Below, piece by piece: positions 1 through 49,153 of a stretch of 49,153 bases of DNA. A model generated the notes under the pieces. That model was not told where the DNA came from and searched no databases. It saw nothing but the letters and a program-made list of their open reading frames with translations. A program made the position numbers and the translations under genes. Positions within the stretch are counted from its first letter, which is position 1, and each line of letters begins with the position of its first letter. Origin of the DNA: Bacteroidia bacterium (GTDB lineage: Bacteria > Bacteroidota > Bacteroidia > 2-12-FULL-35-15); contig JBBSPS010000003.1 of the NCBI GenBank assembly GCA_038258655.1, positions 1 to 49,153 of the forward strand, given 5' to 3'.

Positions 1-96
1 TAATATTGATAGGTACTCCAAACAGTCTGCATCTGTTTTAAATCGCTTATGGAAGTTTATGGAATTCACGCCCACAAATTTAAAGCAATCTTTCAT
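1..96 (-). CDS. IS1595-family transposase, N-terminal 32 aa (partial)
   Basis: Manual translation MKDCFKFVGVNSINFHKRFKTDADCLEYLSIL resembles the F-x-x-R-F-x-T/D-x-x-C-x-x-Y-L segment preceding the zinc ribbon of IS1595 transposases. Not in the ORF track. Confidence 0.7.
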   Translation of the reverse strand, partial: MKDCFKFVGVNSINFHKRFKTDADCLEYLSIL

Positions 97-137
97 TTTG
101 CAAAGTTATAAAACTTTGCGACCTAAGCGTATATACC
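1..137 (-). mobile_element. Left end of an IS1595-family insertion sequence (runs off the window)
   Basis: Transposase-like N-terminus starts at 96 on the minus strand, preceded by a TAACTTTG promoter-like element (101-108) and a candidate terminal inverted repeat GGTATATACGCTTAGGT (137-121). The end position is inferred. Confidence 0.65.
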
Positions 138-243
138 TATTGAATTAATTAATTTATGGAATAAAAGTAGGTATGAAAACCTCGAGGAATGTTACACAAT
201 TTTGGAAATAAGTTACATAATTCACATTTTTTTCTAAAATAAA

Positions 244-271
244 AAAGCCCCGTCTGATCGGACGGGGCTTT
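244..271 (-). terminator. Rho-independent terminator downstream of the paaZ operon
   Basis: Perfect stem AAAGCCCCGTC/GACGGGGCTTT with an A-run on the left (U-tail on the minus strand). Confidence 0.85.
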
Positions 272-297
272 AATAGGGGGATTTTATAAGGTTAATT

Positions 298-750
298 TTA
301 GTTCTCGGAATAAGCCGGCAATTTACCTTCTTTAATTAATTGCAGGCTTTTTTGTTTGTGCTCTTCAAAATTGCCGAAGCATAAAGCGTCAAGCAACTCT
401 TGTTTACTCATCAAAGGGCTGTTCAATTGTACTTTAATTTCTTTTTCACAACGATCAACATATTTTTGAAAGCGCTCAGGAGCCCAGATATATTGCGTTT
501 TATGCCAATCAGGGAAACTGCGGTCCACACTAAATTCTTTCGGCATGCTTTCATTTAATTTGATATTTGTTTTTACATCCAAACCTTCAAAACGCTTTGG
601 CAACAAGCGATTATCAAATATCAATGGCCGACTTATCTTAATAACATGTTTTTTCTTTTTAGGATCAACCATAGCTAATCCTTCAATGATTAATCCTTTT
701 TTCTTAAGGTGACCATACTTCGTTTCAAAACTTTTTAGAATCTCAAACAT
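298..750 (-). CDS. Hypothetical protein (probable start ATG at 750, MFEILK...)
   Basis: Open frame between paaZ and the terminator; no recognisable family. Confidence 0.7.
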   Translation of the reverse strand: MFEILKSFETKYGHLKKKGLIIEGLAMVDPKKKKHVIKISRPLIFDNRLLPKRFEGLDVKTNIKLNESMPKEFSVDRSFPDWHKTQYIWAPERFQKYVDRCEKEIKVQLNSPLMSKQELLDALCFGNFEEHKQKSLQLIKEGKLPAYSEN

Positions 751-814
751 GGGTTTTATAATTGATGGACTATAAAGATAAGGAAATATTATTATTAACA
801 AAGAAGTATTTCGT

Positions 815-2866
815 TTAATTTTGATCTTTCTTTTTCACCATTGTTAAAATAGTAGCAATAGCAACTGTTTCTCCGGTTTCATCAAATACATCTACCAGCC
901 ACTTCACAATTCCTTTTGCAATATCATTTTCGTCCTCAGGTTTTCTTTCTTGTTCAGCTTTTTCTTTACATGTAAAACTCACAGTAATGGTGCTTCCGGG
1001 GTAAACGGGTTTGGTGAATCTGCACTCATCAATTCCATAATTTAATAATACGGGGCCTTTTGGAGCATCTACAAATAAACCGGCTGCCCGGGATAAGATA
1101 TAATATCCGTGAGCAACACGTCCTGTGAAAATAGTTCCTTCCAGCGATTTTTCATCCATATGAGCATAAAATTTATCGCCGCTTAATTCCGCAAATGCTT
1201 CTATATTTTCAAGAGTTACTTTATGCGTTTTCGTGATCAGTGTTTCACCAATTTCTAATTCTTCAAAATAACGTTTGAACGGATGCGTATTTTTTTCAAT
1301 ATATTTTCCTCCATATTGATACTGATTAGTTATGTTAGTAATTGTGGTAGGAGAACCTTGTATAGCAGTACGTTGAAGGTAATGAAATACTCCACGTTTG
1401 CCGCCCATCTCTTCACCACCACCAGCACGTCCGGGTCCACCATGTACAAGCATTGGCAAAGGAGAACCATGACCGGTGCTTTCCTTTGCGCAATCGGCAT
1501 TTAAAATTAAAATACGTCCATGCATAGACGCTGCACCCAGCACATATTGTTTTGCTAATTTGTCATCCGCAGTGATAATAGAACTTACCAATGAACCTTT
1601 CCCCATTTTTGAAAGCTCAATTGCTTCATCTATATTCTTATATGGCATAATTGTACTTACAGGTCCGAATGCTTCTACACTATGACAATCGGTATATTTA
1701 AACGGATCTTCGTTTAAGAATAAAATCGGCGAAATAAAGGCACCTTTATTTTTATCAGCACCCACAACAGTAAAATTTTTCAGATCGCCGTAAACAATTT
1801 TTTGTGTCTTGGAAAGCAATTCTACTTTTTCAATTACCTCTTTCAATTGTGCTTTCCCTGCCAATGCACCCATGCGAACTCCTTCTGTATTTGGATCACC
1901 AATGATAGTAGTTGCAAGTCGTTTACCTAAATGGATCAGAACATCTTCCACCATTTTTTCAGGGACAATTATTCTGCGAATTGCTGTACATTTTTGTCCG
2001 GCTTTGGTAGTCATTTCTCGTTGAACTTCTTTAATGAAAATGTCAAATTCAGCTGAGCCTACTTTTACATCTTCACCAAGTATGCAGCAGTTCAGTGAAT
2101 CCGCTTCCATAGTAAATGGAACAGCTTCTTCCAACAAACGCGGATGAGATTTCAACATTTTTCCTGTAGATGCCGAACCGGTGAATGTTACTATATCTTG
2201 GTTGATAACATGGTCAAGGATTCCGTTTGCGCTTCCGCAGATTAGTTGTAAAGCTCCTTCAGGTAATATTTTTGATGCAATAATTTCTTTTGCTACTGCT
2301 TCGGTTAAAAAAGAAGTAACCGTAGCCGGCTTCACTATAGCAGGAACACCGGCTAACCAATTCACTGCGACTTTTTCCAACATTCCCCATACAGGAAAAT
2401 TAAACGCGTTGATGTGAATCGCAACACCTTCTTTGGGTACACAAATATGATGACCGATGAATGATCCACCTTTTGAAATTTTTGCCATATCACCTTCTAA
2501 ACAAAAAGTTTCATCAGGAAACTGTCTGCGTAAACTTGCGTATGAAAATAAATTCCCGATACCTCCTTCTATATCAACCCAGCTATCAGTGCGGGTTGCA
2601 CCTGTAGCCCAACTGATGTTATAGAACAATTCTTTTTTTGATTGTAAGTGTATTGCAAGCGCTTTCAACATTCTGCCACGCTCATGGAAAGTAAGCTTCC
2701 GCAATTTGGTTCCGCCTGTTTTCCGTGCATAGTCAAGCATAGCAGCAAAGTCTAATCCTTTGCTACTTGCCGTTGCTATTGTATCCCCGTTAATAGCATT
2801 GTATAAAGTTTGTCCCTCACCTTCACCTGAAATCCATTGCCCTTGGGCATAATTTTGTAGTTTCAT
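815..2866 (-). CDS. paaZ: Phenylacetate degradation bifunctional protein PaaZ (aldehyde dehydrogenase plus MaoC hydratase)
   Basis: HINAFNFPVWGMLEK, FTGSASTG, KAGQKCTAIRR and GGPGRAGGGEE motifs; C-terminal MaoC domain (FAELSGDKFYAH, RVAHGY). Confidence 0.95.
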   Translation of the reverse strand: MKLQNYAQGQWISGEGEGQTLYNAINGDTIATASSKGLDFAAMLDYARKTGGTKLRKLTFHERGRMLKALAIHLQSKKELFYNISWATGATRTDSWVDIEGGIGNLFSYASLRRQFPDETFCLEGDMAKISKGGSFIGHHICVPKEGVAIHINAFNFPVWGMLEKVAVNWLAGVPAIVKPATVTSFLTEAVAKEIIASKILPEGALQLICGSANGILDHVINQDIVTFTGSASTGKMLKSHPRLLEEAVPFTMEADSLNCCILGEDVKVGSAEFDIFIKEVQREMTTKAGQKCTAIRRIIVPEKMVEDVLIHLGKRLATTIIGDPNTEGVRMGALAGKAQLKEVIEKVELLSKTQKIVYGDLKNFTVVGADKNKGAFISPILFLNEDPFKYTDCHSVEAFGPVSTIMPYKNIDEAIELSKMGKGSLVSSIITADDKLAKQYVLGAASMHGRILILNADCAKESTGHGSPLPMLVHGGPGRAGGGEEMGGKRGVFHYLQRTAIQGSPTTITNITNQYQYGGKYIEKNTHPFKRYFEELEIGETLITKTHKVTLENIEAFAELSGDKFYAHMDEKSLEGTIFTGRVAHGYYILSRAAGLFVDAPKGPVLLNYGIDECRFTKPVYPGSTITVSFTCKEKAEQERKPEDENDIAKGIVKWLVDVFDETGETVAIATILTMVKKKDQN

Positions 2867-2946
2867 TTTTGTCTTTTTAATAAATTAATTGGTGGATAAA
2901 AGTAACAATAATGGAAGGTAATAAACAAGAGAGAAAAAATCTAAAT

Positions 2947-2976
2947 TTTGTTTTTAAAAAAATAATTCTACATTTG
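2947..2976 (+). promoter_or_regulatory. Bacteroidetes sigma-A promoter for the btu operon
   Basis: TTTG (2947-2950) and TACATTTG (2969-2976) immediately upstream of the riboswitch. Confidence 0.7.
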
Positions 2977-2982
2977 CGCCAG

Positions 2983-3200
2983 TAATGGTTTTTGTGTATC
3001 CAAGATTTTGGATAACAGAATTAAAAGGGAATCAGGTGCAATACCTGAACAGTTCCCGCTACTGTAAGCTCTTTTTAACTTTTTGACAATCAATTTGCCA
3101 CTGTCACGCAACTCTGCGAGATGGGAAGGCGTCAAAAAGGGAGTGAGTCAGAAGACCTGCCAATACAATTTATCATTTGAAGCTTTCGGGAAGAAAGGCT
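2983..3200 (+). promoter_or_regulatory. Cobalamin riboswitch 1
   Basis: AAAAGGGAAtcaGGTGcaATaCCtga, CCCGCtACTGTAA, GCCACTG, GGGAAGGC and the B12 box GAGTCAGAAGACCTGCC; downstream hairpin loop CGGGAA is complementary to TTCCCG; lies upstream of btuB. Confidence 0.95.
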
Positions 3201-3304
3201 AAGGTGAAACAGAAGAAAATACATCTTTCGTTTCCTTTAAATTTATTTCCGTGTACAAAATGATAAATGATTCGGGAAAAAATCATTTTAATTAAGTTAT
3301 TGCG

Positions 3305-5224
3305 GTGAAAATTTATTTTACATTATTTCTTTTTTTTAGTTCAGCTTTTTGTTACGCACAAATTAATTTAATTGACACAACACGTCAGTTAAAAGAAATT
3401 AATGTAATAGCAAATCGCCTTACCGATTTTTCGACCGGTACAAAGGTGGATGTGGTTGATAGTTTAGTAATGTTTCAACACATAAATAAAAACCTATCTG
3501 ATTTATTATCTGATGAAAGCCCTGTTTTTATTAAATCATATGGGCTAGGCGCACTTGCCACATCTTCTTTCAGGGGAGGAAGCGCCAGCCAAACTGCTTT
3601 GCTTTGGAATGGTTTTAATATTAATAGTCCAATGAACGGTGTGGTGGATTTGTCATTGGTTCCTGTAAATTTTATGGATGCAATATCTGTTCAGTACGGT
3701 GGTGTAAGCGCATTATGGGGTAGTGGCGCGGTAGGGGGAGCTATTCATTTAAACAATACTGCAAAATTTAATTCGGGTGTTACAACTAAAGTAAATGTAT
3801 CAACAGGAAGTTTTGATGTATACAACCAGCAAGTATCTTTTGAATTTAGCAAAAGAAAATTTATCTCATCCATAAAATTATTTAACACTACTTCAAAAAA
3901 TAATTTCCAATACAATAATGTTTTCTCGGCTAATGATGCTAAGGTAATTCAAACAAATGCCGAATTAAAAAGTTATGGGCTTTTATCCGAAAATTATTGG
4001 CTGATAAAAGAAAATCAAAAAATAAATTTATTCTTTTGGTGTCAACATACAGACCGGAATATTCCTCCAACGATGTTGCAATTCAGAAACGAATCAAATC
4101 AGATAGATAATAATTATAGAATAACATCAGAATGGAAATATGAAAAAAAGAAAATTGTAACGTATGTAAGAGGCGCATATTTTAATGAATCTCTTATCTA
4201 TTCAGATAAAACGTATAGGGCTACTGACGTCAATGTTTCTCAATCTATTATTATTGAAGCTGAATCAAAAATTAAATTGAACTCACAGCATAGTGTAAAT
4301 ATTGGTATAAATGATACATACGTAACTGCTGTTGCTTCGGGTTATATTAATAAACCTCAACAAAATAGAACAGCGTTTTTTGCATCGTATTTATATACAA
4401 CCAAAAACGAAAAATTAAAAACAGCTGCTTCTATTAGGCAAGAAATCATTAAAAATAAATTTGTTCCATTTACTTATTCTGCCGGTGCAGATTATCAATT
4501 CATAAAATGGTTGGGGTTTAAAGCAAACTTTTCTAAAGTGTATCGTATTCCAACGTTTAATGATCTGTATTGGAGTATGGGTGGAAATCCAAACTTACTT
4601 CCCGAAAACGGTTATTCAGAAGAAGCCGGTTTAAAACTCAAATTGAAAAACAATAACATTTTATTTTCTTCCGATGTAACGGTATATAATCGCACTATAA
4701 AAAATTGGATTATCTGGTTACCCGGCATAAGTTATTGGAGTCCTCAAAATATTATGAGCGTGTGGAGCAGAGGAATGGAGACCAATTCAACGCTTGCTGT
4801 AAAACTAAATAATTTTAAAATTAGTATTTCCGTATTAACTAATTACGTTGTTTCAACCAATCAACAAGCAAAGTCGGCCAACGATGCATCTGTTGGCAAA
4901 CAACTTATTTATGTGCCGATGTATAGCGGGCATGCAAAATTAAGTATTGAATATAAACAACTGTCTTTTTCATATCGTCATAACTACACAGGTTACAGAT
5001 ATACTTCAACTGACAATACAGAATACCTCAAACCATTTTATTTAGGATCGTTATATGTGTCCTACAAAACACGGATAAAAAATGTAGCAACTGTTTTTTA
5101 TGTGCAGGTAAATAATATTTGGAATGAAGAATACCAGGTGATGTTAAGCAGGGCGATGCCCCAGCAAAATTTTAACGCAGGAATATCTATTGAATTTAAT
5201 AAACCAAATAATAACAATAACTAA
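3305..5224 (+). CDS. btuB: TonB-dependent receptor, probable vitamin B12 transporter
   Basis: Signal peptide, plug motifs (SFRGGSASQTALLWNG, GSGAVGGAI), RIPTFNDLYW, GGNPNLLPENG; directly under a cobalamin riboswitch. Confidence 0.88.
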   Translation: MKIYFTLFLFFSSAFCYAQINLIDTTRQLKEINVIANRLTDFSTGTKVDVVDSLVMFQHINKNLSDLLSDESPVFIKSYGLGALATSSFRGGSASQTALLWNGFNINSPMNGVVDLSLVPVNFMDAISVQYGGVSALWGSGAVGGAIHLNNTAKFNSGVTTKVNVSTGSFDVYNQQVSFEFSKRKFISSIKLFNTTSKNNFQYNNVFSANDAKVIQTNAELKSYGLLSENYWLIKENQKINLFFWCQHTDRNIPPTMLQFRNESNQIDNNYRITSEWKYEKKKIVTYVRGAYFNESLIYSDKTYRATDVNVSQSIIIEAESKIKLNSQHSVNIGINDTYVTAVASGYINKPQQNRTAFFASYLYTTKNEKLKTAASIRQEIIKNKFVPFTYSAGADYQFIKWLGFKANFSKVYRIPTFNDLYWSMGGNPNLLPENGYSEEAGLKLKLKNNNILFSSDVTVYNRTIKNWIIWLPGISYWSPQNIMSVWSRGMETNSTLAVKLNNFKISISVLTNYVVSTNQQAKSANDASVGKQLIYVPMYSGHAKLSIEYKQLSFSYRHNYTGYRYTSTDNTEYLKPFYLGSLYVSYKTRIKNVATVFYVQVNNIWNEEYQVMLSRAMPQQNFNAGISIEFNKPNNNNN

Positions 5225-5225
5225 A

Positions 5226-6530
5226 ATGAAAATGAAAACACAATTACAAAAATGCCTACTTATCGTAGGGCTTGGAATGTTAACTTTTATAAATACAAAA
5301 GCTCAAACGACATATTTAAATCAAATAGTTTTAACAACCGGTGGCGCTTACGGTAACCCCGGAAACCATGTAAAATTTGCTACTTATGAACCAACAGGTA
5401 AAGTATTTACAGTAAGGGATTCTCCTTTGGGTGATTTTTCAAATGACATAATTACTGATAGCAGTTTTGCGTATGCTCATATAGGAAGAGCTGCAGGAAC
5501 GGATGTTATTTATAAATACAATCTTAATAATTATAACAGGGTAGATAGTATAATAAACATTGCAGGAGCGAAAAAAATTGTAGTTTATAAAAATTATCTT
5601 ATTGTTGGCCGGGGGTATGGAGCTACTGCTAATTACGTTGAGATATTTAATAAAAAAAATTTACAAGCAACACCTGTTTATAAGGATGTAATTATTCCGG
5701 CAGCAACTTCAGGAATAGTTATTTTACGAGATACCGCTTATGTTTCGTTTACTCAAAATGATACAGGAAAAATAGCGATCATCAACTTAAAAAATACCAT
5801 TCCTTCTTTTGTAAGAATTCAGGCATTTGATACAATGTCATCAGGTTTGGGAGAATTGTATACCGATGGAAAAAATATTTTCGGCCTTTCAGAAAAATAT
5901 AATTCGAATACGTATGCTTTTATGTATGCAAAAGTAACAGTGTTTAATCCAATTGCTAAAACATATAACAGGGTAGCGGTGAATAAAGCAAATGGAGGTA
6001 TTGAAATAAATGGTGCTAATTTGTATGCTAATTTCGGAACAGGGCTAGGTACGTTTAATACAACTACCAGCGCGGTAGTTAACCCGGTGTTTCCATTATC
6101 TTATTCTGACGGCGCTTTAGATAATGTTAATAACCGCTTTGTTTTTCAGCAAACAGATTTTTATAGTTATGGCAGATTATTAATAACAGATCTTTCCGGA
6201 AACAGAATTGATAGCGTAATCACTGATTTTTCAGGTAGTGCAGTTGCATTGGATTATAGGAACCTAACAACAAAAATTAATGAAGTAGCAATGGTCAATG
6301 CTATTAGAGTTTATCCTAACCCCGCAACAAATTTCATTAACATAGATATTGCAGTTGTTGAAGAAATAGTGCAGGTTCGAATTTTTGATATCACAGGTAA
6401 AGAACTATATAATTTAAAACCAACTGCTACTTCTATTCAACTACCTATAGGTGATTTTACAAACGGCATTTATTTAATTAATTTGCAAACGAAAGAGAGT
6501 AATATCTATAAAAAATTTATTAAACAATAA
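5226..6530 (+). CDS. Secreted beta-propeller protein (BtuG-like) with T9SS type A sorting domain
   Basis: Signal peptide, beta-rich repeats resembling the neighbouring BtuG, C-terminal VYPNPA...IFDITGK...GIYLI...KKFIK. Start moved to ATG 5226. Confidence 0.75.
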   Translation: MKMKTQLQKCLLIVGLGMLTFINTKAQTTYLNQIVLTTGGAYGNPGNHVKFATYEPTGKVFTVRDSPLGDFSNDIITDSSFAYAHIGRAAGTDVIYKYNLNNYNRVDSIINIAGAKKIVVYKNYLIVGRGYGATANYVEIFNKKNLQATPVYKDVIIPAATSGIVILRDTAYVSFTQNDTGKIAIINLKNTIPSFVRIQAFDTMSSGLGELYTDGKNIFGLSEKYNSNTYAFMYAKVTVFNPIAKTYNRVAVNKANGGIEINGANLYANFGTGLGTFNTTTSAVVNPVFPLSYSDGALDNVNNRFVFQQTDFYSYGRLLITDLSGNRIDSVITDFSGSAVALDYRNLTTKINEVAMVNAIRVYPNPATNFINIDIAVVEEIVQVRIFDITGKELYNLKPTATSIQLPIGDFTNGIYLINLQTKESNIYKKFIKQ

Positions 6531-7532
6531 ATGAAACAACTATTTTTTCTCTGTTGTTTACTATTAACACAAATAGTAAGTGTTGCCCAATTCGCCCCTC
6601 CTGCGGGGCAAGTTGGCACCACAGCTATTTATAAAGATAGTAGCATATTTGTTGGATGGGCTTCAGGCTGTTCAGTTGTTAGAGGTTACCAAGATATTTC
6701 AAATACAAGTTTAGGATATGCTTCGGCAGGTGATAGCTCTATGGCTTTAGGGAAAGCAGGAACAAACGGGGTTGTAAGTTTGGGTGATGGCGGTTACGCT
6801 ATCTTATCTTTTGCCGATCCAATTACAAATATTCCGGGTTGGGACTTTGCGGTGTTTGAAAATTCTTTTAATGACACATTCTTAGAATTAGCTTTTGTTG
6901 AAGTGAGTTCAGATGGAATAAATTATTTCAGATTCCCCGCTGTATCCAACACTCAAACCTCCACTCAAATAGGAAATTTTGGGAGCACCGATGCTACACT
7001 TATAAATAATTTAGCCGGTAAATACAGGGCATTGTACGGAACTCCTTTTGATTTAAATGAACTGTCATCACAAACAGGTTTGAACATAAATAAAATTACT
7101 TATGTTAAAATAGTTGATGTGGTAGGATGTATTCAGAATACTTATGCTACTTATGATTCCAATAATAATAAAGTGAATGATCCATGGAATACACCCTTCG
7201 CATCAAGCGGATTTGATTTAGATGCGGTTGGAGTTATTCATAATATTACAACCGGAACAAATGACTTATTATCAGCAATTAATTTCAATATTTTTCCAAA
7301 CCCTGCAAAAGGATTTATTTCTATTCAGTTTAATAATATAAACTCCGACAAAACAAAAATTACAATTATAGATTATAAAAGTGAAGTAATAAAAACAATT
7401 TTATTATCCTCTAATAATCAACCAAACAATGCTAAACTAGATATATCTGACTTAAACAGTGGAATTTATTTTATTTCTGTTTTCACACAGGCAGGTGTGG
7501 CAACAAAAAAATTTGTAATAACAAATGACTAA
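6531..7532 (+). CDS. Cell-surface protein (BtuH-like domain) with T9SS type A sorting domain
   Basis: VVSLGDGGY, DFAVFENSF, ELAFVEVSSDG and SGFDLDAV motifs; C-terminal IFPNPA...SGIYFI...KKFVI. Confidence 0.7.
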   Translation: MKQLFFLCCLLLTQIVSVAQFAPPAGQVGTTAIYKDSSIFVGWASGCSVVRGYQDISNTSLGYASAGDSSMALGKAGTNGVVSLGDGGYAILSFADPITNIPGWDFAVFENSFNDTFLELAFVEVSSDGINYFRFPAVSNTQTSTQIGNFGSTDATLINNLAGKYRALYGTPFDLNELSSQTGLNINKITYVKIVDVVGCIQNTYATYDSNNNKVNDPWNTPFASSGFDLDAVGVIHNITTGTNDLLSAINFNIFPNPAKGFISIQFNNINSDKTKITIIDYKSEVIKTILLSSNNQPNNAKLDISDLNSGIYFISVFTQAGVATKKFVITND

Positions 7533-8565
7533 AAAAATTAAAATAGTTTTTTTATTTATTTTTCTCTGCTTGATTTTTTCCTGCAGAAAAGATAAGCCTG
7601 CGGATTTAATTCAACCTCTTATTTCTAGCGGAGCAAATGGTGTTTTTATTACAAATGAAGGAAACTTTCAGTTTGGAAATGCTAAAGTAAGTTACTATGA
7701 GCCAAGTCAAACAACTGCTACCATAGATTTGTTTCAACCTGCCAATAACCGTTCACTTGGTGATGTATGCCAATCCATGTGTTTGTTTAATGGTAAAGCT
7801 TACCTGGTAATAAATAATTCAAACAAAATAGAAGTTGTTAATTCCAACACATTTGTTTCATTTGCTACCATAACCGGATTTACTTCTCCCAGGTATATTT
7901 TACCGGTAAGTAACAACAAAGCATACGTTACTGATTTTGCTTCAAACAATATAAGTATTGTTGATCTTAGTAATAACAGTATTACCGGAAACATTCCTTG
8001 CAGCGGTTGGACGGAAGAATTAACATTAGCTTATGGAAAAGCATTTGTTACCAATCAAAAAAAAAATAAAGTGTATGTTGTCAATACAACAACAGATGTG
8101 TTGACAGATAGTATTACCGTAGGTTACGCATCCAATTCCATTAAGGAAGATAAGAACGGAAAGTTGTGGGTGCTTTGTGGTGGCAGTCAAACGAATAGTA
8201 TTAACGCATCGTTGCATCGTATAAATCCTATTACAAATATTGTTGAGCAAACATTTGTATTTCCTAATTTAACGGATAGTCCTTGGAAACTGGCTATAAA
8301 TGGCACAAATGACACAATGTATTTTTTAAATAAAGGAGTTTATCGTATGCCCATAAATTCTGGCTCGTTACCTGTAGCCCCATTCATAGCTCAAGGCAGC
8401 AGTAATTTTTACGGATTGGGGGTTGACCCAAACAGTAGTATTATTTATGTGTCTGATGCGATTGATTATGTTCAGCGAGGTGTTATTTATCGTTATAAAC
8501 CAAACGGTACTGTAATAAATAATTTTCTTGCAGGAATAATTCCCGGGGATTTTTATTTTAAGTAA
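7525..8565 (+). CDS. btuG: Surface lipoprotein, YncE/BtuG-type beta-propeller B12-binding protein
   Basis: Lipobox IFSC; FITNEGNF, LGDVCQSM, SPRYI, DAIDYVQRG and GIIPGDFYF motifs. Confidence 0.85.
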   Translation: MTKKIKIVFLFIFLCLIFSCRKDKPADLIQPLISSGANGVFITNEGNFQFGNAKVSYYEPSQTTATIDLFQPANNRSLGDVCQSMCLFNGKAYLVINNSNKIEVVNSNTFVSFATITGFTSPRYILPVSNNKAYVTDFASNNISIVDLSNNSITGNIPCSGWTEELTLAYGKAFVTNQKKNKVYVVNTTTDVLTDSITVGYASNSIKEDKNGKLWVLCGGSQTNSINASLHRINPITNIVEQTFVFPNLTDSPWKLAINGTNDTMYFLNKGVYRMPINSGSLPVAPFIAQGSSNFYGLGVDPNSSIIYVSDAIDYVQRGVIYRYKPNGTVINNFLAGIIPGDFYFK

Positions 8566-8681
8566 AAATTAATTTAAAAAATCAGGGAGATTTATTTTAT
8601 CCGATTCAGTAAAGAAGATTTTATATAACTTTACACTATTGCGTTTAAGTAAAACAATTAATAAATTTTAAATATTAGAAA

Positions 8682-9260
8682 ATGAAAACAAAAACTCTCA
8701 ATTTGCGCTTTGGAGCACTCATGCTAATTACCCTTGGTTTAGTATTTGCCCGTGTGTTTAATGCAACTTGCGCATCACCTATTTATAATTTTACACCAAT
8801 TGGTGCGATGGCCCTTTTTGGCGGTAGTTATTTTTCTGAAAAATGGAAAGCATATCTTTTTCCTTTATTAGCCTTGTGGTTGAGCGATATTGTACTCGGT
8901 TACTTTGTATATTACCATAAGCTGGTATTGTTTTATGATGGTTTTTTATGGACGTATGCAGCGTTTGCATTAGCAGTACTTATAGGCTCAGCGATAAAAA
9001 AAGTAAATGTAAAAAATGTTATTGCAGCAGCAGTCGCAGCAGCATTGGTTCATTGGGTTATCTCTGATATTGGTGTTTGGATGGGAGGGTATTTATATCC
9101 TAAAACAGCCGAAGGATTCGTTGCCTGTTTAGTTGCAGCAATTCCATTTATGAAAAATATGTTGATAGGAAACATTGTATTTTCAGCTATCGCGTTTGGA
9201 TTATTTGAATGGATGCAAAAAAAATACCCGCAACTTCAATTAAGTATAATTAAATCCTAA
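8682..9260 (+). CDS. DUF6580-family membrane protein, ECF S-component-like putative corrinoid transporter
   Basis: Several TM segments; NFTPIGAMALFGGSYF and YPKTAEGFVAC...AIPF motifs. Confidence 0.75.
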   Translation: MKTKTLNLRFGALMLITLGLVFARVFNATCASPIYNFTPIGAMALFGGSYFSEKWKAYLFPLLALWLSDIVLGYFVYYHKLVLFYDGFLWTYAAFALAVLIGSAIKKVNVKNVIAAAVAAALVHWVISDIGVWMGGYLYPKTAEGFVACLVAAIPFMKNMLIGNIVFSAIAFGLFEWMQKKYPQLQLSIIKS

Positions 9261-9276
9261 GTTTAAATAGTTAAAC

Positions 9277-10218
9277 GTGGTAAGAAAAGAAAAAATAAAA
9301 GTTTGTTCGTTTCTTCCCGCAGCCACCAGTATGATCCATCATATGGGTCTGCAAGAATTTCTTTGCGGTGTTACTTTTGAGTGTTATTCTGATAAACCAA
9401 AAGTAGTGCGTTCTCATATCGAAGGCAACACGTATAGTAGTAAGGAAATTGAAAAAATTGTATCCGAATCAAAACAAATGGGCAAAAGCCTATATTATGT
9501 TGATGAAGAATTATTACAGGAAATTGCCCCAGATATTATTTTTACTCAGGATGTATGTGATGTTTGTCAAATCGCTACAAGCTACGTTGAACGTGCCATC
9601 TACAAATTAAAAAAACAACCTCTACTAATTGCACTTACTCCTCGCAATTTAAGCGACGTATATAATAACGCCATCACCATTGCAAAGGCCATGGGGCAAG
9701 AAGAAGCTGCTTATCACTTACTTGCGGAATTAAAAACACGTACCGATAAAATAATAGATACGTTACGTAAAAATAATGCTCCCTTAAAAAGAGTAATGGT
9801 AATGGAATGGTTAGATCCAATTTATAATTGCGGACATTGGATTCCTTATCAAATTGCTCAGGCAGGCGGAGTGGATATGTTATCAAATCCTGCAGGATAT
9901 TCCGTAATCACTCCGTGGGATAAAATAGTACGTTATAATCCGGAAGTATTAGTAATAGCTCCTTGCGGATTTAATATAGAAAGATCTGCGAAAGAAATTG
10001 ATAAGATGACCCAACGTGAAGGATGGAATAACTTAGCAGCAGTAAAAAATAATGCAGTGTATTTAGCTGATGCAGATTTATTTACTCAGCCATCGGCTTC
10101 TACATTAGTTGATGGAGTTGAATTATTGGCAGCATTATTTCATTCTGATGTTTTTCAAATACCTGAAAAATTAAAATGTAAATATCAGTTGTGTAATGCG
10201 CTCATCAATAGCAAATAA
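9277..10218 (+). CDS. BtuF/TroA-like cobalamin-binding protein without a signal peptide
   Basis: SFLPAAT, GVTFEC, PDIIFTQDVCDVC, EWLDP, GHWIP and APCGF motifs. Confidence 0.8.
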   Translation: MVRKEKIKVCSFLPAATSMIHHMGLQEFLCGVTFECYSDKPKVVRSHIEGNTYSSKEIEKIVSESKQMGKSLYYVDEELLQEIAPDIIFTQDVCDVCQIATSYVERAIYKLKKQPLLIALTPRNLSDVYNNAITIAKAMGQEEAAYHLLAELKTRTDKIIDTLRKNNAPLKRVMVMEWLDPIYNCGHWIPYQIAQAGGVDMLSNPAGYSVITPWDKIVRYNPEVLVIAPCGFNIERSAKEIDKMTQREGWNNLAAVKNNAVYLADADLFTQPSASTLVDGVELLAALFHSDVFQIPEKLKCKYQLCNALINSK

Positions 10219-10271
10219 TAAATTATTACTTTGGTTTTAAAAAAAGAAGTATTTCAATTCACGTTTTATTG

Positions 10272-10279
10272 TATATTTG
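10272..10279 (+). promoter_or_regulatory. Bacteroidetes -7 promoter element for the metE leader
   Basis: TATATTTG about 40 nt upstream of riboswitch 2. Confidence 0.6.
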
Positions 10280-10319
10280 CCCCGAATAAGTTCTTTACTT
10301 TATTTCTTCATCAACCGAA

Positions 10320-10518
10320 AAAGGTTTTACTTAACTGTAGATTAATAGGGAATCGTGTTAAAATCACGAACTGTCGCGCAACTGTAAGTAACACAAAAAA
10401 TTTTTACCAATTAAAAAATCCACTGCTCTAACAATAGAATGGGAAGGATGGTAAGAATGTTACAAGTCAGGAGACCTGCCTATTTCGAATTGACAATGCT
10501 TTCGCGAAATGAAGCTTG
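10320..10518 (+). promoter_or_regulatory. Cobalamin riboswitch 2
   Basis: AATAGGGAATcgtG..AAATcacg, GCGCAACTGTAA, CCACTG, GGGAAGG and AAGTCAGGAGACCTGCC; downstream hairpin loop CGCGA is complementary to TCGCG; lies upstream of metE. Confidence 0.95.
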
Positions 10519-10693
10519 AGTCAGGTATGATGCTTTATAACCACACTACTAAAGGAAGCCATACCTTAAGTATTAGTGTTGATTCTATTATAAAGTACCT
10601 TCCCCTTTCTTAATTTTTATTTCTAAAAAACATTTTTTGAAGTTTAGCAAAAGAGCTTTAAACTGATTTATTAATCATTTAAAAAGCAACAAA

Positions 10694-13015
10694 ATGCAAA
10701 CAAACAATCTTGGCTACCCGCGAATTGGTGGCAACAGAGAACTCAAAAAAGCCTGCGAGCAATATTGGTCCGGCAAACTATCAGTTGAAGAACTGATAAA
10801 AACAGGTAAAAACATCCGATTGCATAATTGGACTTTACAAAAAAAAGCAGGGATTGATTTAATTCCTTCTAACGACTTTTCTTTTTATGACCAAGTATTG
10901 GATATGTCATTAACAGTCGGAGCAATTCCTGAACGGTATCACGAAGTTATTTTAAGTAAATCCAATTTAGAGCTAGACCTTTATTTTGCAATGGCAAGAG
11001 GTTATCAAAAAGACGGGCTTGATATAACAGCCATGGAAATGACAAAATGGTTTGATACCAATTACCATTACATTGTTCCTGAGTTTCGAAAAAACCAGCA
11101 ATTCCAATTATTCTCCAACAAAATAGTAAATGAGTACAATGAGGCAAAACAATTAGGAATAACTACTAAACCTGTACTTGTAGGACCTGTTTCTTATTTA
11201 CTTTTGGGTAAAGAAAAAGGTGAAGGCTTTGAGAGAATTGATTTAATAAAAGAGCTGTTACCTGTTTATATAGAAGTGCTTAAAAATTTAGAAACGCTAA
11301 ATGTAGAGTGGGTACAATTTGATGAGCCGTTTTTAGGATTAGATTTAAGTGACAAAGCAAAAGAAGCATATAAATATGTATACGCTGAAATTAAAAAAGA
11401 ATTCCCTTTCCTTAAAACAATTGTTACCACTTACTTTGAAGGACTAAAGGATAACATCAAACTTGCTACATCATTACCGGTATGTGCATTACATATTGAT
11501 TTAGTACGTTGTCCTGAACAATTAGATGAAGTATTAGATACATTACCAAAAAATCTAAGCCTTTCGCTTGGTGTGATAGATGGTAGAAATATCTGGAAAA
11601 ATGATTTTCAAAATTCACTGACATTCATTAATAAGGCAGTTCAAAAAATTGGTTCGGACAGAGTGATGATCGCACCTTCCTGTTCCTTAATTCATTCGCC
11701 TTGCGATTTGGAATTAGAAACAAATGAAGAAATATTAACACCCGAAATCAAACAATGGCTAGCGTTTTCCAAACAAAAAGTAGAAGAGGTGATAACACTG
11801 AAAGAGCTAGTTGTAGATAAAAATAATATAAAAGAGTTGTCGAAATATAAGGCGAATCAATTAGCAAACGACAGCCGTAAAATTTCAAAACTAATTCACA
11901 ATGATAAAGTAAAACAACGTGTGAATGCCATTATTGAAACGGATGCAAAACGTCAGCATCCATTTTCTATCCGTAAGATAAAACAGGATAAAGCTTTAAA
12001 TCTTCCTTTATTTCCTACTACAACTATCGGTTCATTTCCTCAAACAACTGAAGTAAGGAGTTGGAGAGCTAAATTCAAAAAAGGCGAATTGACTAAGCTC
12101 GAGTACGACCAATTAATTGAAAAAGAAATCGAAGAAACCATTCGTTTTCAGGAACAAACCGGAATCGATGTATTAGTACATGGAGAATTTGAACGTAATG
12201 ATATGGTCGAATATTTTGGTGAGCAACTAGAAGGATTCGTATTTACTGAAAATGGCTGGGTACAAAGCTACGGAAGCCGTTGCGTTAAGCCACCTATTAT
12301 TTATGGAGACGTTTATCGGCTAAAGCCAATGACGGTAAGATGGTCAGCTTATGCACAATCATTAACTAAAAAATTGGTGAAAGGAATGTTAACAGGCCCT
12401 GTCACTATTTTACAATGGTCATTTGTACGTAATGATCAACCGCGTTCACAAACCTGTACGCAAATAGCATTGGCTATTCGTGATGAGGTGATTGATTTGG
12501 AAAAAGCAGGAATTAAAGTGATTCAGATTGACGAGCCCGCCATTCGTGAAGGATTGCCATTGCGAAAAGTTGATTGGCAAAGCTATTTACAATGGGCCGT
12601 CCGTGCCTTCAAAATATCCGCAAGTGGTGTAAAAGACGAAACACAAATTCATACACATATGTGTTATTCAGAATTTAATGACATCATTCACAATATTGCA
12701 GAGATGGATGCTGATGTTATTACCATTGAATGTTCCCGTTCGCAAATGGAATTGTTGGACGCCTTTGCCGACTTCAACTACCCAAATGAAATTGGTCCCG
12801 GGGTTTATGATATTCATTCACCACGAGTGCCTTCAAAAACAGAAATGGTACATCTTTTGGAAAAAGCGAAAGCCGTTATACCTGCTGAACAACTTTGGGT
12901 TAACCCTGATTGCGGTTTAAAAACGCGTCATTGGGAAGAAACAAAAAAAGCATTGGTAGAAATGGTGGCTGCTGCAAAACAGCTTCGTCAATCTGTTAAA
13001 GAACCCGTTATTTAA
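10694..13015 (+). CDS. metE: Cobalamin-independent methionine synthase
   Basis: LGYPRIG, KWFDTNYHY, PTTTIGSFPQT, HGEFERNDMVEYF, IHTHMCYSEF and WVNPDCGLKTR motifs. Confidence 0.98.
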   Translation: MQTNNLGYPRIGGNRELKKACEQYWSGKLSVEELIKTGKNIRLHNWTLQKKAGIDLIPSNDFSFYDQVLDMSLTVGAIPERYHEVILSKSNLELDLYFAMARGYQKDGLDITAMEMTKWFDTNYHYIVPEFRKNQQFQLFSNKIVNEYNEAKQLGITTKPVLVGPVSYLLLGKEKGEGFERIDLIKELLPVYIEVLKNLETLNVEWVQFDEPFLGLDLSDKAKEAYKYVYAEIKKEFPFLKTIVTTYFEGLKDNIKLATSLPVCALHIDLVRCPEQLDEVLDTLPKNLSLSLGVIDGRNIWKNDFQNSLTFINKAVQKIGSDRVMIAPSCSLIHSPCDLELETNEEILTPEIKQWLAFSKQKVEEVITLKELVVDKNNIKELSKYKANQLANDSRKISKLIHNDKVKQRVNAIIETDAKRQHPFSIRKIKQDKALNLPLFPTTTIGSFPQTTEVRSWRAKFKKGELTKLEYDQLIEKEIEETIRFQEQTGIDVLVHGEFERNDMVEYFGEQLEGFVFTENGWVQSYGSRCVKPPIIYGDVYRLKPMTVRWSAYAQSLTKKLVKGMLTGPVTILQWSFVRNDQPRSQTCTQIALAIRDEVIDLEKAGIKVIQIDEPAIREGLPLRKVDWQSYLQWAVRAFKISASGVKDETQIHTHMCYSEFNDIIHNIAEMDADVITIECSRSQMELLDAFADFNYPNEIGPGVYDIHSPRVPSKTEMVHLLEKAKAVIPAEQLWVNPDCGLKTRHWEETKKALVEMVAAAKQLRQSVKEPVI

Positions 13016-13021
13016 TACCAA

Positions 13022-13060
13022 AGATGGGCAGTCATTTATAACCTGTCTGCCCATTTTTAT
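13022..13060 (+). terminator. Terminator-like hairpin after metE
   Basis: ATGGGCAG...CTGCCCAT followed by a T-rich run. Confidence 0.65.
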
Positions 13061-13076
13061 TTCTCTTAAAAGTAAA

Positions 13077-13283
13077 ATGCCTGAACACGAACATAAATAT
13101 TGCCCCCGTTGCAATGCTTACTTTGAATGTAAGGTAGGATCAATACTGCTTTGTCAATGTGCCAAAATATCTTTAGATGAAAATGAACATGATTATATGA
13201 AGGACCAATTTGACGATTGCCTTTGTATTAAATGTATGAAAGAATTAAAAGCGGAATTTAAAAAAACAGTTAAATATTTTTAA
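13077..13283 (+). CDS. Cysteine-rich CWC-family small protein
   Basis: CPRC...FEC...CQC...DCLCIKC pattern. Confidence 0.8.
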   Translation: MPEHEHKYCPRCNAYFECKVGSILLCQCAKISLDENEHDYMKDQFDDCLCIKCMKELKAEFKKTVKYF

Positions 13284-13289
13284 ATAAAA

Positions 13290-13676
13290 ATGACACTAGA
13301 AGAAAAAATAAAAGCCTCTGAAACACATATATTTAAAGCAGTGTTTCCGGGAACCACCAATCATTATGACACTCTGTTTGGTGGCACAGCTCTATATTCA
13401 ATGGATGAAGTAGCGTTTATTACGGCTACTCGTTTTACACGATTAAAGGTTGTAACTGTATCATCAGATAAAATTGATTTCACAAAACCTATTCCGAGTG
13501 GAACCCTTATCGAACTTATTGGAAAAGTAATAAAAGTTGGAAACACCAGCTTACAAGTACAAGTAGATATTTTTATAGAGCAAATGTATTCCGATCAACG
13601 AGAAAAAGCGGTGACAGGAATATTTACTTTTGTTGCAGTGGATGAGAATAAAAAACCAATTAAAATTTTGCATTAG
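13290..13676 (+). CDS. Acyl-CoA thioesterase (hotdog fold, YciA-like)
   Basis: TNHYDTLFGG, MDEVAFI, VGNTS and FTFVAVDE motifs. Confidence 0.9.
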   Translation: MTLEEKIKASETHIFKAVFPGTTNHYDTLFGGTALYSMDEVAFITATRFTRLKVVTVSSDKIDFTKPIPSGTLIELIGKVIKVGNTSLQVQVDIFIEQMYSDQREKAVTGIFTFVAVDENKKPIKILH

Positions 13677-13731
13677 CTATGAAGTTGTTTAATTTTATTC
13701 AAACTAATTTATGTTCATCTCACATTACAAC

Positions 13732-14448
13732 ATGAGTATTTCTAAAGCCATATTTTGTTGGAGTGGGGGGAAAGATTCCGCTTATTGTCTGCACAAAGTA
13801 CAATCAGAAAAATTATTTGATATCCGCTATTTACTCACCACGGTAAACGATACACACAAACGCATTTCAATGCATGGGGTTCGCGAAGAGCTTTTAGAAA
13901 TTCAAGCCGAATCAGTAGGAATACCATTGCTAAAAGTAAAAGTATCTGAAGGGACAAATTCTGAATATGAAAAACAAATGGAAACTGTTTTGCTTAACGC
14001 TAAAGTCGAAGGAATTACTCACGTAATATTTGGAGATATTTTTTTGGAAGACTTAAGAATATATCGTGAAAAGAACCTAGATAAAGTTGGAATGAAAGGC
14101 ATTTTTCCTTTGTGGAACCTGGATACAAAATGGATGATAAACGATTTTATCACACAAAAATTTAAAACAATTACCTGCTGTATTAATGATGGATACCTGA
14201 ATGAAGAATGGGTAGGAGCAGACATCAATAACGAATTTGTTGCAAAACTTCCGTCGAATGTTGATCCCTGTGGTGAAAATGGTGAGTTTCATACTTTCTG
14301 TTATGAAGGACCTATATTTAAAAAGAAAATCAATTTCAGTATAGGAGAAAAAATATATAAAGCATTAGAGCTTAAAACTAACGACGATGTTTGTAGTTCT
14401 TCTGCAATTACAAAAGGATTTTGGTTTTGTGATTTAATACCTCAATAA
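13732..14448 (+). CDS. Diphthine-ammonia ligase-like ATP pyrophosphatase (Dph6/DUF71 family)
   Basis: PP-loop WSGGKDS, FGDIFLEDLR and DPCGENGEFHTF motifs; start probably 13732 rather than 13711. Confidence 0.9.
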   Translation: MSISKAIFCWSGGKDSAYCLHKVQSEKLFDIRYLLTTVNDTHKRISMHGVREELLEIQAESVGIPLLKVKVSEGTNSEYEKQMETVLLNAKVEGITHVIFGDIFLEDLRIYREKNLDKVGMKGIFPLWNLDTKWMINDFITQKFKTITCCINDGYLNEEWVGADINNEFVAKLPSNVDPCGENGEFHTFCYEGPIFKKKINFSIGEKIYKALELKTNDDVCSSSAITKGFWFCDLIPQ

Positions 14449-14472
14449 AAATAAATTTTTCTTTTATTACGA

Positions 14473-16185
14473 ATGGCAACACTGGACGAAATATTTAATT
14501 CAAGACGCGATACCCGCCATTTTACTAGTGAAATAGTTCCCGATGAAGTTATAAAAAAAGCGCTGCAAGCGGGCTATACTGCTCCATCTGTTGGGTTGAC
14601 CGATGCCACAAGATATTACATCATAAGATCGGCCGAAATAAAACAGGGGATCAAAAAATTATTTGAAGAATACAATCAGAAAGCAATTCAACAGATAAAA
14701 AATGAAGATCAAAAGATTGCATACTCATCATTAAAATTAGAAGCGATCTCTGAAGCTCCGATAGGATTGGTTATATGTTATGATCGATCTGTCCTAAATG
14801 ATTTTTCCATTGGAACAATTGCAAGTAATGAAACGCTTAAATTTAGTTCGGTTTGCGCTGCTCAAAATATTTGGCTTTCATTAACAGAACAAGGCTATTC
14901 GATGGGGTGGGTATCTATTCTCAATTATTATCAGTTTAAAGAAATACTTGGATTATCGGAAAATGTCGAGCCACTCGGATATTTCTGCATTGGCAAACCG
15001 GCCACTGATTATGAGAAACAACCTATGCTACAGCAATTAAAATGGAAAGATAAATTGAAGGAACCGATGGTTACAGAAATAAAAAATATTCCTGATAATT
15101 TTCAACGTCAGCAGAAACTAAAAGTCCTCTCTTTTGGAGAAGATTTAGGTGAGGCGAATAAATTATTAGGCGAAGAACTCCAATTTATTATTGATAATAA
15201 AACTAAGCCACTTGGTTCATTGGGGAAATTAGAATTAATTGCAAAACAGATCGGAGAAGTATTCAAAACAAAAAATCCAAAAATAAATAATCCGCATATA
15301 ATTATATTTGCTGCCGATCACGGGATAGCTCAGCACAATGTAAGCGCTTATCCGCAGGAAGTAACCCGGCAAATGGTTGACAATTTTTTGTCAGGCGGTG
15401 CAGCTATCAACGTGTTCTGCAAACAACACAATATAGCGTTCACTATAGTTGATGCGGGGGTTAATTATGATTTTCCACCTCATGCATTATTGATAAATAA
15501 TAAAATTGGAAAAAGCACCCACTCATTTTTGCATGGGCCGGCCATGACCATGAAACAAGTGCATGAATGTTTTAGTAAGGGTGCAGAAGCAGTGAGTAAG
15601 ATTGTTGATGAAGGATGTAACACCATAGGCTTTGGCGAAATGGGTATCGGCAATACATCAACGGCTTCTGTTTTAATGAGTTTATTGTGTGCTATTTCAA
15701 TTGAGCAATGTATCGGAAAAGGAACAGGAGTTAATGATAAAAAACTTTCGGAAAAAAAGGGTTTGCTTAAACAAGCTATTAATAATTATAATGGAGATAG
15801 AGAGTTATTCAACATTCTTGAATATTTTGGAGGATTTGAAATAGTACAAATGGCTGGAGGAATGATGGAGGCACATAAAAATAATATATTGATATTGGTA
15901 GATGGATTTATTAGCAGTGTCGCGTTTTTAATTGCATTTAAAATTGATCCTTCTATAAAACGAAACGCAATATTCTGTCATTGTTCAGAAGAAAAAGGAC
16001 ATAAAATACTTATGGAATATTTACAAGTGGAAGAACTATTAAAATTAAATATGCGTTTGGGCGAAGGGACAGGTTGTGCAGTGGTTTTTCCTATCATTCA
16101 ATCTGCAATAGCTTTTTTAAATGAGATGGCGAGTTTTGAAAGTGCCGGGGTAAGTAATAAATTAACTGTTTCAGCGAATGCTTAA
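14473..16185 (+). CDS. cobT: Fused BluB-like 5,6-dimethylbenzimidazole synthase / CobT phosphoribosyltransferase
   Basis: N-terminal nitroreductase BluB motifs (RRDTRHF, APSVG, LKLEAI, AQNIWL, MGWVSI); C-terminal CobT motifs (KTKPLGSLGKLE, FAADHG, GEMGIGNT, MRLGEGTG). Confidence 0.9.
   Translation: MATLDEIFNSRRDTRHFTSEIVPDEVIKKALQAGYTAPSVGLTDATRYYIIRSAEIKQGIKKLFEEYNQKAIQQIKNEDQKIAYSSLKLEAISEAPIGLVICYDRSVLNDFSIGTIASNETLKFSSVCAAQNIWLSLTEQGYSMGWVSILNYYQFKEILGLSENVEPLGYFCIGKPATDYEKQPMLQQLKWKDKLKEPMVTEIKNIPDNFQRQQKLKVLSFGEDLGEANKLLGEELQFIIDNKTKPLGSLGKLELIAKQIGEVFKTKNPKINNPHIIIFAADHGIAQHNVSAYPQEVTRQMVDNFLSGGAAINVFCKQHNIAFTIVDAGVNYDFPPHALLINNKIGKSTHSFLHGPAMTMKQVHECFSKGAEAVSKIVDEGCNTIGFGEMGIGNTSTASVLMSLLCAISIEQCIGKGTGVNDKKLSEKKGLLKQAINNYNGDRELFNILEYFGGFEIVQMAGGMMEAHKNNILILVDGFISSVAFLIAFKIDPSIKRNAIFCHCSEEKGHKILMEYLQVEELLKLNMRLGEGTGCAVVFPIIQSAIAFLNEMASFESAGVSNKLTVSANA
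15121..15155 (+). repeat. REP-like palindromic repeat inserted in frame in the BluB-CobT linker
   Basis: AAAGTCCTCTCTTTTGGAGAAGATTTAGGTGAGGC (KVLSFGEDLGEA) resembles the Bacteroidetes CCTCTCC-TT-GGAGAGG-n-GGGTGAGG repeat type. Confidence 0.65.
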
Positions 16186-16978
16186 AAACGAATTAAAAAT
16201 ATTTTTCACAGCATTAATGTTTTACACCCGCATTCCTTGTCCAAAATGGGTGGATCATTCTCCTGATTACTTGAATAAAGCGACACGTTATTTCCCTTTG
16301 ATCGGGTGGATCGTGGGCGCTTTTTGCTTTGTCATATATTATCTTGCCAATGTTTTATTCCCGATTGAAATTTCAATTATTATTTCTATGGTCGCTGGTG
16401 TATTAATTACAGGAGCATTTCATGAAGATGGTTTTGCCGATGTTTGTGATGGATTTGGTGGAGGTTGGACAAAAGAGAAAATTTTAATTATAATGAAAGA
16501 CAGTAGGGTAGGAGCATACGGAGTTATTGGATTGATCTTGCTTTTTCTTCTGAAATTTTATTTGTTATTTCAAATCGTTCTTGTATTGAACGTTTTGGAT
16601 CTTATTTCTCAGATCCCAATTTTATCATTATTTATTGCAGCAAATGCCGTTAGTCGTTTAGCCGCTATTTCTATTGTATTTACAAATGAATATGTAAGAG
16701 ATGATTCAGAAAGCAAATCAAAACCTGTGGCGAAAAAAAATACATGGAAAGAAATTTTTGGGGCTTTGTTTTTTGGACTTTCTCCGGTTTTTCTTTTAGC
16801 GATTTTTCAATATCAAATTATTTTGATTCTACCAATGGTCTTTTTTGTTCGCATTTATTTGGCACGATATTTTAACAAGTGGATAGGCGGTTATACCGGC
16901 GATTGCCTTGGGGCAACGCAACAAATTTGTGAAGTGGTATTTTATTTATCCGTTATAGGGATATGGAAGTTTATCTGA
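16178..16978 (+). CDS. cobS: Adenosylcobinamide-GDP ribazoletransferase
   Basis: FYTRIP, TGAFHEDGFADVCDGFGG, MKDSRVGAYG and GGYTGDCLGA motifs. Confidence 0.95.
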   Translation: MLKNELKIFFTALMFYTRIPCPKWVDHSPDYLNKATRYFPLIGWIVGAFCFVIYYLANVLFPIEISIIISMVAGVLITGAFHEDGFADVCDGFGGGWTKEKILIIMKDSRVGAYGVIGLILLFLLKFYLLFQIVLVLNVLDLISQIPILSLFIAANAVSRLAAISIVFTNEYVRDDSESKSKPVAKKNTWKEIFGALFFGLSPVFLLAIFQYQIILILPMVFFVRIYLARYFNKWIGGYTGDCLGATQQICEVVFYLSVIGIWKFI

Positions 16979-17538
16979 TAAGACATACAGAAACAGTTTT
17001 ACCGAAGGGAGTCTGTTATGGGCAATCGGATATTTTATTGCAAGAACCATACTTGGAAAAGTTTGATAAAATAGTAAAAAGCGTTAAATATAAAAACGCA
17101 GTAATTTATTCCAGCCCACTTAAACGATGTACCTTTCTGGCGGAACATTTCAGAAAGAATAATGATAACTACCCTCCAATAATTACTGATGATCGCTTAA
17201 TGGAAATGAATTTTGGTGATTGGGAAATGAAAGAGTGGAATAACATTGATCCTGATATGATGAAAAAGTGGATGGTTGATTTTGTAGATGAAAAAGTGCC
17301 AAACGGAGAATCCTTTACTGAACTTGATGCTAGGGTAGCTAATTTTATTGAGAATGAATTATTGAAGTGCAAAAAGGAAGTTGCTATAATTATTACTCAT
17401 GCAGGAGTTATCAGAAGTTTTTTGTGCAAAGCGATGAATTTACCTTTAAAAGAGGCATTTCGTAATGATGTTGCATACGGCTCAGTAAAAATAGTTGAGG
17501 TATACCAAACAAACTTAGAATTACGAAAATCTAGCTAA
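16963..17538 (+). CDS. cobC: Alpha-ribazole phosphatase (histidine phosphatase)
   Basis: LIRHT, CYGQSD, SSPLKRC, EMNFGDWE and THAGVIR motifs; follows cobS. Confidence 0.88.
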   Translation: MEVYLIRHTETVLPKGVCYGQSDILLQEPYLEKFDKIVKSVKYKNAVIYSSPLKRCTFLAEHFRKNNDNYPPIITDDRLMEMNFGDWEMKEWNNIDPDMMKKWMVDFVDEKVPNGESFTELDARVANFIENELLKCKKEVAIIITHAGVIRSFLCKAMNLPLKEAFRNDVAYGSVKIVEVYQTNLELRKSS

Positions 17539-17592
17539 AGGGAAATAAAAAATATTTCTCAATAAAAACCGATTTTTAACAACGAGAACCCA

Positions 17593-18711
17593 TTAACTTC
17601 CTAATTCTTTAGAAATCATCTTTTCAGCATCTATGTTTTTCATACCATAGTAATTTATTGCGTTTTGTTTTAATGGATGAGTGCTCCATTCTTCCCAAAT
17701 ATTCGAATATGGATCGTATCCACATTTAAGAGGTTTACTATATATATCATCCGGATTTTCTATATACGCCCTGCAATCTGAGCACATATAACGAAATTCA
17801 CAAACTTTACATATGTTTATTTTATCCTTTGTAATTTCCCAATGTGTTCTAAATTCTGGATTATCTACAGCATCTAATAAGGAGTTATCATAAACATGTC
17901 CATAGATGCTTTTCATGGAGGGGCAATTGCGGATGAACCCTCTTTTGTCGATAGCAATTTTTTTATTCAGACAGGAATTGAATTGTGTAGCTTCACTAAA
18001 CGCTCTGATATTTATTCTAAAATACATGGAATGAATATTTCCACAACAATTTTCAGATGTGATTACTGAATCGGAATACGAAACCGTTAAGTTATTAAGT
18101 TCGAAGGAATCTCCATTATTATCAAAGGCACTATAAATAACGATACTAAGCAACCGTGGATACTTTGTACCGATTTGTTGTATTGTTTCTTTTGAAAAAT
18201 ATTCGGAGAATGGCATAAGTAGTTCAATGCTTCTCAATTTGCTATCATTAAAATAGTCTAAATATACTTCAAGCTGATGTGGTGATATCGAATAATAAAA
18301 TCGTAATTGCAAGGCCTGGCAAATGAGTTGATCCAGCTGTTCTTTTATATTCTTCAATGGATGTTTACTATGCTCATCAAAATCGATAATGCAATTCGTA
18401 ATGCTGTTCGGAACATCGTAAACAGGTTTAAATTTTGTAAATCCTTTATCCAGCTTGCTTACAATAGTGACAAATTCTTTTTGAATCAGAAAATCAAAAT
18501 ATTCGTCGATAATATCATCATATTCTCCATTAAAAATATTCTTTATTTCTCCAATTGTTTTTTTTGCACATTTAGTAAGAATGCTGTATAATTCATTTGG
18601 TATAAATTCAAAATTATTTCGTTGGATATCATATATAATAGATCGCTTGGCTCCTTTTACAGGGATACAATTTGCAAACAATAAAAAATAACTAGCATCT
18701 GGATGATCCAT
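17593..18711 (-). CDS. gwsS: Grasp-with-SPASM system SPASM-domain peptide maturase (cluster 1)
   Basis: N-terminal CIPVKG..RSIIYD (RRE-like), NSCLNKKIAID..G.IRNCP, CKVCEFRYMCSDCR and KPLKCGYDPY; no CX3CX2C motif. Start placed at ATG 18711. Confidence 0.9.
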   Translation of the reverse strand: MDHPDASYFLLFANCIPVKGAKRSIIYDIQRNNFEFIPNELYSILTKCAKKTIGEIKNIFNGEYDDIIDEYFDFLIQKEFVTIVSKLDKGFTKFKPVYDVPNSITNCIIDFDEHSKHPLKNIKEQLDQLICQALQLRFYYSISPHQLEVYLDYFNDSKLRSIELLMPFSEYFSKETIQQIGTKYPRLLSIVIYSAFDNNGDSFELNNLTVSYSDSVITSENCCGNIHSMYFRINIRAFSEATQFNSCLNKKIAIDKRGFIRNCPSMKSIYGHVYDNSLLDAVDNPEFRTHWEITKDKINICKVCEFRYMCSDCRAYIENPDDIYSKPLKCGYDPYSNIWEEWSTHPLKQNAINYYGMKNIDAEKMISKELGS

Positions 18712-18712
18712 T

Positions 18713-18931
18713 TTAAAAAATTGGGGGTTTGGAAATAGGTGAATGGTGTAAAAACACCGAAGCATGTTTGGTTTTATAAAAACTACAAATTACTTCCGTT
18801 TCTTGCTTATCTCCACTTGTCTTTTGATCTATAAGGTATTGAAAGTTCAAAGGAAATTTAATACTGTTTTGCTGTATCATTTGTTTTAACGAAACCAGCT
18901 TTTTTACTTTTTTTTGTGTCATACATGTCAT
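18713..18931 (-). CDS. Small hypothetical protein between gwsG and gwsS (start uncertain: 18931, 18922 or 18880)
   Basis: Stop lies 1 nt before the gwsS start; a positional and weak sequence counterpart exists in cluster 2. Confidence 0.55.
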   Translation of the reverse strand: MTCMTQKKVKKLVSLKQMIQQNSIKFPLNFQYLIDQKTSGDKQETEVICSFYKTKHASVFLHHSPISKPPIF

Positions 18932-19904
18932 TTTTAATAAGATAGTTCGCAATGTCCTTTTCTATATTGTAATTTCCATTAAAAGAAACCCAGTCAAATT
19001 GCCCAACAGGATTTACTTCCAGAAAAACATAATTGTCATTTTTTGTTTTAATAACGTCAATGGAGCCGGAATCTAACCCTAACTTTTTCATTAAGCGTTT
19101 TAATTTTTTTTCTATATCAACTGGCAACTTATACGGAACATATCTATTTGGAAGGGTGTCATTGTAATTCCTGAAATCAATCTGTGTCCGTTCATCAAGC
19201 TGACTAAATATAGCTATTGACTTAAATTTGCCGTCCAAATAAAAGGTTCTTATTTCAAACTCTTTTTCAATGTACTCTTGCAATAAGGATGGAAATATAA
19301 TTGCCTCTAAGCATGCATCCTTATTATCAACCAAACTACTCAACATCGCATAATATTTTTTATCATCCTCCTTAATTCTCACACAATCAGTAAGGGATTT
19401 GGTTATGTATTTTTTATCTGAATTTTGCAGTTCAGTTTCGATGGAATTTGTAACAATGGTAAAAGGAATTTCCAATCCACATTTTTTAGCAATGGCTAAT
19501 ACGTGTATTTTATTTAAGTTTGATGTTTCTACTGCGTTCAACCAAGGAACATCGTTAAAGGAAAGCGCAATAGTAGAATAGAAAAGCTGAAATTCCTTTT
19601 TGAGGTAATTAATAACAACATGTTTGCTTTCAGCTGAACAATTCAGATTCTCATAAAACTCAAAAGAAGTTTCGCTAATCTGTCGTCTGAACCAGACAAT
19701 ACCTATTTCTTTGTCATTTAACCTTGCGTTCCCTTCTCGTATGATTAGTTCCTGAGCTTTTTTGCTTAAAGAAAACTGCATTTGGGTGGTGTCCAATAAT
19801 TCATCCCCGGTAAGTAAAAAATAATTTGCATTCCATGAGGTTAACCAATCCATCACTAATTCCGTGCTGAATTCAGATGTTGCCTGACTTAAAATAAGGA
19901 TCAT
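18858..19904 (-). CDS. gwsG: Grasp-with-SPASM system ATP-grasp peptide maturase (cluster 1)
   Basis: MILILS...STELVMDWL, VWFRR, LNKIHVL..AKKCGL, FPSLLQEYIEKEFEIR, AIFSQ, DFRNY, PNRYVPY and FLEVNPVGQF motifs. Confidence 0.92.
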   Translation of the reverse strand: MILILSQATSEFSTELVMDWLTSWNANYFLLTGDELLDTTQMQFSLSKKAQELIIREGNARLNDKEIGIVWFRRQISETSFEFYENLNCSAESKHVVINYLKKEFQLFYSTIALSFNDVPWLNAVETSNLNKIHVLAIAKKCGLEIPFTIVTNSIETELQNSDKKYITKSLTDCVRIKEDDKKYYAMLSSLVDNKDACLEAIIFPSLLQEYIEKEFEIRTFYLDGKFKSIAIFSQLDERTQIDFRNYNDTLPNRYVPYKLPVDIEKKLKRLMKKLGLDSGSIDVIKTKNDNYVFLEVNPVGQFDWVSFNGNYNIEKDIANYLIKNDMYDTKKSKKAGFVKTNDTAKQY

Positions 19905-19920
19905 CTTTATGAATATAAAA

Positions 19921-19953
19921 CAACCACCAAGTCATAAAGTGACTTGGTGGTTG
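19921..19953 (-). terminator. Hairpin (terminator/attenuator or RNA-stabilising) between precursor and gwsG
   Basis: Perfect 14-bp stem CAACCACCAAGTCA/TGACTTGGTGGTTG with a 5-nt loop, followed by TTTTAT on the minus strand. Confidence 0.75.
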
Positions 19954-19958
19954 GATTA

Positions 19959-20102
19959 TTACAAATTGTCAAAGTAATCAGTATCTCTTCCTCTTAAGGT
20001 TACTGTATATCCACCACCTTTAATTTTTGCTGATTGCTCCATTTTAATTTCAGATTTCTTAAATAGATTTGCATCTAATTTTTTCAATTTTAATTTTTTC
20101 AT
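19959..20102 (-). CDS. RiPP (graspetide) precursor peptide, 47 aa, double-glycine leader
   Basis: Manual translation MKKLKLKKLDANLFKKSEIKMEQSAKIKGG-GYTVTLRGRDTDYFDNL*; AT-rich TAAAATAAA immediately before the ATG; directly upstream of gwsG; below the ORF track cutoff. Confidence 0.85.
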   Translation of the reverse strand: MKKLKLKKLDANLFKKSEIKMEQSAKIKGGGYTVTLRGRDTDYFDNL

Positions 20103-20487
20103 TTTATTTTAGAATTAAATTATTGCCTACTCTGTTTAAAGCTTTTCGGCTACCGCTTTATGATATAAGTCCAAAGGATAGAAAGAAGTTGTAATACTTA
20201 TTTGTGAAAATAATCCATTATTAAAAAATCACGAGAAGGGGGGTGACGGATTTTTTAGGTTTAAACTAAAGCAAGTGAACTAATAGCAAAATTAGTTTTT
20301 TTTATCTTCTTAATTTGAAGCAAAATAAACGACTATTTTTAGAAAAAGCAAATTTTTAGCCGCGTAAATTTAAAAAGAAATGAATGTGTATTTACAAAAA
20401 ATTAAAACATGAAATATCATGCACATTTGTGCAAAAAAACATTGAAAAAATGAAGGATTTGATGTTGAGTAACCATTAAATTTAAAA

Positions 20488-21621
20488 TTATAAACTCTTA
20501 CTGATAAGTTCTGCCACTTCTTCACCAACTACGCTTCCAATAGCAACACCCATTCCACCCATTCGTACAGCGCAAAATACATTTTTACTTACTGCTTTTA
20601 CTATGGTTTTCTTCTGCGGGCCAAGGCCCATAATTCCGCTCCAGCGCATATCAATGGTATAGTGTGTATAAGGAAGGATCATGTTCTTAAGTAAATTATC
20701 CAATTTATTTTGTACCAGATTTGTTAAACCGAATTCAGTAGTTTCTTCCGTTTTAAAATCAAGATTTCTGCCACCTCCGAATAATACACGATCACCTATA
20801 TTACGGAAATAATAATAGCCGCTGTCATAATGAAACGCACCTTTTAATTTTAAATTTTTGATTGGATGTGTAACTACTACCTGTGCACGTGCCGGATTAA
20901 CAGGGTAATCAGGCAATAACTGTTTGGCAAATCCATTGGTGGCTATGATAACGCGTTTGCAAGTGATATGAATTCCATCAATGGTGTGTATAGCAACTTT
21001 TTTACCATCATCATTGAACTCTTTTACTTCAAAGCCATTAATTATCTCTACACCCAAATTGCGCACTTTTGCGATCAAAGCCTTCATCATTTTACCAGTA
21101 TCAATTTGGCCTTCAGCGCTGCTTTTGATCATATTCGTTATATGATTTAAGCCCATTGTTGTGATGCTTTTAGCGGCATCCTGAAAAGTATTTTTTGTAC
21201 CTGTAACAGGCATTATATTTTTATTTAAATAACTTATTTTTTCATTGCACTCTTCAAATATTTTTTTTGAATCAAATACTTCATACCCTCCGTAATTATG
21301 AAAATCAATGGCTTTATCCCCTAAGTTTTTGCGTAATTTTTGTAATCCTTTCCATCGCTTTTCTATCAGGGAAAATACTTCTGCTTCAGGGTTTTTTTTC
21401 AGGTCGTCTAATATTTCTGTAGGGCTTCCAATGCAAGTGAAACCGGCATTTTTTGAGCTGGCACCGCTGGGTAACATGCCTCGTTCGAGCACAATTATTT
21501 TGAGTGACCGGTGTTTTTTTTTGAGATGCAAAGCGGCATTTAGCCCAACAATACCACTTCCTATAATTGCTATATCCACATTATTAAAAAAGGTGGTTTG
21601 TTCCCAATAACTTAAATTCAT
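20488..21621 (-). CDS. FAD-dependent oxidoreductase (DAO/PuuB-like)
   Basis: IIGSGIVG, GASSKNAGF, GYYYFRN and RMGGMGVAIG motifs. Confidence 0.85.
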   Translation of the reverse strand: MNLSYWEQTTFFNNVDIAIIGSGIVGLNAALHLKKKHRSLKIIVLERGMLPSGASSKNAGFTCIGSPTEILDDLKKNPEAEVFSLIEKRWKGLQKLRKNLGDKAIDFHNYGGYEVFDSKKIFEECNEKISYLNKNIMPVTGTKNTFQDAAKSITTMGLNHITNMIKSSAEGQIDTGKMMKALIAKVRNLGVEIINGFEVKEFNDDGKKVAIHTIDGIHITCKRVIIATNGFAKQLLPDYPVNPARAQVVVTHPIKNLKLKGAFHYDSGYYYFRNIGDRVLFGGGRNLDFKTEETTEFGLTNLVQNKLDNLLKNMILPYTHYTIDMRWSGIMGLGPQKKTIVKAVSKNVFCAVRMGGMGVAIGSVVGEEVAELISKSL

Positions 21622-21704
21622 TGCAATAGTTTAAATTGAATTTCTGTAAAGGTAAATTTTAAATTTGAAAATAAAATCCGAAGTTTTAATTAAAATCATA
21701 TTGT

Positions 21705-21790
21705 TAAGCCTAGCGTTGAGGATTGAACAAATGTGCTTCGTCTTTGCTAAAGGTTCAGCGAACGAAGGATACCGCTTCGGCATTTGAGGG
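21705..21790. repeat. Degenerate GC-richer palindromic intergenic repeat
   Basis: CTTCGTCTTTGCTAAAGGTTCAGCGAACGAAG hairpin-like segment in an AT-rich spacer. Confidence 0.4.
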
Positions 21791-21840
21791 GAGTAATCGT
21801 TATTTAATTGCAAACTGCCTACTGATTATTGCCTGTTGGG

Positions 21841-22977
21841 CTAATTACTATCCACTTCTAAATAACAGCAAACCGGAAAGTGATCAGATAATTCTTCGCG
21901 AATGGTCCTGAAATTATATGCTTTAAAATTAGTACTGTGTAAAATGTAATCGATTCTGAAAGAAGGAAAAATTCCTACATAACTTTTTCCAAATCCATTT
22001 CCACTTTCAACAAAAGCGTCATTCAAATTTTTAGAAATAGTATGATAGGTATAAGATGAAGGTGTATCATTAAAGTCGCCGCAAACTATTACCGGATAAG
22101 GTGAAGCTGCGATACTTGTTTCAATCAGATCGGCTTGTTGGGACCTCTTAACAAATGCCAACTTTAAACGCTTAAAAATATTTTTTGAATGTTCTATATC
22201 TTCTGTCTCAACGTCGTTTTGAAGATCTTCCACATATTTATAATCCTCCTTACTGAAAGAAATGGATTGTAGATGCATATTATAAATGCGCACTGTATCC
22301 AAACCAATTTTAATATCAGTATAAATACAAATATTATTACTGTTGTATCCAAAATCCACCTTACCTTTTGAAAGGATTGGATAAGCACTAAAAGTAGCTA
22401 TTCCCCAATGATGCACTCGTTTAACAAGCGTGGTATATTCCACATGTACGTATTTTGCTTTTTGAAATTTGATAAGTGAATCTAAATTATCCAATTGACT
22501 GCTGTCTCTTGAAAAAAATTCCTGTAAACACATAATATCAGGGCTTTGATCGCCAATCAATTGAAATATTTTGGCACGCGTTTCTAAATTATGGCTCCAG
22601 TTATACAGGTCGAAAACTTTTACATTGTAGGACATTACTTTGATCATTTTTTTTGATCCGTCAGGCACATCATTAAAATTGAATTGTACAAAATGATGTA
22701 TGTTAGCCCAACCCGCCAGAATGATAATTAGGGAATAAATCCCTCGTTTTTTTATTTGTACTGACCAATAAATTACAAATACAATATTGGCGAAAACCAA
22801 TAACTGATATGCCAAACCAAAGAATGCGATAAACCAAAAATTTTCAGGGCTAACGTACGATGCAAGGTATGAAATGAGCAAACTAATTGCCACGATGTGA
22901 TTACAAAGCATAGCCATGCGGTTAAAAAAATGGCGTTTGCTTTTTTTTTGTTTTACTGTTTCGGGGGTCTGTTGCAA
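21841..22977 (-). CDS. Endonuclease/exonuclease/phosphatase family protein with N-terminal TM segments
   Basis: KVMSYNV, DIMCLQEF, HLQSI, CGDFNDTP, RIDYI and SDHFP motifs. Confidence 0.9.
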   Translation of the reverse strand: MQQTPETVKQKKSKRHFFNRMAMLCNHIVAISLLISYLASYVSPENFWFIAFFGLAYQLLVFANIVFVIYWSVQIKKRGIYSLIIILAGWANIHHFVQFNFNDVPDGSKKMIKVMSYNVKVFDLYNWSHNLETRAKIFQLIGDQSPDIMCLQEFFSRDSSQLDNLDSLIKFQKAKYVHVEYTTLVKRVHHWGIATFSAYPILSKGKVDFGYNSNNICIYTDIKIGLDTVRIYNMHLQSISFSKEDYKYVEDLQNDVETEDIEHSKNIFKRLKLAFVKRSQQADLIETSIAASPYPVIVCGDFNDTPSSYTYHTISKNLNDAFVESGNGFGKSYVGIFPSFRIDYILHSTNFKAYNFRTIREELSDHFPVCCYLEVDSN

Positions 22978-23119
22978 GCTGGTAATTATTTACTACTGCA
23001 ATTTACAGAATATCTACGAATACGAATCTATGTAATTTAAAGTAGTGGATATGTTGTAAGTTGTACAACGAATAAATTGAATTAAGGGACGTTTAAACCA
23101 ATTAATCAATGACTAAAAA

Positions 23120-26041
23120 CTAATGAATCACATCGTAGATCACTTCCTGAATTTTTGTTCTTATGCCTGATTTTGCAAGTTTGTTATCATCCGCATCAGG
23201 ATACACTCTATTGGAAAGAAAGATATATACCAATTGATTGGCTGGATCGGCCCAAGCTAAAGTTCCTGTAAAACCTGTATGTCCGAAACTTAAATAAGAA
23301 ACACAGCCACATACAGGGCTGTCTTTATCAGGATTCATTTCCGGTTTGTCAAAACCAATTGCTCTCCTGTTATCCTTACAATATTGACATTTTGTAAATT
23401 CATTTACCGTGGCGGAATCGATGTATCGTTTACCACCATATTCACCTTTATTCATAAACAGTTGCATCATTACCGCCAAGTCATTCGCATCTGAAAAAAC
23501 TCCTGCATGCCCTCCTACTCCTCCTAGCATAGCTGCTCCCTGGTCGTGTACATCACCATGAACTAATTGTTTACGAAACTTCGCATCAAATTCTGTAGGA
23601 ACAATCCGGCTTAAATCAAATCGTGCAAGTGGTTTATAACCCATTGTTGTTAAACCAAGCGGATCATAAAATTTATTTTGCACATACACGTTCAACGCAT
23701 TTTTAGCTTCCTGTTCTATTATTTTTTTTAAGAAATAATATCCTAGATCGCTATACAAATATTTACCGGTTTCTTTAACCGGCGATTGTATAATTTGTTT
23801 GTAAATAGTATCTTCATAATTATTATTAATATACAAACCCGCTGCTACACGTTTTGTGAAAAAATCATTCGGAGTTGAATTATAAACCCCTTCTTTATAC
23901 TTTCCATTCACCATCGTTTTTGTCCAAAAAGGAATCCAATCTTTTAATCCTGCCTGATGTGTAAGCATTTCCCTCAATACAATATTTTGTTTGTTACTCC
24001 CCTCCAATTCCGGTAGATAGGAACATAAATTATTATCCAGATTTATTTTTTTCTCATCCACTAATTTCATCACACTTATTGTGGAAGCCACAATTTTAGT
24101 GATGGATGCAAGGTCATACAGGTCATCATTTTTTACTGCTATTTTATTTTCATAGGTATGGTAACCAAATGATTTTCGATAAATTACTTTTCCGTTTTTC
24201 GCGACCAATATTTGGCAACCAGGATACACCTTATCTTTTATTCCTTTCATCGCGATAGTGTCAATCTTTGATAACGCTTTTGAATCGATACCTAACTCTT
24301 CGGGTATTGTATATTTAAACCGAACTACTGTTGTTTGTAAACCTGTTCCGACTGTAAAATAAGGGCTTGACGTAACCGGTAATTTACCTGAAGCAGCGAC
24401 TCCTCCCAAAATTAATTGCGCGGAATAATTTGCGCTAAGGTCATTGTCTTCATAACTCATGATCACACCATCGGCAAATTGAAGGCTGTCCATCTTAGCA
24501 AGTATGTAAGGATTTGCTGCTACATTCACAATTACCTTTGATTGCTTCATCACGGCTTTTAACATGGTCATTTCTTGCGGTGTGAAGCCAAAATTTTTAT
24601 CTGGTTTGTTATTGGTATTGTTAATGTGAATGATCACCAGGTTGTAATTTTTCAAAATATTTAAAACAGTATCGAATACGTCTTTCTTCGCGTCTTTATC
24701 AATTCCAAAATGCGCTATAGGAGCATAATTGGAAAGTGTTTGCTGAAATATATTCACTTCCTTATAACCCAATGAAAGTGATGCGATCCGCAATGTATCA
24801 AGGTTTTGAAGCGGTATGATATTATTTTTATTTTTCAATACTGTCAATGATGCTTCTGTTAACTTGCGATTAATTAACTCTGCATTAGGTGAATTCAGAT
24901 CCGTATATAAGTTTTTAAAATCTATTTTTTTATAGTGATCCAATCCCACCCATTGTTTTACCAACAAAATTTTCATGCAACGTTTATCAATTTCTTCCTG
25001 CGAAATAAACCCGCTATCAACGGCCTCTTTAATTTTTTTGATTGCAGTTGGAACATCTTCCGGAAATAATAACACATCATTTCCTGCTATTAGCGCTTTC
25101 AAATCTACTTCACCAGGTTTATAAAATTTACTAACGCCTTTCATATTCAATGCATCTGTAAAAACAAGCCCTTTAAAACCCAGCGTGTCTTTCAATAAAC
25201 CCGTAACAATTTTTTTAGTGAGTGTAGAAGCCTGGTTAGGTGTTGTATCCAAAGCAGGAATGGATAAATGTGCTACCATTACACTTCCTAAACCTTGCCT
25301 GAATAATTCTTTGAACGGATACAACTCCAATGTATCCAAATGTGCACGTGATGATTTTACAGTTGGTAATGTTTTGTGCGAATCGCTATCAGTATCGCCG
25401 TGTCCGGGAAAATGTTTTGCATTGGCGAGTACTTTATTATCCTGCATCCCATTCATATACATCAATGCTTTGGTGGTAACATTGTATTTATTTTCTCCAA
25501 AAGATCGATTGCTGATAACGGGATTCAACGGATTATTATTAATATCTACTACAGGAGCAAAATTTATTTGCATTCCTAAACGCTTGCATTGACGGGCAAT
25601 TTCAGCACCCATCTCATAAATTAAACTATCATTTTGAATGGCTCCCAATGTCATCTGACGAGGAAATTTTGTTGTACTGTCCAAACGCATCGCCAATCCC
25701 CACTCGGCATCAATAGCCATCAATAGTGGAACTTTAACACACGACTGGTAACAATTGGCAAGCATTGCTTGCCGCATTGGCCCGCCTTGAAAAAATATTA
25801 ACCCACCAATTTTATATTCGTCCACTAACTTATTTATTTCTTTAACGTGAGTCTTGTCTTTATTGGAATAGGCCGCCACCATGAACAATTGCGCGATGCG
25901 TTCTTCAGAAGATAATGTTTTAAAAACAGAATCCGCCCAACGGGTATTGCTCATATAAAACGGAGGATTTTGTACTTGCGCTTTGGAAATAAAACTTAGA
26001 GAAACAACAAGGGAAAGTATAGCGAATGTGATGTTTTTCAT
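23120..26041 (-). CDS. GH3 beta-N-acetylglucosaminidase fused to a beta-lactamase-like serine hydrolase
   Basis: KHFPGHGDTDSDSH and FTDALNM (GH3); DLASITK, YSDLG and FGHTGFTGT (serine hydrolase). Confidence 0.92.
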   Translation of the reverse strand: MKNITFAILSLVVSLSFISKAQVQNPPFYMSNTRWADSVFKTLSSEERIAQLFMVAAYSNKDKTHVKEINKLVDEYKIGGLIFFQGGPMRQAMLANCYQSCVKVPLLMAIDAEWGLAMRLDSTTKFPRQMTLGAIQNDSLIYEMGAEIARQCKRLGMQINFAPVVDINNNPLNPVISNRSFGENKYNVTTKALMYMNGMQDNKVLANAKHFPGHGDTDSDSHKTLPTVKSSRAHLDTLELYPFKELFRQGLGSVMVAHLSIPALDTTPNQASTLTKKIVTGLLKDTLGFKGLVFTDALNMKGVSKFYKPGEVDLKALIAGNDVLLFPEDVPTAIKKIKEAVDSGFISQEEIDKRCMKILLVKQWVGLDHYKKIDFKNLYTDLNSPNAELINRKLTEASLTVLKNKNNIIPLQNLDTLRIASLSLGYKEVNIFQQTLSNYAPIAHFGIDKDAKKDVFDTVLNILKNYNLVIIHINNTNNKPDKNFGFTPQEMTMLKAVMKQSKVIVNVAANPYILAKMDSLQFADGVIMSYEDNDLSANYSAQLILGGVAASGKLPVTSSPYFTVGTGLQTTVVRFKYTIPEELGIDSKALSKIDTIAMKGIKDKVYPGCQILVAKNGKVIYRKSFGYHTYENKIAVKNDDLYDLASITKIVASTISVMKLVDEKKINLDNNLCSYLPELEGSNKQNIVLREMLTHQAGLKDWIPFWTKTMVNGKYKEGVYNSTPNDFFTKRVAAGLYINNNYEDTIYKQIIQSPVKETGKYLYSDLGYYFLKKIIEQEAKNALNVYVQNKFYDPLGLTTMGYKPLARFDLSRIVPTEFDAKFRKQLVHGDVHDQGAAMLGGVGGHAGVFSDANDLAVMMQLFMNKGEYGGKRYIDSATVNEFTKCQYCKDNRRAIGFDKPEMNPDKDSPVCGCVSYLSFGHTGFTGTLAWADPANQLVYIFLSNRVYPDADDNKLAKSGIRTKIQEVIYDVIH

Positions 26042-26058
26042 TTGAACTTTTGCGATTT

Positions 26059-26134
26059 TTTGCCACTAAGGCTCAAAGACTCTAAGTTACACTAAGTCTT
26101 AGTGATTTTTTGTGGCTTTGAGTCTTCGTGGCAA
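26059..26134. repeat. Imperfect palindromic intergenic repeat
   Basis: TTGCCACTAAGGCTCAAAG...CTTTGAGTCTTCGTGGCAA inverted arms. Confidence 0.6.
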
Positions 26135-26244
26135 TAATATTTTGAGCAATTTCTATGCTAAAGTACTATTAATAGAAGGGTGAGTAGAAATAGACTTTTT
26201 ATACTTTTCAACTTTGCGATGTTAATGATAATAAGCTTTATTTT

Positions 26245-26274
26245 ATCACAGATAACACAGATTTACACAGATTT
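26245..26274 (+). repeat. Short tandem repeat (CACAGAT x3)
   Basis: tcacagataacacagatttacacagatttg. Confidence 0.55.
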
Positions 26275-26307
26275 GTATGTCAGAAAAATTTATAATTAGT
26301 AAATACT

Positions 26308-26667
26308 ATGTTTAAAAAAATTTTCGGCATGATGGTTTTGATGATTAGCGTACTTACTGTTAATCTACTTACCGGCTTTATTACCGAATACATCATTCAT
26401 TATAAAATAGATTTAAATACATTCAAGTTTACCGCTATTGCCATGCTTGGATTGGTTTTTATATTGGTTCCGGCATACAGCTATATGAGTTCCCGAATAG
26501 AAATTTTAGTTGCAAGGGTGTTATTGTCAGGAAGCAATTCATTTGGCAAAACGCTCGGACTTTTAATTTCATTCACATTGATATTCAGCATTTTATTTGC
26601 TGTTTATTTACATCAATGGTTTCATATTAATTTGTTGTTGGAGATAAAAAGGAAGTTTTTGGAATGA
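26308..26667 (+). CDS. Hypothetical membrane protein (about 3 TM)
   Basis: Three hydrophobic segments; clean ORF. Confidence 0.7.
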   Translation: MFKKIFGMMVLMISVLTVNLLTGFITEYIIHYKIDLNTFKFTAIAMLGLVFILVPAYSYMSSRIEILVARVLLSGSNSFGKTLGLLISFTLIFSILFAVYLHQWFHINLLLEIKRKFLE

Positions 26668-26698
26668 TTGATTGTTTGAAAAGATAGTACCATTATTT

Positions 26699-28189
26699 TT
26701 ATGGAGTGCTTATTATTTTTCTGTTTGTAGTTCTATTATTCTTATCAATTACTGTTAAGATGTAAACTCCTCTTTCTAAATTATCTATTTTGAATTTCGT
26801 CTGATTGTTGGGTGGTATTCGGAGCACAATATTTCCAAGCAAATCGGTTAATTGTATTTCACTAACATTTATTTTCTCATCTACCTCAACAGTAAAAAAA
26901 CCGTTTGATGGATTAGGATAAATATTTAAATTAAAAGAATCATTTTTAATTTCTTTAATCCCCGTATTAACATCCATATTTATTTTACTAACAAAAACAG
27001 TATATCCTAGGCCAACAAGCGTGTCTGGTCCAAAATAGTTAATTTTACTTGAAAAATTTCCTGTAACAAAAGTATTACCCAAATTGTCGGTACAAATTCC
27101 ATAAACGTATTCATTCCACCAAGAGCCACCACCAGCGATGGCATTAATAAAATTTCCATAGCTATCGTATTTAGCAACAAATGCATCATAATTACCCCAA
27201 CCAGTAAGTGAAACCCCATCAAATGTAGTTGATGGAACAAAAGAACCTCCAATCAATACATTATTTTGTTTGTCTATTGCAATACAACGACCTTCCTGGT
27301 CACTATTATTAATAGCTTGCTTTACCCACAAAGCATTTCCATTTGCATCGTATTTAGCCAGAAAAAGATCATTTCCAGAATATGAGTTCGCGCCACTCGC
27401 AATAAGTGTAAAAGAATCAAAATCAGCAGTATCAATAAAGGAGCCGGTAATATATATATATCCTAATTTATCAGCAATAACAGCATTAGCACAATTTCTG
27501 GAAAGGGAATAATTATTATAATTAATCCCCCCAGCACGTTTTGCCCATAAACAGTTTCCCGATGAATCATATTTAGTAATAAAGATATCTGTCATGCGAA
27601 AGGCGTTAAGAAAGGTGCTTCCAAATGAAGCTGTATCACCGAATTGTCCTGTAACATAACAATTTCCAAGGTTGTCTACACAAACAGAATTACCTTCAAC
27701 ATATGCATTTATATTCCTAGCCCATAGCTGATTACCAGATGTATCATATTTCTTAAGATAGTTGGTATCTTTTCCTGTCAAATAAATAGATCCTAAATTA
27801 TCTAAACTTATTCCATTGCAACTACCTTTACCTCCATTTACTTTCCAGATCATGGTTCCACTGGTATCATATTTTGCAAGCATCGTTTGACTAGGCGAAT
27901 CTCCTGCAACATATATGTATCGTGAATTATCTGAAGCGATTGCCTTGGCAGATCCTGACCATAAATTTACTTGCCAAATTTTCTTACCAAGAGAATTATA
28001 TTTTAAAATCTTTGCTTCCTGCATTGCAGAATCAACTGCGGCATAACAGTTACCCATGCCGTCTGCACAAATTGAATGTTTTGCACCCAGACTATTTTGA
28101 CTTGTAACATCTCCCTTCTTTGTCCATTGCCAGTTTTGCGAGAATGATAAAATTGGAAGAAACAGAAACAGGGTTACAAGTCGTATCAT
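26699..28189 (-). CDS. SBBP-repeat beta-propeller protein with T9SS type A sorting domain
   Basis: Repeated D..GN.YVTG and KYD..GN..W motifs; C-terminal IYPNPS...GVYIL...RKII. Start probably 28189 (ORF track gives 28222). Confidence 0.85.
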   Translation of the reverse strand: MIRLVTLFLFLPILSFSQNWQWTKKGDVTSQNSLGAKHSICADGMGNCYAAVDSAMQEAKILKYNSLGKKIWQVNLWSGSAKAIASDNSRYIYVAGDSPSQTMLAKYDTSGTMIWKVNGGKGSCNGISLDNLGSIYLTGKDTNYLKKYDTSGNQLWARNINAYVEGNSVCVDNLGNCYVTGQFGDTASFGSTFLNAFRMTDIFITKYDSSGNCLWAKRAGGINYNNYSLSRNCANAVIADKLGYIYITGSFIDTADFDSFTLIASGANSYSGNDLFLAKYDANGNALWVKQAINNSDQEGRCIAIDKQNNVLIGGSFVPSTTFDGVSLTGWGNYDAFVAKYDSYGNFINAIAGGGSWWNEYVYGICTDNLGNTFVTGNFSSKINYFGPDTLVGLGYTVFVSKINMDVNTGIKEIKNDSFNLNIYPNPSNGFFTVEVDEKINVSEIQLTDLLGNIVLRIPPNNQTKFKIDNLERGVYILTVIDKNNRTTNRKIISTP

Positions 28190-28342
28190 TCTGATGATTT
28201 TAGATACCCATAACGTGATCATTTACTTTATATTTCAATGTAATCTAAAATAAGTAACAAATTGTTTCCTTAGTATTGTCTATTCTCTTTCGCAGAGATA
28301 AAAGGGTAAGTATTTTTAGTATTTTTGTCACTCAAATTCGCT

Positions 28343-30190
28343 ATGCCAGATATCATTCAACTTTTACCGGATTCCGTTGCCAATCAGATTGCTGCAGGTG
28401 AAGTGGTGCAACGCCCCGCTTCCGCTGTTAAGGAATTGATGGAAAATGCATTGGATGCAGGCAGTACAAGCATAAAATTGATCGTGAAAGATGCAGGAAA
28501 AACACTTATCCAAGTAATTGATAATGGCTGTGGAATGAGCGAAACTGATGCCCGTATGAGTTTTGAACGCCATGCTACATCGAAGATCCGTAAAGCGGAT
28601 GATTTGTTTGCTATTCGCACCATGGGTTTCAGAGGTGAAGCTTTAGCATCTATTGCTGCTATTGCGCAAGTAGAATTAAAAACAAAACGTATTGGTGATG
28701 AAGTAGGCGTAAAAATTGATATTGAAGCAAGCGAATTAAAATCGCAAGAGGCTTGTAGTTGTGCCGAAGGAAGTTCTATTGCTGTGAAAAATTTATTTTA
28801 TAATATTCCCGCTCGTAGAAATTTCCTTAAAACAGATTCCGTTGAATTGCGTCATATCATTGAAGAATTTCAACGTGTCGCAATTCCTAATCCACAGGTG
28901 GCTTTCAGCCTTCATCATAATACTACAGAAATTTTTCATTTAGAAATCGGTTCGTTAAAACAACGACTGATGGCTATTTTCGGAAGCTCCTACAACTCCC
29001 GTTTGGTTCCTGTTGAAGAAGATACTGATATTGTAAAAATAAAAGGCTTTGTTATAAAACCTGAATTCGCTAAGAAAACCCGTGGCGAACAATTTTTCTT
29101 TTTGAATAAACGATTTATAAAAAGTGCTTATTTGAATCATGCAGTGCAATCAGCATTTGAACAATTATTGCCAAGTGATAGTTTCCCTTCTTATTTTTTA
29201 ATGCTGGATGTTGACCCTAAAACCATTGATATCAATATTCATCCGACTAAAACAGAAGTAAAATTTGAAGATGAAAAAGCGATCTATGCTTTTTTACGTT
29301 CCACCGTAAAAAAATCATTGGGGCAATTTAACATTTCTCCAAGCCTCGATTTTAACCAGGAAGCACATCTTTACAATATGCCTCTAAAACCTGCCGATGG
29401 TATCTACAAGCAACCGACTATTAAAGTTGATCCTAATTATAACCCTTTTAAAACCAGTACACCTGCAACTCCTGCTCCTTCTGATCGTGAATTATCCAAC
29501 CGTGCTAATTGGGAAAAAATGTACAGTCGGCATTCGGATAATCAGTTAGAACATGAAATTAAAAAGGAAGAAGAACCGCAACAAACCATCAACACTGATT
29601 GGAACAATGAGCTGCATGAAAGCAGTAAAAAAACGGTCTATCAATTACACAACAAATATATTTTGTCGCACATCAAAACCGGCTTTATGGTGATAGATCA
29701 GCAAGGTGCGCATGAACGGATTTTGTATGAACGTATTTTAGATTCATTTGAAAAACATAAATCGGCTACACAGCAGGAATTATTTCCAAAAACAATTGAA
29801 TTGAACTCCGCTGATTTTGCTTTGGTGAAGGAACTACAAAAAGAAATTCAGGCGATAGGATTTGATATACGAGAGTTTGGAAAAAATACATATATCATTC
29901 ACGGTGTGCCCGCTGATACTGCTGATTATGATTCAGCAATCTTATTGGAAGGCTTGATAGAAAATTACAAACACAATTTATTAGAATTAAAATCTGATAA
30001 ACGGGAAAATCTTGCACGTTCAATGGCTCGTAATACAGCAATTAAAAGCGGTAAATCGTTAACACAAGAAGAAATGAATAATTTAATTGATGAATTGTTT
30101 GCTTGTAAAATGCCATATAGCACACCAAATGGGAAACCCACCATCACAACCTTTTCAAGTGATGATCTGGATAGGAGATTTAAAAAGTAA
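28343..30190 (+). CDS. mutL: DNA mismatch repair endonuclease MutL
   Basis: ANQIAAGEVVQRPAS, RHATSKI, GFRGEALASIA and DQQGAHERI motifs; start ATG 28343. Confidence 0.97.
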   Translation: MPDIIQLLPDSVANQIAAGEVVQRPASAVKELMENALDAGSTSIKLIVKDAGKTLIQVIDNGCGMSETDARMSFERHATSKIRKADDLFAIRTMGFRGEALASIAAIAQVELKTKRIGDEVGVKIDIEASELKSQEACSCAEGSSIAVKNLFYNIPARRNFLKTDSVELRHIIEEFQRVAIPNPQVAFSLHHNTTEIFHLEIGSLKQRLMAIFGSSYNSRLVPVEEDTDIVKIKGFVIKPEFAKKTRGEQFFFLNKRFIKSAYLNHAVQSAFEQLLPSDSFPSYFLMLDVDPKTIDINIHPTKTEVKFEDEKAIYAFLRSTVKKSLGQFNISPSLDFNQEAHLYNMPLKPADGIYKQPTIKVDPNYNPFKTSTPATPAPSDRELSNRANWEKMYSRHSDNQLEHEIKKEEEPQQTINTDWNNELHESSKKTVYQLHNKYILSHIKTGFMVIDQQGAHERILYERILDSFEKHKSATQQELFPKTIELNSADFALVKELQKEIQAIGFDIREFGKNTYIIHGVPADTADYDSAILLEGLIENYKHNLLELKSDKRENLARSMARNTAIKSGKSLTQEEMNNLIDELFACKMPYSTPNGKPTITTFSSDDLDRRFKK

Positions 30191-30221
30191 GAAGTACAAA
30201 GTATTAAGTACAAAGTATTAA
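30191..30221 (+). repeat. Short tandem repeat (AAGTACA/AAGTATT heptamers)
   Basis: aagtacaaagtattaagtacaaagtattaa between mutL and the first rhomboid. Confidence 0.55.
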
Positions 30222-30239
30222 GAAAAAACAGAATCATAA

Positions 30240-31085
30240 ATGTCAGACCAGCCATATCGCCCAAGCAGTTTTAATGTATTGCCACTTGTAGTAAAAAATT
30301 TACTTATCATAAATGGTTTATTCTTTTTGGCAACCTGGGCCTTCAAAAGTCAATATGATATTGACCTTACAAATTATCTTGGCTTACATTATTTTACATC
30401 GCAATATTTTCGCCCATATCAATTCATTACATACATGTTCATGCACGGAGGCATTGATCATATTTTCTTTAATATGTTCGCGTTGTGGATGTTTGGAAAC
30501 GTGCTGGAAAATTTTTGGGGGCCGAAACGATTTTTAATATTTTACATGGCAACAGGTATTGGCGCAGCGTTGATTTATATGAGTTATCAGGCTTTCCAGT
30601 TTTATCGGATAGACGTATCTGTTCAGGAACTTCTAAATAATCCTATACCTGAAGAATATTACTCATTAATAAAAAAACATTTTTCCGGTTATCTCGAAAT
30701 TGGCCAAAATCAAATGCAAATAGATGCATTTGTAAAACATTGGTCGCTGGATTTAACTAATAAACTTTATCTGAAACAAGCATTAACTGATATTAATCAA
30801 TTTATTACATTTCAACAAGACAACCCTATAGTAGGTGCATCAGGAGCTATATTCGGTGTATTACTTGCATTTGGAATGCTTTTCCCGAATACCTTATTGT
30901 ATGTTTATTTTTTAATTCCTATCAAAGCAAAATATTTTGTGATTTTTTATGGCGCATTGGAACTCTATTCAGGTATTATAAATAACCCCGGAGATAACGT
31001 AGCGCATTTCGCGCATTTAGGTGGCATGCTCTTTGGTTTTATATTGATCAAATATTGGCAAAAGAAAAACAAGCATTTTTATTAA
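30240..31085 (+). CDS. Rhomboid family intramembrane serine protease
   Basis: HIFFNM, GASGA and AHFAHLGG motifs. Confidence 0.93.
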   Translation: MSDQPYRPSSFNVLPLVVKNLLIINGLFFLATWAFKSQYDIDLTNYLGLHYFTSQYFRPYQFITYMFMHGGIDHIFFNMFALWMFGNVLENFWGPKRFLIFYMATGIGAALIYMSYQAFQFYRIDVSVQELLNNPIPEEYYSLIKKHFSGYLEIGQNQMQIDAFVKHWSLDLTNKLYLKQALTDINQFITFQQDNPIVGASGAIFGVLLAFGMLFPNTLLYVYFLIPIKAKYFVIFYGALELYSGIINNPGDNVAHFAHLGGMLFGFILIKYWQKKNKHFY

Positions 31086-31087
31086 TT

Positions 31088-31993
31088 ATGGCACACCTGA
31101 TCATAGAAGATATAAAATCAAAAATACGCAACGGTAATCCTGTTACAGTTTTAATACTTTTAAATGCCGCCGTATTTTTAGTAATTAGTTTACTCCGCAT
31201 CCTGCTTTTTTTAACAGGAAATTTTGGGGTTCTTGCTTCATTTCTAAGCTTTATAGTTGAAAACATTTCTCTTAATTTAAGCATACAAGGCTTGATATAT
31301 AAACCTTGGACCCTTATCACCCACATGTTTACTCATATAGAGTTTGCTCATATTTTTTGGAACATGATCACACTCTATTGGTTTGGAACTATTTTATCAG
31401 AATATACTTCTGTAAAAAAAATTATTCCTATTTATTTATTGGGTGGAATTTTCGGAGCTCTTTTTACCGTAGTAATTAGCCTCTTACCTCCTTTTTATTT
31501 TCTATCCGGCGCTACTGCTATTGGAGCTTCTGCTGGTGTTACAGCTATTATAGTTGCGGCAGCAACACTGGTTCCCAACTACAGAATGAACCTCTTATTG
31601 ATCGGACCAGTAAAATTGATTTACATCGCTATTTTTGCCATTTTTATTGATGTATTAAATATGGCTTCCAACACAAATGTTGGTGGAAACATAGCACATT
31701 TGGGCGGTGCGCTAATGGGATATATTTTTATCGTTCAATATAAAAAAGGCAGAGATCTTTCAAAAGGGATTAACCGTTTTTTTGATTGGGTAAGTGGTTC
31801 ATTCAAATCATTACCAAAAAGCAAAATGAATGTAGTTTATAAACGTGGCGTTTCAGACGAAGAATATAATTACAATAAAAAATCACAACAAGAACAGATC
31901 GATAAAATTTTGGATAAAATTTCAAAATCGGGATATGAAAGTTTAAGTAAAACTGAAAAAGAAATTTTATTTAAAGCAAGCGGGAAGAAGTGA
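31088..31993 (+). CDS. Rhomboid family protease with C-terminal DUF6576-like tail
   Basis: HIFWNM, GASAG, AHLGG and IDKILDKISKSGYESL motifs; start ATG 31088. Confidence 0.92.
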   Translation: MAHLIIEDIKSKIRNGNPVTVLILLNAAVFLVISLLRILLFLTGNFGVLASFLSFIVENISLNLSIQGLIYKPWTLITHMFTHIEFAHIFWNMITLYWFGTILSEYTSVKKIIPIYLLGGIFGALFTVVISLLPPFYFLSGATAIGASAGVTAIIVAAATLVPNYRMNLLLIGPVKLIYIAIFAIFIDVLNMASNTNVGGNIAHLGGALMGYIFIVQYKKGRDLSKGINRFFDWVSGSFKSLPKSKMNVVYKRGVSDEEYNYNKKSQQEQIDKILDKISKSGYESLSKTEKEILFKASGKK

Positions 31994-32098
31994 ATAGGCA
32001 ATTGTTTAGTAGGCAATTCAACAATAGGCAATAAAATGGCTAGCAAAATAACAAACATAGATTTGTATATTTGTATAGATTAGTAATTAGCAGGAAAC

Positions 32099-33244
32099 AT
32101 GAAAATTGGAATAGTATGTTATCCAACATTTGGCGGTAGTGGAGTTGTAGCTACTGAACTTGGGAAAGCCCTTGCCGAAAAAGGTCATCAGGTGCATTTT
32201 ATTACATACAGTCAACCTGTACGTTTAGATTTTTTTTCAGGAAACTTATTTTATCATGAAGTTTCTGTTTCCGATTATCCATTGTTTGAATACCAGCCCT
32301 ATGAACTGGTATTATCAAGCAAACTGGTGGATGTTGTAAAGTATGAAAAATTAGATCTCTTACACGTACATTATGCTATACCACATGCTTCAGCCGCCTA
32401 CATGGCGAAACAAATATTAGCATCTCAAGGAATTAATATTCCATTCATTACAACACTTCATGGAACTGACATTACACTGGTGGGAAAAGATCCTTCCTTT
32501 GAACCTGTTATTACATTTGCAATTAACCAAAGTGATGCTGTTACTGCTGTTTCAGAAAGCTTAAAAACTGATACGTATAAAAATTTTCCAAATGTTCAGA
32601 AAGAGATAAAAGTAATTCCAAATTTTATTTGCCTGGATGATTATCATTTCGAAACTTCAAAATGTCAGAAAAAAATGTATGCTCCCAATGGAGAACGTTT
32701 GTTGATTCACGTTTCCAATTTCAGAAAAGTAAAACGGGTTGAAGATGTATTACGAGTATTTGATAAAGTTAAAAAAGTAATTCCTTCAAAATTAATTTTA
32801 GTAGGAGATGGGCCTGAGCGTCCTGCGATTGAAAAACTTTGTCGCGAACTGGATACTTGCAGCGATATTAAATCATTGGGAAAAATTGTGAACCCGGAAC
32901 AAGTGTTGGCCATTGCCGATTTATTTTTATTACCCTCCGAAACAGAAAGTTTCGGTTTAGCCGCTTTGGAAGCAATGGCAGCCAGAGTGCCTGTAATTTC
33001 AACTAATTCGGGCGGCATACCGGAAGTAAATATAAATGGATTTTCGGGCTATTTAAGTAATGTTGGCGATGTGGATGACATGGCAAAAAATGCCATCGCT
33101 ATTTTAAAAGAAGACGCTACATTAAATAAATTTAAAACGAATGCTTATGAGCAAGCTAATAAATTCGATATCTCTAAAATATTACCGATGTATGAAAATT
33201 TGTATAAAGAGGTTTTGAAAAAAAACCTACAGACCACTCACTAA
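32099..33244 (+). CDS. bshA: N-acetyl-alpha-D-glucosaminyl L-malate synthase
   Basis: CYPTFGGSGVVATELG, HVHYAIPHA, TTLHGTDIT and ESFGLAALEAM motifs. Confidence 0.95.
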   Translation: MKIGIVCYPTFGGSGVVATELGKALAEKGHQVHFITYSQPVRLDFFSGNLFYHEVSVSDYPLFEYQPYELVLSSKLVDVVKYEKLDLLHVHYAIPHASAAYMAKQILASQGINIPFITTLHGTDITLVGKDPSFEPVITFAINQSDAVTAVSESLKTDTYKNFPNVQKEIKVIPNFICLDDYHFETSKCQKKMYAPNGERLLIHVSNFRKVKRVEDVLRVFDKVKKVIPSKLILVGDGPERPAIEKLCRELDTCSDIKSLGKIVNPEQVLAIADLFLLPSETESFGLAALEAMAARVPVISTNSGGIPEVNINGFSGYLSNVGDVDDMAKNAIAILKEDATLNKFKTNAYEQANKFDISKILPMYENLYKEVLKKNLQTTH

Positions 33245-33606
33245 TTTTCCTTAAAACTTCCTTTGAAAGAAAAGAAGTTAGTTTCTCCCGCCGAAACAAG
33301 ACTATCTACTTGTAAAAAATTATTTTCCTTTGTTTTAAAACGTAAGGTCATTGTTATATTGGGATTTTCATCCGGATTTAGAATTGCGGTAAATTTTAAA
33401 TTATCGCCGGTTACCATAGTAAGTTTTTTACTGATAATATGCTCAACAGTTTCTTTTACCATTTGACTTAAACATACACCAGGGACTATGGGATTTCCCG
33501 GAAAATGCCCTTCATACACTTTATGTTTGGGATTTAATTCAATGCTGATTGTGTATTTATCAGCGTTTTTAATATCGGTAATTTTAAAAAAATCGTTGAG
33601 TAACAT
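33241..33606 (-). CDS. 3-hydroxyacyl-ACP dehydratase (FabZ/ApeI-like)
   Basis: H.VYEGHFPGNPIVPGVC motif. Confidence 0.85.
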   Translation of the reverse strand: MLLNDFFKITDIKNADKYTISIELNPKHKVYEGHFPGNPIVPGVCLSQMVKETVEHIISKKLTMVTGDNLKFTAILNPDENPNITMTLRFKTKENNFLQVDSLVSAGETNFFSFKGSFKEN

Positions 33607-33625
33607 CTTAAGTTGTCTTATTGAT

Positions 33626-34507
33626 TTACTTTCTAATCAAATTATAATTTTTAAATTCTCCAATATGCAAACCGGTTTTTTGATAAATGAAATTTAAAAT
33701 TCTTCTTCTCACAGATGTTTTAATTCCTTTTGTAGGATCAAATGTAAAAGTCCAGTTAAGGCGTTTTAAACGTTGTTCCATTACTTTAGGATGTGTATCG
33801 GTAAATTTTGCAAGTGAATCTATTTTAGAATAATCAAATTCATCAACCTTAGGAATATTTTCTTCCACCCACTTATCATCATGCCATAACTTATGAAATT
33901 CCATTTGTTTACGCTGCATCGCATCAGGTGATTTTACCCAGCCGTAATGATATATACAGGCATCCACATAAGCGACATCCAATTTCACATCATTTCCTTT
34001 TCTGAAACTCATCGCATCTTTATAGGAATAAATAGTTGGATCATTTCGTACCACACGAATTTCTTTTTTCTGCCAATGCCTTGAATCTGCTATATAATCA
34101 TATGATCCATAGAAATTCAAATGATCAAATACTAACCCATCAATTTTTTTATCATCCTTATACTTGATCATTCCATTTTTAATGTTTTCTAAATATTTTT
34201 CATGGATCACTTCATCGCCCTGGATGTAAAATGCCCAATCGCTATCAGCTGAAATAGCTTTGAACGCTTTATTTGTTTCATCCGACAATACTTTTCCTCC
34301 TTCACGCAAAGTTTCATCCCAAACAGTTTCTAGGATTTTTATTTTAGGAGAGTTAATGGATTTTATATAGGCCAATGTTTCATCATCCGATTTCCCAACA
34401 GCCACAATAAACTCATCACATATCGGCAAGATAGAAGTGATGGCTTCAATTACAGGATAATCAAATTTTAAGGCGTTTTTTATAAAAGAAAATCCTGATA
34501 CTTTCAT
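33626..34507 (-). CDS. Glycosyltransferase family 2 protein
   Basis: SGFSFIKNA, YIQGDE and IYHYGWV motifs. Confidence 0.8.
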   Translation of the reverse strand: MKVSGFSFIKNALKFDYPVIEAITSILPICDEFIVAVGKSDDETLAYIKSINSPKIKILETVWDETLREGGKVLSDETNKAFKAISADSDWAFYIQGDEVIHEKYLENIKNGMIKYKDDKKIDGLVFDHLNFYGSYDYIADSRHWQKKEIRVVRNDPTIYSYKDAMSFRKGNDVKLDVAYVDACIYHYGWVKSPDAMQRKQMEFHKLWHDDKWVEENIPKVDEFDYSKIDSLAKFTDTHPKVMEQRLKRLNWTFTFDPTKGIKTSVRRRILNFIYQKTGLHIGEFKNYNLIRK

Positions 34508-35268
34508 TTAGTTTGTTTACTTGAAAACAATGATTTTAAAAATGAAGGATAAAAATAATTTCCACTCACTTTATTTTTAAAACTCATCAACGTAGTTTTA
34601 GGTGTTACTTCAATTCTGCGTATTTGAAAATAATCTTCACCAAATTGTTTCGGCCCCGTATTAGTAGATACAGCATATAAATAACCGGTTTTCTTCGTTG
34701 TTTCCTTTACGGATTCATTTATCCCGCCAAAAGGATAAGCAAAACTTATTACCTGTTTATTTATTAATCGCTCCACATCTTCTTTACAACCTTTAATCTC
34801 TTTTATTCGTTCATTTTCCGAGCATTTTGTAAGATCAACATGTAACTGAGTATGCCCGCCCATTTCAATGCCATAATCACCCATCTCTTTCACTTGTTCC
34901 TTCGTCATCATATTCACTCTTGGTTCGCCCTCTCGAACTCCCCAAGCATTGTGGTCAACTTGCGTAACAAGATAAATAACTGCTTTGAATTCATATTTTT
35001 TCAATATCGGAAATAGCAAGAAGTAATTATCTTCATAACCATCATCAAAAGTTAATATTATTTTTTTATAAAGATCCATTGAAGGATCTTGTTGGAAATC
35101 AAAAAAAGTAATGGTTTGATATCCGCTGTCTTTCAAATACTTCATTTGTTTTTCAAAATCCTTTTCTCGAACATACACTTTATGTTTTCCTGTTACGGAT
35201 TGCGCATTTACAATGCGATGATACAAAAGAACAGGTAAACTGTAAGATATATGTTTATTAATTGACAT
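34504..35268 (-). CDS. Polysaccharide deacetylase (CE4)
   Basis: VLLYH, LTFDDGY, GGHTQLH and FAYPFG motifs. Confidence 0.88.
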   Translation of the reverse strand: MSINKHISYSLPVLLYHRIVNAQSVTGKHKVYVREKDFEKQMKYLKDSGYQTITFFDFQQDPSMDLYKKIILTFDDGYEDNYFLLFPILKKYEFKAVIYLVTQVDHNAWGVREGEPRVNMMTKEQVKEMGDYGIEMGGHTQLHVDLTKCSENERIKEIKGCKEDVERLINKQVISFAYPFGGINESVKETTKKTGYLYAVSTNTGPKQFGEDYFQIRRIEVTPKTTLMSFKNKVSGNYFYPSFLKSLFSSKQTK

Positions 35269-35284
35269 TCCTATTATTTATTTA

Positions 35285-35375
35285 GTACGTGATTGCGAGG
35301 GCTTTTTCGTTCTAACCACTCTCGCAACACCAAGAGGAGTGAGGTTGCTTCAGTTGTGCCTCCTTCGCTATGACG
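35285..35375. repeat. MITE/REP-like palindromic element, copy 1
   Basis: GTACGTGATTGCGAGGGCTTTTTC...GAGGTTGCTTC...TTCGCTATGACG; matches the copy at 36641. Confidence 0.65.
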
Positions 35376-35384
35376 CTTCGTGAT

Positions 35385-36014
35385 TTACCTTTTCAACAAA
35401 TTCAATTCAATTTTCAATTTAATATCGCAATGCTTAATAATGATATTACCCGGAAAATCATTTTTATAATCATTCAATGTAAAAATAGTTTTTTTTATCC
35501 ATTTTTTAGAATGTTCAATTTTTACAAGATGTTGAGATGCCTTTTCCTTGAAATAATAATTGTACCGATCATCAAAATGTATTTGTTTAATGTCATATAA
35601 CCCTTTTTTATCTGTTAAAACAGCTACAGGCTTTCCACTTAAATTATTCATCAATAATATTTCAATATCATGTTGTATTGTTTTTAATAATAATGGACGG
35701 TTAAATTGAGGAACACAATAATGCAGCGTAAATGCAGTGTCTTTAAATTCAAAATCAAATAATTTCATTCCTAATTCGGTAGTAAATATCACACGATAAT
35801 CATTGGGCTGAAGTTGCTTAGTAACGAGCAAACCGCTAAAGTGTTTTCCGTAAACATGAATATTTGTTTTGAATAAAAATGAATTGAAATTATCACCAAA
35901 AAAAGGTTTAGGAGCAGACGTGTTAGAATCAGACATTCTCAACCGGCCATAATGGCCGAGGGTACATCCGGCAAGAATGATCGCAATTAAACTACTTAAT
36001 AATAAATTTTTCAT
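35385..36014 (-). CDS. Hypothetical lipoprotein of flexirubin-type clusters
   Basis: Lipobox LAGC; FSGLLV and FTTELGMKLFDF motifs; follows the LolA-like gene. Confidence 0.7.
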   Translation of the reverse strand: MKNLLLSSLIAIILAGCTLGHYGRLRMSDSNTSAPKPFFGDNFNSFLFKTNIHVYGKHFSGLLVTKQLQPNDYRVIFTTELGMKLFDFEFKDTAFTLHYCVPQFNRPLLLKTIQHDIEILLMNNLSGKPVAVLTDKKGLYDIKQIHFDDRYNYYFKEKASQHLVKIEHSKKWIKKTIFTLNDYKNDFPGNIIIKHCDIKLKIELNLLKR

Positions 36015-36627
36015 CGCCTATTGGCTGATTAGTTTTGCGATTGATAAACTCAATGCCGGTATAATCATCACCCGGTTCAGTCATTTTTACTTTTACTACC
36101 GCATAATCTGTTTTATCAATATAGAGATAAATACTTTTTAAAAAATCCTTGGCGGCTTTTTGGGTTGGAGTTAATTCCAATAAATATTGTTTATCATTTT
36201 CATAGAATTGAACTTTGTAATCTTTACTATTTAATAGATTCCCCTGAACAGTATTCACCATCATCTCATTGATGCTCTTAAACATTTTATTAGAGTTGAT
36301 ATCATACTTACTTACTTTTCCATTATCCTTGATAAACATCTTGTCTTTATTGATAGCGATTAAATAGCTATATGGATCAGTATATTCCCATCTGAGCATA
36401 TTTACTTTTTTAAAACAAAAATGCCCTTTACTGATAATTTTTTCAGACATCACACTCAAATATTTTTCCTGGACAAAATCGCTTTCAATGGAGTTGACCA
36501 ACTTTGATTGTGTTTCCATTTTTTGTTTGAAAGCTAATGTATCTTTCACAAGTTTGAAGCCTACGGGCATTTGAGCCAATAAAATTGCAGGTAAAATAAA
36601 CAAGTATATTAAAAATGCTTTTTTCAT
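35992..36627 (-). CDS. LolA-like outer-membrane lipoprotein carrier
   Basis: SDFVQEK and LRWEYTDPY motifs; signal peptide. Confidence 0.85.
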   Translation of the reverse strand: MKKAFLIYLFILPAILLAQMPVGFKLVKDTLAFKQKMETQSKLVNSIESDFVQEKYLSVMSEKIISKGHFCFKKVNMLRWEYTDPYSYLIAINKDKMFIKDNGKVSKYDINSNKMFKSINEMMVNTVQGNLLNSKDYKVQFYENDKQYLLELTPTQKAAKDFLKSIYLYIDKTDYAVVKVKMTEPGDDYTGIEFINRKTNQPIGDEKFIIK

Positions 36628-36640
36628 TTATTATTTTTTA

Positions 36641-36726
36641 GTACGTCATTACGAGGGCTTTTTCTTCCGAAACAATCTCATTTTACTAGTTGAGATTGCT
36701 TTGTTCTTTTCTCACTCGCAATAACG
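36641..36726. repeat. MITE/REP-like palindromic element, copy 2
   Basis: GTACGTCATTACGAGGGCTTTTTC...CAATCTC...GAGATTGCT...CTCGCAATAACG. Confidence 0.65.
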
Positions 36727-36727
36727 T

Positions 36728-37507
36728 TTATTCATACCCTTTAATTTTTAATAACTCCTCCACACTTACAATTTTAAAGTCATTCTCTTTAACAAAATTA
36801 AGTGTTTGCTTTAACACTTCGATAGTTTTATCAGAAGTATCATGAAACAAAATAATAGCTCCCGGCTTTAGTTGCGTTTGTACCCGTTTTACAATAGTTT
36901 CTATGCTATCCCTTGTTGTATCCATTGAACGGATATTCCAGCCAATGGTATAATATTTTAATGCTTTCACCGCTTTGGAAATATTCGGAGTAGTAACACC
37001 ATAGGGCGGACGAAATAATTTCATTCGTTTACCGATTATGTTATAAACTGTATCTGATGTAGCATCTAACTCATATATAAATGCAGGTACTCTTTTAAAG
37101 TCAACAAAAAGCGAATGACTGAACGTATGATTTCCAATTGTATGGCCGGCTTTATCCATTTGTTTAAGTAGGTTTTCATTCCCTTTGATCTTTTTGCCGA
37201 TCACAAAAAAGGTTGCAGGGGCATTATATTTTGATAACATTAAAAGTACTTTAGCAGTATATTCAGCATTCGGGCCATCATCAAAAGTGATGGCAATCAG
37301 CTTTTCTGAGGTGTTTGAATTACAATATGTTTTTACAAAAAAACTGGATTGGATATTTGCCGAACCGTAAATGATAAATGCTTTGTAAATTATTATCGGT
37401 AATACTATCCACCATACACTAATCCCGAAAAAATAAATCGAGAGGATTACATCTAAGAAGATAATAATAAAAGCGAGAGTTGTTGATCTGAAGGTCATTT
37501 GATACAC
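36728..37507 (-). CDS. Polysaccharide deacetylase with N-terminal TM (flexirubin-cluster type)
   Basis: ITFDDGP, GNHTFSH, FRPPYG and ILFHD motifs. Confidence 0.88.
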   Translation of the reverse strand: MYQMTFRSTTLAFIIIFLDVILSIYFFGISVWWIVLPIIIYKAFIIYGSANIQSSFFVKTYCNSNTSEKLIAITFDDGPNAEYTAKVLLMLSKYNAPATFFVIGKKIKGNENLLKQMDKAGHTIGNHTFSHSLFVDFKRVPAFIYELDATSDTVYNIIGKRMKLFRPPYGVTTPNISKAVKALKYYTIGWNIRSMDTTRDSIETIVKRVQTQLKPGAIILFHDTSDKTIEVLKQTLNFVKENDFKIVSVEELLKIKGYE

Positions 37508-37513
37508 CGACAG

Positions 37514-37900
37514 TTAGGTCCATTGTTGTTTTGCCTTGTACTTTTTTAGTCCTTTATCTCGAGTGATTAATATTAAATCCTCAGAAATTGCTTGAGAAAT
37601 AATTAACCTGTCAAAAGGATCACTATGATGATTCGGTAATTTTGATAATGTTACAAGATGATCGTATGTTATTGGAACAATCTCTATTTGATTTCTGTCC
37701 GCATAATCAAATAATTCTTCAAGAGAAATATTTAAAGTCAATTTACCAATTTGCTTTTTGATAGTGATTTCCCATAAACTTACTGCACTCAAAAAACAAG
37801 ACTGATGAATATCCTTTATTTTGTCCCTAATAGATACCGGCAATTGAGCATCACCTGAAACAAACCATAAAAAAGCATGAGTATCAAGTAGGAAAGCCAT
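37514..37900 (-). CDS. vapC: Type II TA system PIN-domain toxin
   Basis: LLDTHAFLW, SLWEI.IK and HHSDPFDRLIISQA motifs. Confidence 0.92.
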   Translation of the reverse strand: MAFLLDTHAFLWFVSGDAQLPVSIRDKIKDIHQSCFLSAVSLWEITIKKQIGKLTLNISLEELFDYADRNQIEIVPITYDHLVTLSKLPNHHSDPFDRLIISQAISEDLILITRDKGLKKYKAKQQWT

Positions 37901-38103
37901 TACGTGTAGCTTTTAAATTCTTCCAATGGGTCGTCAAAATCAGAGGCAAGTTTTATTTTACCTTTAGCGAAGCCGAACTCACGAGATTTAAGTTTAGATT
38001 TTGTTTTTGATTTTGTTTTCAAGAATTCAACAAAATCAGCTACTTCTTCCCTGATGGCTTTAGGTAACGAATTGATTTCTATTTTTAAAGAAGTATTTGT
38101 CAT
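37900..38103 (-). CDS. DUF2281-type antitoxin
   Basis: INSLP...EVADFVEFL and REFG.AKGKI...DFDDPLE motifs; 1-nt overlap with the toxin start. Confidence 0.85.
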   Translation of the reverse strand: MTNTSLKIEINSLPKAIREEVADFVEFLKTKSKTKSKLKSREFGFAKGKIKLASDFDDPLEEFKSYT

Positions 38104-38200
38104 GTGGTAAATTTACGAAAGATAATTCATTTTTCAAAAATATAGAATGTCTTTGAAATATACTCGTACCACTATCGCTTCCACAAAGCATAACTAATAA

Positions 38201-39262
38201 TTAAATATTCGAGAGTAAATACACTGAATGATCTGCATCTAAAAAAGTATTGTAAATAAGTATATTTTTAATTGACGTATGATTATTTTCGTCAATTAAT
38301 ACTGCTTGTGGAATGGTTTGTTTTTTCAACATCATCGCTGCAAGCCACAAAGCAAAGCTTCCGGAAGTTTGATATTCTCCACACAAATGTTTAAAATAAG
38401 TTGATGTGCTTTTTTTGAAATAGTTATTTTTTAAATTATAATAGGTCTTATCAAAACGCGCATCACCATTTATTCCATAAACCACCACATCAATATCATT
38501 TGCTGTTAAGCCTTTTTCTTTTAAGAATTCTGAAACTTTATTTTCAATTTCTGAATTGTTTTCAGGTTTGTAAATAGTTTTTACTCCGCGAAGTTTAGCG
38601 TAACTATTTCTACTTGCCTCATAACTTAAAACAAAAAATGCAGCGCCTTCTCCGGCAATACTACCATTGGTTTTGCTATTGATTAGTCCTATCGTAGAAA
38701 CAGTTTCTTTTTTCCAATATCCAATCCGGTCACAAACACGATAATATTTATCTGTCATTTCATCGTGTCCACCGATTAATACATTTTTTGCGCCTTCAGC
38801 AATTGTCATCCAACCATCCAATACAGCGCTCTCAAAAGAAAATCCTTTATGGACATATGTGAAATTATAATTCATACACTTTAGCTGCAAAGCGATTTGC
38901 GCACTTACAGTATTGTGAGTAGATTGTATAAATGCAGTAGGAGTAAGGAATTGTTCATCATTTTCAATGATAGCCAATAAAAACTTTTCCGTGTCTTCCA
39001 AGCAACCAAGAGCAGTTCCTGTCATTATCGCATCTGGTATTTCAATGCCTGCATCTTTAAAACAAACTGTGGATGCGGCAATACTCATTTTGATGATGCG
39101 AGCCATTCTTCTTGCCATCGTAGGGTTTAGGAAATCTTTATAAGAAGGTTCTATACAACGCAATGAATTAGTATTATGCTCAATAACATCAGATAAAAAA
39201 TCGGTTGTATCAAATGTTTTCTGCGGAGAAATTATTCCTATGCCGTTGATGTAAGCTTCCAT
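38201..39262 (-). CDS. Beta-ketoacyl synthase chain-length-factor-like protein
   Basis: LTPTAFIQSTHNT and GEGAAFF motifs; no TAC catalytic Cys. Confidence 0.85.
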   Translation of the reverse strand: MEAYINGIGIISPQKTFDTTDFLSDVIEHNTNSLRCIEPSYKDFLNPTMARRMARIIKMSIAASTVCFKDAGIEIPDAIMTGTALGCLEDTEKFLLAIIENDEQFLTPTAFIQSTHNTVSAQIALQLKCMNYNFTYVHKGFSFESAVLDGWMTIAEGAKNVLIGGHDEMTDKYYRVCDRIGYWKKETVSTIGLINSKTNGSIAGEGAAFFVLSYEASRNSYAKLRGVKTIYKPENNSEIENKVSEFLKEKGLTANDIDVVVYGINGDARFDKTYYNLKNNYFKKSTSTYFKHLCGEYQTSGSFALWLAAMMLKKQTIPQAVLIDENNHTSIKNILIYNTFLDADHSVYLLSNI

Positions 39263-39314
39263 TTATAATTATTGCCTTATAAAGGTTAAAAACCTGTGAT
39301 ACTATTTCCACAGG

Positions 39315-40523
39315 TTAAGAACCTGCGCTACGTGAAAAAATTAATGCTGAAGTATTTCCTCCAAAACCAAAAGAATTGGACAACACATGATCAATAGTTT
39401 TATCAGTAACCATTTTTTGTGTGGGGACAAAACTAAGCTCAGTCATTGGATGTACATAATTTAAATTCGGATACACCATATTGTATTTGATCGCCAGAAC
39501 AGAGAATACTGCTTCAATTCCGCCACACGCGCCTAATGTGTGTCCTGTAAATGTTTTTGTAGAACTAATAAGCGGTACATTCTTATTGAACATGCGATCA
39601 ATTGCAGTTCCTTCAGACAGGTCGTTTATTTGTGTTCCTGTACCATGAGCATTGATGTAATCAATGTCATTCGGCTTTAATCCACTTACTTTGAAAGCCT
39701 TTTCCATCGCAAGGTATGCGCCGGCGCCATCAGGTGAAGAAGCAGTTTGATGATACGCATCATTTGAATTTCCGTAGCCGGAAAGTTCACAAAATATTTC
39801 TTTTCCTTGTGCAGCCTTTTCGGATTCAATAATAATAAAACCGGCGCCTTCTCCGAGATTTAAACCTTTTCGTTCTGCATCAAATGGTTTGCACTGTTCT
39901 TTATCTAAGATCATCAAGGTCATAAAACCGTTGATGGTAAAACGTGATAGAGAATCGGCTCCACCAACAATCACACGATCCAAAATACCATGTTTTATTA
40001 ATCGTGCGCCAAACATAATGGAATTTGCGGAAGAAGAACAAGCGGTACTGATAGTAGATAAATAATCTTTAACACCTAATTGATCGGCAATAAATTCTGT
40101 ACTATCACCACATTCATGAGCTTCAATGTATTTTAGCCAGTCACCCAATTTTTCAGGGTTCAAATAATCTATCCACAGATCTTCCGTCATTCCCATTCCA
40201 CCTACGCTTGTGGCGGAAATAATTCCTGTCCTAAATTCTTTTATATTTTTTATGCCGGCGCTTATTACAGCTTCCTTTGCTGCTATAGCACCCAGAAGCG
40301 CTGTTCTTGAAGTTTTCGTATCAGCAGGCAATCCGGCTAATTTTATTAATTCTTCATTCGTTAATTTCACTTCACCAACCGGAACATTTTCTTTATGACG
40401 GGTTCTGATATTATTCAATTCGCCAATGCCTGATCTTTGTTGGTTAAAAGAATCAAGTGTTTCGGCTACATTGTTTCCAATAGCAGATATTATTCCGAGG
40501 CCGGTTACTAAGATTTTACTCAT
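39315..40523 (-). CDS. Beta-ketoacyl-ACP synthase (aryl-polyene/flexirubin KS)
   Basis: STACSSS, INAHGTGT, GHTLGA and SNSFGFGG motifs. Confidence 0.92.
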   Translation of the reverse strand: MSKILVTGLGIISAIGNNVAETLDSFNQQRSGIGELNNIRTRHKENVPVGEVKLTNEELIKLAGLPADTKTSRTALLGAIAAKEAVISAGIKNIKEFRTGIISATSVGGMGMTEDLWIDYLNPEKLGDWLKYIEAHECGDSTEFIADQLGVKDYLSTISTACSSSANSIMFGARLIKHGILDRVIVGGADSLSRFTINGFMTLMILDKEQCKPFDAERKGLNLGEGAGFIIIESEKAAQGKEIFCELSGYGNSNDAYHQTASSPDGAGAYLAMEKAFKVSGLKPNDIDYINAHGTGTQINDLSEGTAIDRMFNKNVPLISSTKTFTGHTLGACGGIEAVFSVLAIKYNMVYPNLNYVHPMTELSFVPTQKMVTDKTIDHVLSNSFGFGGNTSALIFSRSAGS

Positions 40524-40601
40524 GATTCATTAGGCAGTTATTCAATAGACAGTAGGCAATTAAATGTATATTGTCTACTGAACAATTGTTTAATTGCCGA
40601 A

Positions 40602-40856
40602 TTATTTCTTATTCGCTTTAATAAATTCTGCCATGGTACGTATCGATTGAAATATTTTTTTTCCATCAGCAGGGTTCGCGATCTTAATTCCGTAATTTTT
40701 TTCTAATAGTACGATCAGCTCTAATGCGTCAATAGAATCTAATCCAAGCCCTTCGCCGAAAAGCGCTGCATCGTTATCAATGTCTTCCTTTTTTACATCT
40801 TCTAAATTTAATTGTTCGATAATTTCGCCCTTCAGTTGATCAATTAATGCATCCAT
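40602..40856 (-). CDS. Acyl carrier protein
   Basis: LFGEGLGLDSIDALEL motif. Confidence 0.93.
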   Translation of the reverse strand: MDALIDQLKGEIIEQLNLEDVKKEDIDNDAALFGEGLGLDSIDALELIVLLEKNYGIKIANPADGKKIFQSIRTMAEFIKANKK

Positions 40857-40866
40857 AGTTTTTATT

Positions 40867-41493
40867 TTATTTATATAATTTATTTAATTGTTCTGTAGTG
40901 TGTTCTATATTTAATTCTGCCGGTTGTTTTTCAACTGTATACAAAAATGCTTCGTATTTATTTTTATAAAGATCAACCCAACCGGTGATGCAGCATTGCG
41001 CTTTTTTGCTATCCAAAAGAGAGTTAATATACGAACTCATAAAATCAGCATCAAATTTATCAAATATAAAAAAAGAATTCTCTCCTTTTATACTATTTTT
41101 TATGGCAATCTCACCTATTAAAATATTAGGTAAGGTATATACAAATACGGCCGGACTGGGAAAATAATTGCTTTTGTCAGAAATAGTTGACTGATGCACG
41201 GTATCTACCTCTAATGAAGACGCACTGTTAGCAATAATTATAGCAATGTCTTCGGATTTATATTTATCAGTTATTTTATTCTCTTTCAGCAATAATTCCG
41301 ATGCAATAAATGCTAATTTACAAAGGCTGTCCATTTTAAAAAACTTTGGATAAGCCAATTGATAGTGCTTATATGCCAATTTTAAAAAATCAACAGCCTC
41401 CGTTTCAATGTTTGTATAAGAGACGGCATCATTAACCGCCATCTTACCTGACCTTATTTTACAACTAGCTGTTATGTAATTTTTTGTACTCAT
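40867..41493 (-). CDS. KS N-terminal-like protein (flexirubin cluster)
   Basis: YPKFFKMDSLCKL and PSPAVFVYTLPNI motifs. Confidence 0.85.
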   Translation of the reverse strand: MSTKNYITASCKIRSGKMAVNDAVSYTNIETEAVDFLKLAYKHYQLAYPKFFKMDSLCKLAFIASELLLKENKITDKYKSEDIAIIIANSASSLEVDTVHQSTISDKSNYFPSPAVFVYTLPNILIGEIAIKNSIKGENSFFIFDKFDADFMSSYINSLLDSKKAQCCITGWVDLYKNKYEAFLYTVEKQPAELNIEHTTEQLNKLYK

Positions 41494-41495
41494 TT

Positions 41496-42668
41496 TTATT
41501 CCGCGCTTTCCTTTTGAAACAATACTGCTGCATTACAACCACCAAAGCCTGCGGCTGTTTTAAGGCAGGTATCAATAGTTGCCTGTTGTGTTTCCTTAAT
41601 AATATTAATGGATTTTGAAACCCCTAATTCACTAAAATTATATGTTCCAATCAATGTATTTTCTTGCATGGAATGAATACCTATAATAGATTCAATAATA
41701 CCCGCAGCACCTAACGTATGGCCGAAATAACTTTTTAAACTATTCATAGGAGTACTAGCAAGATTTGCATCTGTAATTGCAAGCGATTCCATTTCATCAT
41801 TAAATAATGTGGCTGTGCCGTGCCCGGAAATATAATCCACTTCGGATGGTTTTACATTCGATTCTTTCAATGTTTTTTCGATAGCGAGCAAAAGCCCGTC
41901 CCCTGTGCGTGATGGACCTGAAATGTGATTGGCATCATTGGAACTTGCACCACCTTTTACAGCAATTAGTTGTTGGATGTTGGTTGCTAGTTGTCGGTTA
42001 TTGGTTAAAACAATCGTTCCACAACCTTCACCTAATGATATTCCATCGCGTGAAGCATCATAAGGTTTGCAAATCTGAGTACTAATTGCTTTAAAGGATT
42101 GAAATCCTGAAACAACAAACTCTGTTAGAATATCTACACCTGTTACAATAATGGTATCGTATTGATCATTTTCGAGTAATCGTTTTCCTAAAATAATGGC
42201 TAAAACACCTGAAATACAAGCATTCGAAACAATCAACGGTTTATTTGGATTACTGAAATAGTTAGCGATCAAGCTTGCTGTTTCCCAAAGATAAACTCGT
42301 TTTTTATCAAATTTAGAAGCCTGTGTAGCATCTAACAGGTCAATGTTCCCTTTTGTTGTAGATAAAATAAAAAGTGTTTTTTTACTTACAATATCAATAT
42401 TCGAATTTTGTTTTAACGCATTCTGTATAGATAATATCACCAGTTTTTCCAAACGCGTGTATTCTTGTTTTGGATTTAATTTTTGAAATTCAGAATTTAT
42501 TTTTTGCGAATCGATAATTGCAGCGGAAAATGGTTCGCGTGAAAGGGCAGAGTTTTCAAATCGTTGAACACCGGTTTGCATTTTTTTGAGCTTCTCAAAA
42601 TTTTCAGAGCTCGTAAAACCGAGAGGAGAGATAATATTATCGGCGGTTATGTATGTTGTATGTTGCAA
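41496..42668 (-). CDS. Beta-ketoacyl synthase (start probably TTG 42668)
   Basis: SNACISG, DANHISGPSRTG, HGTAT.FNDEME and GHTLGAAG motifs. Confidence 0.9.
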   Translation of the reverse strand: MQHTTYITADNIISPLGFTSSENFEKLKKMQTGVQRFENSALSREPFSAAIIDSQKINSEFQKLNPKQEYTRLEKLVILSIQNALKQNSNIDIVSKKTLFILSTTKGNIDLLDATQASKFDKKRVYLWETASLIANYFSNPNKPLIVSNACISGVLAIILGKRLLENDQYDTIIVTGVDILTEFVVSGFQSFKAISTQICKPYDASRDGISLGEGCGTIVLTNNRQLATNIQQLIAVKGGASSNDANHISGPSRTGDGLLLAIEKTLKESNVKPSEVDYISGHGTATLFNDEMESLAITDANLASTPMNSLKSYFGHTLGAAGIIESIIGIHSMQENTLIGTYNFSELGVSKSINIIKETQQATIDTCLKTAAGFGGCNAAVLFQKESAE

Positions 42669-42693
42669 ATTCAGAATTATAAATTTATTTAAT

Positions 42694-43971
42694 TTAGGGC
42701 CTTTTTGCTTTATTGTAAAAATAAGCAATGCCAATCGTTAAAATGAAGAATAATACCAGTTTCAGCAAATAAGGAAAAATGCTGTGAATAGTTCCGTTGC
42801 TTAAAAAAACAGTTTGAAAAGCGCTTAATCCCCAGTAAAGAGGAGAAAATTCAGACAACATTCGGATTGAATCGGGCATCACATACACAGGAACCCAGAT
42901 ACCACCAAGTGCCGCTAAAATAATTACAGATACAGCTCCAAATGTAGAGGCTTGCTGATGCGTATTAAATAATGTACCCACTAACACTCCGTATCCTGTT
43001 GCGGCTAAACCACTACACATGGCAATTACAATGATGGCTATGGCGCTGGAACCAATTACTAATGTTGGTAAACCAAACAGTGGTAAAAAATAAATACCAA
43101 CCAATAACATTAGGAAACATTGAATCATGCAAATAAAAAGGTAAGCAGAAATTTTTCCGGTTAACACCGTAATGTAAGAGCCTGGCATGGTAAGTACACG
43201 AAGGTAACTTCCGTCCTCACGCTCTTTGATAATGCTACCTGCAAGGGAGATCACTATAAAAAACATTCCGAAGATGGTCCAGGCGGGAACATTATGCTGC
43301 ACAGAATTCAGTTCAAAATTTTCATTTTTCCTTCCGGTTGCGTCTTGTTCCTGAAAATTAACAAAATCTGCAATCGGCTCAGCGGCAGTAGTTTCAGTTT
43401 CCGATTTATTTAATGAGTTTTTAAAAAAAGAAAGTAATGTTTGAGTTTCCAGTTTAGATGAAAATTGTTTTAATGAACTGAGTATGGATGACTGGAATGA
43501 TTTTTTTGTGCCCGGAGCAAAGTAAATAATAATGTTTAGTGCTGTATCTGGAAGTGTAATCGCTGGTTTTGTAGAATCCGAAAGTCCAATACCTGCAAGA
43601 GTTTTTGAAACAAAACTATTCACTTTTGCATTTAATTTTTGAGTGGCGTCAGCAGGAATAATAATCCCAATTTCGTACTTACTACTCGCAATACTTTGTT
43701 TTGCTTCACTTTCAGAAATTGCCGTGGCATTGATCGCAAATATTTTTGATCCTTTCAGGTCTGCTTCAATTGTTTTTCCTAATGTACTCGTGTCATTATT
43801 TACCAACAACAATGGTATTTTCAACTCCTGATAATCGCGGAAAGGCGTATCCTGGATTAATGACATAATGGTGATCATTGCCATCGGCATTAAAAAAAGT
43901 ATGGCAAGCCCTGCCTTATCCCGCACTAGGATCAGTAATTCTTTTCGTATAGTTGAGAGTAATCGTAACAT
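42694..43971 (-). CDS. ABC-2 type transporter permease
   Basis: KELLILVRD..GL..LFLMP, VQHNVPAW and ALGGIWVP motifs. Confidence 0.9.
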   Translation of the reverse strand: MLRLLSTIRKELLILVRDKAGLAILFLMPMAMITIMSLIQDTPFRDYQELKIPLLLVNNDTSTLGKTIEADLKGSKIFAINATAISESEAKQSIASSKYEIGIIIPADATQKLNAKVNSFVSKTLAGIGLSDSTKPAITLPDTALNIIIYFAPGTKKSFQSSILSSLKQFSSKLETQTLLSFFKNSLNKSETETTAAEPIADFVNFQEQDATGRKNENFELNSVQHNVPAWTIFGMFFIVISLAGSIIKEREDGSYLRVLTMPGSYITVLTGKISAYLFICMIQCFLMLLVGIYFLPLFGLPTLVIGSSAIAIIVIAMCSGLAATGYGVLVGTLFNTHQQASTFGAVSVIILAALGGIWVPVYVMPDSIRMLSEFSPLYWGLSAFQTVFLSNGTIHSIFPYLLKLVLFFILTIGIAYFYNKAKRP

Positions 43972-44073
43972 CCAATTATGTAATTATGCAGTAGGCAATT
44001 TTCTCATTTAACAACTAAGTATTTATTTAAATTCTCCATTGTTGAATTGCCGACTCTTAATTGCCTGCATTTT

Positions 44074-44823
44074 TTAATCTCGCAATTTCTTTCCTGTTAA
44101 TTTTAAAAACAACTGTTCTAAATTCCCTACTGAATGTTGCGCGATCAACTTTTTTGGTTTTCCCCTTTCAATAATTTCACCGTTATCAATAATAGCAATA
44201 TCCGAGCATAAATTTTCGGCTTCCTCCATTAAATGTGAAGTATAAATAATTGTCATTCCTTGTTTATTAAGCTGATGCAAATGTTCTGTAATTACATTGC
44301 GTGATTGAACATCCACGCCTACTGTCGGTTCATCCAAAAATAAAATTTCTGGTTGATGCAAAATACCCGCGATCAAATTTATTCTGCGTTTCATTCCTCC
44401 TGAAAACGTTTCAATACGTTTATTTGCATGCGTTTGCAATCCAACTATTTCAAGATGTTCATTAATTTTTTCTTTTAGGTTTTTGCCTTTCAGTCCATAC
44501 ATATTTCCAATGTATTGAAGATTCTCAAATGCTGTAAGAGTAGGGTACAGTGCAATTTCTTGGGGAACAACCCCAATAATGTGTTTTATTTTTTCAAGAT
44601 GTTGAGAGAGCAATAGATCATTAATTTTTACATCTCCACTCGATGGTTGTAATAATCCGCAAAGGATAGAAAGTATAGTTGTTTTACCTGCTCCATTTGG
44701 CCCTAATAAACCAAAAATACTCCCTTTGTCAACTGTAAAAGAAATACTATTGATGGCAGGATGATCAGCTCTTTTATATATTTTACTAAGTTGGTCTATC
44801 TCAATTACAGTACAAATGGTCAT
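44074..44823 (-). CDS. ABC transporter ATP-binding protein
   Basis: GPNGAGKT, FSGGMKRR and LDEPTVGVD motifs. Confidence 0.93.
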   Translation of the reverse strand: MTICTVIEIDQLSKIYKRADHPAINSISFTVDKGSIFGLLGPNGAGKTTILSILCGLLQPSSGDVKINDLLLSQHLEKIKHIIGVVPQEIALYPTLTAFENLQYIGNMYGLKGKNLKEKINEHLEIVGLQTHANKRIETFSGGMKRRINLIAGILHQPEILFLDEPTVGVDVQSRNVITEHLHQLNKQGMTIIYTSHLMEEAENLCSDIAIIDNGEIIERGKPKKLIAQHSVGNLEQLFLKLTGKKLRD

Positions 44824-44937
44824 TAAAAATAATTGTTGAATAAATAATTGTTAATTTATCAATCCAAAATAACAAAAACTACCGTAAATAATAGCAAATA
44901 TAATCAAAGTAATTCCTTAAGGTCAAAACAAAAATTT

Positions 44938-45016
44938 ACCGTTAAATAAATAAATCGACCGTTAAATAAAATTTGAACTGAAAATTTTGGAAAAGTAAAT
45001 TTAAACTGTATGTTTG
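44938..45016 (+). promoter_or_regulatory. Promoter of RiPP cluster 2 with an upstream 13-bp direct repeat
   Basis: ACCGTTAAATAAA at 44938 and 44958; TTTG 44986-44989, 19-nt spacer, TATGTTTG 45009-45016. Confidence 0.6.
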
Positions 45017-45127
45017 AAACAAATTTTGAAAATTGATACGTAGCAATTATCTAAATTTTAGAAGTGGCTAATATCCTAACACTTAAAAAAATGGATTATA
45101 ATTATTAACAATTAATTTATAAACAAA

Positions 45128-45313
45128 ATGGGTACAGACAAATTAATGAATGCTTTTGAAGCATTTAAGGTAAAAAACCTAGAAGAAGTAAAAGGTGGCT
45201 ATTATAGGGTCACTTGGACAAATGGTAGTGGACTTTGTGATATTCTAAATACTGAAACGGGCGTGGAATATTGCAATCAGGCTGATAATTACTCAGCTGT
45301 TGGACCTGCATAG
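45128..45313 (+). CDS. RiPP (graspetide) precursor peptide, 61 aa, double-glycine leader
   Basis: MGTDKLMNAFEAFKVKNLEEVKGG-YYRVTWTNGSGLCDILNTETGVEYCNQADNYSAVGPA; first gene of an ATP-grasp/SPASM cluster. Confidence 0.85.
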   Translation: MGTDKLMNAFEAFKVKNLEEVKGGYYRVTWTNGSGLCDILNTETGVEYCNQADNYSAVGPA

Positions 45314-45356
45314 CATTTCTTTTTTAATAGCAAAGTAATTAAGCATGCTTTAATAC

Positions 45357-45397
45357 AACCAACGATTATAAATTTTTATAGTCGTTGGTTTGTTTAT
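45357..45397 (+). terminator. Hairpin after precursor 2
   Basis: AACCAACGATTATA/TATAGTCGTTGGTT stem (one G-U pair) followed by TGTTTAT. Confidence 0.65.
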
Positions 45398-45417
45398 CGA
45401 AGTTAACAAAAGATTTT

Positions 45418-46632
45418 ATGAAAAAATATTGTTTAATTGTTTTACTTGTATGTTCTAATCTCCTATTTAGTCAAAATAAGATTGTTCTAAATCGAATAGC
45501 CGAACCAAGTTTATTAGAACTTCTCAATGCCAGTAATGCTTTAATATTGTTTAATTTAAATGACCCTTTTTTTTCCTCAACAAAAAATAAAATTGTGTTC
45601 CCTGCTATTGATTTTATTCCAACGGATACAGCATTTTCATTGCTCTCCAAAAAATCAATTGGAAATTCAAGAATTACAGATGAAAAATTTGTTCTGGTTT
45701 TTAACTACAAAACAAAAACACCTGTTATTTTTGGCTCAAGCATTCCTGATTTTACAAATTCACGGGGAGTTATTTTAACCCCTGAGAAGACGGTTTCCTT
45801 GCAACTTAAAACTGTAGATAATGGGATGATTAAATATTTTATAACAAATGAAAAAAAACAATATTTACAATCAAGCAGTATTCCTCATTTAGATGCTTCA
45901 CCAATCGACCAATCCTTTTGGTTAACATTGAAAAATAATTATACTAAAGCAGGTGACTTTGGTACAAAAAAAACAGCTTTTTCCATTGCAGTTTCTGATA
46001 TCAATAACAATGGCATTTTTAATGATGTCGGAATTGATAAAGTGTTTATTGGTAATGAGAATCAAAAGTATTTTGAAATATATGATAATGAAAATAATTA
46101 CAACTCATGTATTTTAAAACCAAACATAATTTTTGAATCTTGTGGGAAAAAATTTATATTTAATAAGATAGATCCTGATGGTGAAGCTGTCTATTTTAGT
46201 CCCTATTCAGGTGAAAAGGAAAGCGATATTAAAGAACTAAAAAATATTCCCGATTTTAATTTTATCACATTTAAGGGCGACACAACATCAATTCTTAAAC
46301 TAAAAGAGAAAGGCAAATATTTGTATATTGATATATGGGCGAGTTTTTGTAATCCTTGTATAAAGGATTTATCAATTTTTGAAAATTTACAGAAAGAATA
46401 TAAAGGTAAAATTACTATTTTAGGCTTAGTAGATAAGGTTACTATTTTAGAATTGACAAATTTAATAACTAAGTATAATATAACTACACTACAAGGATTA
46501 TCTTCTTCTGAGATTAACAAAAAATTATTATTAAGTGGTTACCCACATGGAATTTTATTTTCTAAGGATGGTAAATTAATTAAAATGAAAATGAATTCTA
46601 CTGAACTTACAACATTTTTAAAAGAGCATTAA
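45418..46632 (+). CDS. Exported protein with C-terminal TlpA-like thioredoxin domain
   Basis: Signal peptide from ATG 45418; IPDFNF, IDIWASFCNPC and GYPHGILFSKDGK motifs. Confidence 0.8.
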   Translation: MKKYCLIVLLVCSNLLFSQNKIVLNRIAEPSLLELLNASNALILFNLNDPFFSSTKNKIVFPAIDFIPTDTAFSLLSKKSIGNSRITDEKFVLVFNYKTKTPVIFGSSIPDFTNSRGVILTPEKTVSLQLKTVDNGMIKYFITNEKKQYLQSSSIPHLDASPIDQSFWLTLKNNYTKAGDFGTKKTAFSIAVSDINNNGIFNDVGIDKVFIGNENQKYFEIYDNENNYNSCILKPNIIFESCGKKFIFNKIDPDGEAVYFSPYSGEKESDIKELKNIPDFNFITFKGDTTSILKLKEKGKYLYIDIWASFCNPCIKDLSIFENLQKEYKGKITILGLVDKVTILELTNLITKYNITTLQGLSSSEINKKLLLSGYPHGILFSKDGKLIKMKMNSTELTTFLKEH

Positions 46633-46644
46633 TGTTAAGCGTTT

Positions 46645-47546
46645 ATGATTTTTATTTTCGGTCTGCATAATGATAGGTCAACAATTGATGTACTAAATTG
46701 GATCCGCAAATTAGAAATAACTAGTGTGCTAATAACTGATTTGAAAGAACTTCAACAACATTTTTGCACTATAAAAAATAAGAAAATTAAAAGTATTTGG
46801 TATAGACAACATAATGAGATTCGATTTGAGAATTTTTGTATTACAAAGAATGAAAGATCATTTCTTTATTTTGAATATGAATATTATTTGAATTTTATTC
46901 AGTCCTCCTTAAAGAATATACGAACATTGGGTGGAGGTTTTGATAAAATGAATCTTAATAAATACCAAACCTTAAATGAGGCCAATAATATTGGTCTACT
47001 CACCCCCTCCACTATCATCACAACATGCAAAAAAGAATTAAAAGAATTTCATTATACATTTAAAAAAATAATAACAAAGCCAATTTTTAATGGCATATCA
47101 ATTGATTTAAACAATGAATATCTTGGTATAATGTATACCTCAATTGTGGAGGAAGAATTGATAAATTCTTTACCTACAACTTTTTTTCCAAGCTTATTTC
47201 AAGAATATATTGAAAAAGAAATTGAATTGCGTATTTTTATTTAGACGGGAAATGCTATTCAGCGGCAATATTTAGTCAGTCGAAATACAATGTGGTAGAT
47301 TATAGGGACAAAGATAAAATAAGAAATCCTCGTACCATTCCATTCAAATTACCTAAAAATATTGAAGATAAACTTGTTTTACTCATGAAGCAATTAAATC
47401 TCAATACAGGTTCAATTGATATAATAAAGACGTTTGATGGTCGTTACGTGTTTTTAGAGGTAAACCCCATTGGTATATATGATGAGATTTCAATAAATTG
47501 TAATTATTACCTTAATAAAAAAGTCGCTGAGTGGTTAACTAACTAA
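46645..47546 (+). pseudogene. gwsG: Grasp-with-SPASM ATP-grasp maturase (cluster 2), split by a 1-nt frameshift
   Basis: ORFs 46645-47244 and 47292-47546 join if one T is added to the T5 run at 47234-47238, giving ...EIELRIFYLDGKCYSAAIFSQSKYNVVDYR...FLEVNPIG, colinear with cluster-1 gwsG. Confidence 0.85.
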
Positions 47547-47555
47547 TACTCTAAT

Positions 47556-47738
47556 ATGAAAATAGAAGATGTAATTAACAAAGAAATATTAGAGAAGTTA
47601 CCTGTTTTATATAGAACGCTCACAATTAGAGAGAAAAATAAAGATGTTACCAATCCACAAAAAATAAAATATTTTACGATGGCTCAACCGTTTTACAAGG
47701 CAACCATTTTACCTTTCAATTTTAATAGTAATGAATAA
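47556..47738 (+). CDS. Small hypothetical protein between gwsG and gwsS
   Basis: 60-aa ORF filling the gap and overlapping the gwsS start by 8 nt. Confidence 0.7.
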   Translation: MKIEDVINKEILEKLPVLYRTLTIREKNKDVTNPQKIKYFTMAQPFYKATILPFNFNSNE

Positions 47739-48765
47739 ACTATACTTTAAATTATTTTCAAATTGTGTTCCTGTTAAAGGTTATAGCCAATCCATTATTT
47801 ATGATTTACAACTTTCTAATTTTGAATACATTCCAAACTTATTATTTGATATACTTATTATCAGCGATGAGATGCCTGTCTCAAAGATTAAAGATTATTA
47901 CAATAATGAATATGATGATGGGATAGATAATTATTTAAAATATCTTGAGAGTAAAGAATATGGATTTTTTACATATGAACCTGATTTATTTCCTAAAATG
48001 GATTTATACTGGGACAACGCTTTTGAGATAACAAACCTTATAGTAGAAGATAATTTCCAACTTTTATTAAAATCTAATTTGTCATTGAATGTAGATAATC
48101 TTACCATAATATATAGTAGTTTCGAAAATACTACCATGCCTAATTTGCAAAAACTATTAGGGAACATTAATTGTCAATCTACTCAGTTTTTTATTTTATA
48201 TAATAAGGATATACAGAAAATAATAGATGAGTTGTGTTATACTTTAAAAAAAATAACTCAAATTGTTATTTATAATGCTCCAGAAAATGTTAAAAAAACA
48301 TATGGAATACTTGATGTTACATTTATTACTAAATCTTTTCAATTCACAAACACTTCAAATGTTAATTTAAATTATTTTTCACCTAACATATTTATTTATA
48401 CTGAATCTCAAAACCATCATACATATTTTAATCGCAAATTATATATAAACAAAAAAGGCGAAATTAAAAATTCACCAGAGAGCCCATATGTTTTTGGAAA
48501 TCTTGAAGATATAAAAAACGATGTAGAATTACGAGATTACATAAATAATCCTAGTTTTCAAAAATTATGGCATATAACAAAGGATAAAACATTTGTTTGT
48601 AAGGACTGTGAATATCGTTTTATGTGCGTGGATAATCGTATTCCGAAGACCATTAACAATGAAACATGGTTTCATGAAACTGAATGTAATTATAACCCAT
48701 ACATAGCTAAATGGAAAGGAGAGCATGAATATAAATCATTACTAGAATGTGGAGTCATTATATGA
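47731..48765 (+). CDS. gwsS: Grasp-with-SPASM SPASM-domain maturase, divergent form (cluster 2)
   Basis: YFKLFSNCVPVKG..SIIYDLQ, HHTYFNRKLYI, CKDCEYRFMCVDNR and CNYNPY motifs. Confidence 0.85.
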   Translation: MNKLYFKLFSNCVPVKGYSQSIIYDLQLSNFEYIPNLLFDILIISDEMPVSKIKDYYNNEYDDGIDNYLKYLESKEYGFFTYEPDLFPKMDLYWDNAFEITNLIVEDNFQLLLKSNLSLNVDNLTIIYSSFENTTMPNLQKLLGNINCQSTQFFILYNKDIQKIIDELCYTLKKITQIVIYNAPENVKKTYGILDVTFITKSFQFTNTSNVNLNYFSPNIFIYTESQNHHTYFNRKLYINKKGEIKNSPESPYVFGNLEDIKNDVELRDYINNPSFQKLWHITKDKTFVCKDCEYRFMCVDNRIPKTINNETWFHETECNYNPYIAKWKGEHEYKSLLECGVII

Positions 48766-48801
48766 AATCACTTTGAAAACATAAAATTTATTTATAACCA
48801 A

Positions 48802-49153
48802 TTACACAAAATTATTTACAGGCTCATTATCTTTTTTCAAAAATATTTTCATTTCGCATTCTGCAATGATTTCACCATTGAGTGTAGTTTTTCCACTAAT
48901 CAATGTAACATCAAATACAATATGTTGAATGCATACTTCAGTTCGCAATTCGCTACCAATTTTAGGCAACTGATGAATTGCTAATTTCTTTATAGCTCCT
49001 ATATATCCGACAGGAGGGTTTACTTTTTCTCCGTTCTTTTCCATTAAGGAAACAATGTACCCAACTCGAAGTGCAGCTGTTTGTGCAATATTTTCAATGA
49101 TTCCGGGTTCACGAAAAAAACCGTCTTCACAAAAAATAGTATTCTCTTTGATA
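48802..49153 (-). CDS. Hotdog-fold 3-hydroxyacyl-ACP dehydratase-like protein (5' end beyond the window)
   Basis: Frame is open to the window edge: IKENTIFCEDGFFREPGIIENIAQTAALRVGY...PVGYIGAIK...LP. Confidence 0.8.
   Translation of the reverse strand, partial: IKENTIFCEDGFFREPGIIENIAQTAALRVGYIVSLMEKNGEKVNPPVGYIGAIKKLAIHQLPKIGSELRTEVCIQHIVFDVTLISGKTTLNGEIIAECEMKIFLKKDNEPVNNFV

Follow-up and report, generated by a model that had tools for sequence, protein, structure and literature searches.

Does the segment between positions 17593 and 20487 of the window (the whole stretch of 49,153 nucleotides that was analysed) hold an intact grasp-with-SPASM cluster together with the gene for its substrate, and what kind of peptide would such a cluster make? 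We read the segment as a minus-strand, four-gene grasp-with-SPASM graspetide operon with a hairpin attenuator, which would produce a peptide cyclised by its ATP-grasp ligase, and the probability of this reading as a whole is put at about three in four.

The module and its place among catalogued clusters

The module consists of four genes within 2.5 kb of the minus strand, in the order precursor, gwsG, LPL-family gene and gwsS, with no extra tailoring genes. The ATP-grasp peptide ligase gene gwsG (18858..19904, 348 aa) scores 266 bits against TIGR04192 (cut-off 230), and gwsS scores 328.3 bits against TIGR04193 (cut-off 175). Both matches, from searches that the first-pass annotation had proposed, cover the full profiles (1-318 of 318 and 1-342 of 342, respectively), and its description of an intact grasp-with-SPASM cluster is thereby borne out. 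The ligase also matches the MvdD pre-ATP-grasp domain (PF21068, 29.6 bits), and its scores against TIGR04185 and TIGR04184 (145 and 140 bits) are far below the respective cut-offs of 425 and 475. Its homologues of solved structure are the microviridin/chryseoviridin ligases 5ig9 (E 2.6e-25), 5ig8, 7m4s and 7mgv (CdnC), with E-values extending to 1.5e-15, and leader-guided formation of Thr/Ser-Asp/Glu esters is the expected reaction, as in those systems. Unlike the microviridin pathway, which employs two ligases, the window cluster has one ligase with SPASM and LPL partners and no acetyltransferase.

The precursor gene (19959..20102, minus strand) encodes a peptide of 47 aa, MKKLKLKKLDANLFKKSEIKMEQSAKIKGGGYTVTLRGRDTDYFDNL, which is exactly the ORF and translation previously reported; it lies 54 nt from gwsG, on the upstream side. 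Residues 1-30 form a Lys-rich leader that starts with MKKL, has Gly-Gly at 29-30, and carries NLFKKS in place of the PFFARFL-type motif of microviridin leaders. The predicted core (residues 31-47, 17 aa) contains three Thr and three Asp, and no Cys, Lys, Pro or Ser. The closest relative, P0003 (46 aa), is 67% identical (E 1.5e-11, phmmer search of 1,835,955,588 representatives). All searches together yielded only three relatives: P0003 and the peptides of two orthologous loci, G025 (also recorded as L013) and L048, the latter from a metagenome.

At these orthologous loci gwsG is 48% identical to that of the window and forms a clade with it (support 0.98), and the gene order is the same, namely precursor, gwsG, overlapping LPL gene and gwsS. 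The flanks of G025 and L048 are common to both and differ from those of the window, where the module is neighboured by a DAO-type FAD oxidoreductase gene and cobC; judging from this comparison, the conserved unit is the four-gene module, flanks excluded.

By its gene content, the cluster is of a kind that has been described from Bacteroidia before. It corresponds to graspetide 'branch 5' of Makarova et al. (2022, PMC8939145), which comprises about 190 loci whose MKKL...GG precursors are hyperdiverse, and it appears as 'group 14' in the RODEO graspetide grouping (PMC13097080). With branch 5 and group 14 the window shares the pair of ATP-grasp and SPASM proteins, both above curated cut-offs; with branch 5 it also shares an MKKL...GG precursor gene upstream of gwsG, an LPL gene directly upstream of the SPASM gene, and a Bacteroidia host. 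It differs in that the LPL gene overlaps the 3' end of gwsG, that the precursor is of a rare family with three relatives and a score below the TIGR04149 cut-off, and that the core is Cys-free, whereas conserved Cys residues are stressed for many branch 5 precursors in PMC8939145. Furthermore, the window module contains no transporter gene, and the 'cluster 23' secreted/lipoprotein gene, stated in the same source for almost all branch 5 loci and accessory rather than defining, was found neither in 17593-20487 nor in the two orthologous loci.

The literature searched yielded no characterised product for the grasp-with-SPASM class, in agreement with the earlier statement that no product with this core is known. 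Even so, a gwsG above the TIGR04192 cut-off occurs in 25 of the 401 Bacteroidia genomes that were sampled, and the homologues of gwsS at E <= 1e-10 number 1617. All graspetides characterised to date are protease inhibitors according to two papers.

The SPASM protein and its small partner

The longest ORF of gwsS spans 17593-18765. Translation probably begins at its second ATG (18711), since the match to TIGR04193 sets in only at residue 26 of this ORF and the paralogues have their start there, which gives a protein of 372 aa plus stop (17593..18711, minus strand). Its AF2 model (pLDDT 92.3) shows an RRE-like domain (about residues 6-93, with strands within 8-37 and helices within 39-77), a radical-SAM-like barrel (about 98-222), and a SPASM region with eight conserved Cys (223-330). 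The model aligns with PqqE (Z 12.4, 217 residues aligned, rmsd 5.6), BtrN (Z 12.4), TigE (Z 11.8, spanning model residues 6-340), CteB (Z 11.6, 285 aligned) and SuiB, all within Z 11.3-12.4, and the Foldseek matches are of the same kind. The fold is that of a radical-SAM/SPASM maturase, in which a partial TIM barrel is followed by a SPASM domain containing 7-8 Cys. The N-terminal domain aligns with that of TruD (residues 6-93; Z 8.2, rmsd 2.8, 86 aligned) and with the peptide-binding domain of MccB (Z 6.9), both of which we take to be RREs; it resembles an RRE, or PqqD-like wHTH, fold, with a sheet of three or four strands and three helices, and its fold together with the gene order suggests that it may bind the leader.

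The succession of N-terminal wHTH, barrel and SPASM domain is thus that of CteB (5wgg/5why), SuiB (5v1q-5v1t), TigE (8vpo) and PqqE (6c8v) with PqqD, and the SPASM Cys set is complete as in other RRE-containing radical-SAM/SPASM maturases, Cys 223, 247, 263, 301, 304, 310, 313 and 330 each being present in 103-105 of the 105 family members that were aligned. Unlike those maturases, gwsS matches no PDB chain by sequence (the best hit, a designed TIM barrel, has E 0.24), and none of the 105 members has CxxxCxxC, the motif that follows barrel strand 1 and binds the SAM-cleaving [4Fe-4S] cluster. No other conserved three-Cys group occurs in the N-terminal part of the barrel in these members, the only recurrent Cys of its first half being C131 (92/105) and C107 (23/105). 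That gwsS has the fold of an RRE, a radical-SAM barrel and a SPASM domain while CxxxCxxC is absent from all 105 members is a new observation. It is thus improbable that gwsS functions as a radical-SAM enzyme, and the first-pass annotation, which had treated it as an ordinary maturase, needs to be corrected on this point.

It might still be an active tailoring enzyme that adds a second modification to the core before or after the esters, such as a cross-link (C-C or C-O) or the oxidation of a Tyr or Thr residue. The Fe-S clusters would serve in this reaction, perhaps with an unconventional site for SAM or a cluster, and the product would then go beyond a macrolactone. The near-invariant SPASM-region Cys and the barrel, retained at high confidence, suggest that gwsS is more than a scaffold, and Cys at positions 15 (103/105), 27 (89/105) and 131, also common in the family, might form another metal site. 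Moreover, the SPASM enzyme is viewed in PMC8939145 as modifying the peptide further. Against this stand, besides the missing motif, the Tyr that the window protein has at position 27, so that this copy could be impaired, and the Cys-free core, in which the Cys of the G025 and L048 cores align with Tyr or Phe, as they do in P0003. In addition, five of the nine gwsS paralogues of the same genome have lost some of the SPASM Cys, and we judge active tailoring by gwsS to be unlikely. In the preferred reading, gwsS would be a scaffold or partner with Fe-S clusters, or else a redox enzyme other than radical-SAM; since the window core has no Cys, it would not be a thioether-forming radical-SAM enzyme.

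The small ORF between gwsG and gwsS, left unexplained by the first-pass annotation, is on motif alignment and position a member of the LPL family described in PMC8939145. The protein (69 aa plus stop, 18713..18922, minus strand) lies inside ORF 18713-18952, and its start is most likely at 18922 because the residues before the internal Met are conserved in G025 and L048. Its gene overlaps the 3' end of gwsG by 65 nt and stops 1 nt ahead of the gwsS ATG. An N-terminal FPLNF and a C-terminal HHSPISKP align to the LPxxY and FYKPISK of 17 small ORFs in the same position; the family has no HMM or curated model, and the assignment is made by alignment and position only. LPL genes were found in 12 of 13 related loci inspected and, directly upstream of gwsS, in all three clusters of the same genome that have a gene between gwsG and gwsS. 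The window protein itself is absent from the public protein collection.

Genomic setting and reality of the precursor gene

The host genome holds eight intact gwsG genes as well as broken ones, one broken copy being in the window. The genome is in itself a rich source, its eight intact paralogous clusters having unrelated cores. Two possible expression signals accompany the window module. A hairpin with a 14-bp G+C-rich stem followed by a T-run, found by a terminator scan (19921..19953, minus strand), lies in the gap that separates the precursor stop codon from gwsG; its fold energy is -25.3 kcal/mol (z -8.6), which none of 200 shuffles equalled. A hairpin stands 3' of the precursor gene in 3/3 orthologous loci, with unrelated stem sequences, and it is likely a partial terminator (attenuator) that would give an excess of precursor mRNA. 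About 185 nt upstream of the precursor ATG, TAATTTTG (20287..20294, minus strand) is the single minus-strand match in the intergenic region 20103-20487 to TANNTTTG, which we take to be the Bacteroidetes -7 box consensus. With 75 occurrences in the window against 86.6 expected, this consensus is not enriched, and the box is a weak promoter candidate only.

The abundance of intact and broken gwsG copies, together with the lack of a transporter and cluster-23 gene in the module and Tyr27 in gwsS, would also fit a decaying or silent paralogue that yields no mature product. This is quite improbable, considering that the four ORFs are full length, that gwsG and gwsS exceed curated cut-offs, that two further organisms or samples show this minimal layout too, at a gwsG identity of 48%, that P0003 maintains the leader and the conserved core positions, and that the attenuator hairpin is kept. 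A search for RNA runs containing the region listed none, which speaks neither for nor against silence.

The precursor falls outside the curated models, with 14.4 bits against TIGR04149, the family of GG-type rSAM-modified RiPP precursors (E 0.027, cut-off 25), no match in Pfam, and no precursor family reaching its cut-off. Nor was it found in the other 66 genomes of the host order or in the other 400 sampled genomes of the host class. Precursors of this class are often left uncalled according to a 2026 preprint (10.64898/2026.08.04.741601); this one occurs as an identical 47-aa entry among the public proteins and has therefore been picked up by one gene caller or more. A fixed rule, which accepts a GG-leader-type ORF at most 1.8 kb upstream of gwsG, was applied to 32 distinct loci and to 3000 random 1.82-kb windows of the same genome, and such ORFs were found in 22 of the former and 40 of the latter. 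Peptides with the leader of the window type occur directly upstream of gwsG in both G025 and L048. The very slight chance that the ORF is accidental, or encodes an unmodified GG-leader bacteriocin unrelated to gwsG with the true substrate elsewhere, draws on the sub-threshold model scores and on the many short ORFs of an AT-rich genome, and is opposed by the P0003 match, the conserved leader at the same position in 3/3 orthologous loci, the scarcity of such ORFs in random windows, and the finding of neither a second copy of the peptide in the genome nor another GG-leader ORF in the module. Taken together, the relatives, the shared leader, the strong hairpin behind the peptide gene in 3/3 orthologous loci and the enrichment show that this is a genuine GG-leader precursor gene, as first proposed, rather than a chance ORF.

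Predicted ring and pathway

As previously noted, the core has no KxPSD-type motif, the KxPSD or TxKxPSD type being that of microviridins. In P0003, Asp10 of the core is replaced by Asn and Asp15 by Ser, which leaves Asp12 as the sole acid kept; Thr3, Thr5, Gly8, Thr11, Tyr13 and Asn16 are also retained. When the G025 core is included, aligned with gaps, T35, G38, T41, D42 and N46 (precursor numbering) are invariant among three sequences. The rarity of the precursor family, its Cys-free core and the conservation of Asp12 as the only core acid are new; the last of these weakens the previously suggested hairpin, in which two Thr would be joined to several downstream Asp. If Thr-Asp pairing takes place, the conserved link is most likely from Thr3 or Thr5 to Asp12.

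In the proposed pathway, a promoter upstream of 20102 would drive transcription of the operon and the hairpin would halt most transcripts past the precursor gene, so that precursor mRNA would exceed enzyme mRNA. The leader, which spans residues 1-30 and contains a motif of the LFxxS/F type, would dock the peptide, most likely via the RRE-like domain of gwsS together with LPL, a partnership suggested by fold and gene order. With ATP, gwsG would then acyl-phosphorylate the core Asp, and a Thr hydroxyl would close a side-chain macrolactone, the conserved ring being most likely that just described; at Asp10 and Asp15, up to two more esters, specific to this species, could form. A precedent for a role of gwsS and/or LPL is offered by rosaritide MirC, a graspetide ligase whose activity and stability depend on a non-catalytic partner encoded alongside it (PMC13097080), although the partner there is PPIase-associated and the families are unrelated.

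More speculatively, and as a possibility that we hold to be rather doubtful, the 'SPASM maturase' of these clusters might be a radical-SAM protein that has degenerated but retains its RRE and auxiliary Fe-S clusters and acts, with a disordered LPL, as the obligatory substrate-presenting partner of the ligase. With only one conserved Thr-Asp pair, the Cys-free core would in that case form a minimal macrolactone with one ring, its topology so far undescribed, and about 1600 gwsS homologues would be mis-assigned to thioether or radical chemistry. With four genes in 2.5 kb, one precursor and a Cys-free core of 17 residues, the window cluster is close to the simplest test case of its class. It is suited to clean tests of whether gwsG needs gwsS and/or LPL, of the role of a SPASM protein lacking the radical-SAM motif, and of the ring topology that the class makes.

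Cleavage after Gly-Gly would release a 17-residue product of 2004.954 Da minus 18.011 per ester. The product could be exported by one of three C39-peptidase ABC transporters (PF03412) whose genes are found in other parts of the genome (contigs C33, C72 and C96); at four other loci (L043, L049, L052 and L055), transporter-like genes, recognised from sequence rather than by HMM, adjoin gwsS.

The precursor gene

The cluster is of an already known kind, grasp-with-SPASM (gws), and is chemically uncharacterised. The first-pass annotation had described an intact gws RiPP cluster with a 47-aa precursor and, as a possibility, a hairpin core closed from two Thr residues to Asp; the cluster kind and the precursor stood, and the ring topology proved too specific and the novelty too high. 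Three features make the cluster useful: its 17-residue core is rare, lacks Cys, and has just one conserved Thr-Asp pair; its layout is minimal, with four genes; and there is evidence that its SPASM partner differs from a canonical radical-SAM enzyme. No characterised gws product was found in full-text literature searches, which does not amount to proof since most subscription journals lie outside that coverage. In one survey, gws systems form graspetide "branch 5", with approximately 190 Bacteroidetes loci (PMC8939145). According to a 2026 preprint that deals with ICEs of Porphyromonas gingivalis, the gws precursor lies just 5′ of GwsG and is often missed by gene calling (10.64898/2026.08.04.741601).

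The precursor ORF (19959-20102, minus strand) encodes MKKLKLKKLDANLFKKSEIKMEQSAKIKGGGYTVTLRGRDTDYFDNL, identical to the peptide first proposed. It scored 14.4 bits against TIGR04149, under the cut-off of 25, and had no match in Pfam. Among 1.84 billion cluster representatives, phmmer returned three proteins at E ≤ 0.001, including the window's own peptide; one is a 46-aa relative, P0003 (E 1.5e-11, 67% identity), and a 1302-aa match was disregarded as it contained no matched stretch. The peptide is otherwise rarely seen: a word-indexed search of a 5.8-billion protein collection returned the window's own protein alone, a metagenome scan with the precursor alignment gave 588 pattern matches of which none was confirmed, the precursor profile had no match in the remaining 66 genomes of the order or in the other 400 sampled genomes of the class, and its own genome has no second copy.

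The closest relatives of the ATP-grasp gene gwsG lie in a Bacteroidia MAG (contig G025:C178, the same record as locus L042) and in a metagenome locus (L048), both 48% identical to the window gwsG and forming one clade with it (support 0.98; FastTree, 31 sequences). A scan of genome contigs with the gwsG alignment yielded only three loci because its patterns were narrow. Immediately 5′ of gwsG in each of the two relatives is an ORF of 64-65 aa whose leader can be aligned with that of the window, the pattern common to all three being KKL..LF..S.IKME...I[KR]GG. A fixed rule was also applied to loci for which 250 nt or more lay upstream (another three had too little upstream DNA and were left out): an ATG ORF of 30-110 aa on the same strand, at most 1.8 kb upstream of gwsG, with at least two Lys/Arg in the first 12 residues, GG at residues 15-46, and a tail containing at least two Thr/Ser and at least one Asp/Glu. 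Such a GG-leader ORF was present at 22 of 32 distinct gwsG loci, two or three of which look like false positives (e.g., L023 and the first ORF of L017) and one of which, L028, is microviridin-like; 40 of 3000 random 1.82-kb segments of the genome to which the window belongs also contained one. For some of the 10 misses, the precursor lies farther upstream.

A terminator scan detected a 14-bp hairpin with a T-run (19921-19953, minus strand) between the peptide gene and gwsG, with a fold energy of -25.3 kcal/mol and a z of -8.6 (0/200 shuffles were equally good). Stable hairpins occupy the same place in all three orthologous loci (z -4.5, -5.9, and -5.7), and their stem sequences are unrelated to one another; this recurrence fits a conserved attenuator. 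A scan for sigma-70-type promoters gave 15 sites versus 17.6 expected, which is not above chance, and the candidate motif TANNTTTG showed no enrichment. Four independent lines (the relative, the orthologous loci, the fixed rule, and the hairpin) indicate that the short ORF is real.

The four-gene module and its flanks

The 348-aa gwsG product (18858-19904, minus strand) matched TIGR04192 with 266 bits (cut-off 230) and is homologous to the solved graspetide ligases 5ig9 (E 2.6e-25), 7m4s (9.1e-24), 7mgv (CdnC, 6.1e-17), and 5ig8 (1.5e-15); 5ig9 and 5ig8 are MdnC and MdnB, respectively.

Between gwsG and the SPASM gene gwsS is a small ORF (within 18713-18952, minus strand) that encodes an LPL-family protein, identified by alignment and position. 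Seventeen positional equivalents from the same genome and related loci carry LPxxY and FYKPISK motifs, with which the FPLNF and HHSPISKP segments of this protein align. The residues preceding its internal Met are kept in G025 and L048 (K.K.L.SLKQ), and the start is therefore placed at 18922, which makes the protein 69 aa long and lets its ORF overlap the 3′ end of gwsG by 65 nt, as is also seen in G025; a TTG start was rejected. The LPL stop lies 1 nt ahead of the second ATG (18711) of the SPASM ORF, where both the TIGR04193 match and the gwsS paralogues begin, so that the longest-ORF start at 18765 was rejected for gwsS. In all three own-genome clusters with a gene of approximately 420 aa between gwsG and gwsS, LPL stays immediately 5′ of gwsS, so gene order links it with gwsS and not with gwsG. 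A complex prediction for gwsS and LPL, run without controls, reached a median score of 0.30 against a mark of 0.32, a value that favours neither binding nor its absence. LPL had no candidate in the protein collection, and its best ESM Atlas score (0.86, no family) is a lead only. In another metagenome locus (L058, 242-2433), a 361-aa gwsG, which may carry a fused LPL-like tail, abuts gwsS without a separate LPL ORF.

According to PMC8939145, four parts recur in branch 5: an ATP-grasp protein, a SPASM protein of the TIGR04193 family, a protein termed "cluster 23", and a small protein of the "LPL family", whose gene always lies immediately 5′ of the SPASM gene. Compared to that set, the module in the window shares the ATP-grasp, SPASM, and LPL genes but lacks a cluster-23 gene; it also has no transporter. 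Its upstream neighbour is a DAO-type FAD oxidoreductase, and its convergent downstream neighbours are cobC, cobS, and a BluB-CobT fusion. G025 and L048 have the same flanks (a porin-like and a methyltransferase-like gene), which differ from those of the window module; therefore, what is conserved is the module of four genes. The FAD oxidoreductase (20488-21621) was rejected as a member, being a generic DAO-family protein absent from the orthologous loci. The fusion is a 570-aa ORF (14473-16185, plus strand) that joins a BluB-like 5,6-dimethylbenzimidazole synthase (TIGR02476, residues 2-197) to CobT (TIGR03160, residues 234-560) and is followed by cobS and cobC.

Elsewhere, judged from the sequences alone, transporter genes adjoin gwsS at three loci (L049, L052, and L055), and an ABC ATPase and an HlyD-like gene lie beside it at L043. 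The window's genome has three C39-peptidase ABC genes (PF03412), all on other contigs, whose products might provide, in trans, both cleavage behind Gly-Gly and export of the mature peptide.

The SPASM protein and the core

The gwsS product (longest ORF 17593-18765, minus strand; likely start 18711) matched TIGR04193 with 328.3 bits (cut-off 175). By sequence, 1617 of 2777 candidates proved homologous at E ≤ 1e-10; many of them already bear the name "grasp-with-spasm system SPASM domain peptide maturase", and the close ones (P0006-P0011) are 62-73% identical. No PDB chain was matched by sequence. Its confident AlphaFold2 model (pLDDT 92.3, pTM 0.88) was grouped with RiPP radical-SAM/SPASM enzymes (Foldseek, VIA-align 2): PqqE 6c8v (Z 12.4; 217 aligned, rmsd 5.6, model residues 98-350), BtrN 4m7s (Z 12.4), TigE 8vpo (Z 11.8; 308 aligned, model residues 6-340), CteB 5wgg (Z 11.6; 285 aligned), and SuiB (Z 11.4). 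Model residues 6-93 matched the N-terminal peptide-binding domain of TruD 4bs9 (Z 8.2; rmsd 2.8, 86 aligned) and the N-terminal domain of the heterocyclase 4v1t (Z 8.1), and MccB was matched with Z 6.9.

In an alignment of 105 proteins of the family (96 taken from the protein search, eight from loci, and the window protein), none had a CxxxCxxC motif. In window numbering, Cys 301, 304, 310, and 330 are present in all 105 members, Cys 223, 247, 263, and 313 in 103, Cys 15 in 103, and Cys 131 in 92; position 27 is Tyr in the window protein and Cys in 89 members. From the fold matches and these counts together, gwsS therefore has the complete domain layout of a radical-SAM maturase with an RRE and lacks the ligands of the SAM-cleaving cluster. 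That it is a still-catalytic tailoring enzyme seems unlikely to us. Our reading of the sequence and the model is that gwsS is probably either a leader-binding Fe-S partner or a redox enzyme of a non-radical type.

The SPASM Cys set is itself partly lost in five of the nine own-genome gwsS paralogues (C3:47743, C236, C255, C189, and C7). Several Cys of the first SPASM cluster are replaced in these proteins (positions 247 and 313, partly 263 and 223), which keep the CxxCx5C...C set and form a "half-SPASM" subclade.

With core residue 1 defined as precursor residue 31, the cores of the window peptide and P0003 have Gly1, Tyr/Phe2, Thr3, Thr5, Leu/Ile6, Gly8, Arg/Lys9, Thr11, Asp12, Tyr13, and Asn16 in common, and P0003 has Asn for Asp10 and Ser for Asp15. 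When G025 is added, the invariant columns are Thr5, Gly8, Thr11, Asp12, and Asn16. It follows from this comparison that Asp12 is the sole conserved acidic residue, and the conserved chemistry would most simply be a single ester that joins Asp12 to Thr3 or Thr5. The calculated monoisotopic mass is 5418.952 Da for the full peptide and 2004.954 Da for the core cleaved behind Gly30; at a loss of 18.011 Da per ester, the core would weigh 1986.944, 1968.933, or 1950.922 Da with one, two, or three esters. The two-ester hairpin proposed earlier gains no support from conservation and is possible for the window species itself. The cores of G025 and L048 have Cys at a position occupied by Tyr in the window peptide and Phe in P0003; thus, the role that gwsS keeps across this clade cannot be to form a Cys-dependent thioether. 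The window leader has an LFxx[S/F] segment that recurs, counted by eye, in 9 of the 22 fixed-rule candidates and may by analogy correspond to the hydrophobic motif in the leaders of other graspetides.

Other gws loci and distribution

Proteins above the TIGR04192 cut-off occur in 25 of 401 sampled class genomes, the window's own (G000) included, and matches at E ≤ 1e-20 in 12 of 68 genomes of its order, family, and genus. G000 (4.3 Mb) has eight TIGR04192 genes above the cut-off, on contigs C17, C214, C239, C255, C7, C189, C236, and C3, each with its own gwsS and with GG-leader cores that are mostly unrelated. Other sampled class genomes have one to three matches each, and this paralogue expansion is unusual.

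The window itself contains a second gws cluster (45128-48765, plus strand), comprising a 61-aa GG-leader peptide (45128-45313), a 415-aa protein with a ResA/thioredoxin-like C-terminus (45385-46632; 43 bits), a gwsG split into two overlapping frames (46645-47244 and 47175-47537), an LPL ORF (47556-47738), and gwsS (47731-48765; TIGR04193 190.6 bits). A frameshift or an error of assembly may account for the break in its gwsG.

No RNA run is listed as containing the region. Contigs of three DNA runs were compared with window positions 17400-20400, and one run, X1, may be the source. Those of the two others, X2 and X3, from two further studies (one an outdoor metagenome, one unlabelled), contain low-depth fragments identical to parts of this stretch, with no informative differences where covered; therefore, the same strain seems to be present beyond the probable source sample. 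Within the same genus, a locus (L028/L032, G018:C1:189650-191586) has tandem ATP-grasp genes and an upstream peptide whose leader contains PFFAKFL, which marks it at the sequence level as microviridin-type and separate from the gws clusters.

Follow-up and report, generated by a model that had tools for sequence, protein, structure and literature searches.

A TlpA-type grasp-with-SPASM cassette in the flexirubin operon of a soil Bacteroidia genome, probably gained from outside and recently disabled

The window, by which we mean the whole stretch of 49,153 nucleotides analysed here, carries five plus-strand genes between positions 45128 and 48765. In order, these encode a GG-leader precursor peptide, a TlpA/redoxin-like protein, the ATP-grasp protein GwsG, a small LPL protein and the SPASM-domain protein GwsS. 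The ORF list together with Pfam and NCBIfam profile matches confirmed this gene set, its strand and its coordinates as given in a preliminary description of the locus. The genes occupy an inserted segment of at most 4005 nt (44824–48828), delimited by the start codon of an ABC-transporter ATPase gene and the last dehydratase codon common with relatives. The ABC ATPase gene on the left (44074–44823, minus strand), which matches NCBIfam ABC ATPase families, and the FabZ-like 3-hydroxyacyl-ACP dehydratase-like gene on the right (48802–49152, minus strand) both belong to a flexirubin cluster. The contig end truncates the dehydratase gene, and its N-terminus is carried by contig C140, into which the reading frame continues. 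The window is an entire contig of the host genome, a soil metagenome-assembled genome (MAG) in 436 contigs, and 351 nt separate the dehydratase stop from its end. The flexirubin cluster (33241–44823, minus strand throughout) contains LolA2_flexi, LolB2_flexi, KS-like and ABC genes. Its type is indicated by a LolA2_flexi match at 225.7 bits (cut-off 125) and a LolB2_flexi match at 153.2 bits (cut-off 60), in agreement with the earlier placement of the five genes between the dehydratase and the ABC ATPase of a minus-strand pigment cluster.

The precursor gene (45128–45313, plus strand) encodes a peptide of 61 aa with the leader MGTDKLMNAFEAFKVKNLEEVKGG, which ends in VKGG, and a core of 37 aa. 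This core contains two Cys, five Thr, two Ser, two Asp and two Glu, and the GG pair ends the adjacent leader. The 37-aa, Cys-containing core had been recognised before, and we found that it belongs to a conserved family with four related precursors at three external loci, namely L059, L058 (two copies) and L153. These have in common with the cassette precursor the leader DKLMDAFKAFE...KGG and the core motif (S/T)(W/Y)x(N/S)GxG..D. The precursor had no Pfam or NCBIfam match at E-values up to 0.01 and 0.001, respectively. Between the precursor and enzyme genes lies a 15-bp hairpin with a U-rich tail (45357–45390, plus strand), a candidate terminator or attenuator. For the 111-nt region including this hairpin (45310–45420), the folding energy is −24.5 kcal/mol (z −4.2); none of 200 shuffles was as stable.

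The next ORF (45385–46632, plus strand) matches Pfam Redoxin at 28.1 bits (cut-off 26.6), and the ATG at 45418 is its likely start. The encoded protein has a hydrophobic, signal-like N-terminus (judged by eye), a region of approximately 270 aa without a family and a C-terminal thioredoxin fold with a CNPC motif, both Cys of which are invariant in six of six relatives. The thioredoxin fold, the CxxC motif and the signal-like start are typical of TlpA/ResA periplasmic thiol-disulfide oxidoreductases; the conserved ~270-aa N-terminal region, which belongs to no named family, is additional to these. We rejected an equivalog identity as TlpA (NF047696, 24.9 bits against a cut-off of 230) or ResA (NF002854, 43 bits against 170) because the scores are far below the cut-offs, and we therefore refer to the protein as TlpA-like.

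An ATP-grasp gene had been listed in the earlier description. Its family, TIGR04192, was confirmed, but the gene consists of two ORFs in different frames, separated by a frameshift absent from the earlier account. The N-terminal piece (46645–47244, plus strand, 199 aa) matches TIGR04192 model positions 2–217 at 85.4 bits and ends at a TAG that the frameshift brings into the reading frame, whereas the C-terminal piece (47238–47546, plus strand, listed ORF 47292–47546) lies in the −1 frame and matches model positions 238–318 at 103.3 bits. The frame is lost in a run of T residues (47234–47238), as located from the sequence, three-frame translation and tblastn with intact homologues. The run is one base short of the homologous reading ELRIF-YLDG, and intact homologues read ELRIF(Y/F)LDG at this position. 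The N-terminal and C-terminal pieces are 51% and 63% identical to the intact L059 GwsG, respectively, with no further stops. Neither the separate pieces nor the versions read through the stops (81.7 and 139.8 bits) reach the TIGR04192 cut-off of 230 bits. As TIGR04192 is nevertheless the best family for both pieces, descent from gwsG is clear, and we classified the locus as a grasp-with-spasm (gws) cassette with a disabled gwsG. A Logan contig of run X1, spanning 43500–47949, has no differences at the frameshift site; this support has approximately sevenfold depth and comes from a single sample from which the assembly itself was probably made, the site falls outside the X2 and X3 contigs, and the frameshift may be a consensus error or a minority or majority variant. 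The remaining cassette genes are intact. Since a one-base frameshift is the sole damage, the cassette is probably a very recent pseudogene-bearing locus, and the cross-linked peptide is probably no longer made. Thus, of the earlier proposal that the cassette makes a graspetide, the 37-aa core with two Cys stands, but production is doubtful given that gwsG is frameshifted in both assemblies of probably the same reads.

The LPL gene (47556–47738, plus strand) encodes 60 aa with the motifs LPVLY and FYKATIL, and was assigned by the position and motifs common to 44 aligned loci. Its ORF overlaps the start of gwsS, and two residues, P16 and K48, each show at least 90% conservation among the 44 small ORFs in the same position. 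The LPL family is among those described in the available text of Makarova et al, 2022 (PMC8939145). The gwsS gene (47731–48765, plus strand) encodes a SPASM-domain protein without the radical-SAM motif, which matches TIGR04193 at 190.6 bits (cut-off 175) over model positions 1–333 of 342. The predicted GwsS model (pLDDT 94.6) is composed of an RRE domain, a radical-SAM-like barrel (a partial TIM barrel) and a SPASM-like end. In this model, residues 4–80 superimpose on RRE domains (Z 10.5, rmsd 2.0 Å, 77 residues), with similarity to stand-alone RREs of lasso B1 proteins (PDB 6JX3 and 5V1U). The same predicted model resembles CteB (PDB 5WGG; residues 10–323, Z 10.1, 277 residues), TigE (PDB 8VPO; Z 10.1, 300 aligned) and BtrN (residues from about 96 to 323, Z 10.2, 171 residues). 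Foldseek probabilities against CteB, TigE and SuiB (PDB 5V1Q) are 0.95–1.0. In contrast to CteB, TigE and SuiB, which are RRE-radical SAM-SPASM RiPP maturases, the CX3CX2C motif is found in none of the 73 aligned GwsS family members, the window copy included, and the only invariant Cys are four at the C-terminus, retained here as C290, C293, C299 and C319. Because of this composition, we do not expect GwsS to perform radical chemistry in the usual way. Pfam SPASM (PF13186) matches 26 of the 73 relatives at E-values up to 0.01, and the window copy has no match. In a complex prediction, LPL binds GwsS with its tail inside the radical-SAM-like barrel.

Comparison with congeners allowed us to analyse the insertion site. 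The synteny count covered the 29 best-matching congener loci, with matches in 22 further congeners left out. In 27 of these 29 loci the dehydratase directly adjoins the ABC ATPase, and in the other two the junction is occupied by other genes; no gws gene was present at any of the 29 junctions, where tblastn detected no remnant. The spacer measures 3978 nt here and has a median of 9 nt in the 27 congeners (range −11 to 482); most are below 15 nt or overlapping with an intact dehydratase stop, and a few have 138–482 nt. Eight additional codons (NEPVNNFV) extend the dehydratase here compared with three relatives, in which it ends in KKD*, and its alignment to a relative stops at 48829. The N-terminus of the ABC ATPase is conserved, and its congener orthologues are 70–78% identical. 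Since the two pigment genes adjoin in almost all congeners examined, the 3978-nt spacer corresponds to a lineage-specific insertion. This synteny indicates that the gws cassette is inserted exactly into the few-nucleotide spacer of the flexirubin operon in this lineage alone. The only bound that the comparison sets on the age of the insertion is that it took place after the divergence from congeners whose ABC ATPases are 70–78% identical. Both junctions are bridged by Logan contigs of run X1 with no differences (depths 7.1 and 5.4), and an identical contig from X2, a run of another study, spans the left junction (44755–44889).

In line with the preliminary description, we identified no integrase, transposase or conjugation families in any ORF of 44824–48828, including two minus-strand ORFs (Pfam, NCBIfam). 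Likewise, no tRNA was found as a target at the insert, and no flanking repeats were detected, those at the insert edges being no better than repeats elsewhere in the region. The cassette was also correctly noted to be very AT-rich: its GC content is 27.0% against 34.4% for the genome, which ranks it at the 0.14th percentile among 5892 equally sized windows. Other gws loci in the host genome are nearly as AT-rich, however, and this property is therefore weak evidence of foreign origin.

The assumption of only two gws clusters does not hold genome-wide. The host genome carries nine or more gws loci, of which C17/C239/C214 and C255/C189/C236 form close families, and there are degenerate gws fragments on C23, C72 and C333. 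The first cluster of the window (17593–20102, minus strand) is 25 kb from the cassette and, as previously suggested, clearly diverged from it. GwsS and GwsG of the cassette are 32–37% identical to their paralogues in the genome (GwsS at most 37%), whereas identity to foreign loci of the same TlpA architecture is 46–57%. In a search of 5.8 billion proteins, the closest GwsS had 47–48% identity, and the 24 congeners and 16 further genomes of the class that were searched yielded no GwsS exceeding 37%. In phylogenetic trees, GwsS and GwsG of the cassette group with L059 and L058 (SH-aLRT 99 and 100), and the AU test rejects a sister relationship of the two clusters of the window for both GwsS (p = 8.9e-12) and GwsG (p = 1.0e-3). 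L059 (a Bacteroidia MAG), L058 (an uncultured Chitinophaga MAG) and L153 (a metagenome contig) contain the same gene set, including a TlpA-like protein of ~410 aa. They differ from the cassette in their intact gwsG (299–306 aa), in sequence (46–57% identity), in their genomic surroundings and in upstream DNA that lacks the motifs of the window; in L153, the genes lie on two strands and the core has one Cys rather than two. Taken together, these sequence comparisons indicate that the cassette came from outside the other gws loci of the genome.

The non-coding region upstream of the precursor gives a different picture. We identified a promoter-like site, TTG-N21-TATATTTG (44895–44926, minus strand), inside the insert and facing the ABC ATPase gene, and another, TTG-N19-TATGTTTG (44987–45016, plus strand), facing the precursor gene. 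Both are consensus matches only, to what we take to be the Bacteroidetes-type promoter pattern. This pattern has 13 matches in the 49-kb window, two of them within this 304-nt stretch, and one or more matches arise in 5% of its shuffled versions. The second site lies 18 nt after a tandem 12-mer, ACCGTTAAATAA, present in two copies 20 nt apart (44938–44969, plus strand), which is a candidate regulator site. Four other places in the host genome have near-identical ACCGTTAAATAA pairs, including a site upstream of the C214 gws locus. Of 67 congeners, 3 carry exact pairs, and the reversed control yielded none. The stretch directly 5′ of the precursor ATG (45053–45130, plus strand) is 79% identical to the corresponding stretch of the C214 locus in an 81-column blastn alignment and had no match around 83 external gws loci. 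Because the matches of this promoter region are to other loci within the host genome rather than to the foreign relatives, at least this part is not a simple import, and the cassette is not wholly foreign. Independent acquisition, as first proposed, is supported by the empty site in 27 of 29 congener loci, the foreign grouping and the AU tests, but the host-shared promoter region and the nonspecific AT-richness qualify its foreign origin. Given the 9-nt spacer in relatives, co-transcription of dehydratase and ABC ATPase is the likely ancestral state. As one promoter match faces the ABC ATPase gene, re-wiring of the downstream genes is as likely as silencing, and transcription of these pigment genes probably now starts within the insert.

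The cassette is a member of a known, Bacteroidota-specific graspetide system, the ATP-grasp 'branch 5', that is grasp-with-spasm (TIGR04192 GwsG/TIGR04193 GwsS), as far as described in the available text of Makarova et al, 2022 (PMC8939145), or RODEO 'group 14' in that of PMC13097080, and represents a TlpA-associated subtype. Shared branch 5 traits are the ATP-grasp, the LPL gene directly before the SPASM gene, the GG-leader precursor, the SPASM protein itself, the Bacteroidota host and the diverse Cys-bearing cores. A secreted lipoprotein, 'cluster 23', is present in almost all branch 5 loci according to the same part of PMC8939145. Unlike most of these loci, the cassette lacks it and contains the TlpA-like oxidoreductase in its place. 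A BLASTP comparison of the latter with the 300–430-aa accessory proteins of the other gws loci in the genome, which we take to be cluster 23 members, gave no similarity (best E 0.12). The cassette is also unlike known branch 5 loci in that its precursor falls outside Pfam/NCBIfam models and its gwsG is frameshifted. The portions of PMC8939145 and PMC13097080 available to us report no characterised product for gws loci. As presented in part of PMC13097080, rosaritide MirB-MirC is likewise a graspetide cluster with strictly co-occurring partners that look non-catalytic; these partners are unrelated, being a PPIase-like chaperone for rosaritide and LPL with GwsS here, where a comparable dependence would be hypothetical. 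In Porphyromonas gingivalis, integrative conjugative elements carry gwsG/gwsS clusters as cargo, according to the accessible text of bioRxiv 10.64898/2026.08.04.741601. The cassette is similar to these as horizontally moving accessory DNA, but here the insert is the cassette alone, without conjugation, integrase, transposase or attached transport genes.

We consider it likely that the locus is a TlpA-subtype gws cassette of approximately 4.0 kb that was gained from outside into the flexirubin operon, was probably disabled recently and has divergent host-type promoters. Judging from the families involved, the GG-leader precursor would be bound via its leader, GwsG would cross-link its Thr/Ser and Asp/Glu side chains, and GwsS together with LPL would act on or hold the peptide. 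A C39-peptidase ABC exporter encoded in trans would then cut after the GG and export the peptide (three such genes are present elsewhere in the host genome), and the periplasmic TlpA-like protein would handle the two core Cys. The insert would bring a divergent promoter region with putative host-specific regulator sites. Rather unlikely is a fully functional cassette making a disulfide-containing graspetide, with the frameshift arising from a fault in assembly or sequencing or being present in only part of the population. It would fit the single lesion in a homopolymer, the conserved gwsG halves (51% and 63% identity to L059, no further stops), the depth of only ~7 at the frameshift and the integrity of all other cassette genes. 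However, an independent assembler (Logan, run X1) gave no differences at the site, and the T-run is a short T5, in which short-read errors are uncommon. Moreover, the degenerate gws fragments of C23, C72 and C333 show that decay of gws loci does happen in this genome.

The remaining alternatives concern the origin of the insert. An ancestral cassette lost from relatives is very improbable: two relatives are rearranged at the junction and a few have spacers of 138–482 nt, so the site is changeable, but the pigment genes adjoin in 27 of 29 relatives, mostly with fewer than 15 nt or overlapping and with an intact dehydratase stop, tblastn finds no gws remnant in these relatives, no GwsS above 37% identity occurs in the 24 congeners and 16 other class genomes searched, and the dehydratase extension is unique to this genome. 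There is scarcely any chance that the cassette is a diverged duplicate of another gws locus of the genome. Such an origin would accord with the at least nine loci, some in close families, and with the two elements common to the upstream non-coding region and the C214 locus; against it are the 32–37% identity to paralogues versus 46–57% to foreign TlpA-containing loci, the AU rejection of sisterhood with the neighbouring cluster, and a TlpA-like gene without counterpart in the other gws loci. Equally hard to credit is an assembly chimera of the metagenome bin that would place the cassette outside the pigment operon. The MAG is fragmented into 436 contigs and this contig ends 351 nt past the dehydratase stop, but X1 Logan contigs bridge both junctions without differences (depths 7.1 and 5.4), the left one is also spanned by the identical contig of X2, a run from a different study, and the dehydratase frame continues on C140.

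More tentatively, and with doubts of our own, we hypothesised that GwsS is a scaffold derived from a radical-SAM enzyme, that GwsS-LPL is an obligate partner of the ATP-grasp and that the cassette is wired into a host regulon. The N-terminal RRE of GwsS would hold the precursor leader, the conserved C-terminal FYK(P/A)(I/T) tail of LPL would fill the former active-site barrel, and the GwsS-LPL pair would present the peptide to the ATP-grasp; alternatively, LPL itself may be a second, GG-less substrate of GwsS. If this were true, the ACCGTTAAATAA repeats would tie the cassette to a host regulon, and the cassette would supply a promoter for the downstream flexirubin genes. The likelier reading, a TlpA-subtype cassette gained from outside into the flexirubin operon, would make this locus a known system caught soon after its gain and probable inactivation.

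The cassette of grasp-with-SPASM (gws) graspetide genes at 45128–48765 (+) lies on the plus strand within a minus-strand flexirubin-type cluster, whose genes flank it on both sides. This arrangement, proposed in the preliminary description, was borne out by the ORFs and family matches: gene order, family scores and flank identities all agreed with it. In the flanking cluster, LolA2_flexi and LolB2_flexi both scored above their cut-offs and were accompanied by KS-like genes, an ABC permease, an ABC ATPase and a FabZ-like dehydratase. The cassette opens with a precursor ORF of 61 aa (45128 onward, +), whose leader ends in VKGG and whose core, of 37 aa, contains two Cys. It is followed by a stable hairpin (45357–45390, +), the only one of four terminator-like sites to fall between genes of the cassette; the 111-nt stretch containing it folds at −24.5 kcal/mol (z −4.2), which none of 200 shuffles equalled. 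Rfam gave no match at E ≤ 0.1. The next gene (+) encodes a TlpA-like protein of 415 aa, or 404 aa if translation begins, as is likely, with the ATG at 45418, with a thioredoxin fold carrying CNPC; its C-terminal third matches Pfam Redoxin at 28.1 bits (cut-off 26.6). The ATP-grasp gene gwsG (+) lies between the TlpA-like gene and a 60-aa ORF (+) and is represented by two ORFs in different frames. The 60-aa ORF precedes gwsS (+), the SPASM gene that ends at 48765 and matches TIGR04193 at 190.6 bits (cut-off 175). Elsewhere in the window, a 570-aa ORF (14473–16185, +) combines a BluB-like N-terminal part (TIGR02476, residues 2–197) with a full CobT (TIGR03160, residues 234–560), an apparent BluB–CobT fusion in cobamide lower-ligand genes.

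The insertion site was defined by comparison with congeners. A search of 67 congeners with the ABC ATPase gave 51 matches at E ≤ 1e-60, a tally that includes the unpublished genome G053, and the synteny set comprised the 29 best loci, one per genome and none from G053. The dehydratase directly adjoins the ABC ATPase in 27 of these 29 loci, with a median spacer of 9 nt (range −11 to 482) versus 3978 nt in the window; the other two (L136 and L137, from G003 and G082) carry unrelated genes beside the ABC ATPase. No gws or TlpA-like match was identified at this junction in any of the 29 loci; the site is empty in 27 of 29 congeners, and the cassette is not a fixture of the position among relatives. 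The junction itself is changeable among relatives. Four loci (L029, L030, L035 and L049) have spacers of 138–482 nt with, by eye, palindromic repeat-like sequence.

The dehydratase ends in ...KIFLKKD* in three relatives; that of the window is eight residues longer (NEPVNNFV, 48802–48828, −), and its alignment to a relative stops at 48829. The dehydratase stop codon was replaced by the insertion. The N-terminus of the ABC ATPase is conserved, and that of the dehydratase continues on another contig, C140. Based on the spacer, dehydratase-end and ABC N-terminus comparisons, the insert is placed at 44824–48828 at most, where it took the place of a spacer of a few nucleotides. Family searches of the ORFs in the insert identified no integrase or transposase, as had been noticed from the sequence alone. 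There was no tRNA at the insert, and its edges showed no repeats beyond what this AT-rich region yields everywhere and no convincing terminal repeats.

The genome containing the window (G000) spans 4.30 Mb in 436 contigs and is 92% complete, the window being one entire contig (C3); it is taken to be a metagenome bin because the run that best matches the window is a soil metagenome flagged as a possible source of this DNA. It encodes eight intact gwsG and nine gwsS genes plus further fragments, so the designation of the cassette as a "second" gws cluster stands for the window and understates the number in the genome. The other gws loci, of several architectures, are on contigs C17, C214, C239, C255, C7, C189 and C236 and at C3:17593–20102, with decayed pieces at C23:18034–18581 and C72:11544–11738 and on C333; they feature accessory proteins of roughly 400–430 aa and TPR-like or OmpA-like neighbours. 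This repertoire is unusually large for one 4.3-Mb genome and is turning over. The precursor of the neighbouring cluster (19959–20102, −) has 47 aa, of which about 18 form a core free of Cys behind a leader ending in KGGG, and no accessory gene separates it from gwsG.

The window GwsS is at most 37% identical to its paralogues and to the proteins of 24 congeners plus 16 further genomes from the class; its nearest relatives among 5.8 billion proteins are 47–48% identical. We identified four related loci besides the window, with gwsG seen intact in three. These three, in a Bacteroidia MAG (L059), an uncultured Chitinophaga MAG (L058) and a metagenome contig (L153), have the same gene set, an intact GwsG of 299–306 aa and clearly homologous precursors. 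Together with the window, they have in common the leader DKLMDAFKAFE...KGG and the core motif (S/T)(W/Y)x(N/S)GxG..D...C, although the L153 core contains only one Cys. For the fourth locus, only the GwsS and TlpA-like proteins were seen (P0002 and P0122, with a common longest contig of 6968 nt).

The window copies join those of L059 and L058 with SH-aLRT support of 99 in the GwsS tree (89 rows) and 100 in the GwsG tree (83 rows), and the neighbouring cluster (17593–20102, −) falls into another clade in both. Sisterhood of the two window clusters was rejected by AU tests under LG+G4 on subsets of these sequences, with delta lnL 178.6 and p 8.9e-12 for GwsS (24 rows) and delta lnL 64.9 and p 1.0e-3 for GwsG (23 rows of the 83-row set); the tested pair came from the preliminary description and the large tree had been inspected beforehand. 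The two clusters are therefore not sister branches, and the independent acquisition originally proposed is supported by phylogeny. The striking AT-richness was also confirmed by measurement: the cassette has a GC content of 27.0% (0.14th percentile of 5892 windows), its genes are at 25–27% GC (percentiles 0.3–1.1 of 2005 long ORFs), and both the TlpA-like gene and gwsS have a GC3 of about 19%. Nearly as low values are seen for the gws genes of C239 and C214, so this composition fits accessory RiPP loci generally and is weak evidence for foreignness.

The reading frame of gwsG is broken where intact homologues read ...IELRIF(Y/F)LDG.... One frame of the window gene gives ELRIF, one more residue (I) and a stop, and the −1 frame gives YLDGKCYSAAIF, with one T of the run at 47234–47238 common to both readings. 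Neither half, at 51% and 63% identity to the intact L059 GwsG, shows any further lesion. Programmed frameshifting at the T-run was rejected on inspection of the sequence, which has no X XXY YYZ heptamer there, and we therefore read the frameshift as either a mutation or an error or polymorphism. A Logan contig of sequencing run X1 (depth 7.1) reproduces 43500–47949 with zero differences, so the frameshift is no artefact of a single assembler, although X1 is probably the sample from which the assembly was made. Runs of two other studies contain identical cassette fragments at low depth, and the X2 and X3 contigs cover parts of the cassette other than the frameshift site and right junction. We consider a recent inactivating mutation the likely explanation and an error or polymorphism a rather unlikely one. 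The cassette had initially been described as making a graspetide; with a frameshifted gwsG, the copy in the window is probably dead and, for that reason, of limited direct value.

Four features were identified in the 304 nt that separate the start of the ABC gene from the precursor ATG. Two ACCGTTAAATAA repeats, spaced by 20 nt, form a pair at 44938–44969 (+), and further pairs are present in the genome at C214:935–966, C36:18258–18289, C142:10469 (−) and C154:5969 (−). Pairs in this genome precede a gws precursor, SprB/T9SS-tail ORFs, a subtilase operon and an XRE regulator. Exact pairs occur in three of 67 congeners (G058, G066 and G083) and were absent from the reversed control; the response regulator behind the G066 pair looks, by eye, to be of the LytTR type. 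The paired repeats may represent the operator of a small regulon, and ACCGTTAAATAA is a candidate regulator site common to peptide and secreted-protein loci. We also considered the tandem motif as an insertion-sequence end and rejected this because the transposase-like ORF on C154 is single-copy and absent from the other motif sites. This DDE transposase-like ORF of 181 aa is located in locus L140 (C154:2500–8500) at 3482–4027 (−), adjoining the XRE gene with the tandem motif, and may have a partner ORF upstream.

The 304-nt stretch also contains two matches to TTG-N18-21-TAnnTTTG, the promoter pattern of Bacteroidetes, one facing the precursor and the other the ABC ATPase; the whole window has 13 matches, and 5% of shuffles of the stretch give any. 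A scan for sigma-70-type promoters was uninformative (32 sites versus 35.9 expected from shuffles). The region 45053–45130 is 79% identical to C214:1265–1344 over an 81-column alignment, each directly preceding one of two unrelated precursor genes, whereas enzyme identity between the loci is only about 32–37%. These regions may constitute a common 5' leader or promoter module. No promoter-region element was found close to any of the 83 external gws loci, which include L058 and L059. To judge by these comparisons, the coding part is foreign to the other gws loci of the genome and the control region is of host type; the latter may have been swapped in by recombination or have evolved in place. 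Based on their 9-nt spacers, the pigment genes are almost certainly co-transcribed in relatives, and a 4-kb antisense insert would be bound to alter expression of the ABC gene and the minus-strand genes downstream. The promoter match within the insert suggests re-wiring rather than silencing of the pigment genes.

The structure of GwsS was modeled from a 73-row alignment (pLDDT 94.6, pTM 0.88). Residues 4–80 correspond to an RRE, matching a lasso-peptide B1 protein with its leader (Z 10.5, rmsd 2.0 Å, 77 residues), and are followed by a radical-SAM-like barrel and a Cys-rich end. The barrel and Cys-rich end resemble CteB (Z 10.1, 277 residues), TigE (Z 10.1) and BtrN (Z 10.2). None of the 73 relatives contains CX3CX2C, and the only invariant Cys residues are C290, C293, C299 and C319, with C12 present in 66 of 73. 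Most members carry extra Cys at the positions of V121, S248 and S251 of the cassette GwsS, which its subfamily lacks. A PDB sequence search with the GwsS profile returned only the designed protein 7UEK (E 9e-6), a repetitive match that was not used.

The 60-aa ORF is a member of the LPL family, which Makarova et al. identified immediately ahead of the SPASM gene at branch 5 loci and proposed to act as a PqqD-like chaperone (PMC8939145). An alignment of 44 LPL ORFs shows a conserved LP motif and a FYKPIS-like end. The predicted GwsS–LPL complex scored 0.84, versus 0.00 for the best control; 116 of 157 solved complexes and two of 215 mismatched pairs come up to this mark, counts that apply only roughly because our own alignments were used. 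Prediction runs agreed in at least 30% of contacts. With a pLDDT of 40–47 in the complex, LPL has an uncertain fold of its own. Confident contacts join LPL residues 43–58 to barrel-lining residues of GwsS, including 102, 225, 232, 236, 249 and 300, and none involves the RRE. The prediction supports GwsS–LPL binding, and part of the score may reflect likeness to the existing peptide-in-barrel complexes of SuiB, CteB and ChlB.

We propose that the RRE of GwsS would hold the precursor leader, whereas LPL, either a partner or a second substrate, would plug the barrel. From its family, GwsG is expected to form ester or amide linkages. To be cut after GG and exported, the peptide would depend on one of the three C39-peptidase ABC exporters that the genome encodes outside the cassette, and the exported TlpA-like protein, again to judge by its family, would oxidise or isomerise the two Cys. 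The TlpA-like family initially seemed very rare, as a word search gave one close relative; this idea was dropped when a profile search identified 72 representatives at E ≤ 1e-30. Its structure model (mean pLDDT 52.2) was not used, and an Atlas look-up of the N-terminal part gave no usable match.

This type of system is known from computation, through the NCBIfam gws models, branch 5 (PMC8939145) and group 14 (PMC13097080); group 14 is reported always to co-occur with a SPASM protein. In P. gingivalis, gws clusters are described as riding on conjugative elements (bioRxiv 10.64898/2026.08.04.741601). The main text of PMC8939145 makes no mention of a TlpA-like partner, with no matches for thioredoxin, disulfide or redoxin; its supplements gave 21 "AhpC" lines in a word search, the two displayed being Salinispora neighbours, and may list a branch 5 locus that has a redoxin gene nearby. 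Gws loci are common in Bacteroidota, yet the literature that we found, seen in part, describes no branch 5 or group 14 product as chemically characterised. The compact subtype identified here, with its dedicated TlpA-like oxidoreductase and conserved precursor family, is tractable for heterologous expression and offers testable structural hypotheses: an RRE in GwsS, the lack of a radical-SAM cluster and an LPL tail in the barrel. The window itself provides a clean natural case of a bare 4-kb gws cassette arriving mid-operon with exact edges, a useful example when considering the movement of RiPP cassettes that carry no mobility genes.
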